DNA of 63,017 bases, filler included, from Hausera hauseri (lineage: Eukaryota): the NCBI GenBank assembly GCA_046269625.1. It is 13 parts of 13 records of this genome, joined end to end, with 100 filler letters (N's around TTAATTAATTAA, not from the genome) between each part and the next. Parts side by side here need not be neighbours in the genome. Positions count along the whole stretch, not along the records: positions 36,308 to 41,358 come from JBJURY010351046.1; 12 more parts are not named here. One strand, written 5' to 3'. The notes under the pieces were generated by a model. It saw only the letters and a list, made by a program, of their open reading frames with translations. It did not search any database and was not told the DNA's origin. Positions 1 to 63,017 of this stretch are shown here, piece by piece; positions within the stretch are counted from its first letter, which is position 1; every line of letters begins with the position of its first letter. The position numbers and the translations under genes were made by a program.

Positions 1-2440
1 ACTTTATTAGCATGTATTTCTTGATTTGAGCTTGATGTTAGCATTCACATTATAACCCACTGATCTGTGCTGTGAAAAGCTAGAAAACATTTCTCCGCTC
101 AGAGCTCACTCCACTTACATTTAAACATTGGAAACTAATTGTCTAATTACCAGCTTGACTTGAACTTCAAATTTCCTGTCGTCTGCAAATTATAGCTGCA
201 AACTGCTAGAAAATAATGCAGTTGTAATGGCAATGTTTATTGTCATTACAATGTTATCATTAATGTTATAATTAAGACTTGTTGTATATAAATGTCTTAT
301 CTTCGTTTTATTGTTAAACCCCTGATTGGTATCTTTCCTACACTGCTCTACGTACAAGTACTATTAACCAAATAAAGCGGCTGATTAGTATTGATAGTAA
401 ATTTATACACACAAATAAGGAACCTTTGATTCATTAGTTGCAAGCTACAAAGTATGGAAAAATTAAGAAACACATAAATTAGCAATTTTTGGAATAATAA
501 TGTTCATTAGAGCAAAAGGTTGTAATTTTGGAACTGAAAATAATGAACCATCGTGTTGCATTACATTTGTAGAATATTGTAGAATCGATTTGACAAATAA
601 TAAATCATCATGTGTATAAATATTGTCCCCATGAAATAAACTGCTATTAATGTTTCGTTTGTATATTTATATTCCGAAGTCCTATGTGTTATTTCAAGTA
701 GTAAGTTATATTTCTTCTAGCGAATAATATTTTAATCGGTAGTATTCAACTCGAAAATAGTTTTTATCTTATTTTGGACATTATTCGATGAAGAATATTG
801 TCATAAAACCTTCAATGCCCAATAGTGTGTCAATAGCAAAAGCTTCTATTATGGCTACCATTTTCAACTTTCTTACTATATCAATGTTTTGTGAAACCAC
901 AGAATTCAATGTGCATATATCTACTCGTTTAGATTTCTTCTTTGTTAGTAATTGCCTGAACTTATTATGTTTATCAGTTACAAAATTTTTAACATCGATG
1001 TTGAATTTATTGGTTATTTTCATCTGATCATAGACTGATTAGCAAAAGTCCGAACTATATAACTAAATAAGTGAAGGTAAGTCATTCAACAGAACTTAAT
1101 CAAATTCCATATGGCACCACATAGGGCACTAAGACTCGTTTTGTTTACCTTTCAATGTGTCACGAACAGGAATTTTATATTTTAATATTACCACCAAACC
1201 ATGTATGAAACAAAAAGTTTAATATAAACAACAAGGCAAATTTTTGTTGTTGACATTCAATGAAATGCAAATTACCGAGCAATATTGTATTTATTTATAC
1301 ATGAGCAAAAAACAATAAAGTCAGTTGACGCATTTATTTTTCTATTTAAAAATAAACTAATAATATTGGATATTCATATTTGTTATTGTAACTTTTTGTA
1401 ATTATTTTATTGCTATTTCCATGTTAAAATTAGTTATAAATCAACAGAATTTGATATTGATTAAATTTTATATGAAAAAAGCGAAGATAAAATTACATTA
1501 TGAGATGAGTTACCTTAATTGGCATTTGACTTATAGAAATATAAGGTAGAGGCGCTAGAAGAGGAAGAGGCAAAACAGGAAATGATCCACGTGTAACGCG
1601 AGACATGTTGCGAGTACTGAGAAAATGTGTACAAGGGGTAAATCGATATTGCCGATTGCAATGGACACTGTTGCAAATCGGTCAGACCATGGGAACACGG
1701 GGAAAAATCGATGGGAAAATTTTAAACTGGTAAAATTTACACATGTTCAAATTTGCCAGTGATGGAAATTATTCTAATACATTGCCCATAAGCTAGGGAA
1801 AATTTCATATTATTGTCGACTCACGATCAGACCAATGGATCGGGGTGAAAAATGCAAACAAACGAACGAGCGAACGAGCAAACCAAATAAAGCGCAATGT
1901 TAAAGTCAAAATCATCATAGAAGTGTCCTCTCCTAATTATTTCCAAAAAAGGTGGTTAGGAAACCAGTTTAGAAAACGAACTGGAAATCAGTTTTCCCCA
2001 CCTATCTCGAAATGATGAGCATTTCATGTTTTGTTGTCGGAGAACTCAACCCCCCAGCCGGAAGCACATATCACATGTCGAACATGTCACCGGCGGAAGT
2101 CGATAAATCTGGATGAGTAGAGAAAAATTTTCTAGCGTGGTGACAGTCGAAAATATTACTGGGCGGCGCTAAAAGTAAAATAAGCAAAAGAGGAAATGTT
2201 TTATGAGAAACGAGAAACGAGTTACTAATTGCGCATTGCTTGGTGCAAATGTAAAATCAATGTCGGGAATCAAATGCGAACAATTTCAACGTTGCCAGTT
2301 TGTCGTAAATCACGCGACACACAGTCCAGTAGAAACACGCTACGAAATTTCACGTCCAAGAGCAGTTTTCCGTAGTGACTGACCTCGGTGGAGCTAAATT
2401 TGGAAAATATGATTTAAGTATAATAGTAATAGTAATAAAT

Positions 2441-3689
2441 TACTTCGTAGTACGGCGGTAAGACACAGCGGATTTTATTTATATAATGACGGTTCCGTTT
2501 TTCGTTATTTCAACCTCGGCATCAAATACACCACGGTAGATTGCTCCAACGCTTTAGCAAAGTGAACCTACAGTTGTATGTTTCCCTGCTGAGGTAATTG
2601 AGTTTGTTCAACGTTATATTCTGGAACCAGGACAAAGGTGAATAATGGATAGGTGGACTTGAACAAATCCATCGAAATGCCATTGTTGACATTTTTGTTC
2701 AGCAAACCAATGTTGCAAACGATAGATTGTGTATATGTGCAAGCATAATGGCCGGTCTCGAAATCCTGCTTGTATGTCTCAACGAAATATGCATTCCAAC
2801 CCTAACTGATGTAATTCACATTGCTATGGATAAACGTTTCCGAATCGGTGGTATAACTGTTCGTTTGTTGAGCAGTGGTTTAAAATGTAATTAGCACAAT
2901 TTTCGGAAATTGCATGTCGCCAAACAGTGCATCTTTGCAAAACGTAGTTGAACCTTTGGATATGGTGTAAAACACGAGTTCTGTGCGTTGTATCGGGTAA
3001 CAGGTATTTTGCTTTTCCAAGTCCAATGGACGTCCCATGAGCACAGATGGTTCTACATTTACTCGACGTACATGTAATCATACCTCGGTAATTTTCAGTA
3101 TAGGTTTGAGATTTGCGACGGCGGTGTTCAAACAAAAAACACTGTCGCTGCGTTTGAGCCAAATCGTGGCTTTAACACCAGGCAGTAGGTATTTCGGTTG
3201 ATCGAAATAGTCTAAGTACAGCAGTCTACACATTGTAAGTGCCACCAATGTGTGACGGTTTGCTGCAGTGGTGTCATACCCGATGGTTTTCGGCAAGTGA
3301 GTCATTTTTGTGTCAGTACTGTAATTCAGGGTCGTTTCAGTGAGTTCTTTGATACTGTATAGACTGGTGTTGCTTTCAATTTTGATGCTGTTTAGAGTCA
3401 GTGAAGCCTCTTTGAACAGTGTGGGGAAGAGATAATTGGTCGGTGTGACAGTGTCTGCGGCAGCGAGAACCTTTGATGCATCCTTTTTAACAATGATTTT
3501 TACATAGAATAGCGTATCGTTCAAATTGAGATATTCTTTGTCCTAATCCATAATGTTAAATTGAATGTCAGTGTTATCGTCCGTTGAAACCGAATCAACG
3601 GGGCAGATTTCTTCAAATTCCGCATTGTCAATAACAACTTGTGATGCGGCTTTGTCGGATATACACTATTCCGATTTTGCATATGACAT
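2441..3689 (-). pseudogene. Maverick/Polinton (adintovirus-like) major capsid protein (PY, double jelly-roll), disrupted
   Basis: Minus strand reads MSYAKSE*..SQVVIDNAEFEEICPV..DIQFNI..EYLNLNDTLFYVK..TPTNYLFPTLFKEASLTLN..LYSIKELTETTLNYS and ends near YPLFTFVL..GNIQL*VHFAKAL, the pattern of Polinton PY. Several stops and frameshifts; 3' end approximate. Confidence 0.85.
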
Positions 3690-3798
3690 TTGTCAATCAA
3701 TCGAAAATCGTGCGACGACGACATTTATTTATATTTGAAAAGCTAGCTGATCTACCACGTTTTTTCAAGTCACTACCAGCGAATTTCTTTTTGACCGA

Positions 3799-4053
3799 TT
3801 AAACTACTCCCGATGCAGCACTTTTTATTTCTGACAACGCGTGTTCCTTCAGTGATTGTAAAATCGATTTGTTTTTATATACTACGTCCTGTGCTGTTTT
3901 TGCTGCCATGGCTCCAATACGCTTCAACACCGGAAATGCTAAACGTGCCAATGTAAGCAACCATCCAGAGCCATACTGTTTACCAACGAAATACGGCAGT
4001 TTACCGCCCTGCTGAGGCTTACTGTAAATGGGTAAGATTTCGGAATAAATCGT
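3799..4053 (-). pseudogene. Small Polinton virion/core protein with Gly-rich protease-site-like motifs and an amphipathic helix
   Basis: Reads (T)IYSEILPIYSKPQQGGKLPYFVGKQYGSGWLLTLARLAFPVLKRIG...; lies between the minor and major capsid genes; first codon is ACG, probably a decayed ATG. Not in the ORF track. Confidence 0.65.
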
Positions 4054-4054
4054 G

Positions 4055-4790
4055 TTATTGGATTGGACGGAAATGAAGAGTTAGACTGGTTGTGGTACCG
4101 TACGGAAATTCAATAAGGAAGCCTGCGTCACATTGGATATTCACTTTAACATTGTTTATAAATGTAGATGCCACATGCAGGTACATTTCATTAAGGAGCT
4201 TGACAGTGACGTTATCGCCAGCAGTATACTTGCTGCTTTTCGGATAAATTGCACGGATTAGCGGTACACGTACTTCATCAACCAAAATCGGTTTGGTGAC
4301 GTTCACGTAAATGTACATTTGACTTAATCCAATTTTCAGTTTGGGTTTAAGTGTTGCAACATGTGCCGTCGCCGCCGCCGCCGTCTATGCCTTAAACCCT
4401 TGTTTTTCAAAACACAATACCATGACCAAAGCTTTGTCCAATAAAATGTCGACAATGTCTTTAGCCTGTTTAAATTTAAAGTACCCACTTACATCTGACT
4501 CGAAATCTTTAAATATCGCCTTATACTTTTGATTGGAAAAGTGCAAACACAGATGTGCTACACATTCGTAAAAGACATAGTCTCCAATCGATACGTATGA
4601 CGTTGACACCCTTTGGGCTGTACAGGTAAATTTCACCGTTGTCTGGTAGTATACGGGACTTAATCTTGGAGCAACTGCATATTCACTTTTAATATGCTAA
4701 ACTTCGTACTCTGTATCTTTGAATTTAAATTTCTGCGCCATCTCAGTGGACTCAAAGGTGACAGTATATTCAAAATCTGATATATAAATT
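4055..4790 (-). pseudogene. Maverick/Polinton minor capsid (penton, PX) protein, 5' part decayed or cut by contig end
   Basis: C-terminus MYIYVNVTKPILVDEVRVPLIRAI...VKVNIQCDAGFLIEFPYGTTTSLTLHFRP matches the PX pattern (YVYxDxVxPxxVGDxxxPLLR...VTLHFR). Confidence 0.85.
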
Positions 4791-4830
4791 ATAAATTTTT
4801 CCCTAAAATAAAAACACCGATCTTGCCATA

Positions 4831-4930
4831 NNNNNNNNNNNNNNNNNNNNNNNNNNNNNNNNNNNNNNNNNNNNTTAATTAATTAANNNNNNNNNNNNNN
4901 NNNNNNNNNNNNNNNNNNNNNNNNNNNNNN
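4831..4930. other. Artificial contig spacer (Ns around TTAATTAATTAA); same spacer at 9172, 15959, 21076, 26155, 31791, 36208, 41359, 45525, 50241, 54441 and 58705
   Basis: Identical 100-nt layout repeated 12 times; TTAATTAATTAA gives stops in all six frames. Confidence 0.97.
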
Positions 4931-5051
4931 GCCAATAGCGATCTCTATTCTTCATTAGAAACATCGTGGAAACTATTCCATTCTCCCGAACCGTCGAAAT
5001 TCAATATAGTAACCATTTCAAAGACAGAAATTTCTCATTATTTTCGTCACA

Positions 5052-6971
5052 ATGATTTGTGAAGTATCTGGTTGTAGCCAAATGAACTTAACTAAAAGAA
5101 TTACGCAACTTTCACAGGATAATAAGTTCTGGTCCGTGATTTCACCAACAACTATTAAAGAGGCATTATCAAGCATGGAAGACATTTTGAAAAAGTTTCA
5201 AACCGTTTGGAATATGAAGGGTCGAAAACAATTGAGAATCATTTTGTTGTCGCCACCATTTTGCGGCCCCTTCGACGTTTGTCGACAATTAAAACATCGA
5301 TCAACACAATGCTCATTTGAACAACTATGAACTCACGATTCCAGAATTACCGGATATGTGTAACGAAGGTTGGAGTACCTGTATATTGTTGACTGGCCCA
5401 AATGATAATATTCAGTATATGGACTCGACACCATCTATTCGATTCCTACAGACATATCAGCCAAGGACCACTAGCATTCAGTATAAAATTGTCAATCATA
5501 AATGTATTTATGAGCAACATATTGGCCTTGTACCCGGAGTTTCCGGTTTTCCTCCAACACCGTTTACGTTGTATAAAAATAACGAAGAAACCGTTTCGAA
5601 AGAGCCGACAGATCAAAGCCTAAATGACGCTGACGAGCAATTAGAAAAATTGCGAGGCAGTGACAATAAAAGGGAGAATCCTACAACAGCGAGGTGAGAT
5701 TTACCATTTTGCATTGTTCGGTCGGCGGATATTTTTTTAATATTATCGTTGGCATAACATCACTTCCCTTCGGTTTTGTCTGTAAGGAAATACCCGAAGC
5801 GCGAGAATTATGGCGTTTCGCTATTTATTTCATAATAAGACTCCTATTTATGCCCATTTCAAATAGTAATTTAACGACATTCTATTCAGCGCAAATTGAT
5901 TTTCTACAATATTTAGCAGGTTTGCTCTCAGTAGGTTGTACGACTCTTTGGATTCGTAAATGATGTACTTGATTTAAAATGGCTACATAAATGACTATTG
6001 CTGACAATCACGTCGTCGCCTTCGTTGATCGTGTACAAGTTTTCAAATGGAACGACTTACACTGTTACACCGATGTTCTTTAGAATGTTTTAGACAAGTT
6101 TGTTGATTTTGGTCGCCTCTGTCATAATTATATGGCTATGCTGACCATTTCCCGTACAAATCCCATCATTATTTACACCGGTATAAAGAAAATTAAGGCT
6201 GGCCAAAATTTGGTTGTTGCAGTTTTATTAGCTGCCCCAATGTTATTGAATTTGCTACCAGTCCTCTTTGGCAGAACCATTTTTTCTATATTTGTTATGA
6301 TTCCATCTGCTTTCTGTCTTCTCGAAATTTCAAAACACAGCCGTTATACAGCGAAGGCGTTTGTTGCTGATACATTTTGTATTTATTCCGACACGACTTT
6401 TACCTTCGTTGCGATTCTAGGCCATTTCAACAAATTACTTCTTTCCTTTCGTCCTCAGATGATAAATTTCGTCTATTGTATTCAACCGTTGTTTCATTTT
6501 ATCCTTTGTCCACGACATTGCTTCTTGAGATATATTGCTACTGTCGACAAAGTTACCCATTCTACATTGAAATTTAAATTAGCTTCATTGGGTAAAATTG
6601 GTAAACTACGCTTTCACGTTCTGAAGTATTTGACACTCATAGGAATTCATGAACTCGACGATGACTACATAGAATTTAATAAAATGGTCCAGCCACCTTG
6701 TGGCATTGTTATATACTCGCCACTCGCACCTTGTTCTGCCAAACCCATCAAACCCAATACCGAGCCATCTATGGAAATTAATGGATCTGTAATGAGACGA
6801 AGTGGAATCGAGACACATTATCACAAAGTAACCCTCTTAACTTCGTATGACCATTTTGAGATATTACTCTACCCAGCTTGTCGTCTATCTTCGCCGTTTT
6901 CATTCGCCCTTTATGTCAATAATAACTTAATACGAACCGTACATGTCACACAACATATGGAAACATTATAA
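5052..6971 (+). pseudogene. Unknown, partly hydrophobic ORF region upstream of and mostly in frame with Gypsy gag
   Basis: ORFs starting at 5052, 5694 and 6132 share the frame of the gag pieces at 7059 and 7449. The motif AKPIKPNTEPSMEINGSVMRRSG matches AKPTKFDTKSSTEINISAMRRG upstream of the related element at 57797-58336. Confidence 0.5.
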
Positions 6972-9171
6972 TTATGCGCTCTCATTTATAATACCACCGC
7001 CTGCACTGATTTCTACCTGACTCACAACGGTTTTATTTTAACTGACCTCCCACACATCATGGACTCACGTAACTATCTGTGTATACATATCAACCCTAGA
7101 ATCTGCGACGGTATGATTTCTTCATCAACTAGTGACAGTACCGATAATGTGACCACAAAACCAAAATCCAGTATCTACTACCCCAAATCAAACTATCCAA
7201 CTACTTCAACTGATACAAATTCTCACAAAAATCCTATCAGTGCTTACCCACATTGCACCGATTACTTTATAGACAACGAAAATTCTAGCAAAACTTGGCT
7301 CCACTTCCATCAACTATGGCTACATTTCAACGGTATTACAGACTCGTTATTTAAAGCCCATAATCTACTGTATCTTCTACCAAACTCTATAAAAACCTCA
7401 ATCCATAAATTACTGGATATCTTTTAACACTCCGACCCTTATACGCAATTGTTCAATGCTGTGTTAAAAAAGATAGAATTATCAGTTGATTCAATAATGC
7501 AGCGTTTCTTTAATGAAAACGCAATAGGGACACAAAAACCTAGCGATTTCCTATGCACCTCGTTGGCTCATTTACGTACTCTAGGTGTCACCAAGGAACA
7601 TAATCCAGATTTACTTCGACGATATTTCCTTAATGCCTTACCCATTCAAATTATGGCTTTACTTATTTTTGTTGAAGACTCTACAGCCTTAGATAAACTG
7701 GCTGAATTGGCAGACAGAGCGCACGAAGTCTTACAAATCCCATCATAACCCATCATATCAGCCGCTATTATGACCGATGGCAATCAACAACATACTTCTC
7801 TTGAGCATCAATAGAATCAGTTACGTGCCAAAAATGCGACACTACAACACACAATCAACACCATCAACAATAAACTAAACGAGATTTGATTGACTCGACG
7901 TGAGGGTTTCATACATGACCGTAACCGTTCAGTATCTCGTGGTCGGTCACCTTCACCTGGGCGATCACTGATTTGCTATGACCACAGTAGGTATGATAGT
8001 AACGCACAAAAATGCCACCCAGGTGCAAATTTTATGATCAAAGATACCATACGGACAACGTCATTTGCATATATCATGCAAAATTCAGACATAATGCACG
8101 CAAATGCATTCTAGGTTGTACGCTTAAAAACAAATCCCACCATGCAAATGACAAACGCACAACTTTCGTTTCTAACAGTCGCTCAGGTTCCCCGTTTTCA
8201 AAAAACTGATTTCGCTGCCAGCATTTTCGGCAGATACTGACAAAGGCAGTTTATCTAATTCCTTTTGCCGACGCACTTCATATGCAGTCTTCACACTAAA
8301 AGCTGCTATCTCTAATCCTAACATTCAATCCATAGATTTTCTCATTGATGCTAGTGCAGCGATATCACTACTTCTACTTGCTTTTCCGTTTCAACATTCT
8401 TCATCTAAAATAAAACATTTATACACTGCATCTGGTCAATCTCTCCTTATTGCCGGAACTTGCAAACTATCTTTCACTTTACCAAACTTTTCCTCTTCAT
8501 TTAATTGGACGTTTACAGTCGCTAGCATCCAGACGGCAATACTTGGCTCAGATTTCCTTTCGCACTATAATTTGCTAGTCAATTGTAACCGATGCTGCCT
8601 GAAAGAGAATACACCTGTAGAACGTAGCACAGGTATAGACAACATCTCAATGACACCACAGCCAATGGTAAGTAAGTGGTCTATTTTAAAACAAGCAGTA
8701 CCTCGTTCTAATTCCAATAACTATCATGTGTTACACCATAAGTTTCAAATGGATAATGTCGACAGCCAATCACAAGTCAATGTCGCAACCGACGATTTGG
8801 TATTTTCTGTAAAATCATTGAACACCTACTCAAACGCGATTCCGGGCCTGACCATCCTACTACAAACTCCACTTGATTCCTCACCAACAACCAATCACCA
8901 TACAACAAGTACCGATAGCAACCTCGGTTCATCGTCAGTTACATCATTTCAGCAATTACCCATGAGCTTACGACAATTCGTACATACTTCTTGTCCTCGT
9001 ATATTCCAGAAATATAGGAATTTCACACCAGTAAACAGCATTTACCACCATATATTTACAAGACATTAAAGGCCGATTAGACAAAGGTCTGCCCATTGTC
9101 ACTGCGACGCAGGCAGGCAGTAGAAGCTGAATTTATGGAACTTGAACAATCAGTCTCCGCTTATCCACGTT
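6825..9171 (+). mobile_element. Ty3/Gypsy LTR retrotransposon, CsRn1-like (gag, protease, start of RT), degenerate
   Basis: Gag motif GTQKPSDFL...LLRRYFLNALP...LDKLAELAD; tandem CxxH-type Zn knuckles; protease FLIDASAAISLL...ILGSDFL; RT start PLSLRRRQAVEAEF. Homologous to 21176-25210 and 54790-57620. Confidence 0.9.
8200..8209 (+). promoter_or_regulatory. -1 ribosomal frameshift slippery site A AAA AAC at gag/pol junction
   Basis: A AAA AAC directly precedes the gag stop TGA; the same heptamer plus TAA occurs in the sister copy at 56239-56248 (-). Confidence 0.7.
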
Positions 9172-9271
9172 NNNNNNNNNNNNNNNNNNNNNNNNNNNNN
9201 NNNNNNNNNNNNNNNTTAATTAATTAANNNNNNNNNNNNNNNNNNNNNNNNNNNNNNNNNNNNNNNNNNNN

Positions 9272-12200
9272 GCGATTTCCATGATATGATCTTTCATGAT
9301 GGGGACTTACATGATATGTTCTTTCATGTTGTGGACTTCCATATTATGGTATTTCATGGTGAGGACTTCCATGATGTGGTCTTTCATGGTGTGGTCTTCC
9401 ATGATATGATCTTTCATGATGTTGACTTCCAGATGTGGTTCTTCAAGGTGTGGACTTCCATATTATTATCTTTCATGGTGGGGATTTCCATGATATGGTC
9501 TTTTCATGGTGAGGACTTCCATGATGTGGTCTTTCATGGTGTGGTCTTCCATGATATGGTTTTTTATGATGTTGAATTCCACTGTGTGGTCTTTTATGGT
9601 GTGGACTTCCATGATATGGTTTTTTATGGTGTTGAATTCCACTGTGTGGTCTTTCATGGTGTTGACTTCCATAGTGTAGTCTTTCATGTTGTGGAATTCC
9701 ATTGTTTGGCCTTTGATGGTGTGGACTTCCAAATGTGTTCCTTCATGGTGTGGATTTCCATATTATTGTCTTTCATGGTGGGGATTTCCATGATATGGTC
9801 TTTTATGGTGGGGACTTCCATGATGTGGTTGTTCATGGTGTGGTCTTCCATGAAATGGTTTTTCATGGTGTTGTCTTCCATAGTGTGGTCTTTCATGATG
9901 TGGACTTCCGTGGTGTGCACTTTATTATTGCAGATTTCAATAAAGTGGTCTACCATGGTGGAAACTTCCATCATGTGGTCTTTCGTGGTATGGACCTCTA
10001 TAGTGTGTTCTTTCATAGTTGGGACTTCGAGATGTTGTCTTTCACGGTGTGCACTTTTATTATGTGGTCTTTCATGGTGGGGATTTCCATGGTGTGGCCT
10101 TTCATGGTGTGGACTTCCAGATGTGGTCCTTCATTGTGTGGACTTCCATATTATGGTCTATCATGGTGGGCATTTCTATGATATGGTCTTTCATGGTGCA
10201 AACTTCCATGATGTGGTCTTTCATGGTGGAGACATCCATGAAGTGGTCTTTCTGGTTTGGGACTTCCATGATGTAGTCTTTCGTAATGTGGACTTCCATA
10301 CTATGGTCCTTCATGGTGGGGACATCCATGATCTGGCCTTTGATGGTGTGGACTTCCATATGTGGTCCTTCATGGTGTGGAATTCCATATTATGGTCTTT
10401 CATGGTGGCGATTTCCATGATATGATCTTTCATGATGGGCACTTCCATGATGTGGTCTTTCATGGTGTGGACTTCATTACTATGGTCTTTGATGGTGGGG
10501 ACAACGATGATATGGTCTTTAACGGTGGGGACTTCCATGATATGGTCTTTCAAGGTGCGGATTTCCATGATGTGGCCTTTCATAGTGTTGTCTTCCATGA
10601 TATGGTCTTTTATGGTGTTGACTTCCATAGTGTGGACTTTCATGGTGTAGACTTCCATACTATGGACTTTCATGGCGGGGACATCAATGATATGGTTTTT
10701 CATGATGTGGAGTTCCATGGTGTGGCCTTTCATGGTGTGGACTTCCATACTATGGTCTTTCATGGTGGAGACATCCATGAAGTGGTCTTTCTGGGTGTGG
10801 ACTTCCATACTATGGTCCTTCATTGTGGGGACATCCATGATGTGTCCTTTGATGGTGTGGACTTCAATATGTAATCCTTCATGGTGTGGAATTCCATATT
10901 ATTGTCTTTCATAATGGCGATTTCCATGATATGATCTTTCATGATGGGGACTTCCATGATGTGTTCTTTCATGGTGTGGACTTCCATATTATGGTCTTTC
11001 ATGGTGAGGACTTCCATGCTGTGGTCTTTCATGGTGTGGTCTTCCATGATATGGTCTTTCATGGTGCTGACTTCCAGATGTGGTCCTTCATGGTGTGGAC
11101 TTCCATATTATTATCTTTCATGGTGGAAATTTCCATGATATGGTGTTTCACGGTGGGGACTTCCATGATGTAGTCTTTCAAGGTGCGGTTTCCATGATGT
11201 GGTCTTTCATGGTGTGGACTTCCATACTATGGTCTTTCATGGTGGAGACATCCATGAAGTGGTCTTTCATGATGGGGACTTCCATGATGTGGTCTTTCAT
11301 GGTGTGGACTTCCATACTATGGTCCTTCATGGTGGGGACATCCATGATCTGGCCTTTGATGGTGTGGAATTCCATATGTGGTCCTTCATGGTGTGGAATT
11401 CCATATTATGGTTTTTAATGGTTGCGATTTCCATGATATGATCTTTCATGATGGGGACTTACACGATATGTTTTTTCATGGTGTGGACTTCCATATTATG
11501 GTCTTTCATGGTGAGGACTTCCATGATGTGGTCTTTCATGGTGTGGTCTTCCATGATATGGTCTTTCATGGTGTTGACTTCCAAATGTGGTCCTTCATGG
11601 TGTGGACTTCCATATTATTATCTTTCATGGTGGGGATTTCTATGATATGATCTTTCATGGTGAGGACTTCCATGATGTGGTCTTTCATGGTGTGGTCTTC
11701 CATGATATGGTTTTTTATGGTGTTGACTTCCACAGTGTGGTCTTTCATGGTGTGGACTTCCATGATGTGGTCTTTTATGGTGTGGTCTTCCATGAAATTT
11801 TCCTTCATGGTGTTGACTTCCATAGTGTGGTCTTTCATGTTGTGGAATTCCATTGTGTGGCCTTTCATGGTGTGGACTTCCATACTATGGTCTTTTATGG
11901 TGGTTACATCAATGTGTGGCCTTTGATGGTGTGGACTTCCAAATGTCTTCCTTCATGGTGTGGACTACCATATTATTGTCTTTCATGGTGGGGATTTCCA
12001 TGATATGGTCTTTCATGGTGGGGACTTCCATGATGTGGTCTTTCATGGTGTGGTCTTCCATGAAATGGTCTTTCATGGTGTTGACTTCCATAGTGTGGTC
12101 TTTCATGATGTGGACTTCCGTGGTGTGCACTTTATTATTGCCGATTTCAATAAAGTGGTCTACCATGGTGGAAACTTCCATCATGTGGTCTTTCGTGGTA

Positions 12201-15200
12201 TGGACCTCCATAGTGTGTTCTTTCATAGTTGGGACTTCGAGATGTTGTCTTTCACGGTGTGCACTTCTATTATGTGGTGTTTCATGGTGTTGACTTCCAT
12301 AATGTGGCCTTTCATGGTGTGGACTTCCAGATGTGGTCCTTCATGGTGTGGACTTCCATATTATGGTCTTTCATGGTGGGCATTTCCATGATATGGTCTT
12401 TCATGATGCGGACTTCCATGATGTGGCCTTTCATGGTGTGGACTTCCAGATGTGGTCTTTCATGGTGCGGACTTCCATGATGTGGTCTTTCATGGTGGAG
12501 ACATCCATGAAGTGGTCTTTCTGGGTTGGGACTTCCATGATGTAGTCTTTCGTGGTGTGGACTTCCATACTATGGTCCTTCATGGTGGGGACATCCATGA
12601 TGTGGCCTTTAATGGTGTGGATTTCCATATGTGGTCCTTCATAGTGTGGAATTCCATATTATGGACTTTCATGGTGGCGATTTCTATGACATGATCTTTC
12701 ATGATGGGGACTTACATGATGTGGTCTTTCATGGTGTGGACTTCCATACTATGGTCTTTGATGGTGGGGACATCCATGATATGGTCTTTAACGGTGGGGA
12801 CTTCCATGATGTGGTCTTTCAAGGTGCGGATTTCCATGATGTGGCCTTTCATAGTGTTGTCTTCCATGATATGATCTTTCATGGTGTTGACGTCCATAGT
12901 GTGGTCTTTCATGGTGTGGACTTCCATACTAAGGTCTTTGATGGTGGGTACATCCATGATATGATCTTTCATGATGGGGACTTTCATAATGTGGTCTTTC
13001 ATGGTGTGGACTTCCATACTACGGTCTTTGATGGTGGGTACATCCATGATATGGTCTTTAACGGTGGGGACTTCCATGATGTGGTCTTTCAAGGTGCGGA
13101 TTTTCATGATGTGGCCTTTCATAGTGTTGTCTTCCATGATATGATCTTTCATGGTGTTGACGTCCTTAGTGTGGTCTTTCATGGTGTGGACTTCCATACT
13201 AAGGTCTTTCATGGTGGGGACATCAATGATATGGTCTTTCATGATGTGGAGTTCAATGTTGTGGCCTTTCGTGGTGTGGACTTCCATACTATGGTCTTTC
13301 ATGGTGGAGACATCCATGAAGTGGTCTTTCTGGGTGGGGACTTCCATACTATGGTCCTTCATTGTGGGGACATCCATGATGTGGCCTTTGATGGTGTGGA
13401 CTTCAATATGTGGTCCTTCATGGTGTGAAATTCTATATTATTGTCTTTCATGGTGGCGATTTCCATGATTTGATCTTTCATGATGAGGACTTCCATGATG
13501 TGTTCTTTCATAGTGTGGACTTTCATATTATGGTTTTTCATTGTGAGGACTTCCATGCTGTGGTCTTTCATGGTGTGGTCTTCCATGTTATGGTCTTTCA
13601 TCGTTTTGACTTCCAGATGTGGTTTTTCATGGTGTGGACTTCCACATTATTATCTTTCATGGTGGGGATTTCCATGATATGGTGTTTCACGGTGGGGACT
13701 TCCATGATGTGGTCTTTCAAGGTGCGGTTTCCATGATATGGTCTTTCATGGTGTGGGGTTCCATGGTGTGGCCTTTTATGGTGTGGAATTCCATTGTGTG
13801 GCCTTTCATGGTGTGGACTTCCATACTATGGTCTTTCATGGTGGTTACATCCATGTGTGGCCTTTGATGGTGTGGACTTCCAGATGTGTTCCTTCATGGT
13901 GTGGACTTCCATATTATTGTCTTTCATGGTGGGGATTTCCATAATATGGTCTTTCATGGTGGGGACTTCCATGATGTGGTCTTTCATGATGTGGACTTTC
14001 GTGGTGGGCACTTTATTATTGCCGATTTCAATAAAGTGGTCTACCATGGTGGAAACTTCCATCATGTGGTCTTTCGTGGTATGGACCTCCATAGTGTGTT
14101 CTTTCATAGTTGGGACTTCGAGATGTTGTCTTTCACGGTGTGCACTTCTATTATGTGGTGTTTCATGGTGTTGACTTCCATAATGTGGCCTTTCATGGTG
14201 TGGACTTCCAGATGTGGTCCTTCATGGTGTGGACTTCCATATTATGGTCTTTCATGGTGGGCATTTCCATGATATGGTCTTTCATGGTGCGGACTTCCAT
14301 GATGTGGTCTTTCATAGTGTGGACTTCCATGATATGGTCTTTCATGGTGTTGACTTTTATAGTGTGTTCTTTTATGGTGTGGACTTCCATACTATAGTCT
14401 TTCACGGTGGGGACTTCTATGATGTGGTCTTTTACGGTGCGCACTTCCATGATTTGGTCTTTCATAGTGTGGTCTTCCATGATATGGTCTTTCTTGGTGT
14501 TGAATTCCCTAGTGTGGTCTTTCATGGTGTGGACTTCCATACTATGGTCTTTCATGGTGTGGACTTCCATGGTTTGGCCTTTTATGGTGTGGACTTTCAT
14601 GGTGTGGCCTTTTATGGTGTGGACTTCCAGATGTTGTTTTTCATGAAGTGGAATTCTATGATTTGGTCTTTTATGGTGTGGACTTTGATAGTGTGTTCTT
14701 TCATGGTGGTGACTTCCAGATTTGGTTTTTCATGGTGTGGAATTCCATGGTGTGGCCTTTCATGGTGTTGACTTCCATAGTGTGGTCTTTTATGGTGTGG
14801 ACTTCCATACTCTGGTCTTTTATGGTGGGGACTTCCATGATGTGGTTTTTCACGGTGTGGACTCCCATGGTTTGGCCTTTCATGGTGTGGACTTCCAGAT
14901 GTTGTCTTTCATGGCGTGGAATTCCATGGTTTGGTATTTCATGGTGTGGTCTTTGATAGTGTGTTCTTTTATGGTGGTGACTTCCTGATTTGCTCTTTCA
15001 TGGTGTGGAATTCCATGGTGTGGCCTTTCATCGTGTGGATTTCCATACTTTGGTGTTTCATTGCGCGGACTTCCATGGTGTGGCCACTCATGATGTGGAT
15101 TTCCATACTATGTTCTTTCATGGTGGGGACATCCGTGATATGGTCTTTCACGGTGGGGACTTCCATTATGTGGTCTTTCACGGTGGGGACTTCCATGATG

Positions 15201-15958
15201 TGGCCTTTCATGGTGTGGACGTCCATCATATGGTCTTTCTTGGCGTGGTCTTCCATGAGGTGATCTTTCATGTTGTGGTCCTCCATGATGTGGTCTTTCA
15301 TGGTGTTGATTTCCATAGTTTGATCTTTCATGGTGTAGACTTCCATACTATGGCCTTTCGTGTTGGGGACTTACATAATGTGGCCTTTCATGGTGTGGAC
15401 TTCCATGATATGGACTTTCTTGGCGTGGTCTTCCATGAGGTGATCATTCATGTTGTGGTCCTCCAAGATATGGTCTTTCATGGTATTGACTTCCATAGTG
15501 TGATCTTTCATGGTGTGGACTTTCATACTATGGACTTTCATGGTGGGGACATCCATGAAGTGTTCTTTCAAGGTGTGGACTTCTATACTATGGTCTTTCA
15601 TGGTGTGGATTTCCATGGTGTGGCCTTTCATGGTGTTGACTTCCATAGTGTGGTTTTTCATGGTGTGGACTTCCATACTCTGGTCTTTCAATGCTGGGAC
15701 TTCCATTATGTGGTTTTTCACGGTGTGGACTCCCATGGTGTGGCCTTTCATGGTGTGGACTTCCATGCTATGGTCTATCATGGTGGGGACTTCCATAATG
15801 TGGTCTTTCATGGTGTGGATTATCATGGTGTAACCTTTCATGGTGTGGAGTTTCATACTATGTTCTTACACGGTGGGGACATCCATGATGTGGTCTTTCA
15901 TGGTGTGGACTTCCATGGTGTGGCCTTTCATGGTGTGGACTTCCATGGTGTGGCCTTT
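9272..15958. repeat. Tandem satellite, about 30-bp unit (CATGGTGTGGACTTC-CATGATGTGGTCTTT, two 15-bp halves) with kb-scale higher-order duplication
   Basis: Fills the whole contig; a diagnostic variant block (CACTTTATTATTGC.GATTTCAATAAAGTGG) recurs near 9915, 12125 and 14006. Confidence 0.97.
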
Positions 15959-16058
15959 NNNNNNNNNNNNNNNNNNNNNNNNNNNNNNNNNNNNNNNNNN
16001 NNTTAATTAATTAANNNNNNNNNNNNNNNNNNNNNNNNNNNNNNNNNNNNNNNNNNNN

Positions 16059-17900
16059 GCAGAAATCAACCAACCAAAATACGAATTGTTAAAGAAAGAT
16101 CAAAAATGGGAATGGACGGAGGAGAACCAGACTGCGTTTGATGAAATCAAGAAACGACTGATATCAGCACCAATATTGCGATATCCTGATTTCACCTTAC
16201 CCTTCATTCTTAAAACAGATGCTAGCATCAAAGCCATTAGTTATACATTAGCCCAACAAAATCCGAACGCAACAACCGAACATGTTATCGCTTACGGAGG
16301 ACGCAGTTTAAACAATGCAGGAAGGAAATACTCTACCACTGAATTAGAATTGCTAGCGATTCGAGGTGGATTACGACATTATGAATATTATGTATATGGG
16401 CATAAAATTATAATATTCACCGATCACAAAGCTTTACTCTCATTGAGATCCGACAATCGGCATATATCTAGCCGCCTCCAAAGATGAAAATTAGAACTTT
16501 TGAATTATGATATCGAATACAAATATCGACCAGGAAAAGAAAATACGGATGCTGACGCAATCTCACGCCTACCTTACGAAAGAATAATAGCAACAACTCA
16601 TAAATCCGATGATGAGAGATAAATTATTAAACAAGACAGTCATTAACGAAATGTTACAAGAACAACGACAACTTCAGGTTCGAAATATTGAAGCCTTACA
16701 AAACCAGGACACATTTATTGCGCAAGTTAAATTTATAATCAATGGACATCCAACCGAACAAGTAGCTGATCACATTAAGAAATTCTACGATAAACATAAA
16801 GAACAATTAGAAATAGAACAAGGTATTTTACAAATAAACATTGGAGAACGGAACATTGGCAATTAAAGTAATTATGTTGCAAGAACATGATTCCCACCTA
16901 GCCGGACATCCATCTCTGAATAAAACATTAAAGCGTATAACAGCGAAATATTATTGGCCGCAAATGAATAAATATATAGAACGACCGGTACGGTCATGCA
17001 AAATGTGTGCTACAAGAAAGGACAGAGGATTCAGAACAAAACCTTTTCTAAGAAGCCTTCCAGAAGCACGTAAACCCATGGAAGTCTGCGCAATGGACAT
17101 ATCAGGACCCTTTCCTGTTTTCAAATCGGGATACAAATATATCCTGTCATTCACTGATTATTATTCTCGATATGTTGTTCTCGTACCACTAAAGAATATG
17201 AGTAGTAGCACAGTTGCCGAAGCATTTTTCCACGAGATAGTAGCCGTACTCGGGACACCAAAACAGCTGCTAACTGATCGCGCACCATATTTTATAAGCG
17301 AATTCTTTGAAAAATTAACGAAAATATTACAGTGCAAACACTTACTAACAACATCCTACCATCAACAATGTAACGGTATAGTTAAGAGGATGAATCGTAC
17401 CATTCAGGGTATTCTTTCTACCAAGGTGGCAAATGACAAAAAAGATTGGCATGAACATTTGAAAACTACAGCTTTCGCAATCAATACCACTCCAACCAAA
17501 AGCACCAATCATTCACCCTTTGAGTTAATGTTTGGACGCTTACCTTTATTGCCTTTGGCCACTAAATTGTTACCATTATCATTATTAACCAGCGATCATA
17601 TGGATGAAAAATATCAAATTTTGTTAAAACGACTTCAGTGTTTTCAGCAAAAAGCAAAAGAATTTGAGTGTAAATATAAAGCAGGATATAGAAAACAGTT
17701 TAACAAAAAGGCACGACCCCATACTTACAAGATTGGAGATTATATTATGGTTCACTACCCTGCTGTAAAAAAGGGCAAGTCATTGAAATTAACACGCACA
17801 GGTCAAGGTCCATACAAAGTAGTTGACGTACGTCCACAAACATTTTTTATTCAAAAGGGACATGATAAATATGAAGCTGTTTCAGTTCAACGAGTAACTC
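16059..17900 (+). pseudogene. Gypsy pol 3' half: RT connection/RNase H and integrase
   Basis: FILKTDAS...YSTTELELLAI...FTDHKAL (RNase H); HDSHLAGH...SCKMC (HHCC); AMDISGP, LLTDRA, RMNRTI (DDE core); GPY motif. One stop and frameshifts. Confidence 0.93.
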
Positions 17901-18860
17901 GTGCACCAACGCCGTGTAATGAATATTTAAACAACATTGAATCAGATTCACTTGTAAATGAAGAAAATAAAGTAGCGACCCTGTTTAAAGCTCATAATGC
18001 GTGCACTCAGATGAATTATTTTCCTTGTTTTACTCTCGTTGCTTACTTACTTTTAATAGCGTTTTTATTACCTAACGTGATTGTTAATACATCTACCATG
18101 AAACCTACACATATTGAATTATTACAACGTGCCACGATCGTTAGTATAAACACGCACAAACCTAGTATTTGCTTTAGAACCCACTTACCAATAATATTAC
18201 ATCACACAGTTTAATTTGTTGTTACATCACAACGAAATATCTCCACTGATTGTGTAATTCCTGCCCTGAACAATCAGGCCTGCTGTTCTGCTAATTATGT
18301 CATGACTTATTCATATTATGTAATACTCAAGAGAAACAACACTAAAATCGCTATATGGGAACCAAATCTAATCTTTCACCCACCTACTTATCAAGAAATG
18401 AGTTTCCTAGAAACTTCAGACGTTTTTTCTCGTAGCAGTCTTATCGCTCGATTTCTTCAAACCAACATCAAAATTTCTAACATTAATCTTACCAAAAAAC
18501 CTCCCTATGTGAACTTCCGTACCACAAAACTACTACCCGGTCCCTTTGAAATCAGTATATGGCTTGATCCCATTACAACACACGTACAACAACCACATTA
18601 CTGCTATCTCAAGCGGTATGACACACGTTCGTGTTGCGCACTTTATCCCTACATCTGGTATAGAATTCGTTTGGACGCCTATCAAACTCTAGATAATAGA
18701 CAATCAATTCGAGTACATTCTCATCGTATCCCTATTCTTGTTGCCGTCAAGCCACACATACCTTTCCCAATAATTCTCAAACCACACACTTCCCCACCTT
18801 CCACTAAACAGCTAAAAACAACGAGTTTCAACAATACACCCACCTCTAAGGGTAGGGGAA
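17900..18860 (+). pseudogene. Unknown C-terminal extension in frame with integrase: hydrophobic signal/TM-like stretch followed by a Cys-containing domain
   Basis: Integrase frame continues through MNYFPCFTLVAYLLLIAFLLPNVIV; one TAA at 18212-18214, then the same frame stays open (QACCSANY...CYLKRYDTRSCCALYP) to the PPT. Confidence 0.5.
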
Positions 18861-18862
18861 AT
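18848..18862 (+). promoter_or_regulatory. Polypurine tract
   Basis: AAGGGTAGGGGAAA directly before the TG start of the putative LTR. Confidence 0.75.
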
Positions 18863-20206
18863 TGTGACCGAAATTGTGATCAAAACCGAAATCAAACTAC
18901 AACAAAACATAATCCGAAGCAGTATCCACTGAAATCCAAAGTTCATTTACAAGAGAAACCGTATAAACATGCCTTTTATGGAAAACTTATAAAAGAATTT
19001 CCGATAAGGGTTAAACTAATACCATATATAAACAGAATTGAAATAATACTCGCACAAAATGCAGAGAATCAAAGCATTTTTATAACATGTACAGTAACCC
19101 ACGAGAAAACCAGTTTTAAAACTCGCGAAACTTTTGTGGAAAATTAACCCCAGATAGGAATTATTTAGTAAACATAAAAACTCACGATAATTCTAAACTT
19201 TTAGCTATAAAAACTTTGACTACAGTTGATAGTTATAGGAATATAAGATACAATGAAGAAAATGAGAAATGGAAGAATACAACGCCGACCCCAATGAATA
19301 CAGAGATATATTTCACACAATATTGGTGGATATTTCTCATATTGTTTGTAATAGGAATTATCTCTATTCTTACCGCACTTACAAAGTAATTTCACTGTAA
19401 AAAGACACATAACCAATCTTATTATTCGATTCCTCAAAATAATAAAATCTATACGATAGCAGAATCACATTCTAGTAGAAAGGAATCAATTGAAATGCAA
19501 AACAACATAAACTCAATAATCGAACCAAATGAGAGAGCGCAGAGTATATTTTGTTTCACACAGATATTCATGATATGGATTGTAAAAAATATAGATCTGA
19601 GACTTCCATTGGCTTCAATCATCACCTCATGTGGACCAGTCATGATGTGTTATATAATTTATAAGTTAACGACCAATGAAATAAAAGTAACTAATTCAGT
19701 AAATTGGCCAATCAGATTTATGACTAAAATTAAGTATAAAAACCGGCTCAATATTCAAAAGGATGCCTATGAACTAAAAATGCAACCTGGTCAAGTACCA
19801 AGGAAACAATTTAGTCAAATATCTGATACGAAACCAAGAATACAAATTTATGCCAAACAAACAATCAGAGACCGAATTGGTAACAATAACTTCTCAAAAT
19901 GATGACAATCAAGACCAAGGAATACGAAGATTCAGCACTGCTCAACGTACAATGATATTCGCGTTCTACGATAAAATTATTGTTCATACAGACGGTTCCT
20001 GTGATCATATAAACCATGTAAAGAAAATACCAAATACTCTTAAATACGGCGAAATACGTAACCGAGAAATGTTTCTTTTTAAAGCATTAAATTCCGATAC
20101 AACAATCCGATTACCTAAGTGGACCGAAGGAAATACCGGAATGGTTATAAATGTCACAATAGGTAAACTAATGTTCATTTTTCTATGTGATTACAAACGG
20201 GTCACA
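18863..20206 (+). mobile_element. Putative 3' LTR (about 1.34 kb)
   Basis: Starts TGTGACC after the PPT and ends GGTCACA, a perfect 7-bp terminal inverted repeat. The right boundary rests on this repeat only. Confidence 0.65.
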
Positions 20207-20289
20207 ATATTTATGGAGAGATAATCACAGCTCAAGAGGAAAAACCTGTTCGTGTGAAGGAGCTGAGCACATATAAAGTTAAGTGTGAC

Positions 20290-21035
20290 ATTCTAATCAC
20301 AAGGCAACTGTTGAAAGAGGGAATATCAATGTTGCAATAGCAATTTTGTTGTTGTTGCAATGTTTAGATTCAACCAACAACAACACGCAACAGCTATAGA
20401 ATGGTTACTACTGGACAGACGTTAAAAACATTTCAACACTTCAATGATCACAGAAACATAATCAGTAATGACAAGATCGCCAAATCCTAGCTCTTTTAGC
20501 TTGGACCAGACAACTCCTGGAATGGCCGCTTCATCAAAGTAGACGGATTCAGTTCTCCGACCAGTTCTCCATTCATTGTTTGCCTGGGCGTGGTCTGCTG
20601 TATGGTCCTCAAGGACAATGCGTTGGGGGTAGTTGTGTACTACAGAGAGACAAGGTGAGAGAAGGCAGTGTTACATTCATATAGGGCCAGAACGAAACTC
20701 GTCATAATTGTAAACCTGTCGAGTTTACGATGCAGAGATGGCATCCCCACATAAGTTGTATCTAATTTCCAAATGGACCCGGCATGGCACTACAGTAAAA
20801 TAATGTTTGCGCACATGTGGAACTTTTGGTCAAGGACAACTTTCAATGCCAAGAGATTGGTGATTTCGGCCAAGTGTTTCTCCGGATCAGTCTCCAATCG
20901 AGCACGTGATGGACGAACTGGAGCATGCTTTGTGAAGAAGACAACATCCTCCTCAAAACCTGCACCTGTTTGAACAAACCTGTTTGAGCAAGATTTGCAA
21001 ATAGAATGGAATAACATGCTTGGACAATACATCAA
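20290..21035 (+). mobile_element. Tc1/mariner transposase remnant
   Basis: Frame-broken motifs AWTRQ..EW...QFSD, RTKLVII.NL and SPDQSPIEHVMDELEHAL*RRQHPPQNL, equivalent to the Tc1 SPDLSPIEHxWD motif. Confidence 0.8.
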
Positions 21036-21175
21036 ACCGATCTTTGTCTCCAAAGTAATGATAACCGATCAAGGTNNNNNNNNNNNNNNNNNNNNNNNNN
21101 NNNNNNNNNNNNNNNNNNNTTAATTAATTAANNNNNNNNNNNNNNNNNNNNNNNNNNNNNNNNNNNNNNNNNNNN

Positions 21176-24100
21176 AAACCTGCTGATCCAAGTGCGGATG
21201 AAAACGTCTGCGATGGTTTCTGTGTTGGTGCTCCGAAGCGGGACAGCCTCTGCCCATCGCGAGGAACGGTCCATCATTGTGAGGATGAACTGATGACCTT
21301 TTTCTAAGGGTAATGAACCTACAAGGTCAATGTGAACAGATTCGAAACGAGACGTGCAGGGAAATGAAATAGTGGTGTCTTTAGGTGCTAAGTAACTTTG
21401 TATTTTTGGCATGCCACACACTGCCTAACCCATGCCTGCACGTCAGAGTGCATCGACAGCCATATTACTTGGCGTTGTAAGAGTCGAAAAGTGGCCTTGA
21501 CACCGGGATGATGCACCGAATGGACGCTGTGGATTGCTTCTTTTATAAGCGACTCAGAAAGAATGATTTTGGGATTATTATGTTTGGAGGTGTCGAAAGC
21601 CACACCGTCGATGGTTTTGCAAGATTTAAAAGATTTAAGGATGTCAGGAGGTGGCTGGTTTTGCTGAAGTTTGTATTGAGGAAAAATTTGTGTAAAATCA
21701 ATCGAGCTGATTGATCTGGACAAAAGTCAGCTACTAAATTGTCGACTCCGTTTAGATGCTTAATTACAAAAGTAAACGTTGACAAATGCGATATTTGCCT
21801 CTCCTGGAGTGGAGAAGACGATTTCATGATGAGAATTTGAAGCAAGGGCTTGTGGTCCGTTTGTATGATAAAAGTTCGTGCAGTTAGCATATATTTGAAG
21901 TGTTTTACGGCAAGAATCATTGCAAGCAACTCTTGGTCAAAGGTGGAATATCTTTGTTCTTGTGCTGTGAATTTTCGAGGAAAGAATTCAAATGGTTTAC
22001 GGGATCCATTTTTAACTTGATGAAGGACAGCACCTGCAGCTGTTGTGGATGCGTCGGCGGTTAAGAAAAGTTCTGCATTGGAGTCTGGATAGGCCAGGAT
22101 TTCCACAGTTTTTAAATTGTCTTTGAGGCGATTGAAAGCATTGACTAGATTGGCGGTCCATTGAATAGCCTGCTTCTTCTTGCCGGAGCTTAGTGATGCA
22201 AATGGAGCGGTTAGAGTGGAGCAATGTGGAACGTATTTATGAATAAAGTGCAAGGTTCCAAGGAAAGAACGCATCTCTGTTGATGTACGTGGAAGTTGTA
22301 TGTTTTTGAGCTGAGTGATGCGGTCTGGCTGAGGTGAATGTCCGGAGGAGCTAATAACATGTCCTAGGAAGTTAACCTTATATTGAAAGAAAGAGCATTT
22401 GGAGAAATTGATTTGCAAGTTGTTTTAGTGCAGGCGTTGGAAGATCAAACGCAGGTATTTGGAGTGCTGCATTGAGGAAGATGATGCAATTAAAATGTTA
22501 TCAATATAGGGATAAGCGAAGGCTAAACCTGAAAAAACTGTATCGATATGCCTTTGGAAGGTCTGGGAAGCACTACAGAGTCCAAAATGCATAAAGAGGT
22601 ATTCGAAAAGACCGAAAGGCGTAATGACAGCCGTTTTCGGAATATCTGCTGGAGCCACCGGAATTTGGTGGTATGCTTTGTGTAGATCAATGCAGGAAAA
22701 GATGGTTGAACCATGGAGCCTGTGTAGAATATCGTTGATTAATGGTAGAAGGTAGGCATCCATTGTTGTTATGGTGTTAAGTTGGCGGTAATCACCGCAT
22801 GGCCGAAAAGTGCTATCTTTTTTGGAACCACATGCAGTGGTGAAAACCATGGAGATTTTGATCTTCTGATTATGCTTGATTTTTCAAGGTCAAGGAACTC
22901 AGCCTCCACTGCCTGTCTGCGTCGAGGCGATAGCGGACGGACCTTTTGACGTATTGGTCTTTGATATGCTGTTACTATGTTATGAAATGCGGATTGAGGT
23001 GATACAAATGATTTATTCTTTTGCAAGAGACGCGTGCAGGAAGACGAAATGTATTGTTGTAAATCAGAAGGCAAAGATGACAAATTATCCTATGGTGTCG
23101 ATGCATTGTGACTGGATGCAGTTGAGGTATGAGTTATAGGCGAGGTGTTGTGACTGGGTGGTATTTGGTGCAGGATGTTCGTGTTGAAGATGGTGTTGGC
23201 AGCTGTGTTATTAGTAATAGGTGTCACGCAGTTGGAAATATTGCATTTGTCACCGTAATAAAAATTTCTATATAATAAATGATTATAAAAATAATTCATA
23301 TCGGTAGTCGATTGCTTCAGTATCGACTTACTGGACACGATCGCCGGGGTGATCATCGAAATGCTGCTGATTTGATTAAGATTATCTCCGCTCTTTAAGG
23401 AACATTGTTTGCAATCTACAAGTAAATTGTAGTGGGAAAGAAAGTCTGAATCCAATATATGTGTTTGTACATTAGCTATTGTAAATTTCCATGTGAATGT
23501 GTTTGTGAAGTGTGGGAGAGTGAATGTTAATGTGGTGACTCCAAAAATTTGTAGGGGTTCACCGGACGCAGTGAATAATTGCTTTTGTTAAGTGTAATTG
23601 TGTTAAATGTGTTGTGTTGGTGGCAGTAAAGAGATTGCTGCGCCGGTGTCTATAAGAAAGTTTATTTTTTGTTTGTTGGAGTGATGACTGCTGCTTCTAA
23701 CGTGAATACAGAAAAAGAAATGTGCCGGCTATGTTTTTGCAGGTTGTTGCCTTTGCTAGGACTTGCCGTGTGTCCTAGTGGCGAAATTAGTGTTTTGGAG
23801 CTGGTGAGTTTGGCCTACTGTTTTGTGTGAGCTTATTAGTGTTGGTTTTATTGTGTGTGCTGTAGGTACAGCCAGATAGGCATTTTTGTGCTTTAGTGCC
23901 AAATTTTGAGTGGAAGATGCAAACGATATTGCTTGTATTGAAATTAGGGGAATGACATTTACAACGGATGCAGCATTTCTGAGTATTGTTGCCAAATTTT
24001 TTATGATAATAGCAAATTAATGACCGCGCGGGCGAAGGCGACCGTTTTTGACGTGGATTAAATACAGTAGGAGAAGAAGCTCTAGAAAAACCCCGTCGAG

Positions 24101-25210
24101 GTAATGTTAATGCGTTTAGTTTGTCGTTAATGTTGTTGATTGTCTTTTGCAATGTTTCATTTTCTGTGCGTAATTGCGCAATTTGTTGCTGCAGCATTGC
24201 ATTTTGTTGTTGTTGGTCGGTTTTTAATGCTGCAAAAATAATTGGTGCTGCGTATGAATGCAGTACTTCGTATGCCTTGTCTGCCAGTTTGGCTAGCTTG
24301 TTAAGAGCCGTTGAGTCTTCAATCACAATTAACAAGGCTCTTATTTGAAGGGACAATGCATTTAAGAAGTAGCGGCGAAGAAGCTCGGGGCTGTGTTCAG
24401 AGGTTACGCCAAAGTTGTTGAGGTTAGACAAGAATGTGCGTAGGAATTCAGAAGGCTTCTGAAGGCCCATGGCGTTGTCGTTAAAGAACCTTTAAATTAT
24501 TGAATCGATTGAAGGCTCAGTAAGGTTGAGGACGGCATTATAGAGTTGTGTATATAGGTCAGCATGCTGAAGGATATCAATTATATTGGTGATTTTAGTT
24601 TTGATGGAGGCTGGTAAGTGGAAAAAGAGTCTATTGGCTTTGGATAAAGAGTTGACGACGTTTTGCTATTAAAGCCAAAATTGGTGCAGTTTTAGCCACG
24701 TTTGAGTAGAGTTTTGGCTATCGAGAAAGTATTCGGTGCAAGGTGAATGAGTGAGGAGGGTATGTTGTGTAGGGATGTTGGAAGCGCTGTGTTTGGGTAA
24801 GTGAATAATTGGAATTTGTTGTTTAGTGAGTTTGTCCATGGTGTCAGTTGTGGGTTACGAATCCATGCCACCACGGATACGGAAATAAATGGTGAGACAG
24901 ATATGGGTTGAAAAAGATTGTAGAGTTCCGGCGAGGGGTACTAGTTATCCGTTGTGTGTAAGGTAGAAATCAGAAGAGTGGAGTAGGGTGGAAATAAAAG
25001 TGTGAATGGTCGCAGTGTGAAAATGCAATGCTGTGTGTGTTAATGTGTTTGTTGTTGAGCAAAAAGAAAAAGAAATAAGAGTTGGTGTGCCCGGGGGCGT
25101 GTCGTGGTGCTAAAGCAAAAAGCGCCGTCTGACCTACTGGCGCAGGGTGGGCGGCCGGGACCTCAGCCTCGCCGCGACGGGTCCCAAATTTTGGTGTGAC
25201 CGATCTCTTA
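21176..25210 (-). mobile_element. Ty3/Gypsy LTR retrotransposon, CsRn1-like: gag-PR-RT-RH-IN, frameshifted
   Basis: Gag 23787-24900 (KPSEFLR...LLRRYFLNAL; two CxxHx9Cx3C-type knuckles); protease FLIDTGAAISLLP near 23640; RT RPCGDYRQLN...PYIDNIL; RNase H LTADAS...TDHKPL; integrase HSVHHPG...CVACQ...VHIDLVG. Confidence 0.93.
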
Positions 25211-25652
25211 CCTGTTATACTATAGAGCACGTTCAAAACCGGAAAAAAGTGTTTCAGGATCATTTTTGGCGCTAAAACTTTAGGTAGATTGTGTATACCA
25301 TGGAGACAAATCATCCTGCGGAGGTAATTGTAACTTCGTGACATATCAACTAAAATTCGCAAGTTATTAGCGGAATTTATGACAGGTTTGTAATTAGGAT
25401 TACTTACATGCTGCGATATCAGGGGGTTCCGCTGTCAATGTCTGATGGTCAGATGGCTGATTTGTCAGCGGTGACAAGTACAATCGACGGAAACGTCAGA
25501 AGCTCTCCAGTTGTTAGGAATGGTCGAATCTTCTTTATGCTAATCCCTTGTTTAACTCGAGAACTGAGCATCATGAGGCAAATATGGACCATATGTTTAA
25601 ATGATTGAGTGTTTGTTAATGGTAAAAATATTTTGGAGACATTTAGAATATC

Positions 25653-25832
25653 CTACTCTAAAATTGGTCCTGGACAGTTTGGAATTACAATGCATAGATT
25701 AGCATTTTCTGTGACAAAATGACGGCTCATTTTAGATGAACATATAGAACCAAGTGTGCATAATGCCAGACTGACAATATACTGATTACTATGATTAAAA
25801 TCATCCTTGAGAGAATTAGGAACAAGTACATG
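25653..25832 (-). pseudogene. AP1G1: Fragment of AP-1 adaptor complex gamma subunit (gamma-adaptin N-terminal region), degraded
   Basis: HVLVPNSLKDDFNHSNQYIVSLALCTLGSICSSKMSR resembles the conserved gamma-adaptin segment (NxxKNDLNHSxQ(F/Y)xxGLALCTLG...SxEMxRD). Confidence 0.7.
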
Positions 25833-25879
25833 AGAGTAGGGGAAAAAAGAGTGTTCTGGGCCAAGTGGGGGAGTCCGCC

Positions 25880-26154
25880 CACGCATCACGTGATCCGCCC
25901 ACGCGTCACGTGATTGGTCAAGTGATCCGCCTACACGTCACGTAATATCCGCCCACGCGGCACGTGATTGGTCACGCGATGCGTGCGAAAAGTCACCAGA
26001 CATTTGTTATTCTCACGCGACATTGTCCATTATCACGTGACATTGTCTAGACTCACACGTGACATTGTCTAGACTCACACGTGACATTGTTTAGACTCAC
26101 ACGTGACATTGTCTAGACTCACGTGACATTGTCTAGACTCACTTTACATTGTCT
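25880..26154. repeat. CACGTG-rich short repeats and 22-bp tandem repeat (GTGACATTGTCTAGACTCACAC), possibly a subterminal region of a DNA element
   Basis: CCGCCCACGCGTCACGTGAT-like units about 4 times, then about 5 copies of the 22/20-bp unit running into the gap. Confidence 0.8.
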
Positions 26155-26289
26155 NNNNNNNNNNNNNNNNNNNNNNNNNNNNNNNNNNNNNNNNNNNNTT
26201 AATTAATTAANNNNNNNNNNNNNNNNNNNNNNNNNNNNNNNNNNNNNNNNNNNNGATTATAAGGACTTTTTTTAAAGTCACTGCTTAAA

Positions 26290-26490
26290 TGCTTTGCGAC
26301 ACATACGGATATGGCGTAACACCATAGTCTCTTGTAGCCAAAAGGCCCATGAAAGGAATTCGTGGCTAGCTCCATGACTGATATTCTTTGAAGGAGAAAC
26401 CATCCTAGGTGCAGCTACCTGTCTGGATTTGAACCTCGGACCTTCGCATGGGTACATTCAGTGCCTAACTATTCAGCGAATTTCGCACCA
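26290..26490 (-). mobile_element. tRNA-derived SINE head (degenerate)
   Basis: Minus strand has a tRNA-like GCTGAATAGTTAGGC...GGTTCAAATCC (B box) without an intact cloverleaf. Confidence 0.5.
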
Positions 26491-27439
26491 ACTTAAATAA
26501 CAATAAATTTTTTCAGTGCCTATTAACTTTTGGCTGCGTAGTTACAGTATGATTGTTTTGGTTGATAACATTCTGCGTCCGGCATCATCGCTTATTACTA
26601 GTGTCAGTAGTAGTGCAAAGTCATCAAAATTAAAGTATCACGCTTGTTGATTCATCTCCCAAATGCATAATAGAAAATGTGCATTGCTTTTACACCCTTG
26701 TAAAATCAAATAGGTGTTATGAATTGGCAATGTTTATTTACCAATTTTTAAACATACTGATCAAATGATATTTATCACACATCAGATAATAGTGAATTTA
26801 TTGCACGCCATTCGTAATTAACCATACCATGCATTGCGTCCTCATTTGGGGTCATTTACTAAAGAATCTGTATTTTTAGTAATTTTCTAGAATATTATTT
26901 TTTACTGCGTAATGCCTTCATATGGGATATATGTAGTCAACAGATGGCCATATGCGGTTGAACAAGAGTTTTGTAATTTGGCAGTTAGTGATATTCGTTT
27001 GTTTATCCTATAAATGTGAATAATATTTATGCATGAGAGGGTTAAACTGTTATTTTTTGCTCGGCATGAAATCATTTTTGCTTTAACCTGGTATTGAATT
27101 AATATCACTCCCGATCATGTCTCGTAGTTGTGTCCTTTGAGTCGAAATAACTAAAGGTTCAATTTTTCCCAATACCAATTTTTATCTATCATTAACTGGG
27201 GTATTGAGATTCTTACTGAGTCTATTTTTACCATGCACGATTTTGTTTGTCAACAACGTTACAGGATCGTTAATCTGAACGGTGGTCGCCTTGAAAGATA
27301 GCTGAACTTGAACACTAACGTTATTACTTCAGTGTCTAATATCTTTTGCCAATCAATATGTTTTGCCAATCTTATTTTCCTTTGAAATCGTTTATTTTAG
27401 TTTTCATAGGTCAAGCTCTGTTTAAATGTTTCTGGAAGA

Positions 27440-27720
27440 ATCATTATATTATCATTATCATTCTTTATGGAGTGGAAGCCCGCGCTTTCTGAATCAGAGC
27501 CTTCTTCGGGTAAACAATCACAAAAATAGTTCTTCCTTGTATTACACCGTGATCTGCAGGTTGTATCAAAAGTCGTATTGTCAGGTAAATTTTCACATTA
27601 ATATTATTTGGTTCAATCTTCAGATTATGATGTGAGGCGCTATCAACTATCATAACCACTTTTCGCTCTTGTGACCGAAAATTTCCACCTATAGTAATTT
27701 ATTTAAATCCATTTTTTATT
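27440..27720 (-). mobile_element. pogo/Tigger-type DDE transposase fragment
   Basis: MIVDSASHHNL..NNINVKIYL..LIQPADHGVIQ resembles the pogo DNxxxH...LQPxDQGxI motifs. Confidence 0.65.
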
Positions 27721-27739
27721 CTTCATCCAAGTGTTTGGG

Positions 27740-30330
27740 TTACTGAAGTATGGCAAAGGAAGTTGGGCCGCACATTAGCTTCTTGAATTTCCCATTTTGT
27801 GTCTTTTTGTTGTCTGTTTCATGCCTTGTGTGAACTGAAGCCTTATATTCCATATCCACTTCCAATATGTAACCCGTTTCTCCATTGGGATCCAGGTCTT
27901 GTATTCTGATGTCTTCAGGATGCTCCACTCATTTGAAATTATCATATGACAATGGAACGCTCATTGCCCAGCCATACACGTTGTTGGCATCCAAGTATGT
28001 TATATATTTGGATGGCTTTTATGGTTCATAATCTGCCATATATTTGTTGTTGGCCTCACTATATCTGAGAATGACTTGAAAGATTTCACCCCGTATTTCT
28101 TTTTCGATCATCAGGCTGATGTTTTAATCTTTCAAGACCTGGAGTCGAACACCTGTATATTCCTGGAGCTGTGAAAAAATGAGCTTGATCCAACTTGTGG
28201 CTCTGAAGCATCACTTCTCTGAAACTCTTGAATACGTCTGTTAGCGGCAGCACATCCGTTTGGAGATATGTCACTATAATCTCCGGTTGTCCTGCATTGG
28301 AATGTCTTCCAGATCTTTTGTTCATGCTTATAATCAGCATCACTAATATGTGTCTGACAGCTTGCCATAAAAATCCTCCTTGTATAGTAATGATATTTCA
28401 TCCAGCGATCCCCATGGTGTTATGTAATAATAAATGAAAACTCCTTTTATTTGACCAAGTCAAATGTACCTGGAAAGAACTTCTTTGTTTTCTTTAGTTC
28501 ATCTGATGGAAAATTCTTTACGAGGCTATCAAAAGATGAACTCATTAAACGAAACTGTTAATGAATCGGAGTATTATGTTTCCCGCATGCTTGGTGAATG
28601 TGACATATTTCTCCTTATTGTTTGAGATGACATCAATATTCCTATAGATATTGCCAAGTTCTATGACTTTGATGTGGAAATCGTTGCCACTGAGACAGTG
28701 GAAGATGAAGGGCACAAATGTTGCAGTCCTAAAGCATAAATTGCATGAATTGAATGCTACACCTCTATATTTACCTGTTACATGGCAGTCATCATGAGAC
28801 TTGTAGTTTTCCATTGTAAATGGTTTGAAACACATGTAACATGTTGTTGCACTTCTCCATTCACCTTTTCCTTTTGATGATATCACCATACTTTTAGGCT
28901 TCATTTTTTCGATCTTATGTGCCGATTCTTCCAGTCTCTCCAAAAAATGATGTGCTGCATTTGAATTCATAAATAAATATGGAACCTCGTCCATTCGCTT
29001 TGCGTACATGCAAAAGGATTACGGCTAATTACGTTTGTATGCTGTCGTATTTTTTTGTTGAGGATTTGGACTGCAACGATGAATTGGATTAAGGATAGCC
29101 TAAAAGTCACAATATTCGACAATTGGCACTTTATGAATTTTCTCATATTCTTTGAATTTAATATAATCTTTTTTGTAGAATTTCGTTCTGATGCAATGAT
29201 TGCTGTTGCAATACATTTTTTGTTCTTCAAGCCTCTGCACAGCCAGATTACCGCTGTAGTAGGATAAGCATCGTTTGCAGATTTCAGTTTTGGTAGTATG
29301 CTTTGTTATTTGGGATCTCATTAGACTTTCAAAGTTTTTTGTCCAAACAAAATGTCTCTTTTCACCATCGTCTAGCAGGAGCAGATCCCTATGATCACCT
29401 AATTCCACTTTTCACACTTTTATAGGATACAATTTATTCGTTTTTTCCACTCCAAAGATATTCATGGACATCTGGTTCACTTGTTCAAATCTTTCGATTC
29501 ATGTTTTGTAATTAAAATCGTAATTATGTTGAATATCTTGATATATTGAAACACGTGAAGCATGCTTTTGATCCTTTATGACTGCGAATTTTGAAAGAAT
29601 AAATATTTGAAGCATATGTTTTTGTCATTTTGAACATTGACACATGCCTCTTTCAGTGCAATCCATTTCAAAAGCTTTATATAATAGCTTCCTCGCATCG
29701 GGGAGAACTTGTGCACATGCACAATCAATTTATTCATTTGTGCAAGAGTCCAGCCGCTCTACTTATTCTGGCTTTCATCAGCTTCACGTATTAGTTTTGC
29801 ATGTTCCTCATGCAAACATTCTGATATATTGTTGGCTTCTAATATTGGCATGTTCTTCGTTTTGAAAGCCCTATTTGATTCTTCGTCATCAACATTAGTA
29901 AATATGGACTCTAATATTAGATTGGCTTTGACTGCTTTAAGCTCAATCAAGTTATCGTGTAGAAATCTAGCAGTTTCAATCTTTGATTAATCCAGAAAAT
30001 CATGAAGTGTAGTTCGCCCTGTTGCAACTATGACATATCGTCTCACTTTTGTTTTGAATACATGATTCTCTGGATTTCGGAACCTTTGCCATTTTGATGA
30101 AGCAATGGGATTGTTTGTGATCCATTTTAATCCCGTGTGAACAACTGGTGCTGAGGTTGTTACAGGATTTGATACATGTTGAGAAATTATATCAGTATGT
30201 TCATTAAAAATCATCTTCTTTGACTTGGATGTGAAACCATACAAATGAGCTTTATGATCATCACAAAACTGCTGCTAATCTGATCTGCTCACAATTTCAC
30301 ATCTTGGACAGTCTGTGGAATCTGTATTCA
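27740..30330 (-). pseudogene. Protein-primed family B DNA polymerase of a Maverick/Polinton, disrupted and 3'-truncated
   Basis: Motifs in order: KANLILES..AFKTKN; CKRCLSY; EYCDF (Exo I); DDCHVTGKYRGVAFNSCNL; FHCLSGNDFH; LRFINS; YLQTDVLPLTDVFKSFR; ANNKYM; YLDANNVYGWAMS (Pol motif A); GYILEVDMEY. Confidence 0.9.
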
Positions 30331-31029
30331 TGTCGCTGAAATGTACTGTGGCAGTTCTGAGGAATGTGTACACTGGATGCACAATCACTGTACAAATTAC
30401 ATTTGAAATTCTAAAATAAGTATTAGTCAGGACAGCATAATCAAAAATTCACCATTCGTGGGACAAAAGTCATGGTAGATTTATTTTTGTTGAATATTTC
30501 TTTCTTGTCTGTTTCATACGAAGATAGATTATGTTTATGTATATCATAGAAATCTTCATAGCTGCTTCTGTTAACTGCCTCACATGTTGGACATAAAATA
30601 TTCGCATCTATTGAAACTGTGACTGAAATATGGTTTCATTACCTTGTGATAATTCTGTTCATCATCGTGAACATTTGCCAAGCAGTTGATATAGAATTTG
30701 CTATTCTAAATAAAAGGTTAATTTTCAAGAGAGAAATTTTAAATCTCATCATTTACTGAAATGATTTTTGAAATAATGAAAAATATAACCATGTCAACGC
30801 ACACTGTCTCTTTCATCGATTTTTTAAATCAAAAATTGAATTTATTGATTTTTAATTAAGTTTCAAATTTGAATTTCAAATTTATTGATTTTCGAATATT
30901 CCGGAACAAAATTAAAATTCGATTTAATGAATCAGTTACATGAATTTCACCGCGTCACATTTAAAATTTCATTAAGTATGGGAAATCTAATAGACTGGTC
31001 AAATGATTCGAATAATTTACGCCTGACCG

Positions 31030-31430
31030 AGTTTTCGAATTCGAATATCTAAATATTGGATTCGGAAAGTTGTATTCGAATATCTGGCATCATATTCCGA
31101 TTCCTCATGTATGATTTCCTATCTGTCTACGCTTAAAGATTTTTCGATTTCTGCTTTATTGAGCATAAAATGTGCATTTTGCTTAATTCGATTTACTGAT
31201 TTTATAACTAGTACAATTTCATCGAATAATTTAAATGGTTATAGGGGTTTTAGCACATGGATAATGCAATGACGCCATCAGATTTTTCGAATATTGCTTA
31301 GTTCGATATTCGGTCAAAAATTTTTTCAAATTCGAATAGCTTACTTCATATTCGGAATCTCCATACATGGTTTCCTATCTGTCCCTGCTCAATGTATTAT
31401 CGAATTTTGCTTCCTTAGGGCCAAAAAGAC
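31030..31430. repeat. Two diverged direct repeats about 290 bp apart
   Basis: TTCGAATA...CATATTC...TG.TTTCCTATCTGTC...CGA.TT.TGCTT appears near 31075 and 31330. Confidence 0.5.
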
Positions 31431-32659
31431 CTATGTACCTTCTCCCCACTAACCTCTTCGAGTCGATATTATTCGAAAACCACTCGATCTATTTAAATTC
31501 TAATTGCACACTTGTATAGTGTACCGTTTTTCTAATGGGTTGCACCCGGTGCCATGTGCTAATCATAAATATTGAAATTGTTGAAAAACCTATATTGATT
31601 TGAGCCCATTTGCACATGTGCACCTTCACTGTACTGTGCGCAAAACGATGTGCACTAATGTGTACTACAGATTGGCACTTAGCCCTATCGATTAGATCAA
31701 TACTGCACTGTGCAACGATCAATATGTGCAAAGTGCAAAAGTGTCATGGCAACTGTGCATAAAGGCACGTCGCCATTCACGTGCCGATCGNNNNNNNNNN
31801 NNNNNNNNNNNNNNNNNNNNNNNNNNNNNNNNNNTTAATTAATTAANNNNNNNNNNNNNNNNNNNNNNNNNNNNNNNNNNNNNNNNNNNNGACGACGAAC
31901 TTATACTTACACAGGTTGTGATCCAATATCCCGAAACTACATTATTACCAATCGAAAATCCAATGATTATTCCGGAAATGAATATTCCCCCAGGTTCCAT
32001 AGTATACGGCAAACCCCCCAAATGAACCCAAACTACAAATGACTGATTCAGCACCTAATGAAGTATGGAATGCCTTATGAAAATATGATTCACTACCATT
32101 AAATAGACGAGTAGAATGCGTACCATTACTCCTGCCACTAACAAAGGACGACGTATTCTGCTTTTCAACAGCAAGAAAGTTACTTAAAACTCTTGTAAGA
32201 GAATTAAGAAGAAAACATAGGCGAAAACAACCATATATATTAAGTAGAGATTAAAACCAATAAGCGGGAAAAAGTAATCAAAGTAACAGCAGGAATGTTC
32301 ATTAAATTTACGGATCTCAAAAGAAAAGTATTAGATGAATTAGATCTAGATTACGGACTCCTTACCGGAAAGATTCATCAGATTACTATGGAATTTGGCA
32401 CTAAGAAAAAAGAAGGAAGACCAAGAAAGTGTGATTTTAACCCAATAAACGATGATGAAGAAAATCCCAAAGAAGAAAAATCAGAAAGGCAAAGAAAGAA
32501 AAGATCTTTGTTGAGAAAACGTAGGGAACAACGAGAAATGTTAGAAGATATATTATACGACAATTTCCAGAAATTTACTATTAGTAATGATGAAAATAAA
32601 CAAACAAAAATCCTGTTACGGGAACTTCGGATCAAAGTGAAACAGATGTACCAAAGGTA

Positions 32660-33050
32660 ATATTGACAACTGATAAACTCCTAGAACAATTAATTAAGAA
32701 AACTAATCGAAATCTACTCAAGAAGATACCAACAATTACAATAATTCCATTACAATCCATAAGAGAAACTGCGAGAAATTTCTAATCGCAAATTACGAGA
32801 TTGCTACAGAAGTATAAGCTGAAAAGAGGTTTAAATAAAGCATTGACACGATTATTAAAGGAATGTGATCAAAACCGATTGTTAATGGCACCAAGATGCA
32901 TAGTGGTTAGCTTCAAAAACCAAACAGAGATCGATGCCAAGTTACTCCATATAGTAAGAGATTTAGTCCATCATATGCATAAGTCAACAAAAGAATGGGT
33001 AACCAAACAAGGAGGTTGGGATGAAATACTCAAGAAATTTAACCCCACTA
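32660..33050 (+). pseudogene. Bcl-2-like domain upstream of Env in a Gypsy-type element (degenerate copy)
   Basis: BH2-like HMHKSTKEWVTKQGGWDEILKKFNP (W...GGW at 32996-33019); BH3-like LQSIRETARNF; in frame with the signal sequence and AYDC. Confidence 0.7.
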
Positions 33051-33069
33051 CATTAATATACCACAAATA

Positions 33070-36000
33070 TACGAATATCTCAGATTGGGTAGTACAAATT
33101 ATTCACCTGCTACTATACTTGATAGCTGTGAGTATTCTGAAAACCACAAAAGCGTTAGAAGCCTATGATTGTTCCAAACCGGAAATAACAGCCCGGCTTT
33201 CACTAGTGGATGTAGGCAAATGTTAAAACGCGAATCCGATATCTGTAAAGAAAGAAGGTCCTTACTATTACAGCCTGTATCAAAGAATCAGTTATCAACA
33301 AATGCCAGTAAAGGAATGTCAACTTAATAAAGTAGTATTCGCTCATAACTGAGGCCATAATTCATGGAATTCAGAAATTATTTTACCAGTGCTACCTAAG
33401 CCCGTGACAATAACAGTTGAAAATTGTCGAAAAGCCACTGATTCAATTCATGTAGGCCTCCAACAGCCAGTACAGGCAGGCATAGGAAAACTAGTTTATT
33501 CACGTATAGTTACAGCAGGACAAATATGGCCCGGATATGGTGGAGCTTGTAAAGGAGAAAGTATGACGATAAATAGACAGAAAGAATCCGCTGCAGTACA
33601 AATAGAAGATTTTACCGTCACCATAAAGGAATATGAAGTAAATTTCGATGCAATCACAGGAAAAATGTTAACTGCACCATCCTGTACATATTCCGATGGA
33701 GTAAGTACCTTAGGAGAATCCACCCTAGTTTGGGAAAAACGGTCGTAATATGTCCATTAGCTTTCCTTAAACAAGTATCTATGTACGAAATACAAGGTGA
33801 TTTATATTACGAAGATGAATACCAAGAACTTGTACATAACCATAATATAAGTTTACCTACCCCACGAACATTAAAACACACCATTTCCCTAAAAGTTTTA
33901 ATGTCATCCAGTGACAAAGATGGAATCGTATTGGCACGTAAAGGAGCCGTATCTACCTGTGGATCAAATGCAGTTTACTCCACATCATACGAGGATCTAT
34001 TCGTAATCAACATAACTATTGCAAATGCAGGAAAGCTACCAACCGAAGATATAAAGTAATACCTATATACGAATAACAAGATAGATTATATATCATATCG
34101 AATTGTACAATATTATGGCATTGAGAGATTGTAAAATCACTCAAAAACTGAATCAGCATGACTTGATACTAGCTAGGGAATTCCCAGAAGATATTGCCTT
34201 AATTATGGGATATCGCTCGGAACATTTGGTAGAGTACAAGGTGAAATACTCCGCGTGTATCAATGCCCTCCAATAGAGGTAACTCCAATAACAACCCTAA
34301 AAGAAAATTGTACAAATGAATTAATGGTTCATTATAACGATAAAAACATAATTAAAACCGGATACGTGGACCCTGTTACTCGAAAGTTATTGTTACCTGT
34401 GGTGCCGCGGACTCGAGCGTCACCACGGTCGAACTGCATCGGGACAGCATCGTTCGAAAGAATTTTGATGGTTTTACGGAGATTTGCTCAAAAAATGTGT
34501 CCAACCTACTCCAAAATTCTTTCAATACAAAAATTCTCGATGAAATTCGTTGTTTCAAATCAAGCTGCCTGTGATTTGAGCCGTGTCGTGTGCATATCAA
34601 ACCATCAGTCAATTTTAAAAATACAAAGACGTGTACTACTCAACTAGCTGCACCATTAACACAATTTGAAAGAAATGTTCGGTAATATCCGACAAATTAC
34701 CGCAACTCGTTGACCACTTCTGGCAGTTTGTTTAATCATGGTATCAGACACAATGATATTTGACCTATTAATCGATTTTGATAGTCGAGACACCAAAACC
34801 TTAATGGTGGTGAATCATTTATAATTAAATTCTAATCCTGCAATAATGCCTTTTTGAAAAATTTAGAGTTTGATATGATAAATTTTAAAACTTTTTACAG
34901 TTGTGCTAAATAATTCGAATTAAAAAATATTGTTGGATAAAAAGAGAAGAAAAATTTCAAGAATCGAAACTAAATACGAAGCCATTCAAAAATCAGCAGT
35001 GGTAAAGCCACGTAGAAACAGATTGGCGGTGGATTTCGAAAAATTTACAGGAAAGCCTTTATATTTTATCCACATTGATTTCAAGATTTCTCTACCTATA
35101 ATTAAGTGGCTAATGATCAGAAAATAGAGCAGTTCAATTTGAATTGAACCTAGACTGAGTCACTCAACGAAACGTGTTTTACCATTTTTAAATTCCGCGT
35201 AACTTCCATTTACAATCTTATGACTATGATTTATCTGTAAGTGAATATGGGATTCAAATTTCTTTGGTGTGAACAGTTGTCTCAATTTATATATAATTAC
35301 AGTAAAATCGGATCTTCAACAACTGCAATGTTTATTTAAACTAGTTTTCAATGAACAAGAGAGACACGTCCAACGAATTTTAAACTTGACAACAGGAAAA
35401 ATTACGAATTTGAAAAAAAAATTTCTGAAACCAAAAGCCATGAAAAGTAATTTTTGGTAAGGTCTACGCCGACAGGACCAATGAAGGTAAAACATTACTT
35501 TTTTGAATACAGAGTAATATTGTTTTTTACATGGAATTAAAATGCAGAGAAATCAACAAAATAGAAATTGATAATTAATAATTACAGTTGTTGGTTGATA
35601 CAGTTTGAATAAATGATTGTTGACAGGTTTTCTGATTTTGTTGCTTGCTGGATTAATTTGTACAATTTGGATTTACATTACCTACTGAAATCAGTATTGC
35701 ACCATGTTATAAAGACTTCTATCCAGCCTTCAAGCTTAACAATGGATGATTGACCAAGACACGCCAACCAACCATGATGAACATCCCACAGACGATTAAA
35801 TTATTATCGTTGGATAAAGGTATGCAATTTAAAGTAAATATAGAACTTCCCACCAGTGGATTATATTTCTTGAAAGACCTGAAAGCAGTAAGAAAACAGG
35901 TATTATTTCAGAATGTCCGAAAAAAAGTTATCACAGAATTTGTATATACTGTTACAAAAGGATCAAATTGTGTACCTAATTATGGAATATTACTGCCAAT

Positions 36001-36207
36001 CGACCACTTAGAGAAAACAGCTGAAAAGGTCCTTTTTGACTTCTAAAATAGATTCCTTATTTTTGGTCAAGTTATATATGGAGTCTTCGGTATATCTGTT
36101 ATAATTACTACCGTAATGGTCATATTAAGACAAATAGGAGCTGCAAGAAATATAAAGAAAGTACGTGGTTGTACATGGTAAATTATGCTGGGATGCTTTC
36201 CTTCAAT
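33070..36207 (+). pseudogene. Chuvirus-like envelope glycoprotein, disrupted and split by a solo LTR
   Basis: Signal-like WVVQIIHLLLYLIAVSILKTTKA then LEAYDCSKP..LSLVDVGKC; G.CKG; CTNELMV..YVDPVTRKL; C-terminal RFLIFGQVIYGVFGISVIITTVMVIL..GCTW. Collinear with the intact copy at 59326-61170. Confidence 0.85.
34398..35677. mobile_element. Solo LTR-like insertion (1,280 bp) with 5-bp TSD TTACC
   Basis: Ends TGT...ACA; TTACC at 34393-34397 and 35678-35682; removing it restores Env as ...VTRKLLLPTEISIAPC. Confidence 0.85.
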
Positions 36208-36307
36208 NNNNNNNNNNNNNNNNNNNNNNNNNNNNNNNNNNNNNNNNNNNNTTAATTAATTAANNNNNNNNNNNNNNNNNNNNNNNNNNNNNNNNNNNNN
36301 NNNNNNN

Positions 36308-39300
36308 GTAATAGAACAATCCACACCGACGATATTAATATCAGACATGCACGGGTTAAAATGTATTAGAAAGGATATGTCATCACGCTGCGATGTAGTT
36401 ATGTATACCACTAACTACGAAGCATTCTTTGTAGCAGAAACAGAAATCGATATGAAAACGTACGATTTAAAAACACAAGATGTGCGGATCGAGGATTACC
36501 TCGAAAACCGAGACGATTATTTATATTACAAAGGGCAGATCGGAATAGCGGAAATATACTACAAAATGATAAAAAATGACTGCAGATTATATACTGAAGT
36601 CATGAGAACCAAACTGGCTTTAATTTACACCAATCCAGAATTGGCATCACCGATTATACCAATGAAAGACGGTGTTTTCCGACAGGTTACCGGAGAAGTC
36701 CTATTAACCTAAGAATGCGAAATAAAAGACGTGCCGATCAACGTAGACGAAAAGAGATGTATGCAAGAATTGCCGGTCAATTACGAGAATATGCCAAGGC
36801 TAGCAGTGCTACTCACCAGAGTATTACTGGAAAATTCGACTGAACCGACAATACTGAAGCAATGCAAGACGAGTCTGGGGGAACCAATATTTAGACGCAG
36901 TGGAGCCGACTGGATAAGCCTATTAAATAGAGGTACGGCTGCAGCCCCTAGTAATCTAACGGCGACAAATCTAATGAAAGGATTATCGGATGATAAATTC
37001 GAATATACAACTAATAAAGGAATTTATAGGCCAAAAGACATAAAAACTTTTAGGCAATTTTTAGCATTTTCGCGACTGCGGACGTATGAACTGAATCGGG
37101 CCATGTCAATGGTCATGGATGACACCCGCTTTCAAGCGAAATGGGAATCGTTACTTGGTGCTAATCACTATCAAACATTTGAGGAAGATTTCTGATTTTC
37201 AAACAAGCCACATCTGGATTCTTAGCCATCTAGTTTTTAGTCCAGCCATCATCAACGGCTATGAAATATTCACATTAACATGATTTTCCTGAAAAATTTT
37301 AACTGCAATTATATCACCCTTCAGGAAAATGCTAAAGGTCTATGAGGAAAATCGATGGAAAAATGACGTAAAACGCCATGTGGGGTACTATAATTGCAAA
37401 CGACGAGGAAAGCCCTCGATTTTGTATAGACGTAAAAATAAGAAAACAGTAATACGAAAGGATGATTCAGATGATGACGTGCCTAAGGGAGTAGAAGTGA
37501 GTTTCAGAATGAAGATGAACAAGATATACTCAATGTTTATCTCGCCATTACCCATCATGCCACCAACAGCACCGATATATGAAGACGGCGACTACAAATA
37601 AATCGTATCATGTAAGTCCAAAATCTATCAAAAGCCCATTAATTATGAAGATTCTTATGAAAAAACAAAACAATACGGAGTACTACGGAAAATGAATGTT
37701 ATCAACCGAAGACGAACAGAAAACGATCACGAAATATTGTACTTAAAAAGGATACCACGTCACATAGAATCGAAATCAGCGATCTTGAAAAACCCGAAAC
37801 TGTTTGATCTCGGATTCACTACCTTAGGAACTGCTCATTGACAGTCGCGTCAGTGAGATAGCAAATAATTTATACCCGAACGGAGAATTAAGACAGTTAA
37901 GAGAAAATATCCTCTCAGCACCATAAATAACAATAAATGGACACAGAGTCTCTATTATGAAACAGTCAAAGATAGCTACGGAACAGTAGCAGAAGGGAGA
38001 CCTTTCGCGAAAATACACATCAAAGATTAAAAAGTGTAATCATTAATTGACAGAGGATTATAGAAGTCTTTTATAAAATACGAATCAATACCAACCACAT
38101 TGCGAGAACAATTATGCCCACCGCTATCGTTGGATCTTGGTAGCATAGAAGCATTTGGACAAATATAGAAGTCAAAATTTAAATGGACTCCCACTGTTAT
38201 TATGATGAGTCAAGCACTTCAACATGAATTTGCGATAATGGGCCAGTTAACAGATGATGTAGTGCTAGGTTGTTATATATTGAAACAGATACCAGGCATA
38301 GCAATCGATATGCATAACGGAAACCTAATTAAGCTCGAACGAATGAAAAGAAAAAACGTAATAAAGGAAAGGAAATCGGGCGAAGTATGGATTCCGGTAG
38401 ATAAAGACATTCCTCTCAGAATCGAAATGATAATCATCGCAAAAATTCGATAGGACAAAAATCTGTCGGTATACTTCGAGCCTCAAGAGAATATCGATCC
38501 AAACTTTATCTTTAGCAATATTCTATGTAGAGTAGTGACGGGACGAATACCAATCAGATTAGTGAATAATGCACCAATTTCCGTAAGATTGTATGCTAAC
38601 ACTACTCTGGGTCATACTCACAGAGCATCGGCGGTAACAGTAGAGGAAAAACTATACAAATGTGCTGAATTTCCACCTCACGTTGAAACCAAATTTTTTC
38701 CTGAGGCGTATGGAAAGTTCTACGAATTACTATGTAAATACCGTTTAATAATCGCACAAAATGAGGAAAACATAGGCAGAGCAAAACCTTGATATTAACA
38801 ATCTCATTAAGAGAAAACCCGGTTCGAGTGATGAAATTGGTTTAGAAGAACAGAAAATGCCCAAATGTTACCCACCTCCCCATTCATTAAGACCATAAAT
38901 AACTAAAGAGGTAGAGCGAATGTTAAAGTCCGATATAATTTGACCAAGTTACTGATCATGGTACTTACCTATTCTTATGATTAAAAAGAAAGGAACTACA
39001 AAACATCGATTTTGTATAGACTATCGGGCATTAAACACGATGATAATGAAAGACTCGTTTCCATTACCGTCAGTAAAGAAAGCTTTAGATAGACTATCAG
39101 GAGCAAAATGGTTTACCACTCTCGATTTACAATCGGGATACTGGCAAGTGGAAATCAAAGAATAAGATCGATATAAGATAGCATTTAAAACACACGATGG
39201 CGTATATGAATTTAATGTTATGCCCTTCGGCATCACCACCGGATAAGCTATTTTTACTAGAATGATATATAAAATACTTATGGGATTTGAGCATGACTTC

Positions 39301-41358
39301 ACATACCTAGATGACGTAATAATAGCATCAAAAACAGATGAAGAGCACTTAAAGGACATTGAAGATACACTCATGCAATTGGAACAAGCACGGGGCACAG
39401 ATGGGCACAGAACGCAGTGTCATACCTCGGACACATAGTTGGAGAAGGAGGATCAAAACCGGATAAATCCCTGCTAAATAAAATATCTGATTGTATGGAA
39501 CCACAGAATCAAAAAGAATTAAGACATTGGTTAGGACTATGTGTGTTTTATGCCACTTACGTGCCGGACAATTCAAAAATTAATGCGCCACTATATTGTC
39601 TACTCAAAAGAGAAACTAAATGGAGATGGATGGAAGTGGAACAAAAAACATTCAACGAAATGAAGAAAATTTTGACAAGCGAACCAGTTTTAAGATACCC
39701 TGATTTTAACCTACAATTCATCATTAAAACAGATGCAAGTAAAGAAGGTATAGGATACGAATTAGCTCAGAAACGAGAAGGCGAAGAACTAGAACATCCA
39801 GTAGCCTATGGAGGAAGCTCGTTAACAAAAGCAGAAAAAAATTACTTGGTTACCGAATTAGAAACGTTAGCCGTAAAGGAAGCACTATGACACTTTAATG
39901 TCTATGTCTATAAACAAAAGATTATAATAGTGACCGACCACAAAGCAGTTACGACATTGAAAGGACGAGCTAATAATCCAACATGTAAATTAAACCGTTG
40001 GATCGAGGAAATTTCACGATATAATATCGAATTCCAATATAAACCGGGTAACAAACACGTCGACGCCGACGCACTATCAAGGTTAAGGACAAAAACGAGT
40101 GCGATCACCATAATAAAAAACCCACAACTCGAACAAATAATTGAACAAAGAACTCTAATACTAGATAAATTACAGCAGAACAAGCTAATGTTATTCAGCA
40201 AATTATCGAGTTTGTACAAAATGACAAAATGCCAAAAGGACGACAATTGAAAAAGCATCTATAGAAACACGGACATAAATATCATGCATCGAACCAAGAT
40301 AATATCCTATATTTGCGAGCGAAAAGGAAGAAGACTAATAGTTATTCCCAATGGATTGTTCATCGAAGTACTCATGGCCGAACATGACTCATATTTAGTC
40401 GGACATATGTCTTGGAAGAAGACATTGGAAAGGATATTAAATAAATACTACTGGCCAAGTATCTATATTGATGTAAAGAAATGAGTAGGAGCGTGCAAAG
40501 TTTGCGCGACAAAACAGAAGAAAACAAAAGAGTACGTGGCAGAACTAAAACCCAAAAACGTACCAGATAGGCCCATGCAAGCCATGTCTATGGATAATGT
40601 AGAAACCTTGCCGAAAACTCACAAAAATAACAGATATATCCCAACATGCGTGGATCGACTAACGCACTTCGTTGAATTGGTGGCACTATTAGATCAAAAG
40701 GTAGAAACTTTAGCCAACGCAGTGGTAAGGAAAATTATCTCCAGATACGAACCACCAAAACAAATCCTAACGGATAGAGGAAGGAACTTCACAAGTAAAT
40801 TATTCGAAAAAATAAATAAGATATTTGAAATTGAACGATTAACCACAACCGTGAACCACCCCCTATGTAATGGAATGGTCGAGCGAATGAACAAAACAGT
40901 CATTCGTATACTATGAACAGTAGTAGCCAAAAATCAGAAGGATTGGGACGAATTCCTAGAAGGGACACAGTTCGCAATTAATACAATCCCACATCCAGCA
41001 ACAGGCTTTACACCGTTCTTTATGATGTACGGGCGAGAGGCAATCTTATCCACTGATCTAGGCGTGACACAGTAAAAAAGTAACCTCGCCGATCTACAGC
41101 AAAATTTTGCCGAAGTCTTACAGACAAGATTGCAAAAGTGTTGCAAAGTTGCATAAATATTATCACTCAAATACCAGGAACAATTTAAAAAACAATATGA
41201 TAAAAAGACTAAACCCCACAATCTGGAAAAGGGAAATTTGGTTTATATACATTACCCAGTCGCGAAAAAAGGTACGTCTTTGAAATTAACACGTGCTGGA
41301 AGAGGACCATATGAAATCATCCGCACAAGGCCAAGCACGGTCTATATTAATAAAAACG
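36308..41358 (+). mobile_element. Gypsy-type element with order Env(C-half)-PTAP linker-PR-RT-RNase H-IN, degenerate
   Basis: Env: YLENRDDYL..NDCRLYTEVMRTKLALIYTNP..QVTGEVL..CMQELPV..GIY; PTAP at 37563-37574; decayed protease (VVLGCYIL); RT RFCIDYRALN..LDLQSGYWQ..YLDD at 39304; RNase H IKTDAS..TDHKAV; integrase EHDSYLVGH..LTDRG..NGMVERMN..GPY. Confidence 0.92.
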
Positions 41359-43823
41359 NNNNNNNNNNNNNNNNNNNNNNNNNNNNNNNNNNNNNNNNNN
41401 NNTTAATTAATTAANNNNNNNNNNNNNNNNNNNNNNNNNNNNNNNNNNNNNNNNNNNNACTTACAAGATTGTGTGCACAAATACCGTGAGAAAATTTTTT
41501 TCTCATGTTCATGTTTTACATGCTACTCATTTGTGCTCACATGTCGAACATGTGTACTCACATGTCACACATGAGTGCTCACATGCTGTCCCTGTTCTAG
41601 ACAGGACACTTCCTTTACTATGGAGTGACTAATTTTGAAATTCAGTTTTCGAATTTCATTTGGCTGAATTTTGGAAAATCCAAAATTCCTAATACTCAAC
41701 ATTATTTAAACAGTCAGCAATAGAAAGACACAATTTTCTGCCACAAATCACAATTACTATTCACAAAATTTTTCAACTGCCTAATTTCTCGAAATAAATC
41801 TTTTATTGGTTCTGACGACCTTTTATATTTTTAAAAGGAATCCAGATAAATTTATTAAATTCCAGCAAACGACTACGATTAGATTCGACTTGAAGTAGAA
41901 GAATCTGAAACAGGCACAATTACCATTATACTTGATAATTCGTTACCCAACAAATAGAGAAGTCAAAAACAGAAATATCTCTTGTGAATTTTTAATCCCA
42001 TTCGTGATAATATGATAGATCAACCTCGCCACCGGCCAAAACTTCAGTTACATAAACAAAATTTAAGAAACTCACCTATTCTATCTACCAAATAACATTA
42101 GAATGGACGAGCAAAATCTTTTAAATGACCAAACAGCACGAGAAGTGGTTCCAATCACTTATGAGGACAATAACGGTAGAATTACCATATTATTATTGCT
42201 GATACATAATTGTGTTTAAATTGAGTTTTACTATTGCGTGATTAATTAAGTATTAATTAATTAATTAAGTATTTTATTAAAAATGAAAATGTAGAAAAGT
42301 GTAAAGTACTCATTTTTGTACTAATTTAATGAAATAAATATGTAAAGCTCAAAACTGATGTAAATACGGTTTTTTAGTTCTAGTTAGTCACAACACCTTT
42401 GAAAGATTCAGTTAGTTTTGACAAGGACGAAATGTTGGCTGACGGAAAATCTTTAGTATTTGTCGGTAAATACATTCGTATGAAATTCATTGTCAAACTT
42501 AACAGAGATGTAATGAACAAAGACTTCTTTATTCAAAAATGTAGCATCTGGATAATAAAACTGGATTTGGCTTCAATTCGCATCAAAAAGAAGTAAACTG
42601 CCGTCGACTGCAAAAATTAAAGATAAATTAAAGACACCGTAATTCGTTTAATATTTTCATAAAATCTATACATTTTTTAAAGTTAAAACAAAAATTTTCC
42701 AATAGAAAAATATACACATTTTATGTGGGCTAAAGTAAGCACCACATTACCCCCTCTGGCAAAGTCGATTCTGCCTGCGGGGACCCATTGGGAGTCATCT
42801 AGTTGCCAGCACATCGGTGATATTTCATCGCCGAGTATTTTGGGTTTTGTACCGCCCGCAACGAGACTGAAATAATCTCCAAACAGTCGTTCTGTGGATT
42901 TGATTTTTGGCAACACAATATCGTTAAAGCAATTTTCTAAATTTGCTGTGAGATGTTTAAACTTGCAGTCTTTCTGATTGTTTGACAAGCCCGATCCGAA
43001 ACAAACAGCAGCCGGAAAGGAAAGAGAAACCTCTTTGGACTTCGAAAAATTGGTGAGTAAGTACGTCGAGAATTGTTCAGAGAATCGTCTGCCTTTAGCA
43101 TTTTGTTCGGTGGTTGATGGAATGATAAACTGTTATTTTCACAATTGGATTCCCGAGAAAGTTTGATATTTGTTAGAAGGAAAATCGTTTGAGTTATGAG
43201 ATTTGTGAAGGGAGTCTGCTTGCGGTTCCAATGTTTCATCTTGATGTCGTAAATGATTTGATCTGACGTAAGATGAGAAAATTTCCCGGTCAAGCATCGG
43301 TTGTGTTAACTGTAACGGTAATTTCTGGACTTCCAAATATTGATTTTTGCGTTGAAAATTTCTCTAATTCCGTAGAGCTTTGCCAGGAACTGCTTAAATA
43401 GATACAAAAAAAGAGAAAGCTTTCTTTGTCGGATTCGGAAATATACTTTCCAACCATTTAGCATGGATTATAATCCATGGTACTGCAGTGCCAGAATGGT
43501 CCAAGAAAAAGGCGTGCACTGAAGATTGTAGTGTGTCCAGAAACTACTGCCCCTGCATCCAACTTTTGACACAAATTGTGGGTTCAGTTGAATTACGTAC
43601 GTATTCTGTGAGAGGAGCTTGGAAATTTTGTATCAAGTAGAAATTGTCCTTCAGGGTCGATGAATCTGACAAGGGAACCTTTTCGATCACGACCTATCGA
43701 TTTCGCTGAAAATCGGTATGAGGGTTGCCAACTGGTGCCTGTGGTGCCCACAGCGACCAGCGCCGTCTGGCCTATTTGGTTGGACACGGCCAGGCGTCCG
43801 CCGACGCCGCGTCGGGCCCATAG

Positions 43824-45260
43824 GTGGGCCCCGATCTTCCGCCTCGAGATCACGACAAAAGTTGCCAAATTGGAAATGTCCATAATGACCATTCTGACAT
43901 CCAGACATTTGTTGTGTCTAAGGAAGCATCTCTGTTAGTGGAATCAAAACGACCGATATGCATAGTCCTTAATGAATCACTAAATTTTAATTTGGTTGCA
44001 ACGGAACAGCAGAAAGTCGTCAAGGTATTGGTCAGCGCTGTCAAGTCACATATCGACGCTAAATTGGAGGATCCCATTTTGGTACATTTGCTATTGTCGC
44101 ACGAATATATTCCAAAAGAATTCACCTCGCAATCCTAATCAACATGGACGTACAACAGTCTTACATGTATGTCCATGATGATGTCATCAATAGGTGTCGT
44201 TAAACTGTCTGTCGTAAAACCTATTCAATACAGTCAGTTTTCTGCCGCTACGCAAATCGAAGAGCACACGTCACCGGCGAGTATTGACGTAAAAGTCGAA
44301 CGTCTCATAAAACATGTGTTTGTTTTCCAATTGAAATCAGCTGATCATACCGACCAATCTCGTTGCTTATCTATCGCTGTATCAATTCAAAGACCATACG
44401 ACCGTTAGTATTACCGTTTTGCCGAATTCCGCTCACGATTTCGTTAAATACGTGTTGACTCCGGATGCTCTCTGTTTCGATTCATCATCGAATATGACTA
44501 ATATCAAGAGAGGCTGCAACATGTTGCCACACTTATTGAAACCAAAACAATATGCTTCAAATTCCACCGAATTCCTTCTGACTGTCAATCGTGATAGTTA
44601 TTAGGATTTACCGGAATTGGGTTACTATGCGGATGTCGTTCTTCATCGGTCTCTTTTGAAGTCAGTTATTGCTCTGGCTTTTTCATCCTTATCATGTATT
44701 ACCCAATCTAAAGAATTTGTCGACCAATTATGCAATGATTCCGACAGTATGAATAGATCAATTTACTTTATTCTAAAGAAATCACTGTCGAAGTCATTCC
44801 TGTTTCTCTTACCTTGTGGACCTTTAGACAGTGAAATAATAAAACTTAACAGTTGGTGGAATGAAGTGATGACCAATGTCATACGGGAATCCGATGTTAT
44901 GCGGACCGGTGTAGAAAACAATTCTGTGTTAGCAAAAATTTCGTAAAATCTCCGGTTGGTTTGCCAATGCGTACAATCCGAAAATCAAGAATTTTACTTT
45001 ACTTCTATCCCGGGCGTTAGTTCCGCTAATAGACGCGATGGGTTTCATAGTGTCAGACTTGTTGCTTATAAATCATTCAGAATTGGAAACACTTACTACG
45101 TTGACGGATCTGTATCACAAATTCATAAAATCGTTTAAACAGGCGGGTAAAGTGAACAGACTGAGATTCAAAAACTCATGGAATGCATGGAAACAGTGTT
45201 ATTACCGTGACTTTTTTCGTTTTGTCATACTTTTGAAAAAGTTACATTTTTATGCTTAAA
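43824..45260 (+). pseudogene. Decayed long ORF of unknown function (weak SGNH-hydrolase-like ending)
   Basis: ORFs at 44419, 44617 and 44956 share one frame separated by single stops; contains IIKLNSWW...RRDGFH. Confidence 0.35.
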
Positions 45261-45999
45261 TTTGTGAGTAGTAAATCAGTGTAAAACGTATTAAAAATAT
45301 TTGAATAATAAATTTTAAGAAATAATGTTTTAATTTTCCAAACAATGATAATGGAATTGTCATCCATACAAAAATGTTCAAAACAGATACCATGTGTATA
45401 GTGAGAACATCTGACGAAACTAATTTTTTGACAAATTGACGTTTGTTGAGACGAAATTCACTGTCGAATAATCCATATTGTTTTGATCGATAGAAAATTG
45501 AATAGTGTTAGTTTGATTCGAATCNNNNNNNNNNNNNNNNNNNNNNNNNNNNNNNNNNNNNNNNNNNNTTAATTAATTAANNNNNNNNNNNNNNNNNNNN
45601 NNNNNNNNNNNNNNNNNNNNNNNNTTTATTTAACACAATAAAATAACTTTAAAATAAAACAGCCTCAGTTTTAGCACGTGAGTAACTGTTGTGCCCTGGG
45701 GTCCAGGGTCTTGGAAAAGGTCTGGAAAAAGTCTGGAATTTGGATTTGGCATGTCTGTAGGAACCCTGTTAAATGTCACTCATGTGTTTTATGGTTTAAA
45801 TTAGACATGGGACACTCAGACCTTGAAAAAGATTCGAGATTCGAAAACTCGAATCTTTTTATGCCTTAAATTTAATCAATGCACTGTGGTTTCTCGAAAA
45901 TTCCCTCTCTTGAAACTAACTCTCAAATTGTCTCAACAGTTCTGGACGTAGATGACCTACTGGGCGTTTCTTGCAACTAATGTCATGATATATAAATGT

Positions 46000-47600
46000 T
46001 TTATCGTGCACATAACTTCTGTTGGCTACCTGTTGAACTGCTCAGCCACACCTTCGTCTTAGCTCAGTGGTCAACTCTAACCCAAGGTACTTCTGCTAGG
46101 AAGTACATAATTCTCATTACTTTGCTAAAACTGACTGAACATAAGATTAAGCTTTGCCTCTGTTTAGTGTTCCATTCTCAGTGTTTGAGTCTAAAGATGG
46201 CTCTTTGTTCCTTTCTTTCACAGGAGTGCATTGCATCATCTCTGTATCTGTATGAATCATATTCTTCCATCCAGATCTGAATTTGGATTTTACCAATGTT
46301 TTCACTTCACTGAAGCTCATGAGCTATTGGAACTGACTGCAGGTTTGGCCAGTTTATCTGTCTTTTTATTGCCTGGAAACCACAGTGTACTGGTATCAAC
46401 TTTATTATGGTCTTGGAGAGTTGTTATCATAGTTCTCAGCTGAGTTATTATGTCTTGCATTACATTTTCTGCAGTGCTTTGAATGGCTGTTTCTGAGCCT
46501 GTGAAAATGACCATCTTCCTGTTTGCAATCTGTTGCTGCTTAATATGTGTCAGGGTAGTAATGTGGCTTTCAGCTTAGCNNNNNNNNNNGAAGTTTGTGC
46601 AGAGTTTTCCAGTAGGGACAGACAGCTTTGTTCTGGACCATCTGGGTATTTAATGAATATTCCTGAGCCTCCATTTTGTATGGCATTTTGAGCAGACCCA
46701 TCATTTATATGTGTATCCCCAAGAATTGCACAAGATGGAGATCCATGACGACCTACGCTTCCCAGCATTGCAACTGATGATGATGATGATGATATGTGTA
46801 TCCATTCGTGGGCTGAGTAGAGTTCATCAATCACTTGCAAACTGTTAGTCTTCAATATGTACTCAGGTGTCTCTTCCTTCCCTGTGATGCCAGCTGACTT
46901 TTTGTTCTTAGTTCTGTTTTTAATTCTGCAGGTTCCCAGGGTGTGATTTCTAATGTTTCACATAGGCTTTCTTAAAGATGGAGTATGTCTGCATAGAGCT
47001 AGTTCTTACACTACATGGTTTATGCTTGTCCTTTTGATTCTGTTTTTTTTTGTTTTCTGTTCTAACAATGTGTAAGGGGTGAGTGTTCAGCTGTTTACTT
47101 TTCTCAAATTGTAAAATAGCTGTTCGTCCTCATCTTCCCTCCAGAGTTACTAGTTACATTTTTTTCTCTAGTTGATGTATTGGGGATAATGTCACAATTT
47201 ATAATGTAATATGCATTGCTTGATTTTGAATCTTGTATAGTGTTCTTGTTGCTGCTGTTCATACCACAGAGGTGTATTTTAGGGTGGGTGCATTCATGTA
47301 CTGCTGTCACAGAACTTTTGAGTTAGCTCTCATGTTGTTCCTGAGAGTTTTTTCATCAGTAGCATTTTACGTGATACTTTGGCAATAGTTTTTTATGTGC
47401 TGCTTCCAAGTGAGTCTTCAGCCAAGGGTCACTTCAAGAAAAGTAAGGTTGTCTTCTGTTGGTAGATTTTGCCCTTCTATGTATATTTTGATTTTCTTTG
47501 TTTTGGGGAGAATAAGAAGAGCATTGAAAAGACTGTTTTGTTATGGTTGATATAGAAAAATGTTAGTTACATGCAAACAAGTGGTTACAATAAGATGAAA
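46000..47600 (-). mobile_element. Non-LTR retrotransposon (I-group-like) fragment with RNase H
   Basis: EWIH(I)NDGSAQNAIQNGGSGIFIKYPDG...VIFTGS..WFPGNKKTDKLAK, the RNase H motifs of RNase H-bearing LINEs; boundaries approximate. Confidence 0.75.
46719..46791 (+). mobile_element. 5'-truncated retroposon 3' end with (GAT)n tail and 12-bp TSD
   Basis: ATATGTGTATCC at 46707-46718 and 46792-46803 flanks a 73-nt insert ending in (TGA)n. Confidence 0.8.
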
Positions 47601-48599
47601 CTTGGAGACATTGTAGAAAATAGGTCTACCGTTCATCTAGTGCCAGTATTCCACCATTGTTTGCCAATCCACCCAGCAGGATGAGCCTTGTTTTACACAG
47701 AGGCACAAAGTGAGCACCAGATGTTGCTCTTCATCTTCTTGCATGGATTGTCTTTGTAAGACACTCCAGGATTTTGCTTGTTGTACCTGGAGTGCTTTTC
47801 CATGCACACAACACAGATGTGATTAGACGATGTCCCAGGGGGAATCTCTGGAAAATGATTGCCTGGGGTCATCCGTTGAGGACAAGGTTCCTTTTGTGGG
47901 TGGTGGTGGGCTGATGTCCTGTATCCACCAATAAATTTTAGGCACAGTTTCTGAATATATCTGGTGAAATAAAGTTGCTACATCCTCATTGAAATTCAGA
48001 TCTGTATTTGGTGATACAAAATTCCTTGCCCAACCTTCATCACCACCTAGATCTCCCCTATCAAATGTTTGAGGGCACACCCCTCCCCCTTTTTCTTATT
48101 ATCAATCTAGCTCTAGATCTATAAAGTTCTAGATTCTCCTCATCACTCCAGCTCTCACTGTCTGTGTCACTTGAACTGGAAACATATTCTTGATGAAATT
48201 CTAACTCCTCAGAGTCTGAATCAACCAAACTATCGACCACCTGTTGGACTGTGAAAAGCCTAGACCTACTTTGCTTTCCGGTTGAAGTGCTTGGTTCATC
48301 AGCCGCTCATTTCATTGCAAATTTTCAGAATTTTTTCACGTCAAACCACACAAAGTCAATTCAAACACACGGGGGCAGACATGTCTTCACCTTGTTGTGG
48401 CATAGCTACTGGAATGGTCATCATAATCAGGAAACAACGAGAAACACACTAATTTTCCATGGTTTCAGCATATTGTGCGCAGGATTTATTCTGACATGTA
48501 AAAATTAAACTGTTGCAGAAACATCAACAAATGTATCTGCTCTGTCTACTGAACATGATGAACGTCTGGAGTAAAGAAATCTTATGTTCCAGAAGAAAA

Positions 48600-48840
48600 T
48601 CAGAAGAAAGGCATTTATACAAAGCTGAAAGTCATGATTGTAAAACGGAAAATAAGAATAGGTTTCTGGAACATTCAAACAAACAAAGCATGGAAATTAA
48701 AACAGTTAACTACAAAGGTGACAAACTGCACCTCATGGGAATAAATGAGCGTGTGTGGGCAGGAACAGGAAGGATAAAAGCCGTAACATGAAAAGAGTTG
48801 TAAGTTCAGGAAGATGTGACCAACAGCATAGTGAAACAGA
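48600..48840 (+). mobile_element. LINE (RTE-like) AP-endonuclease N-terminal fragment
   Basis: LHLMGINERVWAGTGRI resembles the GISExRWxGxG endonuclease motif. Confidence 0.5.
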
Positions 48841-50340
48841 GTGCCTTCAGCTTTGAGGGATCTTGGGAAAGTCTTGGAATAGTTTGGGGGATTCAGAAAG
48901 GTAAACTTGGCCTTTGAATCATTTGGGGAAGATGGAAAATAATAAAATGTTTGGGATTGCCAAAAGAAACTTTTTATGCAACATTCAAAATAAAAAAAAA
49001 ACTATTTTCCGACCAATGCTGACTGTAGCAACACGATTTAAGTCCCTTTGACTACACTACACATGACTGCATTTGTTGTTTGATATATAAGGAAGTTGCT
49101 CAGTCAAGCATGGTCATTTTATGAAGGTGGTGTAAGAAAGCGTCTGAATTTATCAGTGTTTTTGTTTTATACAAAAGTGTGCTGATTTGTGCGGAATTCA
49201 AATTTTCAGTTGTATTTTTTGCTTGGGATAATTCATTGTGGAGTTTCAGATTTAAACTGTAATACAAGATGCCTGGAAAATATTTCAACAATAGTTGACT
49301 CACCAGTCCAAGCTGTGAAGAATGGAATGAAAAGATTCTGTCTGATGTTGGATCTGATCGGTGCAGAGCCTGCGGAAAAAATTAATAGATTTGCGTGACC
49401 AGAGTCGAAATGAATTTTTTGGTGGTTTTCAGGCAAGTTTAAAGCATATGTCTTTAGTAATGATGACATTTTTAAGACAAATACGTTAAATACAAGTTAT
49501 TTTGTTAAAATAGCTTTTGTAAATTCACATATTTAACACAAGAAAGCCAAGATTCTCTGCCCATGTCCAAGTCTTCTCTGCTAGCAACAGTAGGAACAGG
49601 TGGAAGCTTGGAATGGTCCCCAATTGAATGGTAGATCACTTCTAAGAGGCCACGCATTGCCTTAAAGCCTGGAGGACCTCATTCCACTTCCTAAACTCCA
49701 TCGTGACAGCAGGAAAGCTCAGCTACCCTCCTCCATAGTCATTCTTGGGACTACAACAACCCTTCTCATGCTCATCCAGAAGAGCTGATGCTCAGTGATG
49801 TGGAGATCGAACAACAATAACAATAAAGTATTTCCGTTTTCGTGGCATAATACTGTTTAGGAGCCAGTTTTCTGAGGTTCAGTATTTGGTGTGTAGCTTT
49901 GTTTTTTAATGGGAATATGCATGCTTTCAGAAATGCAAAATATATAGCCCTGGTATTTTAGCATTACTGGCCCTTTAGATAAGTATCATTCTATGATATT
50001 TTCTCAGTCTGGAAACATGGTTGTATACACAGGGCATATCCAATGGTATGACAAAATATAAAAGGCAAGAGTCCTTTAACAACTGAAACTGAAGAGAGAT
50101 AATAGATACCTGACCAAATTTCCTCATCATCATCATAAAGCAAATTATGTTGCACTGTTTTGTTAAGCATATAGCCCAGTACATCTGATTTCCACGGGAC
50201 ATTTTTCGTGTTTGCCTTTCCCAGGAAGATAAGGAGTCTTNNNNNNNNNNNNNNNNNNNNNNNNNNNNNNNNNNNNNNNNNNNNTTAATTAATTAANNNN
50301 NNNNNNNNNNNNNNNNNNNNNNNNNNNNNNNNNNNNNNNN

Positions 50341-50665
50341 GAAAAACAGATAATCAAAAATAATTGTACAGAGGATTGGATGAATAAGTGGGCACAGTCT
50401 AAAACTGGAAGGAGGCATTTTAGACACCTTACAGCCCCCAACACTGAAAATGCTATCAACAGGACTGAACGCAAGTAGCAAACACAGATCTTTAGGTTGA
50501 GAACTGGTCACTCTACATTAAATGCTCACAGAAACAGACTGGACCCACAAACTACAGCAGGATGCAGACATTGTGCACACTAAACTGAGACGGTGAAACA
50601 CCACCTGCTGTCTTGCCCTGAACTCCAGGAGCTAAGACGCACTCTACTACTTGTCAACGCTCGGT
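50341..50665 (+). mobile_element. LINE ORF2 C-terminal zinc-finger fragment
   Basis: QTQIFRLRTGHSTLNAH..GCRHC...ETVKHHLLSCP (CCHC; frameshifted). Confidence 0.8.
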
Positions 50666-50689
50666 GACTGTGTATCAAAGTCAAGACAA

Positions 50690-50730
50690 ACACACACACA
50701 TACACACACGCAAGCTCGCACACACACGCA

Positions 50731-50762
<32 letters not shown>
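50690..50762. repeat. (CA)n microsatellite, imperfect
   Basis: Visible CA run. Confidence 0.95.
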
Positions 50763-50768
<6 letters not shown>

Positions 50769-52239
50769 CATTACTTTGTATGACAATGTTCTTGTCGCCA
50801 ATACTTGCTAAAACTTTGTGTCAAAACACTGTCATAAATAAAGTAAAGGAACTGCACTCGCGCCTTAAAGACGTATAAGGGAACGCCGAGTTAGTGTCAA
50901 CATATCTCATTGACAAGTTCATTGCCAAAGTCATTGAACAAATTTTTTTTAAGACTTCCATAAAACTCTTCAGTCTATTCAGTATACATTTCAAATCTAT
51001 CCACGCGCATTGAGGTCTTCCTATCGCGTGACGTGAATTTGATTAACAGAGAAACATCAGTATTATGTCTTCTTTTCATCTGACCTTCTCCAGGTTGTTT
51101 GTCTGTCTCAGAGATTTCCACTATAAAGCATGTCTTGCAAGGCTGAATACACCTGTTGTGTGTCCTATTCATTTTGATTTCCTTTATCTGCTGACGTCCA
51201 TACCTGTGTCTTATTGTATTTTTTCTAGGAGATAGTCATTTGAAATTCTAATTCTGATAATTTCTCTGAGCCAAACTAAGATAAAATATAAAATCTTGAA
51301 ACTGAGAACTGTATTTACCCCATTAGTCTCACAACCTGTCACACACAAATTATTTTATGATTAGCCTGGGGGTTTATCAGTCATCTCTGACAGGAAAACA
51401 GGCTGGCTCACTACTATAAGAGCTCTCGAGTTGATCTTGTTAAACCACCACAAATCACCAGGCCAAGCTCTTGAGGTAGCTGACGGAAAGTACAGAAAGT
51501 GTCGTAAGTATTTCTTTTCAGTACATTTCTTTTTTTTTTTTTTAATCGTCCTTCATTTCATAAATGTTATCGGAGTTTTCTAGTTTTTATTTTCAGTCTT
51601 ATTATTGTTTCCGTGATCTTACTGTTCATCCGTGTTTGCCTTTATTTCTTCGATTCTTCGTTTTCATATCATCCTTTAGTCATCTTCGTCGTTGTCAATT
51701 ATTTTTTTACTTCTTTCTTTCTTTCCATTCATTCTATTATCCTCATAAGTGTTTTTTTTCGTCGTCTCCATCTTTTTGTGTGCAATGACCATTAACCATT
51801 AGACACAAGATTCACTCTGCGTAATGTCACTGTTTCGATCTTTTGTTTATGTCTTTTCGTATGGGAAAGATAAAATAGTCATCGGTTACTTTTTTTTTCC
51901 TTAATGAGAAAATGAAATCGCAATCCAAATATTGATGAAACTGTTAGGAGCGTTAAATTATAGTTTTCATTTATCAGTTGGTGGTAGGAACGAACATCAT
52001 TTGGAGATACGATGCCTCCCTTCCTCACCCCAGTTTACACTATAAAATACCCATAGGAATCAAAGAGAGGGTTACCACTTATGATCTTGCAACGGAGTCC
52101 ATAAGAGGTTTTAGTTTTTAATTTACGGGAAACCAACCTAACGATTTTCACAGAAATTTTCTCTCTGCATTTTCAAATACTTTCTCGAAATCTGTTTACG
52201 GCATACGGCCTGATGTTTAGTTTATTTGATTATTGAGAG

Positions 52240-52590
52240 GGCGCACAGTGGTCTCGAGGCAATGCGTCCGCCTCGAGTGCTTGAAGTATGGGTTTCAAAT
52301 TTTTATGGAAGCACGTAAGACTTTCTTCTAGATCTTCTGGTAAAAATATTACCATGATCTCTGGAAAGTGAGATCAGACGTCAGTGTACAATGTCGCACA
52401 GGTTAAAAATCCTTCGCAGGTGGATATCGAAAAAGAGTAGGCTTAACGGCCGCTACCAAGGTGAAATTCAGGTTAAACTATAGGGTCCTCGCTGGTGCAC
52501 TGAGCTGATATCCTCCTAAATGGAGGAGAACGGCGTACTTATGGATATGTACCCGTATGGGAAGATATTAACCCTTAGACTAAACTAAAA
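52240..52590 (+). mobile_element. Probable tRNA-derived SINE
   Basis: GGGCGCACAGTGGTCTCGAGGCAATGCG (A-box-like), GGGTTTCAAAT (B-box-like) and a short repeated tail (AGACTAAACTAAAACT). Confidence 0.45.
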
Positions 52591-54789
52591 CTTGTTTCAT
52601 TGTTCCAGCATTTGTCTAAGTATAAATATCTAGTCCATGCATAACTTACAATTTCTCAGGTTTGTGTGTTCTTTCTAAAGCGCATTCTCCACTCTCTGAT
52701 AACTGAGAGCTGAATTTGCGAACTCTATTGGGAATAGTGTCACTAAATACTTTACTAGTGAGAACAGCCCATCATATCAACAGATCTATTTTCCTGCGTA
52801 TTATAAAGATGTTCTTGTTCTTGTTTGATCTCCACATCGTCAGCTCTTCTGGATGAGCCCTTATAAGGGCTGTAGTCCTAGGAAGGACTCTGGAGTAGTT
52901 GCGCTGAGCATTCCTGCAGTCCCAGTGGTGTCTAGGAGGGTGGTCCGAGGTTTCTCAGGCTTTAGTGCAATGCTTGACCTCCTAGAAGTGATCCATTTCA
53001 ACCGGGGACCATGACGATAATCCCAACGTTGGCCAGAATTTCTTGTTTCCAGGACGCACTGCGTGGAAGTATTGAGAGGTCTTGGCCAGTAATGGTCCTT
53101 ACCCTGGCTAGATCGCGGATCGATCTCAGTCTTAGCGTCCCATTATAAAGATGTGTCCTGTTTTCCACTATTGCTACCTTTGTTCTTGCTTCATTCATTG
53201 CTTCTTGTCTGCGATAGTATTTTCTGTTCTTCTGCTACTTCTTTTATCTCTGAGGATACTTACGATTGTGGTATGTTTAGTAAAGTATAGACGTATTCTT
53301 CATTTACATAAGTTTTTCTTTCACTTCACTCGTTGTATGACCATTCTGAATTGTAAGTGATCCTTCGTTCTTAATGACACATTTTCCTCCCATCATGTTT
53401 ATAATTTCATAAAGTATTTTCATGTTGGTGTTGTATGCTGCTGTCTCTGCCTCTTCTGCTAATGTATCATTTACTGTCGTTTATCCGAATAGCATATTTT
53501 CTTTATTTCTTATTTGTGTATTTTTGTATGATGTGTTTTTCATTGGGTCTTCTGTTTTCCTATCACGAGAACACGTAATCCAGTAGACCTTCTGGTTTGT
53601 TCCATCTGTAACCACTCTGTTTTGGTCACTAAAGTGAATACACTTTTTTCCGTTTACATCACCTATACTTTCACTGTCCATTTTGTCCTCACTGTGGTCC
53701 TTGTTCTCCACACAATGAGACATCTTGTTTGAAGGCTGCATCCACTACTTCCTGCACACGCTCGGATCATCTTTCTTGCGAGTCTTCCTCTTCATTTTCT
53801 GCTGGTTCATTGCATGCTATTATAGCTAGCTTATCACGTGCTGAGTTGAACTTCCTACATATAAATGCTTTTTTTTTTTAATAAGTGATCCCCTCTATAT
53901 GAGTTTCAAAAACAGCTTGAACAGTACCCGATCTTGGGAACTTCTTGCATTCTTACAAGGTCCAATTGTATCCGTTCATTTCTAAATCTAATGCAGTTAG
54001 TTTTTCTGCTTGAATTTGTGTCCCAATATTCCAACTTCCAACTTGTAAGAATGTTTATGTGATACTGCATTATGTATAGTATCAATTACTTTGTTGTTAC
54101 AGTGGGTTCCCACTGTCGAGTTTTTGACTCCCTGGTCCTGACTTTCACAAGCGCCGTTCATACAATCAATTCATTTTCATCAACATTTATGGAATTTATC
54201 TCAGCGGACTCTGTAGCGGTTTGATTTATTACATACAGTTTGCTATACGGTCTATTAGTCCCCAGTTACAGCACGATAATGGAAATGCAGTGTACACATT
54301 TTTTTCCCGTTCCTAGAGTGCGTAATGAAAATTAATTAATGATAATAAAAATAACCATAACAGGATATTATCATTGCTGTTGTTCGTGGTGGTGGTAGTG
54401 TTGGCGTTTATGTTAATATTTATAATAAATATTCCGGCCGNNNNNNNNNNNNNNNNNNNNNNNNNNNNNNNNNNNNNNNNNNNNTTAATTAATTAANNNN
54501 NNNNNNNNNNNNNNNNNNNNNNNNNNNNNNNNNNNNNNNNCAACATTGGAACAATAGTTCCTCTTTCAGAGCCTCGCGTGAAAGATTGTGCTTCATGACT
54601 TTATCCAGAAGTTTCTCAATTGCCTCGAAGTAAGCCGCCGGTTCTGCTCCATTCATTTAGCATTTGAGTGCTTTTTTCAGATTTTCGCACAGCGTTGAGG
54701 ATCGGGCGAAAGCCTTCCGTAGTCTCTTTTGATATCCCGTTATTTTCGCATCTACTATCTCGTATCTTTCTTGTGCTTCTTTCGCCAAG

Positions 54790-57620
54790 AGACATTTGGC
54801 GAAATTTATCTGCAGGTTATGCTGGTGTAAGCGTTGAAAGATTGATATGATGTGTTCTTTGTGTTGTTTGGTTGAGAAAGAAACAATTAATATGTCGTCG
54901 ATATAGGGATGAGCATATGATAAATGGGAAAGGATAGTATCGATGTGGCGTTGAAAAGTCTGCTTAGCATTCCGTAAGCCAAAAGGCATGTACAGATATT
55001 CGTATAAGCCAAAAGGAGTAGTGACGGCTGTTTTTCTATATCCTCGGGTGCCACAGGAATTTGATGGTAGACTTTGGATAAATCAATAATAGAATAAATT
55101 GCAGTTGAGTGCAGACGGTGTAAGATATCCTTAATAAGTGGCAACGGGTATGCATCCATTATTGTCAAAGTGTTCAACTGACGATAATCACCACATGGTC
55201 GAATTGTTCCGTTCTTCTTTTTCACGACATGTAGTGGTGACGACCATTGGTATTTGGAGCGATGTACAATTCCGGAACGTTCTAGTTCTAGAAATTTGGC
55301 TTCAGCTGCCTGTCTACGACGAGGAGATAAAGGACGCACCTTTTGGCGGATAGGTCGTTCATATTGTGTCACAATGTGGTGAAAAGTGGTTTTTTCTGGT
55401 GCAAAAGACCTATCTTTTTGAATAATTCTAGAACAAGATACGCGAATAAATTGCTGCAAACTTGAAAGTGATTGTGAAAATTTTGGTTGTAGCGAGGAGG
55501 TCTTACGGGTAACTTTAGATGTATCAGTAACAGTAGCAATTCGGACGTTATTTGGTGATCGAGAATGAAGTGGTATTCGATACAGGATGGTAGTATTAAA
55601 GATGGTATTGTAGTTTGTAGTTTTATCGAAGGATTTGGCAGTGGTAACAGAATTACTTTCATTGCTGTGTAAATCCCAATCGCCAATAACATTGTTCTTT
55701 AATGATTTTATAAAACAAGGTGCCATGGTTGTAAAAAAAGGTTTGTTTAACGGGTTTTTTAATATCGGCTTTTGAGCTGCATTCACCCGTACGACAGCCG
55801 AACTTGTATCGTCGTGATCGAATCGCTCCTTATTGCGACCACTTGTTAAGCAGCGCTGTTTACAATCGACATAGAGGTTATAGTGCAAAAGAAAATCGGA
55901 TCCTAAAATGACTGTTTGGATATTGGCTACGGTAAATGTCCAGTGGAAAGTTTGAATAAATTTCGGAAGAATAAAAGAAAGCCTACATGTACCGGAAACA
56001 TGTAGTGGTTGTGCGGAAGCTGTAAATAAAGGTTTAATTTTGGATGAAGTGTGTTGAGTTACAAAGGTAAGCGGTAGTAAAAAAATCGCTGCGCCTAAAT
56101 CGATAAAAAAATTTATGTGTTGAGGTGTCGGTACGATGATGGAGACTTTTAATGTGAACACGGCGAAAGAAATTTTTCGGCTATTAGGAAGTAAAGAATG
56201 GCCTTCGCCAGTTCTCACCGAAAACTCTGGCAGTGAAGTTAGTTTTTTGAAAACGGGAAACCTGAGCGACTGCTAGAAACGAAAGTTGTGAGTTCGTCAT
56301 TTGCATGGTAGGATTTGTTTTTAAACGTGCAACCTGGGATACATTTGTGTTCATTATGTCTGAATTTTGCATGATATATGCAAATTATGTTATGAGTGTA
56401 GATTAGATAAATAATAGCTACACCCTAAACAGCATTTATTTGCTTTGTTGTTAAATTTGTTGCGATAATAACATACGAATGACCGTGTTGAAAACGATGT
56501 CCGATTTCTGGAAAAAGAACGTGTTTAATAAGGCGAGAGAGCATTCTGTCGATGTAAAGAAAAGTCATTCATTTTATCATTGATGATGTTGATTGTGTGT
56601 TAGAGTGCCGCATTTTTGGCGTGTAATTAGTTCAAATGGTGTTCGATGGATGTATGACGTTGATTGTCATCAATCGTAATAGCGGCTGATATGATGGGTT
56701 GTGATTGAATTTGTAAGACTTCGCATGCTTTATCTGCCAATTCACCCAATTTATCTAAGGCTGTAGAATTTTCAACAACGGTAAGTAAAGCCCTAATTTG
56801 AATGGGTAAGGCATTAAGGAAATATCGTCGAAGTAGATCCGGATTGTGTTCCTTGGTGGTGCCTACAGTACGTAAGTGAGCTAACGAGGTGCGTAGAAAA
56901 TCACTAGGTTTTTGTGTCCCCGTTGCGTTTTCGTGAAAGAAGCGTTGAATTATAGAGTAAATTGGTGGTTCTATCAGTTTTAACACAGCATCGAACAATT
57001 GGGTATAAGGGTCAGGGTGTTGAAAAATGTTCAGTAAGTTGTGGATTGAGGCCTTTATGGAATTTGGTACAAGGTACATTAGATTATGGGCTTTGGATAA
57101 CGAGTCTGAAATACCGTTGGACTGTAACCAGAGTTGATGGAAGTGGAGCCAAATTTTGCTAGACTTTTCATTATCTATAAAGTATTCAGTGCAGTGTGGG
57201 GTAGTATTGATAGTATTTTTGTGAGAAGAATTTGTATTGGTTAAAGTAGGTGGATGACTTGAATTGGGGTAGTACAGAATGGATTTCGATTTTGTGGTCA
57301 GCTTATCGGTGATGTCACTGGTTGATGGAGAAATCGTCCCGCCGCGGATTCTAGGATTGATATGTATACACAGATAGTTATGTGAGGCCGTGTGGGAAGT
57401 CGACTAACATGAAACCGTTGTGAGTCAAAAAGAAATCGCTGTAGGCGGAGGTATTATAAATGATAGCGTATAGTGATGTTTCGATACGTTGTCTGACATG
57501 TACTATTTGTATTAGATTATTATTAACATAAAGGTAGAGGGGAAATGATGGTAATGTACTTTAAACCGGGTAGTGTGATATATCATTTGAAGTTAAAAGA
57601 GTTGCTTTAGACGTTTCTTT
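54790..57620 (-). mobile_element. Ty3/Gypsy CsRn1-like element: gag-PR-RT, truncated after RT
   Basis: Gag GTQKPSDFLR..LLRRYFLNALP; FFIDLGAAIFLLP..ILGSDFL; RPCGDYRQLN..IDLSKVYHQIP..MPFGLRNA..PYIDDIL. Clear nucleotide homology to 6825-9171. Confidence 0.92.
56239..56248 (-). promoter_or_regulatory. -1 frameshift slippery site A AAA AAC plus gag stop
   Basis: The pol ORF (54887-56218) lies in the -1 frame relative to the TAA at 56241-56239. Confidence 0.75.
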
Positions 57621-57796
57621 TAAATATGTCCGATCTGCTGACTCACTATGGTTTATGGATCTGTAGCCGATGAATATTAAAAAAAACGACAATAACTAGA
57701 AGGGGACGGATTCTGTCCATAGTCAGAAGCTCTAGTCAGGTACACGCTGTAATCAGAAGAATAAATCGGGCCCACTTTGCTATAATGCGCCTTGAT

Positions 57797-58700
57797 TCAA
57801 CCTCGTCTCATTGCAGATATATTAATCTCAGTAGATGATTTAGTGTCGAATTTTGTAGGTTTGGCAAGGTATTCAGTGATTACCATCTCGTTTTTGCATT
57901 GTAATATGCAGCATAGTATACGCGTCTGTAGTAATGAATGATAAAATGGCAAACTTTTATGAGGTGAATGGACAGGGAAGGTGACATGAAAAGAAAACTT
58001 TAAGTAAATAAATCTTAAGTAACGACCGCAAAGGTGGGCTATGTGGTAAAGGGGTGAAGTTGTGCCAACAGCGAACATGTTAGGAATAAAAACGTATAAA
58101 AAAAAGAAAAAGGGATCGCTACTGAGAAATGAATTAAAAAAATTGTCGCCGGGCGAAAAACAATTAATGAAATATCCTACCTCATCGTGCACTGGTCTCT
58201 CCACGGTTGGCAGTAACATTTTGTGCTGTGGGTACGGCAGATCGACTTTTTCATGTCGTGTCGTCTTGTGAGCGATCTGAATACACAACGACTTTATGAA
58301 CGAACCCGCCAGTTTGTAACGTTGTCTGATTTTCATCGTATCTTACATGCTTACCGTAGTTTGACATGATCATTCTGTTTGCTCCACTCTGCAGTCTAAT
58401 AAGGATAATATCACCAGTCGACAGCAGCTGTTGTTGTTTTATCTGTTGACTGAATCTGCATCCGCGATCCATGCACCGAGTGATGACATCTGTGAAATCT
58501 ATCGGCACTTCGATTAATGCAGGATAATCGAATGGTATTTTGTGTGGCAGGTTAGTACCCCATAATGACGTCATGGAAAGTGTACACGGTTTGATGAGCT
58601 GTTTCAAAAGTTTGTCGACAAATGACAGTAAATGGTCATGAGAAAATGGCAGCAGTTCCAGCTGCAGTAGTTTCATAATGGCAGATATTTCTGCATTGGT
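57797..58700 (-). pseudogene. Unknown upstream ORF region of the CsRn1-like element, homologous to 6132-6971
   Basis: Shared PxM...PL(F/Y)H...(F/Y)LR(Y/F)I and AKPxKxxTxxSxEINxSxMRR motifs. Confidence 0.5.
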
Positions 58701-58806
58701 GTCANNNNNNNNNNNNNNNNNNNNNNNNNNNNNNNNNNNNNNNNNNNNTTAATTAATTAANNNNNNNNNNNNNNNNNNNNNNNNNNNNNNNNNNNNNNNN
58801 NNNNGA

Positions 58807-61800
58807 TTATTATTGGCAGGAACAGACGGTACCCCGGAATCGGTGGACATAGATCCATTATTAAGAACATTATTGGCTAGATTACATACGTCATTCGCCT
58901 CGTTTGACATGCAGACAATAATACCCGATGAATTATTTACAACGCTACACAACCATATGCTACGAATAAGTAGGCAATTTTATGAAAATTTAGAGGAGGA
59001 ACGAATAAATGAGCTACACGAGATGGATATCTTAGAAAAGATGTTCGCAACTGGAATTACACGTGAAAAAGCTCGGACGGCGATATCGTATCTATTATAT
59101 AAAATAATAGTGATAAACCATCAAACGCAAAACTTAGAAGAAATAGAACGGAATATACGAACGGCTGTGAAAATTTTGAAAGATACATTAGGTAATTGGG
59201 CTCAATGTAGAGGTGGGTGGCTAAGTAGTCTGATGACTAATGTAGTAAGGTCTGGAGACCGAGAAAGACCCATACAGACGCCACTTCCGACACAACCAGG
59301 TATCGCTAGGGCAGGTATGACAGGCATGTCAATGATGGAGATCATTCAAATTCTCCTAATAACATCACTGCTTATGCCAAAAGCGGTAGGTATAGTAGCG
59401 TATGACTGCTCTAAACCCAGCGAAGGTCAAAAGTACTCTTTGGTAGATTTGGAGAAATGCCCAGAAGCTGACCCAGAACAATTAACAACGACAGGTGGCC
59501 TGACATACTGGGTATACCAAGAGTCTGAGTTTATAAAAGCGAAAGTCAGGGAATGTTACGTAAAAAGATCATTTTTCTTGTTTAATTGTGCTTATTATTC
59601 GGGAAATACAGCCATAATTGAGCCTACGACACCTTTTGAGCCGATTATTATATCACGAGCAGAGTGTCAAGACGCTTTTAAGATTGGCATTATTACGATC
59701 CAAAACGCGCATATACCGGCAGTACGAAATCGAATAAAATATACCAGAATATACCGGGCAGGAAGAATAGATAAAACTGCAGAAGGTTCGTGTAAAGGAG
59801 TGGACTATGACGTAGGAGGCACTATTGCGCCTAGAACGGTAGCTATCGAAGATTATCAAATCCAGTTAAAGGAGTATGAAGTGTTGTTCGACTCACAAAC
59901 AAAATTGATGACAACTATGAGTGAGTGCGAGTACGATAACGGAGAATGTGATACTGGGGAGTCAAAAATGACATGGGAAACCCTAGCAAGCAAATGTCAA
60001 TTGACGTTATTAAAGGAAGGAAAATTTAATAAAACGGTAGGAAAATCAGCGGAGAAAGAAGCAGCAACGTATAAAGAGGGAACCAAGGAAGTAAAGATGA
60101 CGGAGGTAGCTACGATTGTGTATTCAGAAAACCCAGAAGATATGATGCGATTTAAGATCACGGGAATAGCAACTAAGTGTAATGAAGAAGTAACGAAAAC
60201 TAATTACAAGGGTATCTTTTTATCGAGAAAAGAAATACCTGGTGCAAAGACCAAGATAGATAAGAGAGATATAAAATTGACGCAATATTTCGACAATAAA
60301 ATCGATTTTCTGATCAATTATGTAAGAAAAGAAATTAGGGGTTTATATCGCGAAATAATAATGAACGAGTGCAAGTTGAATTACGAGATAATGCGCAATA
60401 AGATGGCGCTGGTGATAACAAATCCGGATATGGTAGCGCCAGTGTTACCTTTTGGTGATGGAGTTATTGGAAGAGTAATGGGCGAGATTTTAATAACAGT
60501 AGAATGTAAGAAGGTGGAAGTATCGATTAGACCTACGGAAGAATGTACAATGGAATTACCTGTTGTTTACCATTCGGAAGCACGATATGTTATGCCAGTG
60601 ACTAGGATACTTCTCGATGTTAATGTAAAGCCCACTCTGTTATACAATTGTACTTTTAATATGTCACCAATGTTTAAGATCGATAACGATAAATGGATAA
60701 GGATGCCGAAAAGAGAGCCAGTGCCTAAACCGGCGACGTTGAGTCTGATTAACTTACAAAGAAATCAGAAGTTTGAACCACTAACAGGAATATCCCAGGG
60801 AGGAATTTATACCCAACAAAATTTGGAGGACTATCGACGGATGTTATTGTTCCCACAACAAAGACAGCGAGTAATAACCGAATTGACGAGGAGAGTAATG
60901 TGGGATGGCGAAGGATCACCACAATGGGAAAACCTGATGGGTAAAGACTATTTAAAGAAGGTAACGAAAAGTATAATGGAAAAGATATGGGGAAAGTTCT
61001 TATATTTTGGTCAAGCAGCCTCCGGCTTTCTAGCGATATATTTTATTATCAGCGCCCTACGAACGGTATTTACGGCCCTAGGCAAAGCATATGGAATACA
61101 TGCTGCAGTAGGATGCTCGTGGAAGATTTTAATAGCGGTAATACCGGCGGTAGCAAGTTGCTTCTTGGCAAACCACGATGCACGATGGAAGAGGAAAATA
61201 TTAAAAAGGAGAGACATGAAAGAATCCTTGTATAGTATACCCAATGATAATGATGCGGAATATAGCCAAGTGAAGGAAAAGAAACGAGTACCCAATATTA
61301 AACACTTAATGCTGAGGAAACGGAAATCTAAGTACAGACAGAGGCTAATAACAGACCTGCCTCGTCTAGATCCTGTGGATGAATACCATGGACAAGAGTA
61401 TAACGACCAACCGTTGTTAAATCCTTCAGCTCCCCGATATGTAGTACACACAGGACTATACCCTATGCAACAAGTTCAACAGATGAGACAACAGTTGGAT
61501 GAAACTATGATCCCGTATAAACGTGAACCCACATATATTGTCAATGATAAAGATGACCGCCAACCACCGGTAAGACCCGAAATAGAAATAGAAGTGAATG
61601 GATACCCTATGATGGCTTTGTTAGATACTGGGTCAACTACGACGATAATGGGAAGAAGCCAACTACCAAAGGAATTGAAAAGGAAATTGCGACGACCGAC
61701 TACCACATTGGTGAATATAGGAGCATTTGGCACCGAAGAAGAAATTAAAACGGTTCTAGATGCCAAAATTAAGATTGGTGACCAAATTTTGAATCACACC

Positions 61801-63017
61801 ATACGAATAGCCGATAACCTTACTAACGAAATTTTAATAGGATGTGACGTATTAAATCAATTGGAAGATGCATACATTGACATGAGAACATGCCAACTTA
61901 AGACGTTCGGCGAAGACTGTAACGAAGGAATGGTCTCATTAACGAGAGACATCACGATTCCACCACGATCGGAGATGATAGTTCCCGGAAGAATAGAAAG
62001 TAGAATATTACCGGAAACTATTTATTTTGAACCATGCCCACAAGTCATGGAAAAGTACGAAGTCTTGATTGCCCCTCACGTGGATAAAGTAAGAAATGGA
62101 AAAATCCACTTACGAGTCTGTAATACAACAAATAGAGAAAAACGATTGCGAAAAGACACCAGATTGGGAAAAGTAACAATAACTGAAGAAATAATAAAAG
62201 AAGAGACCTTTTCATTGATATCAGATGTAGATAAAATAGAAAAGATGATGACAGAAAAACAGAAGAAGAAACCAAACGAAGGTAAAAGAAATAAAACTAC
62301 GAATATTGACTGGAATGAGAAATTGCAAAAATGCGAAATTTTGAGTAAGGAGGAAAAAGAGATGCTAGTTAAGTTGTTAGAAAAGAATACCAGTCGATTC
62401 GCACAAACTGATTATGATCTCGGCACCATGAAAGTAATACAACATGTTATCAAATTGAAGGATGGACAGGACAAACCAATTAAGAAGAGACCATATCGAC
62501 TGGCATATGACAAGAAGCAGGAAGCTCGTAAAATAATAAAGGAAATGAGGGAAAATAAGATAATTCGACCAAGCTGCTCACCATGGACAGCACCGGTAGT
62601 AATGGTTAAAAAGAAAGACGGAAGTATGAGATTTTGTATAGACTATAGAGCTTTGAATGAAATAACTGAGACAGACACATACCCATTGCCAAGAATCGAC
62701 GAGATTTTAGATAAATTACACGGATCAACTATATTCACAACCATTGATTTACAAAAGGGTTATTGGCAAGTGGAGGTTAAAGAAGAAGATAAGCCAAAAA
62801 CAGCCTTCTCAATTGGAGAAGGGTTATGGGAGTTTAACAGGATGCCATTTGGATTAAAGAATGGACCGCCAACTTTTCAGAGAGGAACAGAACTCCTGTT
62901 GTTAGACGCTCCACATGCCATGGTATATATAGATGACGTGATAATAGCATCACCAAATTTTCAGCAACACTTGAAGGATCTACAAGATCTCTTTGATAGA
63001 TGTGAGATAATGGGCCT
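58807..63017 (+). CDS. Uninterrupted partial polyprotein (about 1,403 aa, open at both ends): Bcl-2-like domain, signal, chuvirus-like Env, TM, PSAP, aspartic protease, Gypsy RT
   Basis: Hand translation in frame +1 found no stop. WAQCRGGW 59197-59220; signal 59326-59391; AYDC 59398-59409; TM region 60997-61170; PSAP 61423-61434; LDTGS 61621-61635; RFCIDYRALN..IDLQKGYWQ..MPFGLKN..YIDD 62926-62937. Confidence 0.93.

Follow-up and report, generated by a model that had tools for sequence, protein, structure and literature searches.

What is the tryptophan-containing motif that stands, followed by a hydrophobic stretch and the residues AYDC, just ahead of an Env-like sequence in a decayed retroelement copy, and does it mark a domain related to the Bcl-2 family? 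The copy lies in a window (the whole stretch of DNA analysed, 63,017 nucleotides) made up of 13 short contigs joined by N-spacers, and an intact copy is located on a different contig. In our judgement the locus quite probably belongs, as a decayed copy, to an envelope-bearing Ty3/gypsy retroelement of high copy number (likely Burro-type), and the motif forms the BH2 end of a diverged domain, likely Bcl-2-derived, which is kept just ahead of the Env signal peptide.

Layout of the decayed and the intact copy

The frame starting at 32660, with stops read as X, gives HMHKSTKEWVTKQGGWDEILKKFNP, then a hydrophobic stretch, and EAYDCSKP at 33158. WVTKQGGW falls at 32996 in this frame, and the best 15-residue hydropathy of the stretch (2.31) is at 33092-33136. 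The statement from which this work started, that a BH2-like motif, a hydrophobic stretch and EAYDC follow each other in one frame on a separate contig, was borne out by the reading of frame and hydropathy (32996-33172). The frame is stop-free between 32786 and 33223; stops were found at 32783, 33224, 33350 and 33746, and frame breaks near 32.6 kb and inside Env. The decayed copy is dead.

Features of the decayed and the intact copy (positions count along the whole window)
Feature	Position	Strand	Basis or remark
Contig with decayed copy	31891-36207		
Upstream open frame, 138 aa, basic and charged	32244..32660	+	not in frame with the Bcl-2-like domain, the frame being broken near 32.6 kb
Decayed Bcl-2-like helical domain, one stop at 32783	32660..33040	+	9-sequence family profile 13.3 bits; Pfam Bcl-2 E 0.18
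BH1-position motif DQNRLL (N-cap residue, basic residue, two hydrophobics)	32867..32884	+	without NWGR Trp or Gly
BH2-like motif WVTKQGGWDEILKKF	32996..33040	+	frame reading, phmmer, six-frame motif count
Internal hydrophobic signal peptide of Env	33092..33157	+	hydropathy and spacing in 9/9 sequences; cleavage and topology inferred
Decayed Env ectodomain, first part (Monjiviricetes-type / gB-like fusion glycoprotein), stops and frame breaks	33158..34413	+	PF24664 E 2.8e-16; tblastn
Decayed Env resumed after ~1.3 kb interruption, to contig end	35675..36205	+	tblastn with P0002, P0006
Contig with intact copy	58805-63017		one open frame fills the contig (58807-63015)
Intact copy, Bcl-2-like domain	58840..59235	+	Pfam Bcl-2 E 0.0017, below cut-off; BOK alignment; model pLDDT 70-85 across most of core
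Intact copy, BH1-position TREKAR	59059	+	
Intact copy, BH2 WAQCRGGW	59197	+	
Intact copy, signal peptide and fusion glycoprotein (Monjiviricetes-type)	59332..61242	+	PF24664 E 1.9e-89
Intact copy, aspartic protease and reverse transcriptase, same frame, cut by contig end	61573..63015	+	RVP E 1.8e-9, RVT_1 E 8.2e-25

The upstream open frame of the decayed copy had no Pfam match and no significant match to P0003, one of the related proteins described below. It contains GRPRK at 32415-32429, which we take to be AT-hook-like; a GRP motif of this kind stands shortly 5' of the Bcl-2-like domain both here and in P0003 (~residue 585). The interruption of ~1.3 kb in the decayed Env (about 34400-35670) is unmatched elsewhere in the window, and clear terminal repeats are absent from it.

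In the intact copy Env, protease (PR) and reverse transcriptase (RT) share one frame according to Pfam, with a spacer of ~245 residues between PR and RT; Gag itself is off the contigs of the window. Burro-type elements have a dUTPase-like region between PR and RT; no Pfam dUTPase match was obtained for 61870-62250. A further copy of this kind of element, the third in the window and likewise decayed, covers 36308-41358 (+) and consists of the second half of Env and pieces of protease, RT, RNase H and integrase; its contig begins inside Env, and the pre-Env domain lies outside it.

The pre-Env domain and its relation to the Bcl-2 family

The intact pre-Env region was searched against 1.84 billion representatives, which yielded 6 proteins at E <=0.001, and a profile search added 2. 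These eight element proteins (P0003-P0010), singletons from ENA or JGI, carry the whole domain or part of it. Because the query was the intact copy including its signal and Env start, the relatives lean towards that copy. Searches of viral_contigs and metagenome_contigs gave no related loci. P0003 (1130 aa) holds in one frame a Gag-like start, a zinc knuckle, a weak ubiquitin match (E 0.031), the domain and Env. The order domain, linker, hydrophobic stretch, AYDC and fusion glycoprotein is common to both window copies and the relatives. In all nine covering sequences (seven relatives reaching the Env start and both window copies) W-x4-[GQ]G[WL] ends 47-62 residues before AYDC and the hydrophobic stretch ends 6-11 residues before it; the strict form W-x4-GGW is present in six of the nine sequences covering the motif. 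The flanks of the two window copies share little identity, as had been stated: the BLASTP alignment begins no earlier than the signal peptide (33% identity in 221 columns), and the global identity of the pre-Env domain is 22%.

Could the W-x4-GGW of the decayed copy have arisen by chance or convergence, within a leader region that is unrelated? Pairwise comparison beyond the motif would agree with this, Smith-Waterman scores between the decayed copy and seven relatives being reached by 5 to 92 of 500 shuffles, and so would the part upstream of BH2 alone, which was not significant with a 9-sequence profile (160/2000 shuffles), and the ESM Atlas, which had no usable match for either copy. With hhalign the pre-Env piece alone had a probability of 0.3. 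A 7-sequence profile made without the decayed copy gave it 6.7 bits, reached by 20/2000 free and 312/2000 motif-fixed shuffles; the same leave-one-out treatment gave 34-76 bits for the other members. Against the chance explanation, the 9-sequence profile (P0009 and P0010 added, decayed copy excluded) gave 13.3 bits, a score above all 2000 free shuffles and reached by 20 of 2000 motif-fixed ones, and the copy is collinear with this profile over ~125 residues. DQNRLL lies in register, 43 residues before the BH2 Trp, where the BH1 position of the family ranges from 43 to 46 (438/20000 shuffles); it must be noted that this test was post hoc, the motif having been picked after the alignment was seen. 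W-x4-GGW occurs twice in the six frames of the whole window, once per copy, versus 0.047 expected, and [AV][YF]DC also occurs twice, each time downstream of one W-x4-GGW. The chance of finding the motif in the 16-position window that the family uses before AYDC is ~1e-5 for the strict and 1.5e-4 for the relaxed form, and the same Env family follows directly downstream. We regard a chance motif as very improbable, an explanation already largely refuted. The comparisons support the view that the pre-Env region is a real family-level domain. This part of the original prediction stands, on account of the eight relatives and of a profile that recognises the decayed copy without having been built from it.

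Pfam Bcl-2 (PF00452) was matched by six of the ten alignment members (best E 7.7e-5), all members being below the gathering cut-off of 31.4 bits: the best relative reached 23.6 bits, the intact copy 19.3 bits (profile positions 10-100) and the decayed copy 12.8 bits (72-100). In three family-profile searches against the PDB the best 60 matches listed for each were Bcl-2-family proteins (best E 0.0019, 0.00039 and 0.0065); here we take the PDB names '5-HL' and 'SJCHGC06286' to denote Bcl-2 homologues. Foldseek had 38 Bcl-2-family proteins among the 41 matches listed, and a single-sequence fold of the intact domain (pLDDT 51) had no match. When single copies were compared with the PDB by phmmer, Bcl-2-family proteins made up 6 of the 7 matches of the decayed copy, all on the BH2 stretch (E 0.11-0.84), and one of the three matches of the intact copy (BOK, E 0.21, 95 residues). 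The decayed copy had been described as closer to canonical BH2 than the intact one, which is correct for the motif alone, but not for the whole domain, where the intact copy matches Bcl-2 better. The family-profile matches show a weak but specific homology, at the profile level, to solved Bcl-2 proteins. Of the two findings that would speak against a shared domain, lack of alignment beyond the GGW tripeptide and lack of any score against Bcl-2 profiles, we have half: pairwise alignment beyond the motif was not significant, yet both copies score weakly against Pfam Bcl-2, and the family profiles also match Bcl-2 structures.

It is instructive to compare the domain with cellular and viral Bcl-2 proteins (Bcl-xL, BOK, A1/Bfl-1, African swine fever virus A179L). 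The W-x4-GGW of BH2, the helix pattern, the BH1-to-BH2 spacing and a hydrophobic helix downstream are shared. The differences are the scores below the Pfam cut-off, the replacement of both Trp and Gly of the NWGR motif (each in 9/9 sequences, in a register taken from the BOK alignment) and the lack of a clear BH3. Lys or Arg is kept at the basic NWGR position in 9/9, and BOK itself has Lys there in the alignment. No conserved BH3 Gly-Asp was seen by eye in the alignment, and the Pfam matches begin at profile position 6 or later. The domain also differs in sitting inside a polyprotein. A hydrophobic stretch follows the linker in 9/9, a candidate for the C-terminal anchor of the family, but it is the signal peptide of Env.

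Burro-type elements, copy number and constraint

The feature is not new: a BCL2-like motif before an in-frame env has already been published for Burro. The Burro / GYPSM1 elements of planarians are LTR retrotransposons, gypsy-like and of giant size (Grohme et al. 2018, cited in PMC6431247). According to the available text of PMC6431247, they have the order Ubi/SUMO - BCL2 - env - PR with env in frame between gag and pol, their env matches mononegavirus glycoproteins, they also carry BIR domains, and a host-meddling role is called worthy of experimental confirmation; the account in that text is without residue-level BH motifs and without a functional test. The supplements of Grohme et al. 2018 may show BH motifs already. 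The window copies resemble Burro in having a BCL2-like motif directly before a mononegavirus-type env, a mark of Burro-type gypsy elements, and env in frame between gag and pol (Env-PR-RT in the intact copy; zinc knuckle, Bcl-2-like domain and Env in P0003). The Ubi/SUMO-like domain upstream of BCL2 may have a counterpart in the weak ubiquitin match of P0003, and none was found in the upstream frame of the decayed copy. Very high copy number is a further likeness, and decayed fragments of Burro are described as well (Dugesia japonica; available text of PMC6431247). Contigs of 4.2-4.3 kb give no view of giant size or LTRs, and the MATH/BIR/ankyrin cargo and the host of Burro are likewise not visible in the window. 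The decayed copy differs in representing a distant lineage, its Env being 33% identical to that of the intact copy.

The GAG-ENV-POL order is reported for Nematoda, Bryozoa and Platyhelminthes in the parts of PMC13524379 that were available. In the same parts, Smed_errantivirus_1-6 (Platyhelminthes_C1a, gB-type Env) have a gene order like that of the window copies and share Env motifs with the intact copy, as judged by eye and word search. Their pairwise Env identity (27-64%, median 33.5%) is like the 33-36% between the window copies, and 'Bcl' has no occurrence in the main text. The Env words YQES (4/4) and CDTGES (1/1) of the intact copy were found only in Schmidtea mediterranea rows of supplement 3 of PMC13524379, so the host is likely a flatworm. 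Troyka was also considered and dropped, as it has no env or Bcl-2 feature in the available text of PMC12440569, where Anakin is described as a BEL/Pao element with a chuviral env.

Contigs aligned to 31891-34400 at >=85% identity numbered 7633, 551, 94 and 77 in runs X1-X4. Most of the 7633 contigs of X1 are 90-95% alike to the decayed copy, numbers which reflect depth, not copy number. The domain region belongs to the family and is no private insertion, because the X1-X4 contigs cover it as they cover Env; among the variants listed there is no indel in 32660-33600. The decayed copy belongs to a large lineage in which this region is present, and which is distant from that of the intact copy. 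The family of the decayed copy is present in runs of four coded organisms, and words of the intact copy (58807-63017) in runs of at least 2 (shares 0.61 and 0.33), thus both families are shared between coded organisms.

Selection, the remaining part of the original prediction, is read from conservation. The dN/dS values between copies are saturated or rest on too few sites, with third-position identities of 0.35 and 0.42 and four-fold sites alike in 1/9 and 11/22. At sites where >=90% of the X1 depth differs from the decayed copy, 16/17 differences fall in codon positions 1-2 (P 0.01), and 7/7 inside the domain (P 0.06). This tally was made from 40 of 458 rows, of which 22 were in frame and 5 were dropped for lower share (3 of them at third positions), and for this reason it can do no more than hint at constraint within the family. 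Retention across lineages is the better argument: where Env identity between lineages has fallen to about one third, the Bcl-2-like domain is still there with the same spacing and still joined to the Env signal peptide, thus it is likely an old, constrained component and not cargo of recent date.

Possible roles of the domain, and other features of the window

Protein downstream of an internal signal helix enters the ER lumen, and a tail anchor fixes cellular Bcl-2 proteins in the membrane. In active elements the signal helix would direct Env into the ER lumen, with cleavage by signal peptidase immediately ahead of the AYDC region. The product on the Gag side, which has the Bcl-2-like domain at its end, would remain tethered through the signal helix to the cytosolic side of the ER, and this tethering may be likened to the tail anchor of cellular Bcl-2 proteins. 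The signal peptide is accordingly given a predicted second role, that of membrane anchor of the upstream domain. There the domain could dampen cell death or ER-stress signalling of the host for as long as the element is active in expression, a function that we propose tentatively. We place it ahead of a purely structural budding anchor, and this ahead of an innate-signalling decoy. The decayed copy itself makes no such protein.

The structural alternative says that the Bcl-2 fold was repurposed as a matrix-like helical spacer, which ties the Gag precursor to the ER membrane via the Env signal helix, for budding, and has no role in cell death. It would suit a domain fixed between Gag and signal peptide in one polyprotein, in which the BH2 turn and the helix pattern are kept, the NWGR glycine is lost in 9/9 and BH3 Gly-Asp was not seen by eye in the alignment; the lost motif is described as pivotal for BH3 recognition in the available text of PMC7719400. 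However, the same text reports that BH3-peptide binding persists in viral Bcl-2 proteins whose BH1 is altered, the basic NWGR residue is kept in 9/9, BOK itself having Lys there, and the BIR domains of Burro elements (PMC6431247, available text) fit anti-death cargo. We consider a purely structural role rather unlikely. Some poxviral Bcl-2-fold proteins block innate immune signalling rather than apoptosis, and the domain might act like these. Its degenerate BH1 and the lack of a clear BH3 are in line with such a role, as is its presence in a virus-like element beside ubiquitin-like modules (P0003; Burro, available text of PMC6431247). But these poxviral proteins did not stand out in the sequence or fold searches, and BH2 is well kept in the element domain. 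The poxviral innate-signalling proteins are not known to have BH2. A signalling role appears improbable to us.

A more far-reaching reading may also be considered. In deeply split lineages the Env signal peptide might take on a second task, as tail anchor for a Bcl-2-fold protein that was captured and had its groove rebuilt without the NWGR glycine. Once signal peptidase has cut, this protein would be located at the ER and would either help the host cell to survive (perhaps the stem cell, in planarians) or serve as a budding anchor. The retroelement would then possess a viral-type Bcl-2 that functions, as a long-standing component of its particle programme and not as passing cargo. We think this full scenario doubtful. 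A working viral-type Bcl-2 in a retroelement, if true, would be notable. Our literature search, which covered few subscription papers, found no functional test of such a domain. The available text of PMC11209288, a review, presents viral Bcl-2 as a trait of large dsDNA viruses, and the word 'retrotransposon' does not occur there.

Several other features of the window were noted. An open frame at 58251-58704 (-) had no Pfam match; by eye it resembles the C-terminal part of a UBR-type ubiquitin ligase, which we take as a provisional assignment. The fragments 2824-4696 (-) and 28086-29411 (-) resemble Polinton/Maverick genes, and one of them has a weak Endonuclease_7 match (E 1.2e-4). A gypsy pol fragment at 16011-19147 (+) contains integrase; after it come a hydrophobic stretch and a frame of 310 codons that includes cysteine and matches no Pfam family, possibly an env-like tail. 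Three related decayed gypsy-like elements without env were recognised by RT matches (5013-9069, 21388-24491 and 54657-57403). The contig at 9277-15958 is filled by a satellite array of 15/30-base units, which yields many repetitive open frames.

Follow-up and report, generated by a model that had tools for sequence, protein, structure and literature searches.

A decayed Ty3/gypsy retroelement of Hausera hauseri with Env directly before protease, most likely of Burro-like Gag-Env-Pol type

The window that we analysed, a stretch of 63,017 nucleotides from Hausera hauseri (GCA_046269625.1), comprises 13 contigs with N-linkers between them. The element under study fills one of these contigs entirely (36308-41358; JBJURY010351046.1). 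Pfam and tblastn give its gene order on the plus strand as the C-terminal half of Env, protease (PR), reverse transcriptase (RT), RNase H (RH) and GPY-type integrase (IN). The Env ectodomain (36308-37200; Pfam, tblastn and alignment), inside which the contig starts, is of the mononegavirus/gB fusion glycoprotein type: PF24664 matches at 36308-36709 (E 3e-8) and 36713-37192 (E 1e-4), and there is an in-frame stop at 36710. No solved structure matched this Env by sequence. A decayed membrane-proximal and transmembrane region follows, with two frame changes and several stops (37168-37330; tblastn, alignment), and then an Env tail or linker in the protease frame (37293-37997), which contains a PTAP motif at 37563-37574 and three stops at 37839-37866. 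The aspartic protease (37998-38303; local protease HMM, E 7e-11, and tblastn) is also decayed, with four stops and its active-site motif, D-R-G, placed at 38043. A conserved segment that intervenes between protease and RT (38364-38783; tblastn) leads to the RT itself (38869-39700; tblastn and motifs), which has YLDD at 39304 and is interrupted by stops and, near 39395, by a frame change. RNase H lies at 39702-40022 (PF17917/PF17919). The integrase (40340-41358; Pfam, tree alignment and motifs) displays GPY at 41304 in addition to HHCC (40383-40505) and an acidic triad (40590/40770/40878), and the contig stops here, before the element does. The Pfam extents are 39363-40247 for RNase H and 40485-40913 for the integrase core, and those from tblastn are 36377-37257 (Env), 37998-38672 (protease), 38905-39384 (RT) and 39402-41351 (RNase H-integrase).

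Ty3/gypsy elements (Metaviridae) are marked by YxDD in RT and by HHCC, DD(35)E and GPY/F in integrase; all of these are present in the contig, together with the PR-RT-RH-IN order of pol. The contig begins inside Env and ends inside integrase, with Gag, the LTRs and any Bcl-2-like domain outside it. About 25 stops and about four frame changes interrupt the element in total: 14 stops and two frame changes along the path 36377-38658, as read from a frameshift-aware alignment to P0001 (the stop-free frame of the window's last contig), then five stops in the tblastn match to RT, six in that to RNase H-integrase, and two further frame changes. This copy is dead.

We find that the linker between Env and protease is coding. 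Across 37293-37836 the protease frame has one stop in 181 codons where the other two have 13 and 16, an openness matched by none of 5,000 shuffles; only the ~30 bases of the stop cluster at 37839-37866 look non-coding, and the reading frame is identical on either side of them. The alignment to P0001 follows a single collinear path from Env through the anchor and tail to beyond the protease (36377-38658), and there are no long repeats within the contig. Since the linker codes in the protease frame, there is no room in it for an LTR. A sequence-only reading of this DNA had placed the C-terminal half of a glycoprotein of the same family directly 5' of a decayed protease, RT, RNase H and GPY integrase, and Pfam, tblastn and motifs confirm it: both peptides that it quoted are present, one at 36581, the second within the open frame of P0001 (58807-63015). 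It had also proposed aligning the last contig's protein to this contig, which yields the one path described above through Env, anchor, tail and protease, and had named an LTR or target-site duplication between 37600 and 37950 as the sign of two nested elements; neither was found by alignment, frame openness or repeat search. We rejected the idea that the linker retains traces of another protease in tandem, since the score was 1.3 and 300 shuffles reached as much as 8.7. In run X1, 14,387 Logan contigs match the element, of which 783 are at least 99% identical and 6,709 are 90-95% identical; they cover 30 of 30 bins, including the linker, several of them skip parts of 37743-37925, and none spans Env to pol as a single read or contig. 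No RNA record carried the element among the matches listed.

The downstream half of the element groups with relatives in which Env precedes Pol. In an 80-row tree of RNase H-integrase it is sister to eight rows (SH-like 97), the same eight that are the top blastp matches of this region; six of these carry an upstream Env in frame, and the other two records lack Env. P0004 and P0008, which have no Env in their records, are left out of the Env-first count. A 23-row integrase tree, with one of the 22 chosen database rows dropped, groups the element with the same relatives (UFboot 86). A quick RT tree places it in a 21-row group without a resolved position, it is a long branch in every tree, and with RNase H alone the Env-first relatives rank 18th to 89th. 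As for congruence of the RT and Env trees, which the sequence-only reading had suggested checking, it holds among the relatives: P0124 and P0133 group in all trees (support 100, 78 and 100 for Env, RT and RNase H-integrase), as do P0134, L001 and L002 (91, 93 and 100). It is not seen for the element itself, the long branch of which attaches differently in the Env and RNase H-integrase trees, a conflict that weakens when more rows are added to the Env tree. P0028, which gave no long match, is outside the Env trees, and P0122 is without RT.

Several relatives are intact. P0123, P0124, P0134 and L002 (metagenome records) run from Gag to integrase with Env in one frame; P0133 and L001 hold Env-Pol in one frame that starts at or just before Env, downstream of Gag, and continues to integrase; P0122 extends from Gag through to two proteases. 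Gag is upstream of Env in P0122, P0123, P0124, P0134, P0136 and L002. Tandem protease domains, two each, occur in P0122, P0134, P0004, L001 and L002, and those of L001 are separated by a stretch that contains hydrophobic segments. Neither viral_contigs nor the first metagenome scan contained a relative.

Env and pol belong to one element because the linker is coding and because the RNase H-integrase groups with intact, single-frame relatives in which Env is before Pol. An improbable variant accepts a single element and holds that Env and Pol were not in one polyprotein but in separate frames, with a stop or frameshift near 37840-37870 as the join: it could draw on the stop cluster at 37839-37866, on the length of the linker (235 codons versus 95-187 in eight intact relatives) and on the fact that we found no close intact relative of this lineage, but the cluster leaves the frame unchanged, stop density is comparable elsewhere in this decayed element, and every intact relative reads through. 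We give hardly any credence to an origin of Env and pol from two nested elements or a chimeric assembly; the assembly is indeed fragmented, rich in repeats and without a record that spans the junction, some Logan contigs do skip sequence there and the three stops are bunched, but the non-coding look is limited to ~30 bases, the pol groups with Env-first elements, intact relatives show the identical order in one frame, and PTAP in this linker and PSAP in P0001 lie about equally far from the membrane anchor. The earlier judgement that misassembly or nesting is unlikely is thus upheld by the coding linker, the absence of an LTR or target-site duplication, and the grouping with Env-first relatives. 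The Env-PR-RT-RH-IN order is real, as Pfam, tblastn, the coding linker and the intact relatives attest; in this copy the shared frame of linker and protease is interrupted by decay, whereas intact relatives keep Env and pol in one frame. We conclude with high confidence that 36308-41358 represents the central part of a single decayed Ty3/gypsy retroelement with Env directly before PR-RT-RH-IN, most likely a Burro-like Gag-Env-Pol element.

Other contigs of the window hold further elements of this kind. The sister element P0001 (58807-63015, plus strand, open at both ends) encodes, in a stop-free frame, a Bcl-2-like domain (58843-59250), a signal anchor, Env, a tail with PSAP, protease and partial RT. 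It shares with 36308-41358 30% identity in Env and 47% in RT, and blastn found no DNA match between this contig and the last one (58805-63017). Given these values, the two are separate lineages, and 36308-41358 does not, as had been proposed, complete the last contig's element at its 3' end; nor is P0001, a distant relative that is open at both ends, the 'intact copy' that it had been taken for. A third Env-bearing element, unnoticed earlier, sits on the neighbouring contig 31891-36207: it is decayed (32660-36205, plus strand; tblastn), with a Bcl-2-like domain (32660-33052), a signal anchor, and an Env that is broken by ~1.25 kb of non-coding DNA (~34452-35700); P0135 is a stop-free close relative, ~70% identical. 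An RNase H-integrase element at 16059-19147 (plus strand; tblastn and integrase tree) has an integrase that is sister to that of 36308-41358 (UFboot 99); in 16059-21075, a hydrophobic stretch lies beyond the integrase, and then a further frame of 310 codons without a Pfam family. This one genome therefore contains at least three divergent Env-first lineages, with Env identities of 23-30%, a diversity in line with an old diversification.

The window has other contents too. Three decayed members of another gypsy family, 65-76% alike in DNA, occupy 4931-9171, 21176-26154 and 54541-58704, and Env was not detected in them. A tandem array at 9272-15958 has a unit of ~30 bases and strong CpG depletion (observed/expected 0.15-0.24), and its frames score as pentapeptide repeats. 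On the minus strand, two fragments at 3078-4384 and 28545-29018 have a likeness, judged by eye, to Polinton/Maverick capsid and polymerase-region genes; Endonuclease_7, at 28545-29018, was the sole Pfam result for these fragments.

The domain that lies before Env in the two sister contigs (P0001 and 31891-36207) is, on weak sequence support, Bcl-2-like. In both contigs a W-x4-GGW motif precedes mature Env by 50-60 residues, and in eight elements altogether (these two and six database relatives) a domain with weak Bcl-2-like matches stands immediately before Env; motif and domain are missing in P0122, P0123 and P0124. Bcl-2-like cargo is described for Burro in the part of PMC6431247 drawn on here, and we have rejected it as a new feature. 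PF00452 matches five of the eight domains (best E 2e-5), the matches of known score being under the Pfam curated cut-off; in P0001 (Pfam Bcl-2, E 0.0018) the BH2-type W-x4-GGW is present and the canonical BH1 motif NWGR is absent. A profile built from four such domains retrieved four proteins among 1.84 billion, three of which have PF24664 immediately behind the domain; we discarded the fourth, the repeat protein P0138, as false. When a profile of all eight was run against the PDB, 58 of 60 among the matches listed were Bcl-2/Bcl-xL (best natural E 8e-4), and a designed repeat protein ranked ahead of them. AlphaFold models of two of the domains were poor (pLDDT 43 and 42), and a Foldseek search with them, including the viral library, yielded nothing at E<=0.001; against the PDB, Bcl-2 family members were the top nine and 36 of 41 among the matches listed, none at E<=0.001. 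In VIA, with a poor model as query, Bcl-xL was 12th among tied helical bundles. The N-terminal domain alone had no match among proteins of similar length and none in Atlas.

P(T/S)AP, PPxY and YPx(1/3)L are the three classical late domains that recruit ESCRT. Late-domain-like motifs of any type are found in eight of nine Env-protease linkers, against a shuffle mean of 1.0: P(T/S)AP in three of nine (shuffle mean 0.04), PPxY in four (0.4) and YPx(1/3)L in five (0.6), counts for which the motifs were picked after two had already been seen, in elements that are related by descent. The PTAP of 36308-41358 and the PSAP in the tail of P0001 are among these motifs. An alternative role has to be considered for the tyrosine motifs, which can also act in sorting when in glycoprotein tails. 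The main text of PMC13524379 and section 7 of PMC6431247 do not report late-domain motifs in Env-protease linkers; Sacco 2022, Grohme 2018 or their supplements may do so. By hydropathy, mature Env is preceded by a hydrophobic segment and followed by one to three in all eight intact relatives examined. In P0123, P0124, P0133, P0134, L001 and L002 a second protein with a signal peptide is fused behind integrase; the sections of PMC13524379 and PMC6431247 used here make no mention of it, and Sacco 2022 or Grohme 2018 may have it. This post-integrase protein has a membrane anchor in P0123, P0134 and L002; its P0124 and P0133 versions are Ig-like.

The known system that most resembles our element is Burro/GYPSM1, for which Grohme et al. 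2018 is reportedly the primary paper. In the sections of PMC6431247 consulted, these giant gypsy-like LTR retrotransposons of planarians encode Gag, Ubi/SUMO-like, BCL2-like, Env, PR, RT, RH and IN in one frame; they exceed 30 kb, carry BIR, MATH and ankyrin cargo, have polyproteins of 4,873-5,140 aa, and include decayed copies with stops and frameshifts. The parallels are several: an Env with mononegavirus fusion glycoprotein matches, in frame between Gag and protease, as in our intact relatives; a BCL2-like domain just before Env, as, weakly, in the two sister contigs; ubiquitin/SUMO-like domains upstream of Env, as in P0136 and L002; and a conserved segment between PR and RT, for which 38364-38783 is the counterpart here, at the position of the dUTPase-like domain in Burro (PMC6431247, in part). 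On the other hand, our full-length relatives are shorter (2,694-3,735 aa) and have no Pfam matches to BIR, MATH or ankyrin. The element in 36308-41358 works like, and probably is, a Burro-like element, a likeness that we base on described architecture and not on sequence.

A second comparison is with the GAG-ENV-POL errantiviruses, which have an HSV/gB-type Env and are found in three phyla, Nematoda, Bryozoa and Platyhelminthes (PMC13524379, in part). Their gene order and Env class are those of 36308-41358, in which we find the defining pair of features: Env directly upstream of protease in one element, and an Env of the mononegavirus/gB class (PF24664). Judged by eye, the Platyhelminthes_C1a Env rows (Smed_errantivirus_1-6) in that source resemble P0001 and the first residues of 36308-41358 in motif order and cysteine spacing, a likeness that makes a flatworm the probable host. 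The Bryozoa row looks far more distant. The elements in that source are intact and our copy is decayed. Non-canonical nematode ERVs have Env and Pol in flipped order (Sacco et al. 2022, as cited in the part of PMC13524379 used), and mosquito BEL/Pao elements carry a chuvirus-like glycoprotein (PMC7642597, in part): here too an LTR element has acquired a glycoprotein of related class, but the element is of a different superfamily. The implied novelty of the Env-PR-RT-RH-IN order does not stand: it is already published, in one frame (PMC6431247 and PMC13524379, both in part), and intact relatives show it better. Our contig is one further dead example of a published architecture and not a new kind.

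Hydropathy, and the analogy of viral polyproteins that thread through membranes, which is the precedent behind the topology that we propose, lead us to infer a single polyprotein in the ancestor of 36308-41358. An internal signal anchor would direct Env into the ER lumen, where signal peptidase would release its N-terminus, and the C-terminal anchor of Env would return the chain to the cytosol, where Gag and cargo would also lie. Pol would then be tethered to the Env tail until released by the protease, and its packaging would need no gag-pol frameshift; the late-domain-like motifs of the tail would recruit ESCRT for budding. In the sister elements, the Bcl-2-like domain would be membrane-tethered on the Gag side, and would probably modulate apoptosis. 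We offer, tentatively and as a possibility that we rate well short of even, a wider model for Env-first gypsy elements: budding signals reside in the Env tail, where motifs swap among lineages as they do in retroviral Gag; enveloped particles bud through ESCRT from one membrane-threaded polyprotein, with Env and not Gag driving scission; and the post-integrase protein of several relatives is a separate attachment protein.

The locus by itself, a single dead copy of a known architecture, has little weight; the useful yield is a testable assembly model for the Gag-Env-Pol polyprotein. Should the late-domain motifs of the Env tail prove functional, they would account for the budding of a Gag-Env-Pol polyprotein, and this bears on a question that PMC6431247 raises in the part drawn on here, namely that of Burro-like elements as infectious proviruses.

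Follow-up and report, generated by a model that had tools for sequence, protein, structure and literature searches.

An open frame with Env ahead of protease and reverse transcriptase in a contig that likely belongs to a Burro-type Ty3/Gypsy element

Results

Organization of the contig

We studied a stretch of 63,017 nucleotides (the window) made of 13 short contigs, 4-7 kb each, joined by 100-nt spacers that carry stops in all frames. This report concerns the contig at 58805-63017; the contigs to its left are separate records and not its neighbours, and were therefore rejected as genomic context. Translation of the plus strand gave one frame without a stop, 1403 codons at 58807-63015, which fills the whole 4,213-nt contig, while the remaining five frames contain 32-160 stops each; the chance of such an open run at the same base make-up is about 1e-46. 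Since the contig spans its whole record, the ORF has neither start nor stop and is cut at both ends. The initial annotation described this frame as about 4.2 kb, stop-free and absent from the ORF track. Its length and openness agree with our translation, and no closed ORF is indeed listed there; the frame is listed with open ends because the contig is truncated on both sides, which that annotation missed.

The order of features along the frame was: a Bcl-2-fold domain, an internal signal, a class III Env, a membrane anchor, a retropepsin, a weak dUTPase-like stretch and a reverse transcriptase (RT). The Pfam domains thus lie in the order first proposed, with Env ahead of protease and RT. The motifs AYDC, LLDTG and YIDD start at 59398, 61618 and 62926, and hydrophobic segments were found at aa 171-197, 731-758 and 761-792. 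The features, with the evidence for each, are as follows:

58805..63017, plus strand: whole contig, putative inner part of a gene for a single-ORF Gag-Env-Pol polyprotein; both ends open
58843..59241, plus strand: predicted Bcl-2-fold domain, aa 13-145; Pfam Bcl-2, profile of relatives, predicted model and fold matches
59332..59397, plus strand: putative internal signal sequence of Env, aa 176-197; hydropathy 2.05 and position before the YDC motif
59392..60996, plus strand: predicted ectodomain (aa 196-730) of a class III fusion glycoprotein, herpes gB / chuvirus G type; PF24664, model and Foldseek
60997..61170, plus strand: putative membrane anchor region, in which aa 731-758 are hydrophobic and conserved, with a second segment at aa 770-788 and then a basic stretch; hydropathy
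61171..61551, plus strand: putative cytoplasmic tail and low-complexity linker, in frame and without a stop; translation, lowest contig depth in runs X1 and X2
61552..61896, plus strand: retropepsin, catalytic LLDTGS at 61618; RVP E 1.8e-9
61933..62193, plus strand: degenerate dUTPase-like stretch between protease and RT; PDB matches and a homologous stretch in relatives
62362..63015, plus strand: reverse transcriptase, YIDD at 62926, truncated by the contig end; RVT_1 E 8.2e-25

The Env region

The Pfam family Monjiviricetes_fusion (PF24664) matched aa 176-812 with an E-value of 1.9e-89. A model of the ectodomain built from 81 sequences reached a pLDDT of 91.2, and in Foldseek it retrieved chu-like virus glycoproteins (E 6e-38, TM up to 0.73) and herpesvirus gB (E 2e-15). 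An atlas search with Env matched only PF24664, rhabdovirus G and gB clusters. The modelled ectodomain matches a gB-type class III fusogen, and it sits between a signal and a membrane anchor, as in HSV/gB-type ENV proteins. The initial annotation had taken this segment for a Cys-rich AYDC-type glycoprotein and had staked its reading on a match to a viral fusion protein; the Pfam and Foldseek results bear it out.

In the six proteins measured, the hydrophobic stretch ends 6-11 residues ahead of the YDC motif, and we infer that signal cleavage occurs directly ahead of AYDC. At the other side of the ectodomain, the segment at aa 731-758 was strong in 11/11 proteins measured, and a second segment rose above the same threshold only in the query (P0001) and in P0003. 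The query has two strong hydrophobic segments past the ectodomain (1.82 and 1.92), so that a second membrane crossing may also occur; eight Lys/Arg residues follow within aa 789-812. One crossing, most likely by aa 731-758, is the simplest reading of the region.

The Bcl-2-fold domain

Ahead of Env, an unnamed helical domain had been noted at first; the domain is present, and what was missed is its probable fold. The Pfam Bcl-2 match is weak (aa 51-138, E 0.069), and a profile built from five relatives matches Bcl-xL with an E-value of 5e-4. The model of aa 13-145, made from five sequences, had a pLDDT of 88.5, and in a wider structural search its best 33 rows were all cellular or viral Bcl-2-fold proteins aligned over the full domain length. 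Epstein-Barr virus BHRF1 gave Z 12.3 and an rmsd of 3.6 over 130 residues, against Z 6.0 for the first unrelated row; BAK, Bcl-2 and A179L are also among the fold matches. Foldseek ranks agreed with this search, at a best E-value of 3.7e-3 and none under 0.001, and an atlas search with the domain sequence returned no usable match. The upstream domain is thus predicted, from its model, to have a complete Bcl-2 fold.

A GGW motif is invariant in all five aligned carriers of the domain. What we take to be the BH2-like W...GGW is retained, and what we take to be the BH1 NWGR and BH3 Asp positions are lost; a killer role is therefore unlikely and BH3 binding uncertain, as far as the residues tell. 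The Bcl-2-like profile matched 7 of the 21 family sequences examined, five of the seven being those from which it was built; the two independent loci, L001 and L002, gave i-E values of 4e-22 and 2e-17. Long relatives such as P0004, P0009 and L003 had no match to this profile.

Protease, dUTPase-like stretch and reverse transcriptase

Behind Env and in the same frame, Pfam RVP matched aa 923-1020 and RVT_1 matched aa 1267-1400, and so the LLDTGS protease and YIDD RT of the initial annotation are confirmed. The RT is 44-68% identical to those of family members. Between protease and RT, dUTPases were the best three of five PDB matches over 87 residues, weak at E 0.037-0.056, and a stretch homologous to this region is present in five relative clusters.

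Relatives and gene order

Relatives were found by sequence search, and all the close ones come from metagenome assemblies. Among 157 proteins fetched, ten besides the query (seven distinct clusters) carry both Env and RT; their Env is 25-37% identical to that of the query and lies N-terminal to RT on the same chain in 10/10. Env also precedes RT in frame in three of four fetched loci (L002-L004, frames of 2693-3703 codons), and L001 ends inside Env. A search of relatives for the Env-protease-RT order had been proposed as a check on the first reading, and these proteins and loci returned that order. As judged by sequence comparison, the Env-RT order is not chimeric, because it is the same in all these proteins and in three of the four loci.

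Gag-type domains stand ahead of Env in the same ORF in P0002, P0004, P0009, P0014, P0019, L003 and L004. The closest long relative, P0002 (47% over the matched part), carries Gag-CCHC, a weak ubiquitin-like domain, a Bcl-2-like domain and Env, and L002 holds Bcl-2-like, Env, protease (PR), RT, RNase H (RH) and integrase (IN) domains within one 3426-codon frame. RH and IN follow RT in relatives whose RT is 56-63% identical to the query. Relatives thus extend the contig to Gag upstream and to RH-IN downstream, giving the full family order Gag, cargo, Env, PR, RT, RH, IN. The PR-RT-RH-IN order of Ty3/Gypsy (Metaviridae), with Gypsy-type RNase H and H2C2/rve integrase, was found as PR-RT on the contig and RH-IN in the relatives. 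An element of the Gypsy lineage whose Env is joined in frame to the protease and RT that follow it, as initially annotated, is therefore upheld by the domain order and by the RT, RH and IN of relatives.

Metagenome assemblies show a broad family, with Env identities of 25-47% and a Bcl-2 domain that some branches retain and others lack. Weak ubiquitin matches were seen in P0002, L001 and L003, and Ank_2 in P0156. BIR and MATH had no match in the relatives scanned; these two and ankyrin had none on the 4.2-kb contig, and no long self-repeat (a sign of LTRs) was found in loci L001-L004.

In a FastTree of 131 Env rows, 18 family rows fell on one side of a branch with an SH-like value of 99, apart from free-standing chuvirus-like and BEL/Pao-linked glycoproteins; two of the 18 (P0016 and P0018) are Env-only fragments labelled by score. 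The tree omitted 25 of 156 matching proteins, which were duplicates or covered fewer than 400 query residues (P0002 among them).

Several further features were observed in the relatives. A separate ORF for a DEDDh exonuclease (RNase_T) follows the polyprotein in two of the three loci reaching past integrase (L002 10617-12104 and L003 12085-13470). The C-terminus of P0004 (about aa 3480-3865), viewed by eye, resembles a second signal-plus-anchor membrane protein after integrase, with a further protease-like repeat. Retropepsin-like repeats number seven in P0156, four in P0009 and three in P0004, against a single one, located between Env and RT, in the query. L001 has one in-frame stop near 3058, between its Gag-ubiquitin-like-Bcl-2-like part and the Env signal. 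P0010, a family polyprotein, is recorded as a hypothetical protein from a Flavobacteriaceae MAG; mis-binning of an animal contig is the probable cause.

Other contigs of the window

The contig at 36308-41358 holds a decayed relative with the same order (Env C-terminal half 36317-37242, protease 37998-38312, RT 38788-39390, RH-IN 39402-41348), interrupted by stops and frame changes. At 31891-36207, Env-like sequence occurs in two broken stretches, at 33086-34416 and at 35705-36205, with 26-35% identity to the Env of the query. Broken relatives of the same order in other contigs of the window point to an inherited element. The contig at 16059-19147 has a piece coding for RNase H and integrase that shares 38-49% identity with family members; a hydrophobic segment and more open frames come after it, and this may represent the 3' portion of a related element. 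Other Gypsy-like fragments lacking env (gag-like, RT, RNase H) lie on the minus strand at 21176-26154 and 54541-58704. The contig at 9272-15958 is low-complexity DNA with a 15-nt period, and its frames give matches to pentapeptide-repeat and SV2 luminal profiles.

Copies, variants and the question of assembly

Part of the stretch is present in ten public runs of differently coded organisms, none of the ten being on record as RNA, and four of them were mapped onto it as short contigs. In X1, 12,593 contigs mapped; all 30 bins were covered in both X1 and X2, and three indel rows and five low-depth joints were listed. Depth was lowest in the linker, at 61343-61483. No contig of the public runs spans the whole stretch or the Env-protease junction in one piece, the longest listed there being 202 nt; a single contig of low depth (6.4, side 24 letters) leaves out 61064-61887. 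Many diverged copies exist.

Among the 40 variants listed, which are the best supported of 425 rows and no random draw, synonymous changes number 29, where random transitions would give 33% (P 3e-7). This excess fits a many-copy family under selection, and the contig may be a majority path through it and not one genomic copy. The initial annotation took the lack of lesions as a sign of recent activity or selection: selection on the frame agrees with the variants, but where a family has many copies, an open frame on one short contig does not by itself mean that a single genomic copy is intact.

The contig could also be an assembly product, either a majority path through diverged copies or a chimera of an Env copy and a Pol copy, no genomic copy being open throughout. 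The very many variant contigs of X1 speak for this, as do the best public run, which holds only 0.61 of the words of the stretch, the lack of a single spanning piece, the broken state of the other family copies in the window and the in-frame stop of L001 between its Bcl-2-like domain and Env. Against it, one mis-join cannot explain why relatives with no more than 25-47% identity keep this in-frame order, and the indel rows and low-depth joints are few along bins that are all covered. We regard this explanation as improbable; it could hold for the intactness of the 58805-63017 contig without altering the layout of the family.

Comparison with known elements

We read the contig, with good confidence, as a central piece of an endogenous retrovirus of the Burro type (Ty3/Gypsy), probably carried by a planarian or related flatworm, which would encode one Gag-cargo-Env-Pol polyprotein. 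Planarian Burro/GYPSM1 has Gag, SUMO-like, BCL2, in-frame Env, PR, dUTPase-like, RT, RH and IN in one ORF (PMC6431247, 2019, whose section on Burro reviews Jurka 2007 and Grohme 2018). The Env-before-Pol order, which the initial annotation did not know from any described LTR element, had thus been published in 2019 for Burro (PMC6431247), and the GAG-ENV-POL order is given for three phyla in the consulted passages of PMC13524379. Like Burro, the contig has one ORF, a BCL2-like domain directly before env, and env in frame ahead of PR-RT. The env of Burro, located between gag and pol, is related to mononegavirus fusion glycoproteins, and the predicted Env of the contig is likewise of mononegavirus type. 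The dUTPase-like motif of Burro between PR and RT may have its counterpart in the weak dUTPase match at that place, and its upstream SUMO/ubiquitin-like domain in the weak matches of P0002, L001 and L003. The two differ in extent: the contig is a 4.2-kb internal piece, and Burro's Gag, LTR, BIR, MATH, ankyrin and internal region of up to 25 kb would lie beyond it. In relatives complete from Gag to IN the ORF measures about 2,700-3,900 codons, below the 4,873-5,140 of Burro. Gag before Env was seen only in relatives (P0002, P0004, L003 and L004), whereas env ahead of PR-RT is on the contig itself.

Nematode endogenous retroviruses with a continuous gag-env-pro-pol ORF were reportedly described by Sacco et al. 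in 2022, and we know of no Bcl-2-like domain in these non-canonical elements. They are cited in PMC13524379, whose consulted parts report that Nematoda, Bryozoa and Platyhelminthes have GAG-ENV-POL elements carrying a gB-type Env. The nematode retroviruses share with the contig the flipped Env/Pol order in a metavirus and an Env from an RNA-virus-type glycoprotein, while the nematode ENV row examined in that paper lacks the Env motifs of the query.

Smed_errantivirus_1-6, which are GAG-ENV-POL errantiviruses of HSV/gB type in group Platyhelminthes_C1a (PMC13524379), are according to the same parts of the source like the contig in having Env before Pol, a gB-type class III Env and many copies; the searched passages of that paper make no mention of Bcl-2, Burro or ORF fusion. 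The six Schmidtea Env rows resemble the query in motifs and cysteine spacing, compared by eye only. In the ENV table, Schmidtea rows account for VYQE 5/5, TGES 3/3, NYKGI 3/3, MRF 5/5 and LKEY 1/2, so that four of the five motifs tested occur only in Schmidtea rows, a biased choice of motifs made after seeing the rows. Kinship to Burro is likely; it rests on domain order, on the by-eye comparison of supplement rows and on these motifs.

The same layout could also belong to an independent GAG-ENV-POL lineage of another animal (a nematode, a bryozoan or an unsampled phylum) outside the Burro group. GAG-ENV-POL elements are not monophyletic, being found in the three phyla named in the consulted parts of PMC13524379, and the host assignment rests on comparison of elements, parts of the stretch being present in ten differently coded organisms. 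We consider this reading less probable still than an assembly product: the Bryozoa and Nematoda ENV rows examined there lack the motifs common to the Schmidtea rows and the query, and Burro was the sole element for which the literature passages searched describe a BCL2-like domain ahead of env. An exogenous reverse-transcribing virus that spreads horizontally among small aquatic animals, suggested by the intact class III fusogen, a Bcl-2-fold cargo as in DNA viruses and presence in ten studies, is very improbable beside decayed relatives with stops and frame changes among transposon contigs of the same window, the integrase retained by relatives, a scan of a viral-contig collection with a single protein that gave three pattern matches and no relatives (its reach being close relatives only), and published relatives that are genomic, with up to 215 copies in the parts of PMC13524379 consulted.

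Two further groups were considered and rejected. Anakin BEL/Pao elements carry a chuvirus glycoprotein (PMC7642597, cited in PMC12440569 and PMC13524379) of the same Pfam family as the query, but, as those sources describe them in part, on a BEL/Pao backbone with env after integrase. In the contig Env precedes PR, and neither P0001 nor its close relatives matched DUF5641, DUF1759 or Peptidase_A17; P0096, in which Env follows DUF5641, is placed apart from the family clade by the Env tree. Troyka was rejected since no Troyka encodes Env, according to the passages of PMC12440569 consulted, and the element of the contig does.

Discussion

Predicted processing and function

The Burro-type element would be translated as one polyprotein comprising Gag, cargo domains, Env and Pol, beginning at Gag in the cytosol. 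The internal signal at aa 176-197 would thread Env into the ER, where signal peptidase would free its N-terminus, and a single membrane crossing, most likely by aa 731-758, would bring the chain back to the cytosol. In this topology Gag and the Bcl-2 domain would be cytosolic before the signal, Env luminal, and protease and RT cytosolic past the anchor, so placed that the retropepsin could cut Pol from the Env tail and process Gag. Both this processing by signal peptidase and retropepsin and the functions that follow are what we infer from the layout. Env would serve cell-to-cell spread of the element, particle and fusion being both predicted, and the Bcl-2-fold domain, remaining cytosolic, would most likely damp host cell death or signalling.

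Signal-peptidase cleavage would leave the signal helix joined to the Bcl-2 domain, which it could anchor as the tails of cellular Bcl-2 proteins do. The hydrophobic signal helix begins 24-56 residues past the BH2-like GGW in 6/6 carriers. That the Env signal sequence doubles as a tail anchor, leaving the Bcl-2-fold domain bound to the ER membrane once signal peptidase has cut, is a tentative and rather doubtful proposal. It was not found in the literature passages searched, the 2026 Burro1 paper and the 2018 genome paper being outside their scope; the texts and supplements of Sacco 2022, Grohme 2018 and Lee 2026 may already treat the Bcl-2 domain and the processing of the polyprotein. If true, the retroelement would have a membrane-bound, viral-style Bcl-2, similar to cellular Bcl-2, that would keep producer cells alive during production of the fusogen.

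Significance for the Burro group

The contig adds one more divergent member to a published layout. Its predicted models add structure-level support, the "BCL2-like motif" of Burro corresponding to a complete Bcl-2 fold and Env to a gB-type class III fusogen. The breadth of the family in metagenome assemblies is also documented, both in the divergence of Env and in the presence of the Bcl-2 domain in some branches only. Burro1 protects planarian stem cells through an IAP-like region, another anti-apoptotic domain, according to the consulted parts of PMC13465017, and its transcripts are under PIWI control, according to those of PMC8532177. Burro1 already having an anti-apoptotic cargo, a second such cargo is of moderate interest. 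A one-to-one Gag-Env-Pol polyprotein raises membrane threading, processing and cell-to-cell movement as testable questions.

Follow-up and report, generated by a model that had tools for sequence, protein, structure and literature searches.

Burro/GYPSM1 are giant Ty3/gypsy elements of planarians, which encode Gag, MATH, Ubi2/SUMO-like, BCL2-like, Env, protease, dUTPase-like and reverse transcriptase (RT) domains in a single frame (PMC6431247). They are over 30 kb long, carry LTRs, MATH, BIR and ankyrin domains and code for proteins of about 4,900-5,100 aa, and their Env is related to mononegavirus fusion proteins (PMC6431247). The element type and the order of Bcl-2, Env and protease have already been published for Burro (PMC6431247), and the part of that article available to us makes no mention of a signal peptide, an anchor or a topology. 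A 2026 study cited in PMC13465017 assigns an anti-apoptotic role to the RING-BIR region of Burro1, not to Bcl-2, the available part of PMC8532177 contains expression data only, and no functional test of the Bcl-2-like domain of Burro-type elements was found in the literature searched. GAG-ENV-POL errantiviruses with an HSV/gB-type ENV and predicted signals occur in Nematoda, Bryozoa and Platyhelminthes (PMC13524379). The accessible portions of that article's text and seven supplements do not mention Bcl-2 or discuss in-frame processing. In flavivirus anchor C and at the HCV core-E1 junction, a single segment acts both as the C-terminal anchor of the upstream protein and as the signal of the downstream glycoprotein; the anchor is then lost through a second cut, made by the viral protease or by signal peptide peptidase (PMC7601889). 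Tail anchors comprise 17-23 hydrophobic residues, with a pair of basic residues at either flank for targeting to mitochondria (PMC2172731).

Here, we analysed a window of 63,017 nucleotides from Hausera hauseri, which consists of 13 separate pieces and linkers, with the focal piece at 58805-63017 (Table 1). Similar to Burro, the focal ORF has Bcl-2-like, mononegavirus/gB-like Env, protease and RT domains in the same in-frame order, with the weakly scoring BCL2-like domain directly before Env, and its relative P0006 reads Gag-CCHC-Ubl-Bcl-2-like-Env. In contrast to Burro, P0006 reaches Env after 807 residues and this branch looks more compact, a comparison made on a 4.2-kb focal piece, with MATH, BIR, LTRs and total size outside its view. 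No Pfam dUTPase match was obtained in the interval between protease and RT (61879-62238), and the dUTPase-like call in Burro came from HHpred. The Env type, the domain order and an ectodomain between a predicted signal and a transmembrane helix are shared with the errantiviruses described in PMC13524379, and VYQES...AKVREC is, by eye, common to the focal Env and the ectodomain of S. mediterranea errantivirus_1. By analogy, the hydrophobic segment between the Bcl-2-like domain and Env is predicted to work as in flaviviruses and HCV, although there is no homology and the upstream protein there is the capsid. As in cellular tail-anchored Bcl-2 proteins, we find a likely fold over BH1-BH2, a predicted cytosolic domain and a C-terminal membrane segment. 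In contrast to these proteins, the anchor appears to be Env-derived and is shorter, it would insert at the ER within a polyprotein and become C-terminal only after cleavage, and the NWGR motif is missing. In the literature searched, no statement was found that an Env signal doubles as a Bcl-2 anchor; earlier papers or their supplements may already describe the segment. Our analysis contributes a processing model, in which a one-frame Gag-Env-Pol polyprotein would cross the ER membrane twice in a flavivirus-like manner. We consider it probable that the segment is an inherited gB/chuvirus-type Env signal, which lies internally in such a polyprotein and is likely cut, with an ER tether for the upstream part as a by-product.

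Table 1. Features of the focal ORF and of the two other elements in the window.
Feature	Position	Strand	Remarks
Focal ORF	58807..63015	+	Ty3/gypsy Gag-Env-Pol element; 1403 aa, uninterrupted frame, both ends cut by piece; order Bcl-2-like, signal, Env, protease, RT
Likely divergent Bcl-2-fold domain	58807..59250	+	core 58942-59220; first helix may be lost at piece end
BH1-equivalent position MFATGITREKAR	59041..59076	+	from alignments to BOK and Bcl-xL; NWGR not kept
BH2-like motif WAQCRGGW	59197..59220	+	W-x4-GGW
Pro-rich flexible linker	59239..59331	+	weakly constrained; length varies among relatives
Four in-frame Met codons	59317..59337	+	at 59317, 59326, 59332 and 59335; 19-25 residues before predicted cut
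Internal Env signal peptide (predicted)	59341..59391	+	predicted cut 59391/59392, alternative after 59400
Hydrophobic stretch in signal	59341-59379	+	begins IIQILLI (59341); IVAYDC at 59392
Env ectodomain, predicted luminal	59392..61020	+	gB/chuvirus-type (class III) fusion glycoprotein; PF24664 E 2e-89; 14 Cys
Env transmembrane helix	61024..61080	+	predicted to bring chain back to cytosol
Second hydrophobic stretch	61114..61170	+	central Pro; over threshold in focal ORF and P0033 only
Aspartic protease	61573..61866	+	in frame after Env; PF00077 E 2e-9
Reverse transcriptase	62605..63006	+	PF00078 E 8e-25; 3' side lost at piece end
Second element, broken	32651..33223	+	Bcl-2-like domain, signal, Env start; piece 31891-36207
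BH2-like motif of second element	32996-33019	+	WVTKQGGW
Signal core of second element	33086-33139	+	VVQIIHL at 33089; predicted cut 33154/33155; LEAYDC at 33155
Third element, broken	36308..41358	+	Env C-terminal half, protease, RT, RNase H, integrase

The elements and their relatives

The focal piece starts at 58805 and truncates the ORF on its 5' side, so that the Bcl-2-like domain is not the N-terminus of the polyprotein. Contigs do continue beyond this 5' end; of 2261 contigs, 107 extend past either the 5' or the 3' limit of the region 58805-59480. The full-length relatives P0001-3 are Ty3/gypsy polyproteins with the order Gag-Env-Pol in a single frame. The closest relative over the focal region among the best 150 of 1254 HMMER hits is P0006 (48% identity), in which Gag, CCHC, ubiquitin-like, Bcl-2-like, signal and Env follow each other; its ubiquitin-like domain is weak (E 0.03). 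Gag is thus seen upstream in P0006, whereas the focal piece itself starts within the Bcl-2-like domain. A ubiquitin-like reading of the spacer of P0001, made by eye, found no support and was dropped. Another relative, P0154, has 4844 aa and ankyrin repeats. No relatives were found among viral contigs, a single short Env fragment was matched among metagenome contigs, and word-based homologue searches with the Bcl-2-like region returned only P0002 (through Env) or nothing.

Two further elements, both broken, are present in the window. The second carries a Bcl-2-like domain, a signal and the start of Env, and had been taken for another copy of the focal element in the sequence-only reading. With an identity to the focal ORF of 16% in the Bcl-2-like domain and about 33% in Env, it is a distant relative on another piece and not a copy. 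It is ~70% identical to P0015, a relative with an open frame (73% between the Bcl-2-like domains). The third element has the domain order of the focal ORF, and its signal region lies outside its piece.

The hydrophobic segment and the origin of the Env signal

Upstream of the Env transmembrane region, no other part of the focal ORF is as strongly hydrophobic as the segment. It had been described as lying 20-40 residues past a BH2-like motif and as ending in a small-x-small, signal peptidase-type site, and both points hold for the two elements that carry it in the window: all motifs are found at their expected places (Table 1), the hydrophobic core starts 40 residues after the end of GGW in the focal ORF and 23 residues after it in the second element, and the segments end with A-V-G and T-K-A, respectively. 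The predicted cut follows GGW by 57 residues in the focal ORF and 45 in the second element. The uncharged core of the focal signal spans 13 residues, including Thr, Ser, Gln and Pro, with Pro at -5 and A-V-G at -3 to -1. Its KD11 of 2.56 and uncharged run of 13 compare with medians of 2.59 and 15 for N-terminal signals, and the uncharged run ranges from 12 to 18 residues across carriers of the Bcl-2-like domain. A simple signal rule, which looks for a hydrophobic 11-mer followed by small residues at -3/-1, picked out this site in all five sequences first tested (focal ORF, second element and P0001-3), as compared to about 0.05 rule clusters per 100 residues in shuffled sequences (200 shuffles each of two proteins). 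The rule also permits a cut three residues further on (IVA/YDC), and the exact cut is ambiguous.

To see whose segment this is, relatives were compared in a sample of 153 proteins, made up of the best 150 of the 1254 HMMER hits and P0001-3. After setting aside 37 proteins without the Env-start motif, the start of Env could be located in 116. In 96 of these, the segment is an N-terminal signal with a median length of 20 residues, all beginning with Met, and the signal rule holds in 66 of the 96. The remaining 20 have the segment internally and the rule holds in 18 of them. Just four of the internal cases, P0004, P0005, P0006 and P0015, have a Bcl-2-like domain. These four were part of the profile used for scoring; independent support comes from a phmmer match that spans the domain in P0004-6 and from the similarity of P0015 to the second element. 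The other 16 have a profile E of 0.13 or worse, or no score; nine of them have 365-982 residues upstream of the segment, and several others have a short upstream sequence of 69-234 residues. P0001 has no Bcl-2-like domain, yet shares IIQILLI with the focal signal, and a Pro at -4 to -6, read from the alignment, is present in 11 of the 20 internal cases, in carriers and non-carriers alike. In the carrier P0004, the homologous site reads T-N-M and does not satisfy the rule, which holds only three residues later. Due to the occurrence of the segment as an N-terminal signal in 96 relatives and internally without a Bcl-2-like domain in 16 of 20 cases, the comparison indicates that it is Env's own inherited signal. 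The idea that it arrived together with Bcl-2 was rejected, as non-carriers have it too. The simple rule and homology also make it very likely that this Env signal is cleavable, with signal peptidase as the probable enzyme.

A divergent Bcl-2-like domain under purifying selection

The domain upstream of the signal is likely a Bcl-2 domain, though divergent and weakly scoring. On its own, it matches Pfam PF00452 with 18.9 bits (E 0.002, profile positions 11-100 of 100), which is below the cut-off of 31.4; P0005, searched as a whole protein, reaches 20.1 bits against the same cut-off. All five members of alignment A5 match PF00452, again below the cut-off and with a best E of 2e-5, and no other Pfam family is matched by more than one of them. 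In searches of family profiles against the PDB, Bcl-xL/Bcl-2 accounted for 60 of the 60 rows listed with one profile (best E 0.005) and for 54 of the 60 rows listed with a second (best E 0.002), in which a designed repeat protein ranks above them. An AlphaFold2 model made from a six-row alignment has a pLDDT of 64-81 across residues 41-130. With this model, 46 of the 46 Foldseek rows listed were Bcl-2-family proteins (probability up to 0.98, E 0.04 or worse), and so were 12 of the 20 top VIA entries, whose Z of 5-6 was equalled by unrelated bundles; the best VIA entry was BHRF1 (Z 6.2, rmsd 4.8, 111 residues aligned). A search of the ESM Atlas by features gave bacterial clusters (best 0.87) and no Bcl-2 cluster, and a single-sequence structure prediction had a pLDDT of 38.5 and no matches in its Foldseek search.

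GGW of the BH2-like motif is invariant in all six carriers, with the first W of W-x4-GGW replaced by Y in P0005. The NWGR motif of BH1 is required for BH3 binding. At this position, the carriers read TREK, SRNK, TFTK, TDSK and DQNR, and as NWGR is not kept, ordinary BH3 binding by this domain is doubtful. The missing NWGR, the scores under the Pfam cut-off, the lack of a Bcl-2 cluster in the ESM Atlas, the best Foldseek E of 0.04, the unrelated bundles that equal the best VIA score and the designed repeat protein at the head of one profile list would all suit a helical bundle other than Bcl-2, in which GGW arose by chance. We give little credence to this explanation, on which the processing of the segment has no bearing: Bcl-2 is the sole Pfam family that several members match, Bcl-2-family entries dominate the profile, Foldseek and VIA results, and the domain occupies the position of the published BCL2-like domain of Burro.

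Purifying selection acts on the Bcl-2-like domain. The sites listed are the 40 with the best support out of 153 variable ones from four runs, and thus a selected subset; 24 of them lie in the domain and 23 of these are synonymous, against a neutral expectation of 0.34 (p 3e-10). The same applies to 4 of 4 listed sites in the signal and 7 of 7 in Env, as compared to 1 of 5 in the linker. The distance from GGW to the predicted cut varies between 45 and 76 residues in the six carriers.

Membrane topology, dual use and the order of the modules

The Pfam match to the Monjiviricetes fusion glycoprotein covers residues 176-812 of the focal ORF, and none of the solved structures matches the Env ectodomain by sequence. 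Sixteen proteins were scanned for the transmembrane helix, and 14 of them have a single strong hydrophobic segment of this kind 530-555 residues past the predicted cut; of the two exceptions, P0006 stops earlier and P0023 has no segment above the threshold. The second hydrophobic stretch of the focal ORF probably does not span the membrane. We propose that Gag and the cargo domains would be made and folded in the cytosol, after which the internal signal would open translocation with its N-terminal side remaining cytosolic. Env would enter the ER lumen and be freed by signal peptidase at AVG/IVA or three residues later, and its transmembrane helix would lead the chain back across the membrane, placing the protease, RT, RNase H and integrase in the cytosol. 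The upstream part, from Gag to the Bcl-2-like domain, would stay tethered to the ER via its C-terminus, at least temporarily. The anchor would be of the ER type and may be removed by intramembrane cleavage or by the element's protease, similar to flaviviruses and HCV. In P0006, cleavage would leave the segment at the C-terminus of an 807-residue upstream portion. Judging from this protein, the upstream product would be Gag-Ubl-Bcl-2-anchor and not free Bcl-2, unless it is trimmed. The predicted location of the tethered Bcl-2-like part is the ER, perhaps transiently. Mitochondrial targeting was rejected, as there are no paired basic flanks around the focal core, which has one Lys after it and no basic residue within the ten positions before it. 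The first crossing would tether Gag and its cargo to the membrane. Should the tether prove durable and necessary, it would illustrate how a retroelement makes use of a captured Bcl-2 domain whose anchor was not captured with it; with a transient tether, the segment would be no more than an ordinary internal signal peptide.

This processing scheme has to be weighed against two others. The env of classical gypsy elements is spliced. Were Env here the product of a spliced or subgenomic RNA, or of internal initiation at the cluster of Met codons, the segment would be an ordinary N-terminal signal; the cluster had been pointed out in the sequence-only reading and is indeed there, with four in-frame Mets that would yield signals of 19-25 residues. 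The Met cluster was rejected as a conserved start: 8 of the 20 internal cases have no Met 15-45 residues upstream, among them P0006, P0004 and P0015, and the same is true of the second element, which weakens this alternative. The presence of a Met in the other 12 of 20 is at about chance level by our estimate (about 2.5% Met). In addition, no pyrimidine-rich acceptor was found in the focal or the second element, which is a weak test for AT-rich introns, no splice-like skip recurred at the joints in DNA contigs, and the frame is open and constrained across the junction. We regard a separate Env RNA or start as quite improbable. Even lower in our estimation, and very unlikely, is that the segment is an uncleaved signal-anchor, in which case Env would be a luminal loop between two helices and be freed by cytosolic cuts. 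Some gB-type errantivirus Envs are predicted to have two flanking transmembrane helices and not a signal (PMC13524379), and P0004 does not conform to the signal rule at the homologous site. These points are outweighed by the shortness of the core, the conserved Pro/small-x-small end and the standalone Envs, in which the equivalent end lies just before the mature start.

The sequence-only reading had proposed that one segment serves as Bcl-2 tail anchor and Env signal, and that this need could explain the order of the modules. The predicted orientation fits the first part of the proposal. The second part is not supported, as 16 of the 20 polyproteins with an internal segment have it at the same place in a Gag-Env-Pol order with no Bcl-2-like domain. 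The Env-upstream order does not need Bcl-2, because the segment occurs without the domain and the outer lineages lack it. To place the carriers, Env trees of 22 rows (careful) and 16 rows (quick) were built from long polyproteins and a few standalone Envs, leaving out P0030 (no motif) and the two broken elements of the window; the trees were midpoint-rooted, with the standalone Envs opposite. All five carriers fall within a ten-row group (support 93/96 in the 22-row tree and 97 in the 16-row tree). Five non-carriers are nested among them on starred branches, the carriers need at least three changes, and outer Gag-Env-Pol lineages are without the domain. A carriers-only clade is rejected on the Env tree (p-AU 9e-6), ruling out a single Bcl-2-only clade. 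P0015 sits on a long branch, and recombination between elements could make the Env tree differ from a tree of the upstream region. The simplest reading of these trees is that Gag-Env-Pol elements with an internal signal came first, and that the Bcl-2-like domain was then gained once and lost several times; repeated gains, or recombination, may also lie behind the distribution. The Bcl-2-like domain likely joined the Gag-Env spacer as cargo at a later stage, met a ready-made anchor and was lost in several lineages.

A stronger form of dual use would hold that the order was imposed by the requirement of Bcl-2 for a C-terminal anchor, and that the segment has been kept as a stable, functional tail anchor. 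The domain abuts the signal in all six carriers and also in Burro, the predicted orientation is that of a tail anchor, the domain is under purifying selection, and the ER is among the membranes where Bcl-2 itself resides (PMC2172731). Nevertheless, we find this unlikely: segment and module order both occur without Bcl-2, the core in three carriers is a short run of 12-13 uncharged residues, some of them helix-breaking or polar, the length of the linker to the cut is variable, the focal ORF lacks paired basic flanks, and the adjacency may reflect one inherited event. The invariable adjacency fits selection for an anchor as well as a single insertion. More tentatively than for the inherited signal itself, it is possible that the Env signal acts as a lasting ER tail anchor for the captured, NWGR-less Bcl-2 domain, such that each synthesis of Env would plant a regulator. 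If true, a regulator of cell death or stress, possibly still joined to Gag, would be placed at the assembly membrane, with selection retaining the domain in carriers and sister lineages dropping it. The ubiquitin-like and AT-hook-like cargo is located farther upstream than the Bcl-2-like domain.

The Gag-Env spacer of related polyproteins

An AT-hook-like motif, GRP with basic residues on either side, is found in the Gag-Env spacer of the related proteins P0006, P0008, P0009 and P0154. In P0006, which carries a Bcl-2-like domain directly before the Env signal, 223 residues separate the motif from the predicted signal peptide cleavage site, versus 96-189 residues in relatives lacking this domain. 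Used as a marker, the motif shows that the latter have no Bcl-2-like block between motif and signal.

Additional domains around Env and integrase

Several aspartic-protease-like domains are arranged in tandem downstream of Env in P0154, P0009, P0001 and P0004, with up to seven such stretches in P0154 (4844 aa), which also contains ankyrin and C2H2 zinc finger domains. P0108 has three Ig domains ahead of a gB-type Env in one frame, and this Env was perhaps captured by a host or fused.

In many of the related polyproteins (P0002, P0003, P0008, P0010, P0018 and P0154), a second signal-like segment lies downstream of the integrase. A small domain comes next, which is Ig-like in P0003, and in many cases a further membrane helix, so the polypeptide may be threaded into the ER two times. 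Within the window, a hydrophobic stretch (about 18020-18090) likewise lies at the end of the integrase frame 16838-18211.

Copy number and other contents of the window

The focal family (58805-63017) is present at very high copy in X1, one of several sequencing runs compared, where 19,586 contigs matched the piece, and it was also found in three further runs. The contigs cover Env and Pol as well as the Bcl-2-like region. In the second element, a broken distant relative, about 1.3 kb of unrelated sequence (34399-35677) splits Env.

As the 13 pieces of the window (4-7 kb each) are joined by N44-TTAATTAATTAA-N44 linkers, adjacency across a linker does not reflect genuine genomic neighbourhood. 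A Pfam search gave no match for the fragment at 3081-3542, whose likeness to Polinton-type proteins was judged by eye.

Coordinates of minor fragments and second signal-like segments
Feature	Position	Strand	Basis
Endonuclease VII-like fragment	window 28548-29018	-	Pfam E 1e-4
Fragment resembling Polinton-type proteins	window 3081-3542	-	likeness by eye
Second signal-like segments, P0002	residues 2435-2453 and 2577-2595		
Second signal-like segment, P0003	residues 2457-2475		

Three mutually related gypsy-type elements without Env (65-76% DNA identity) lie at 4931-9171, 21176-26154 and 54541-58704, and 9272-15958 holds a long, degenerate 15-base tandem repeat with open His/Asp/Phe-rich frames on both strands.
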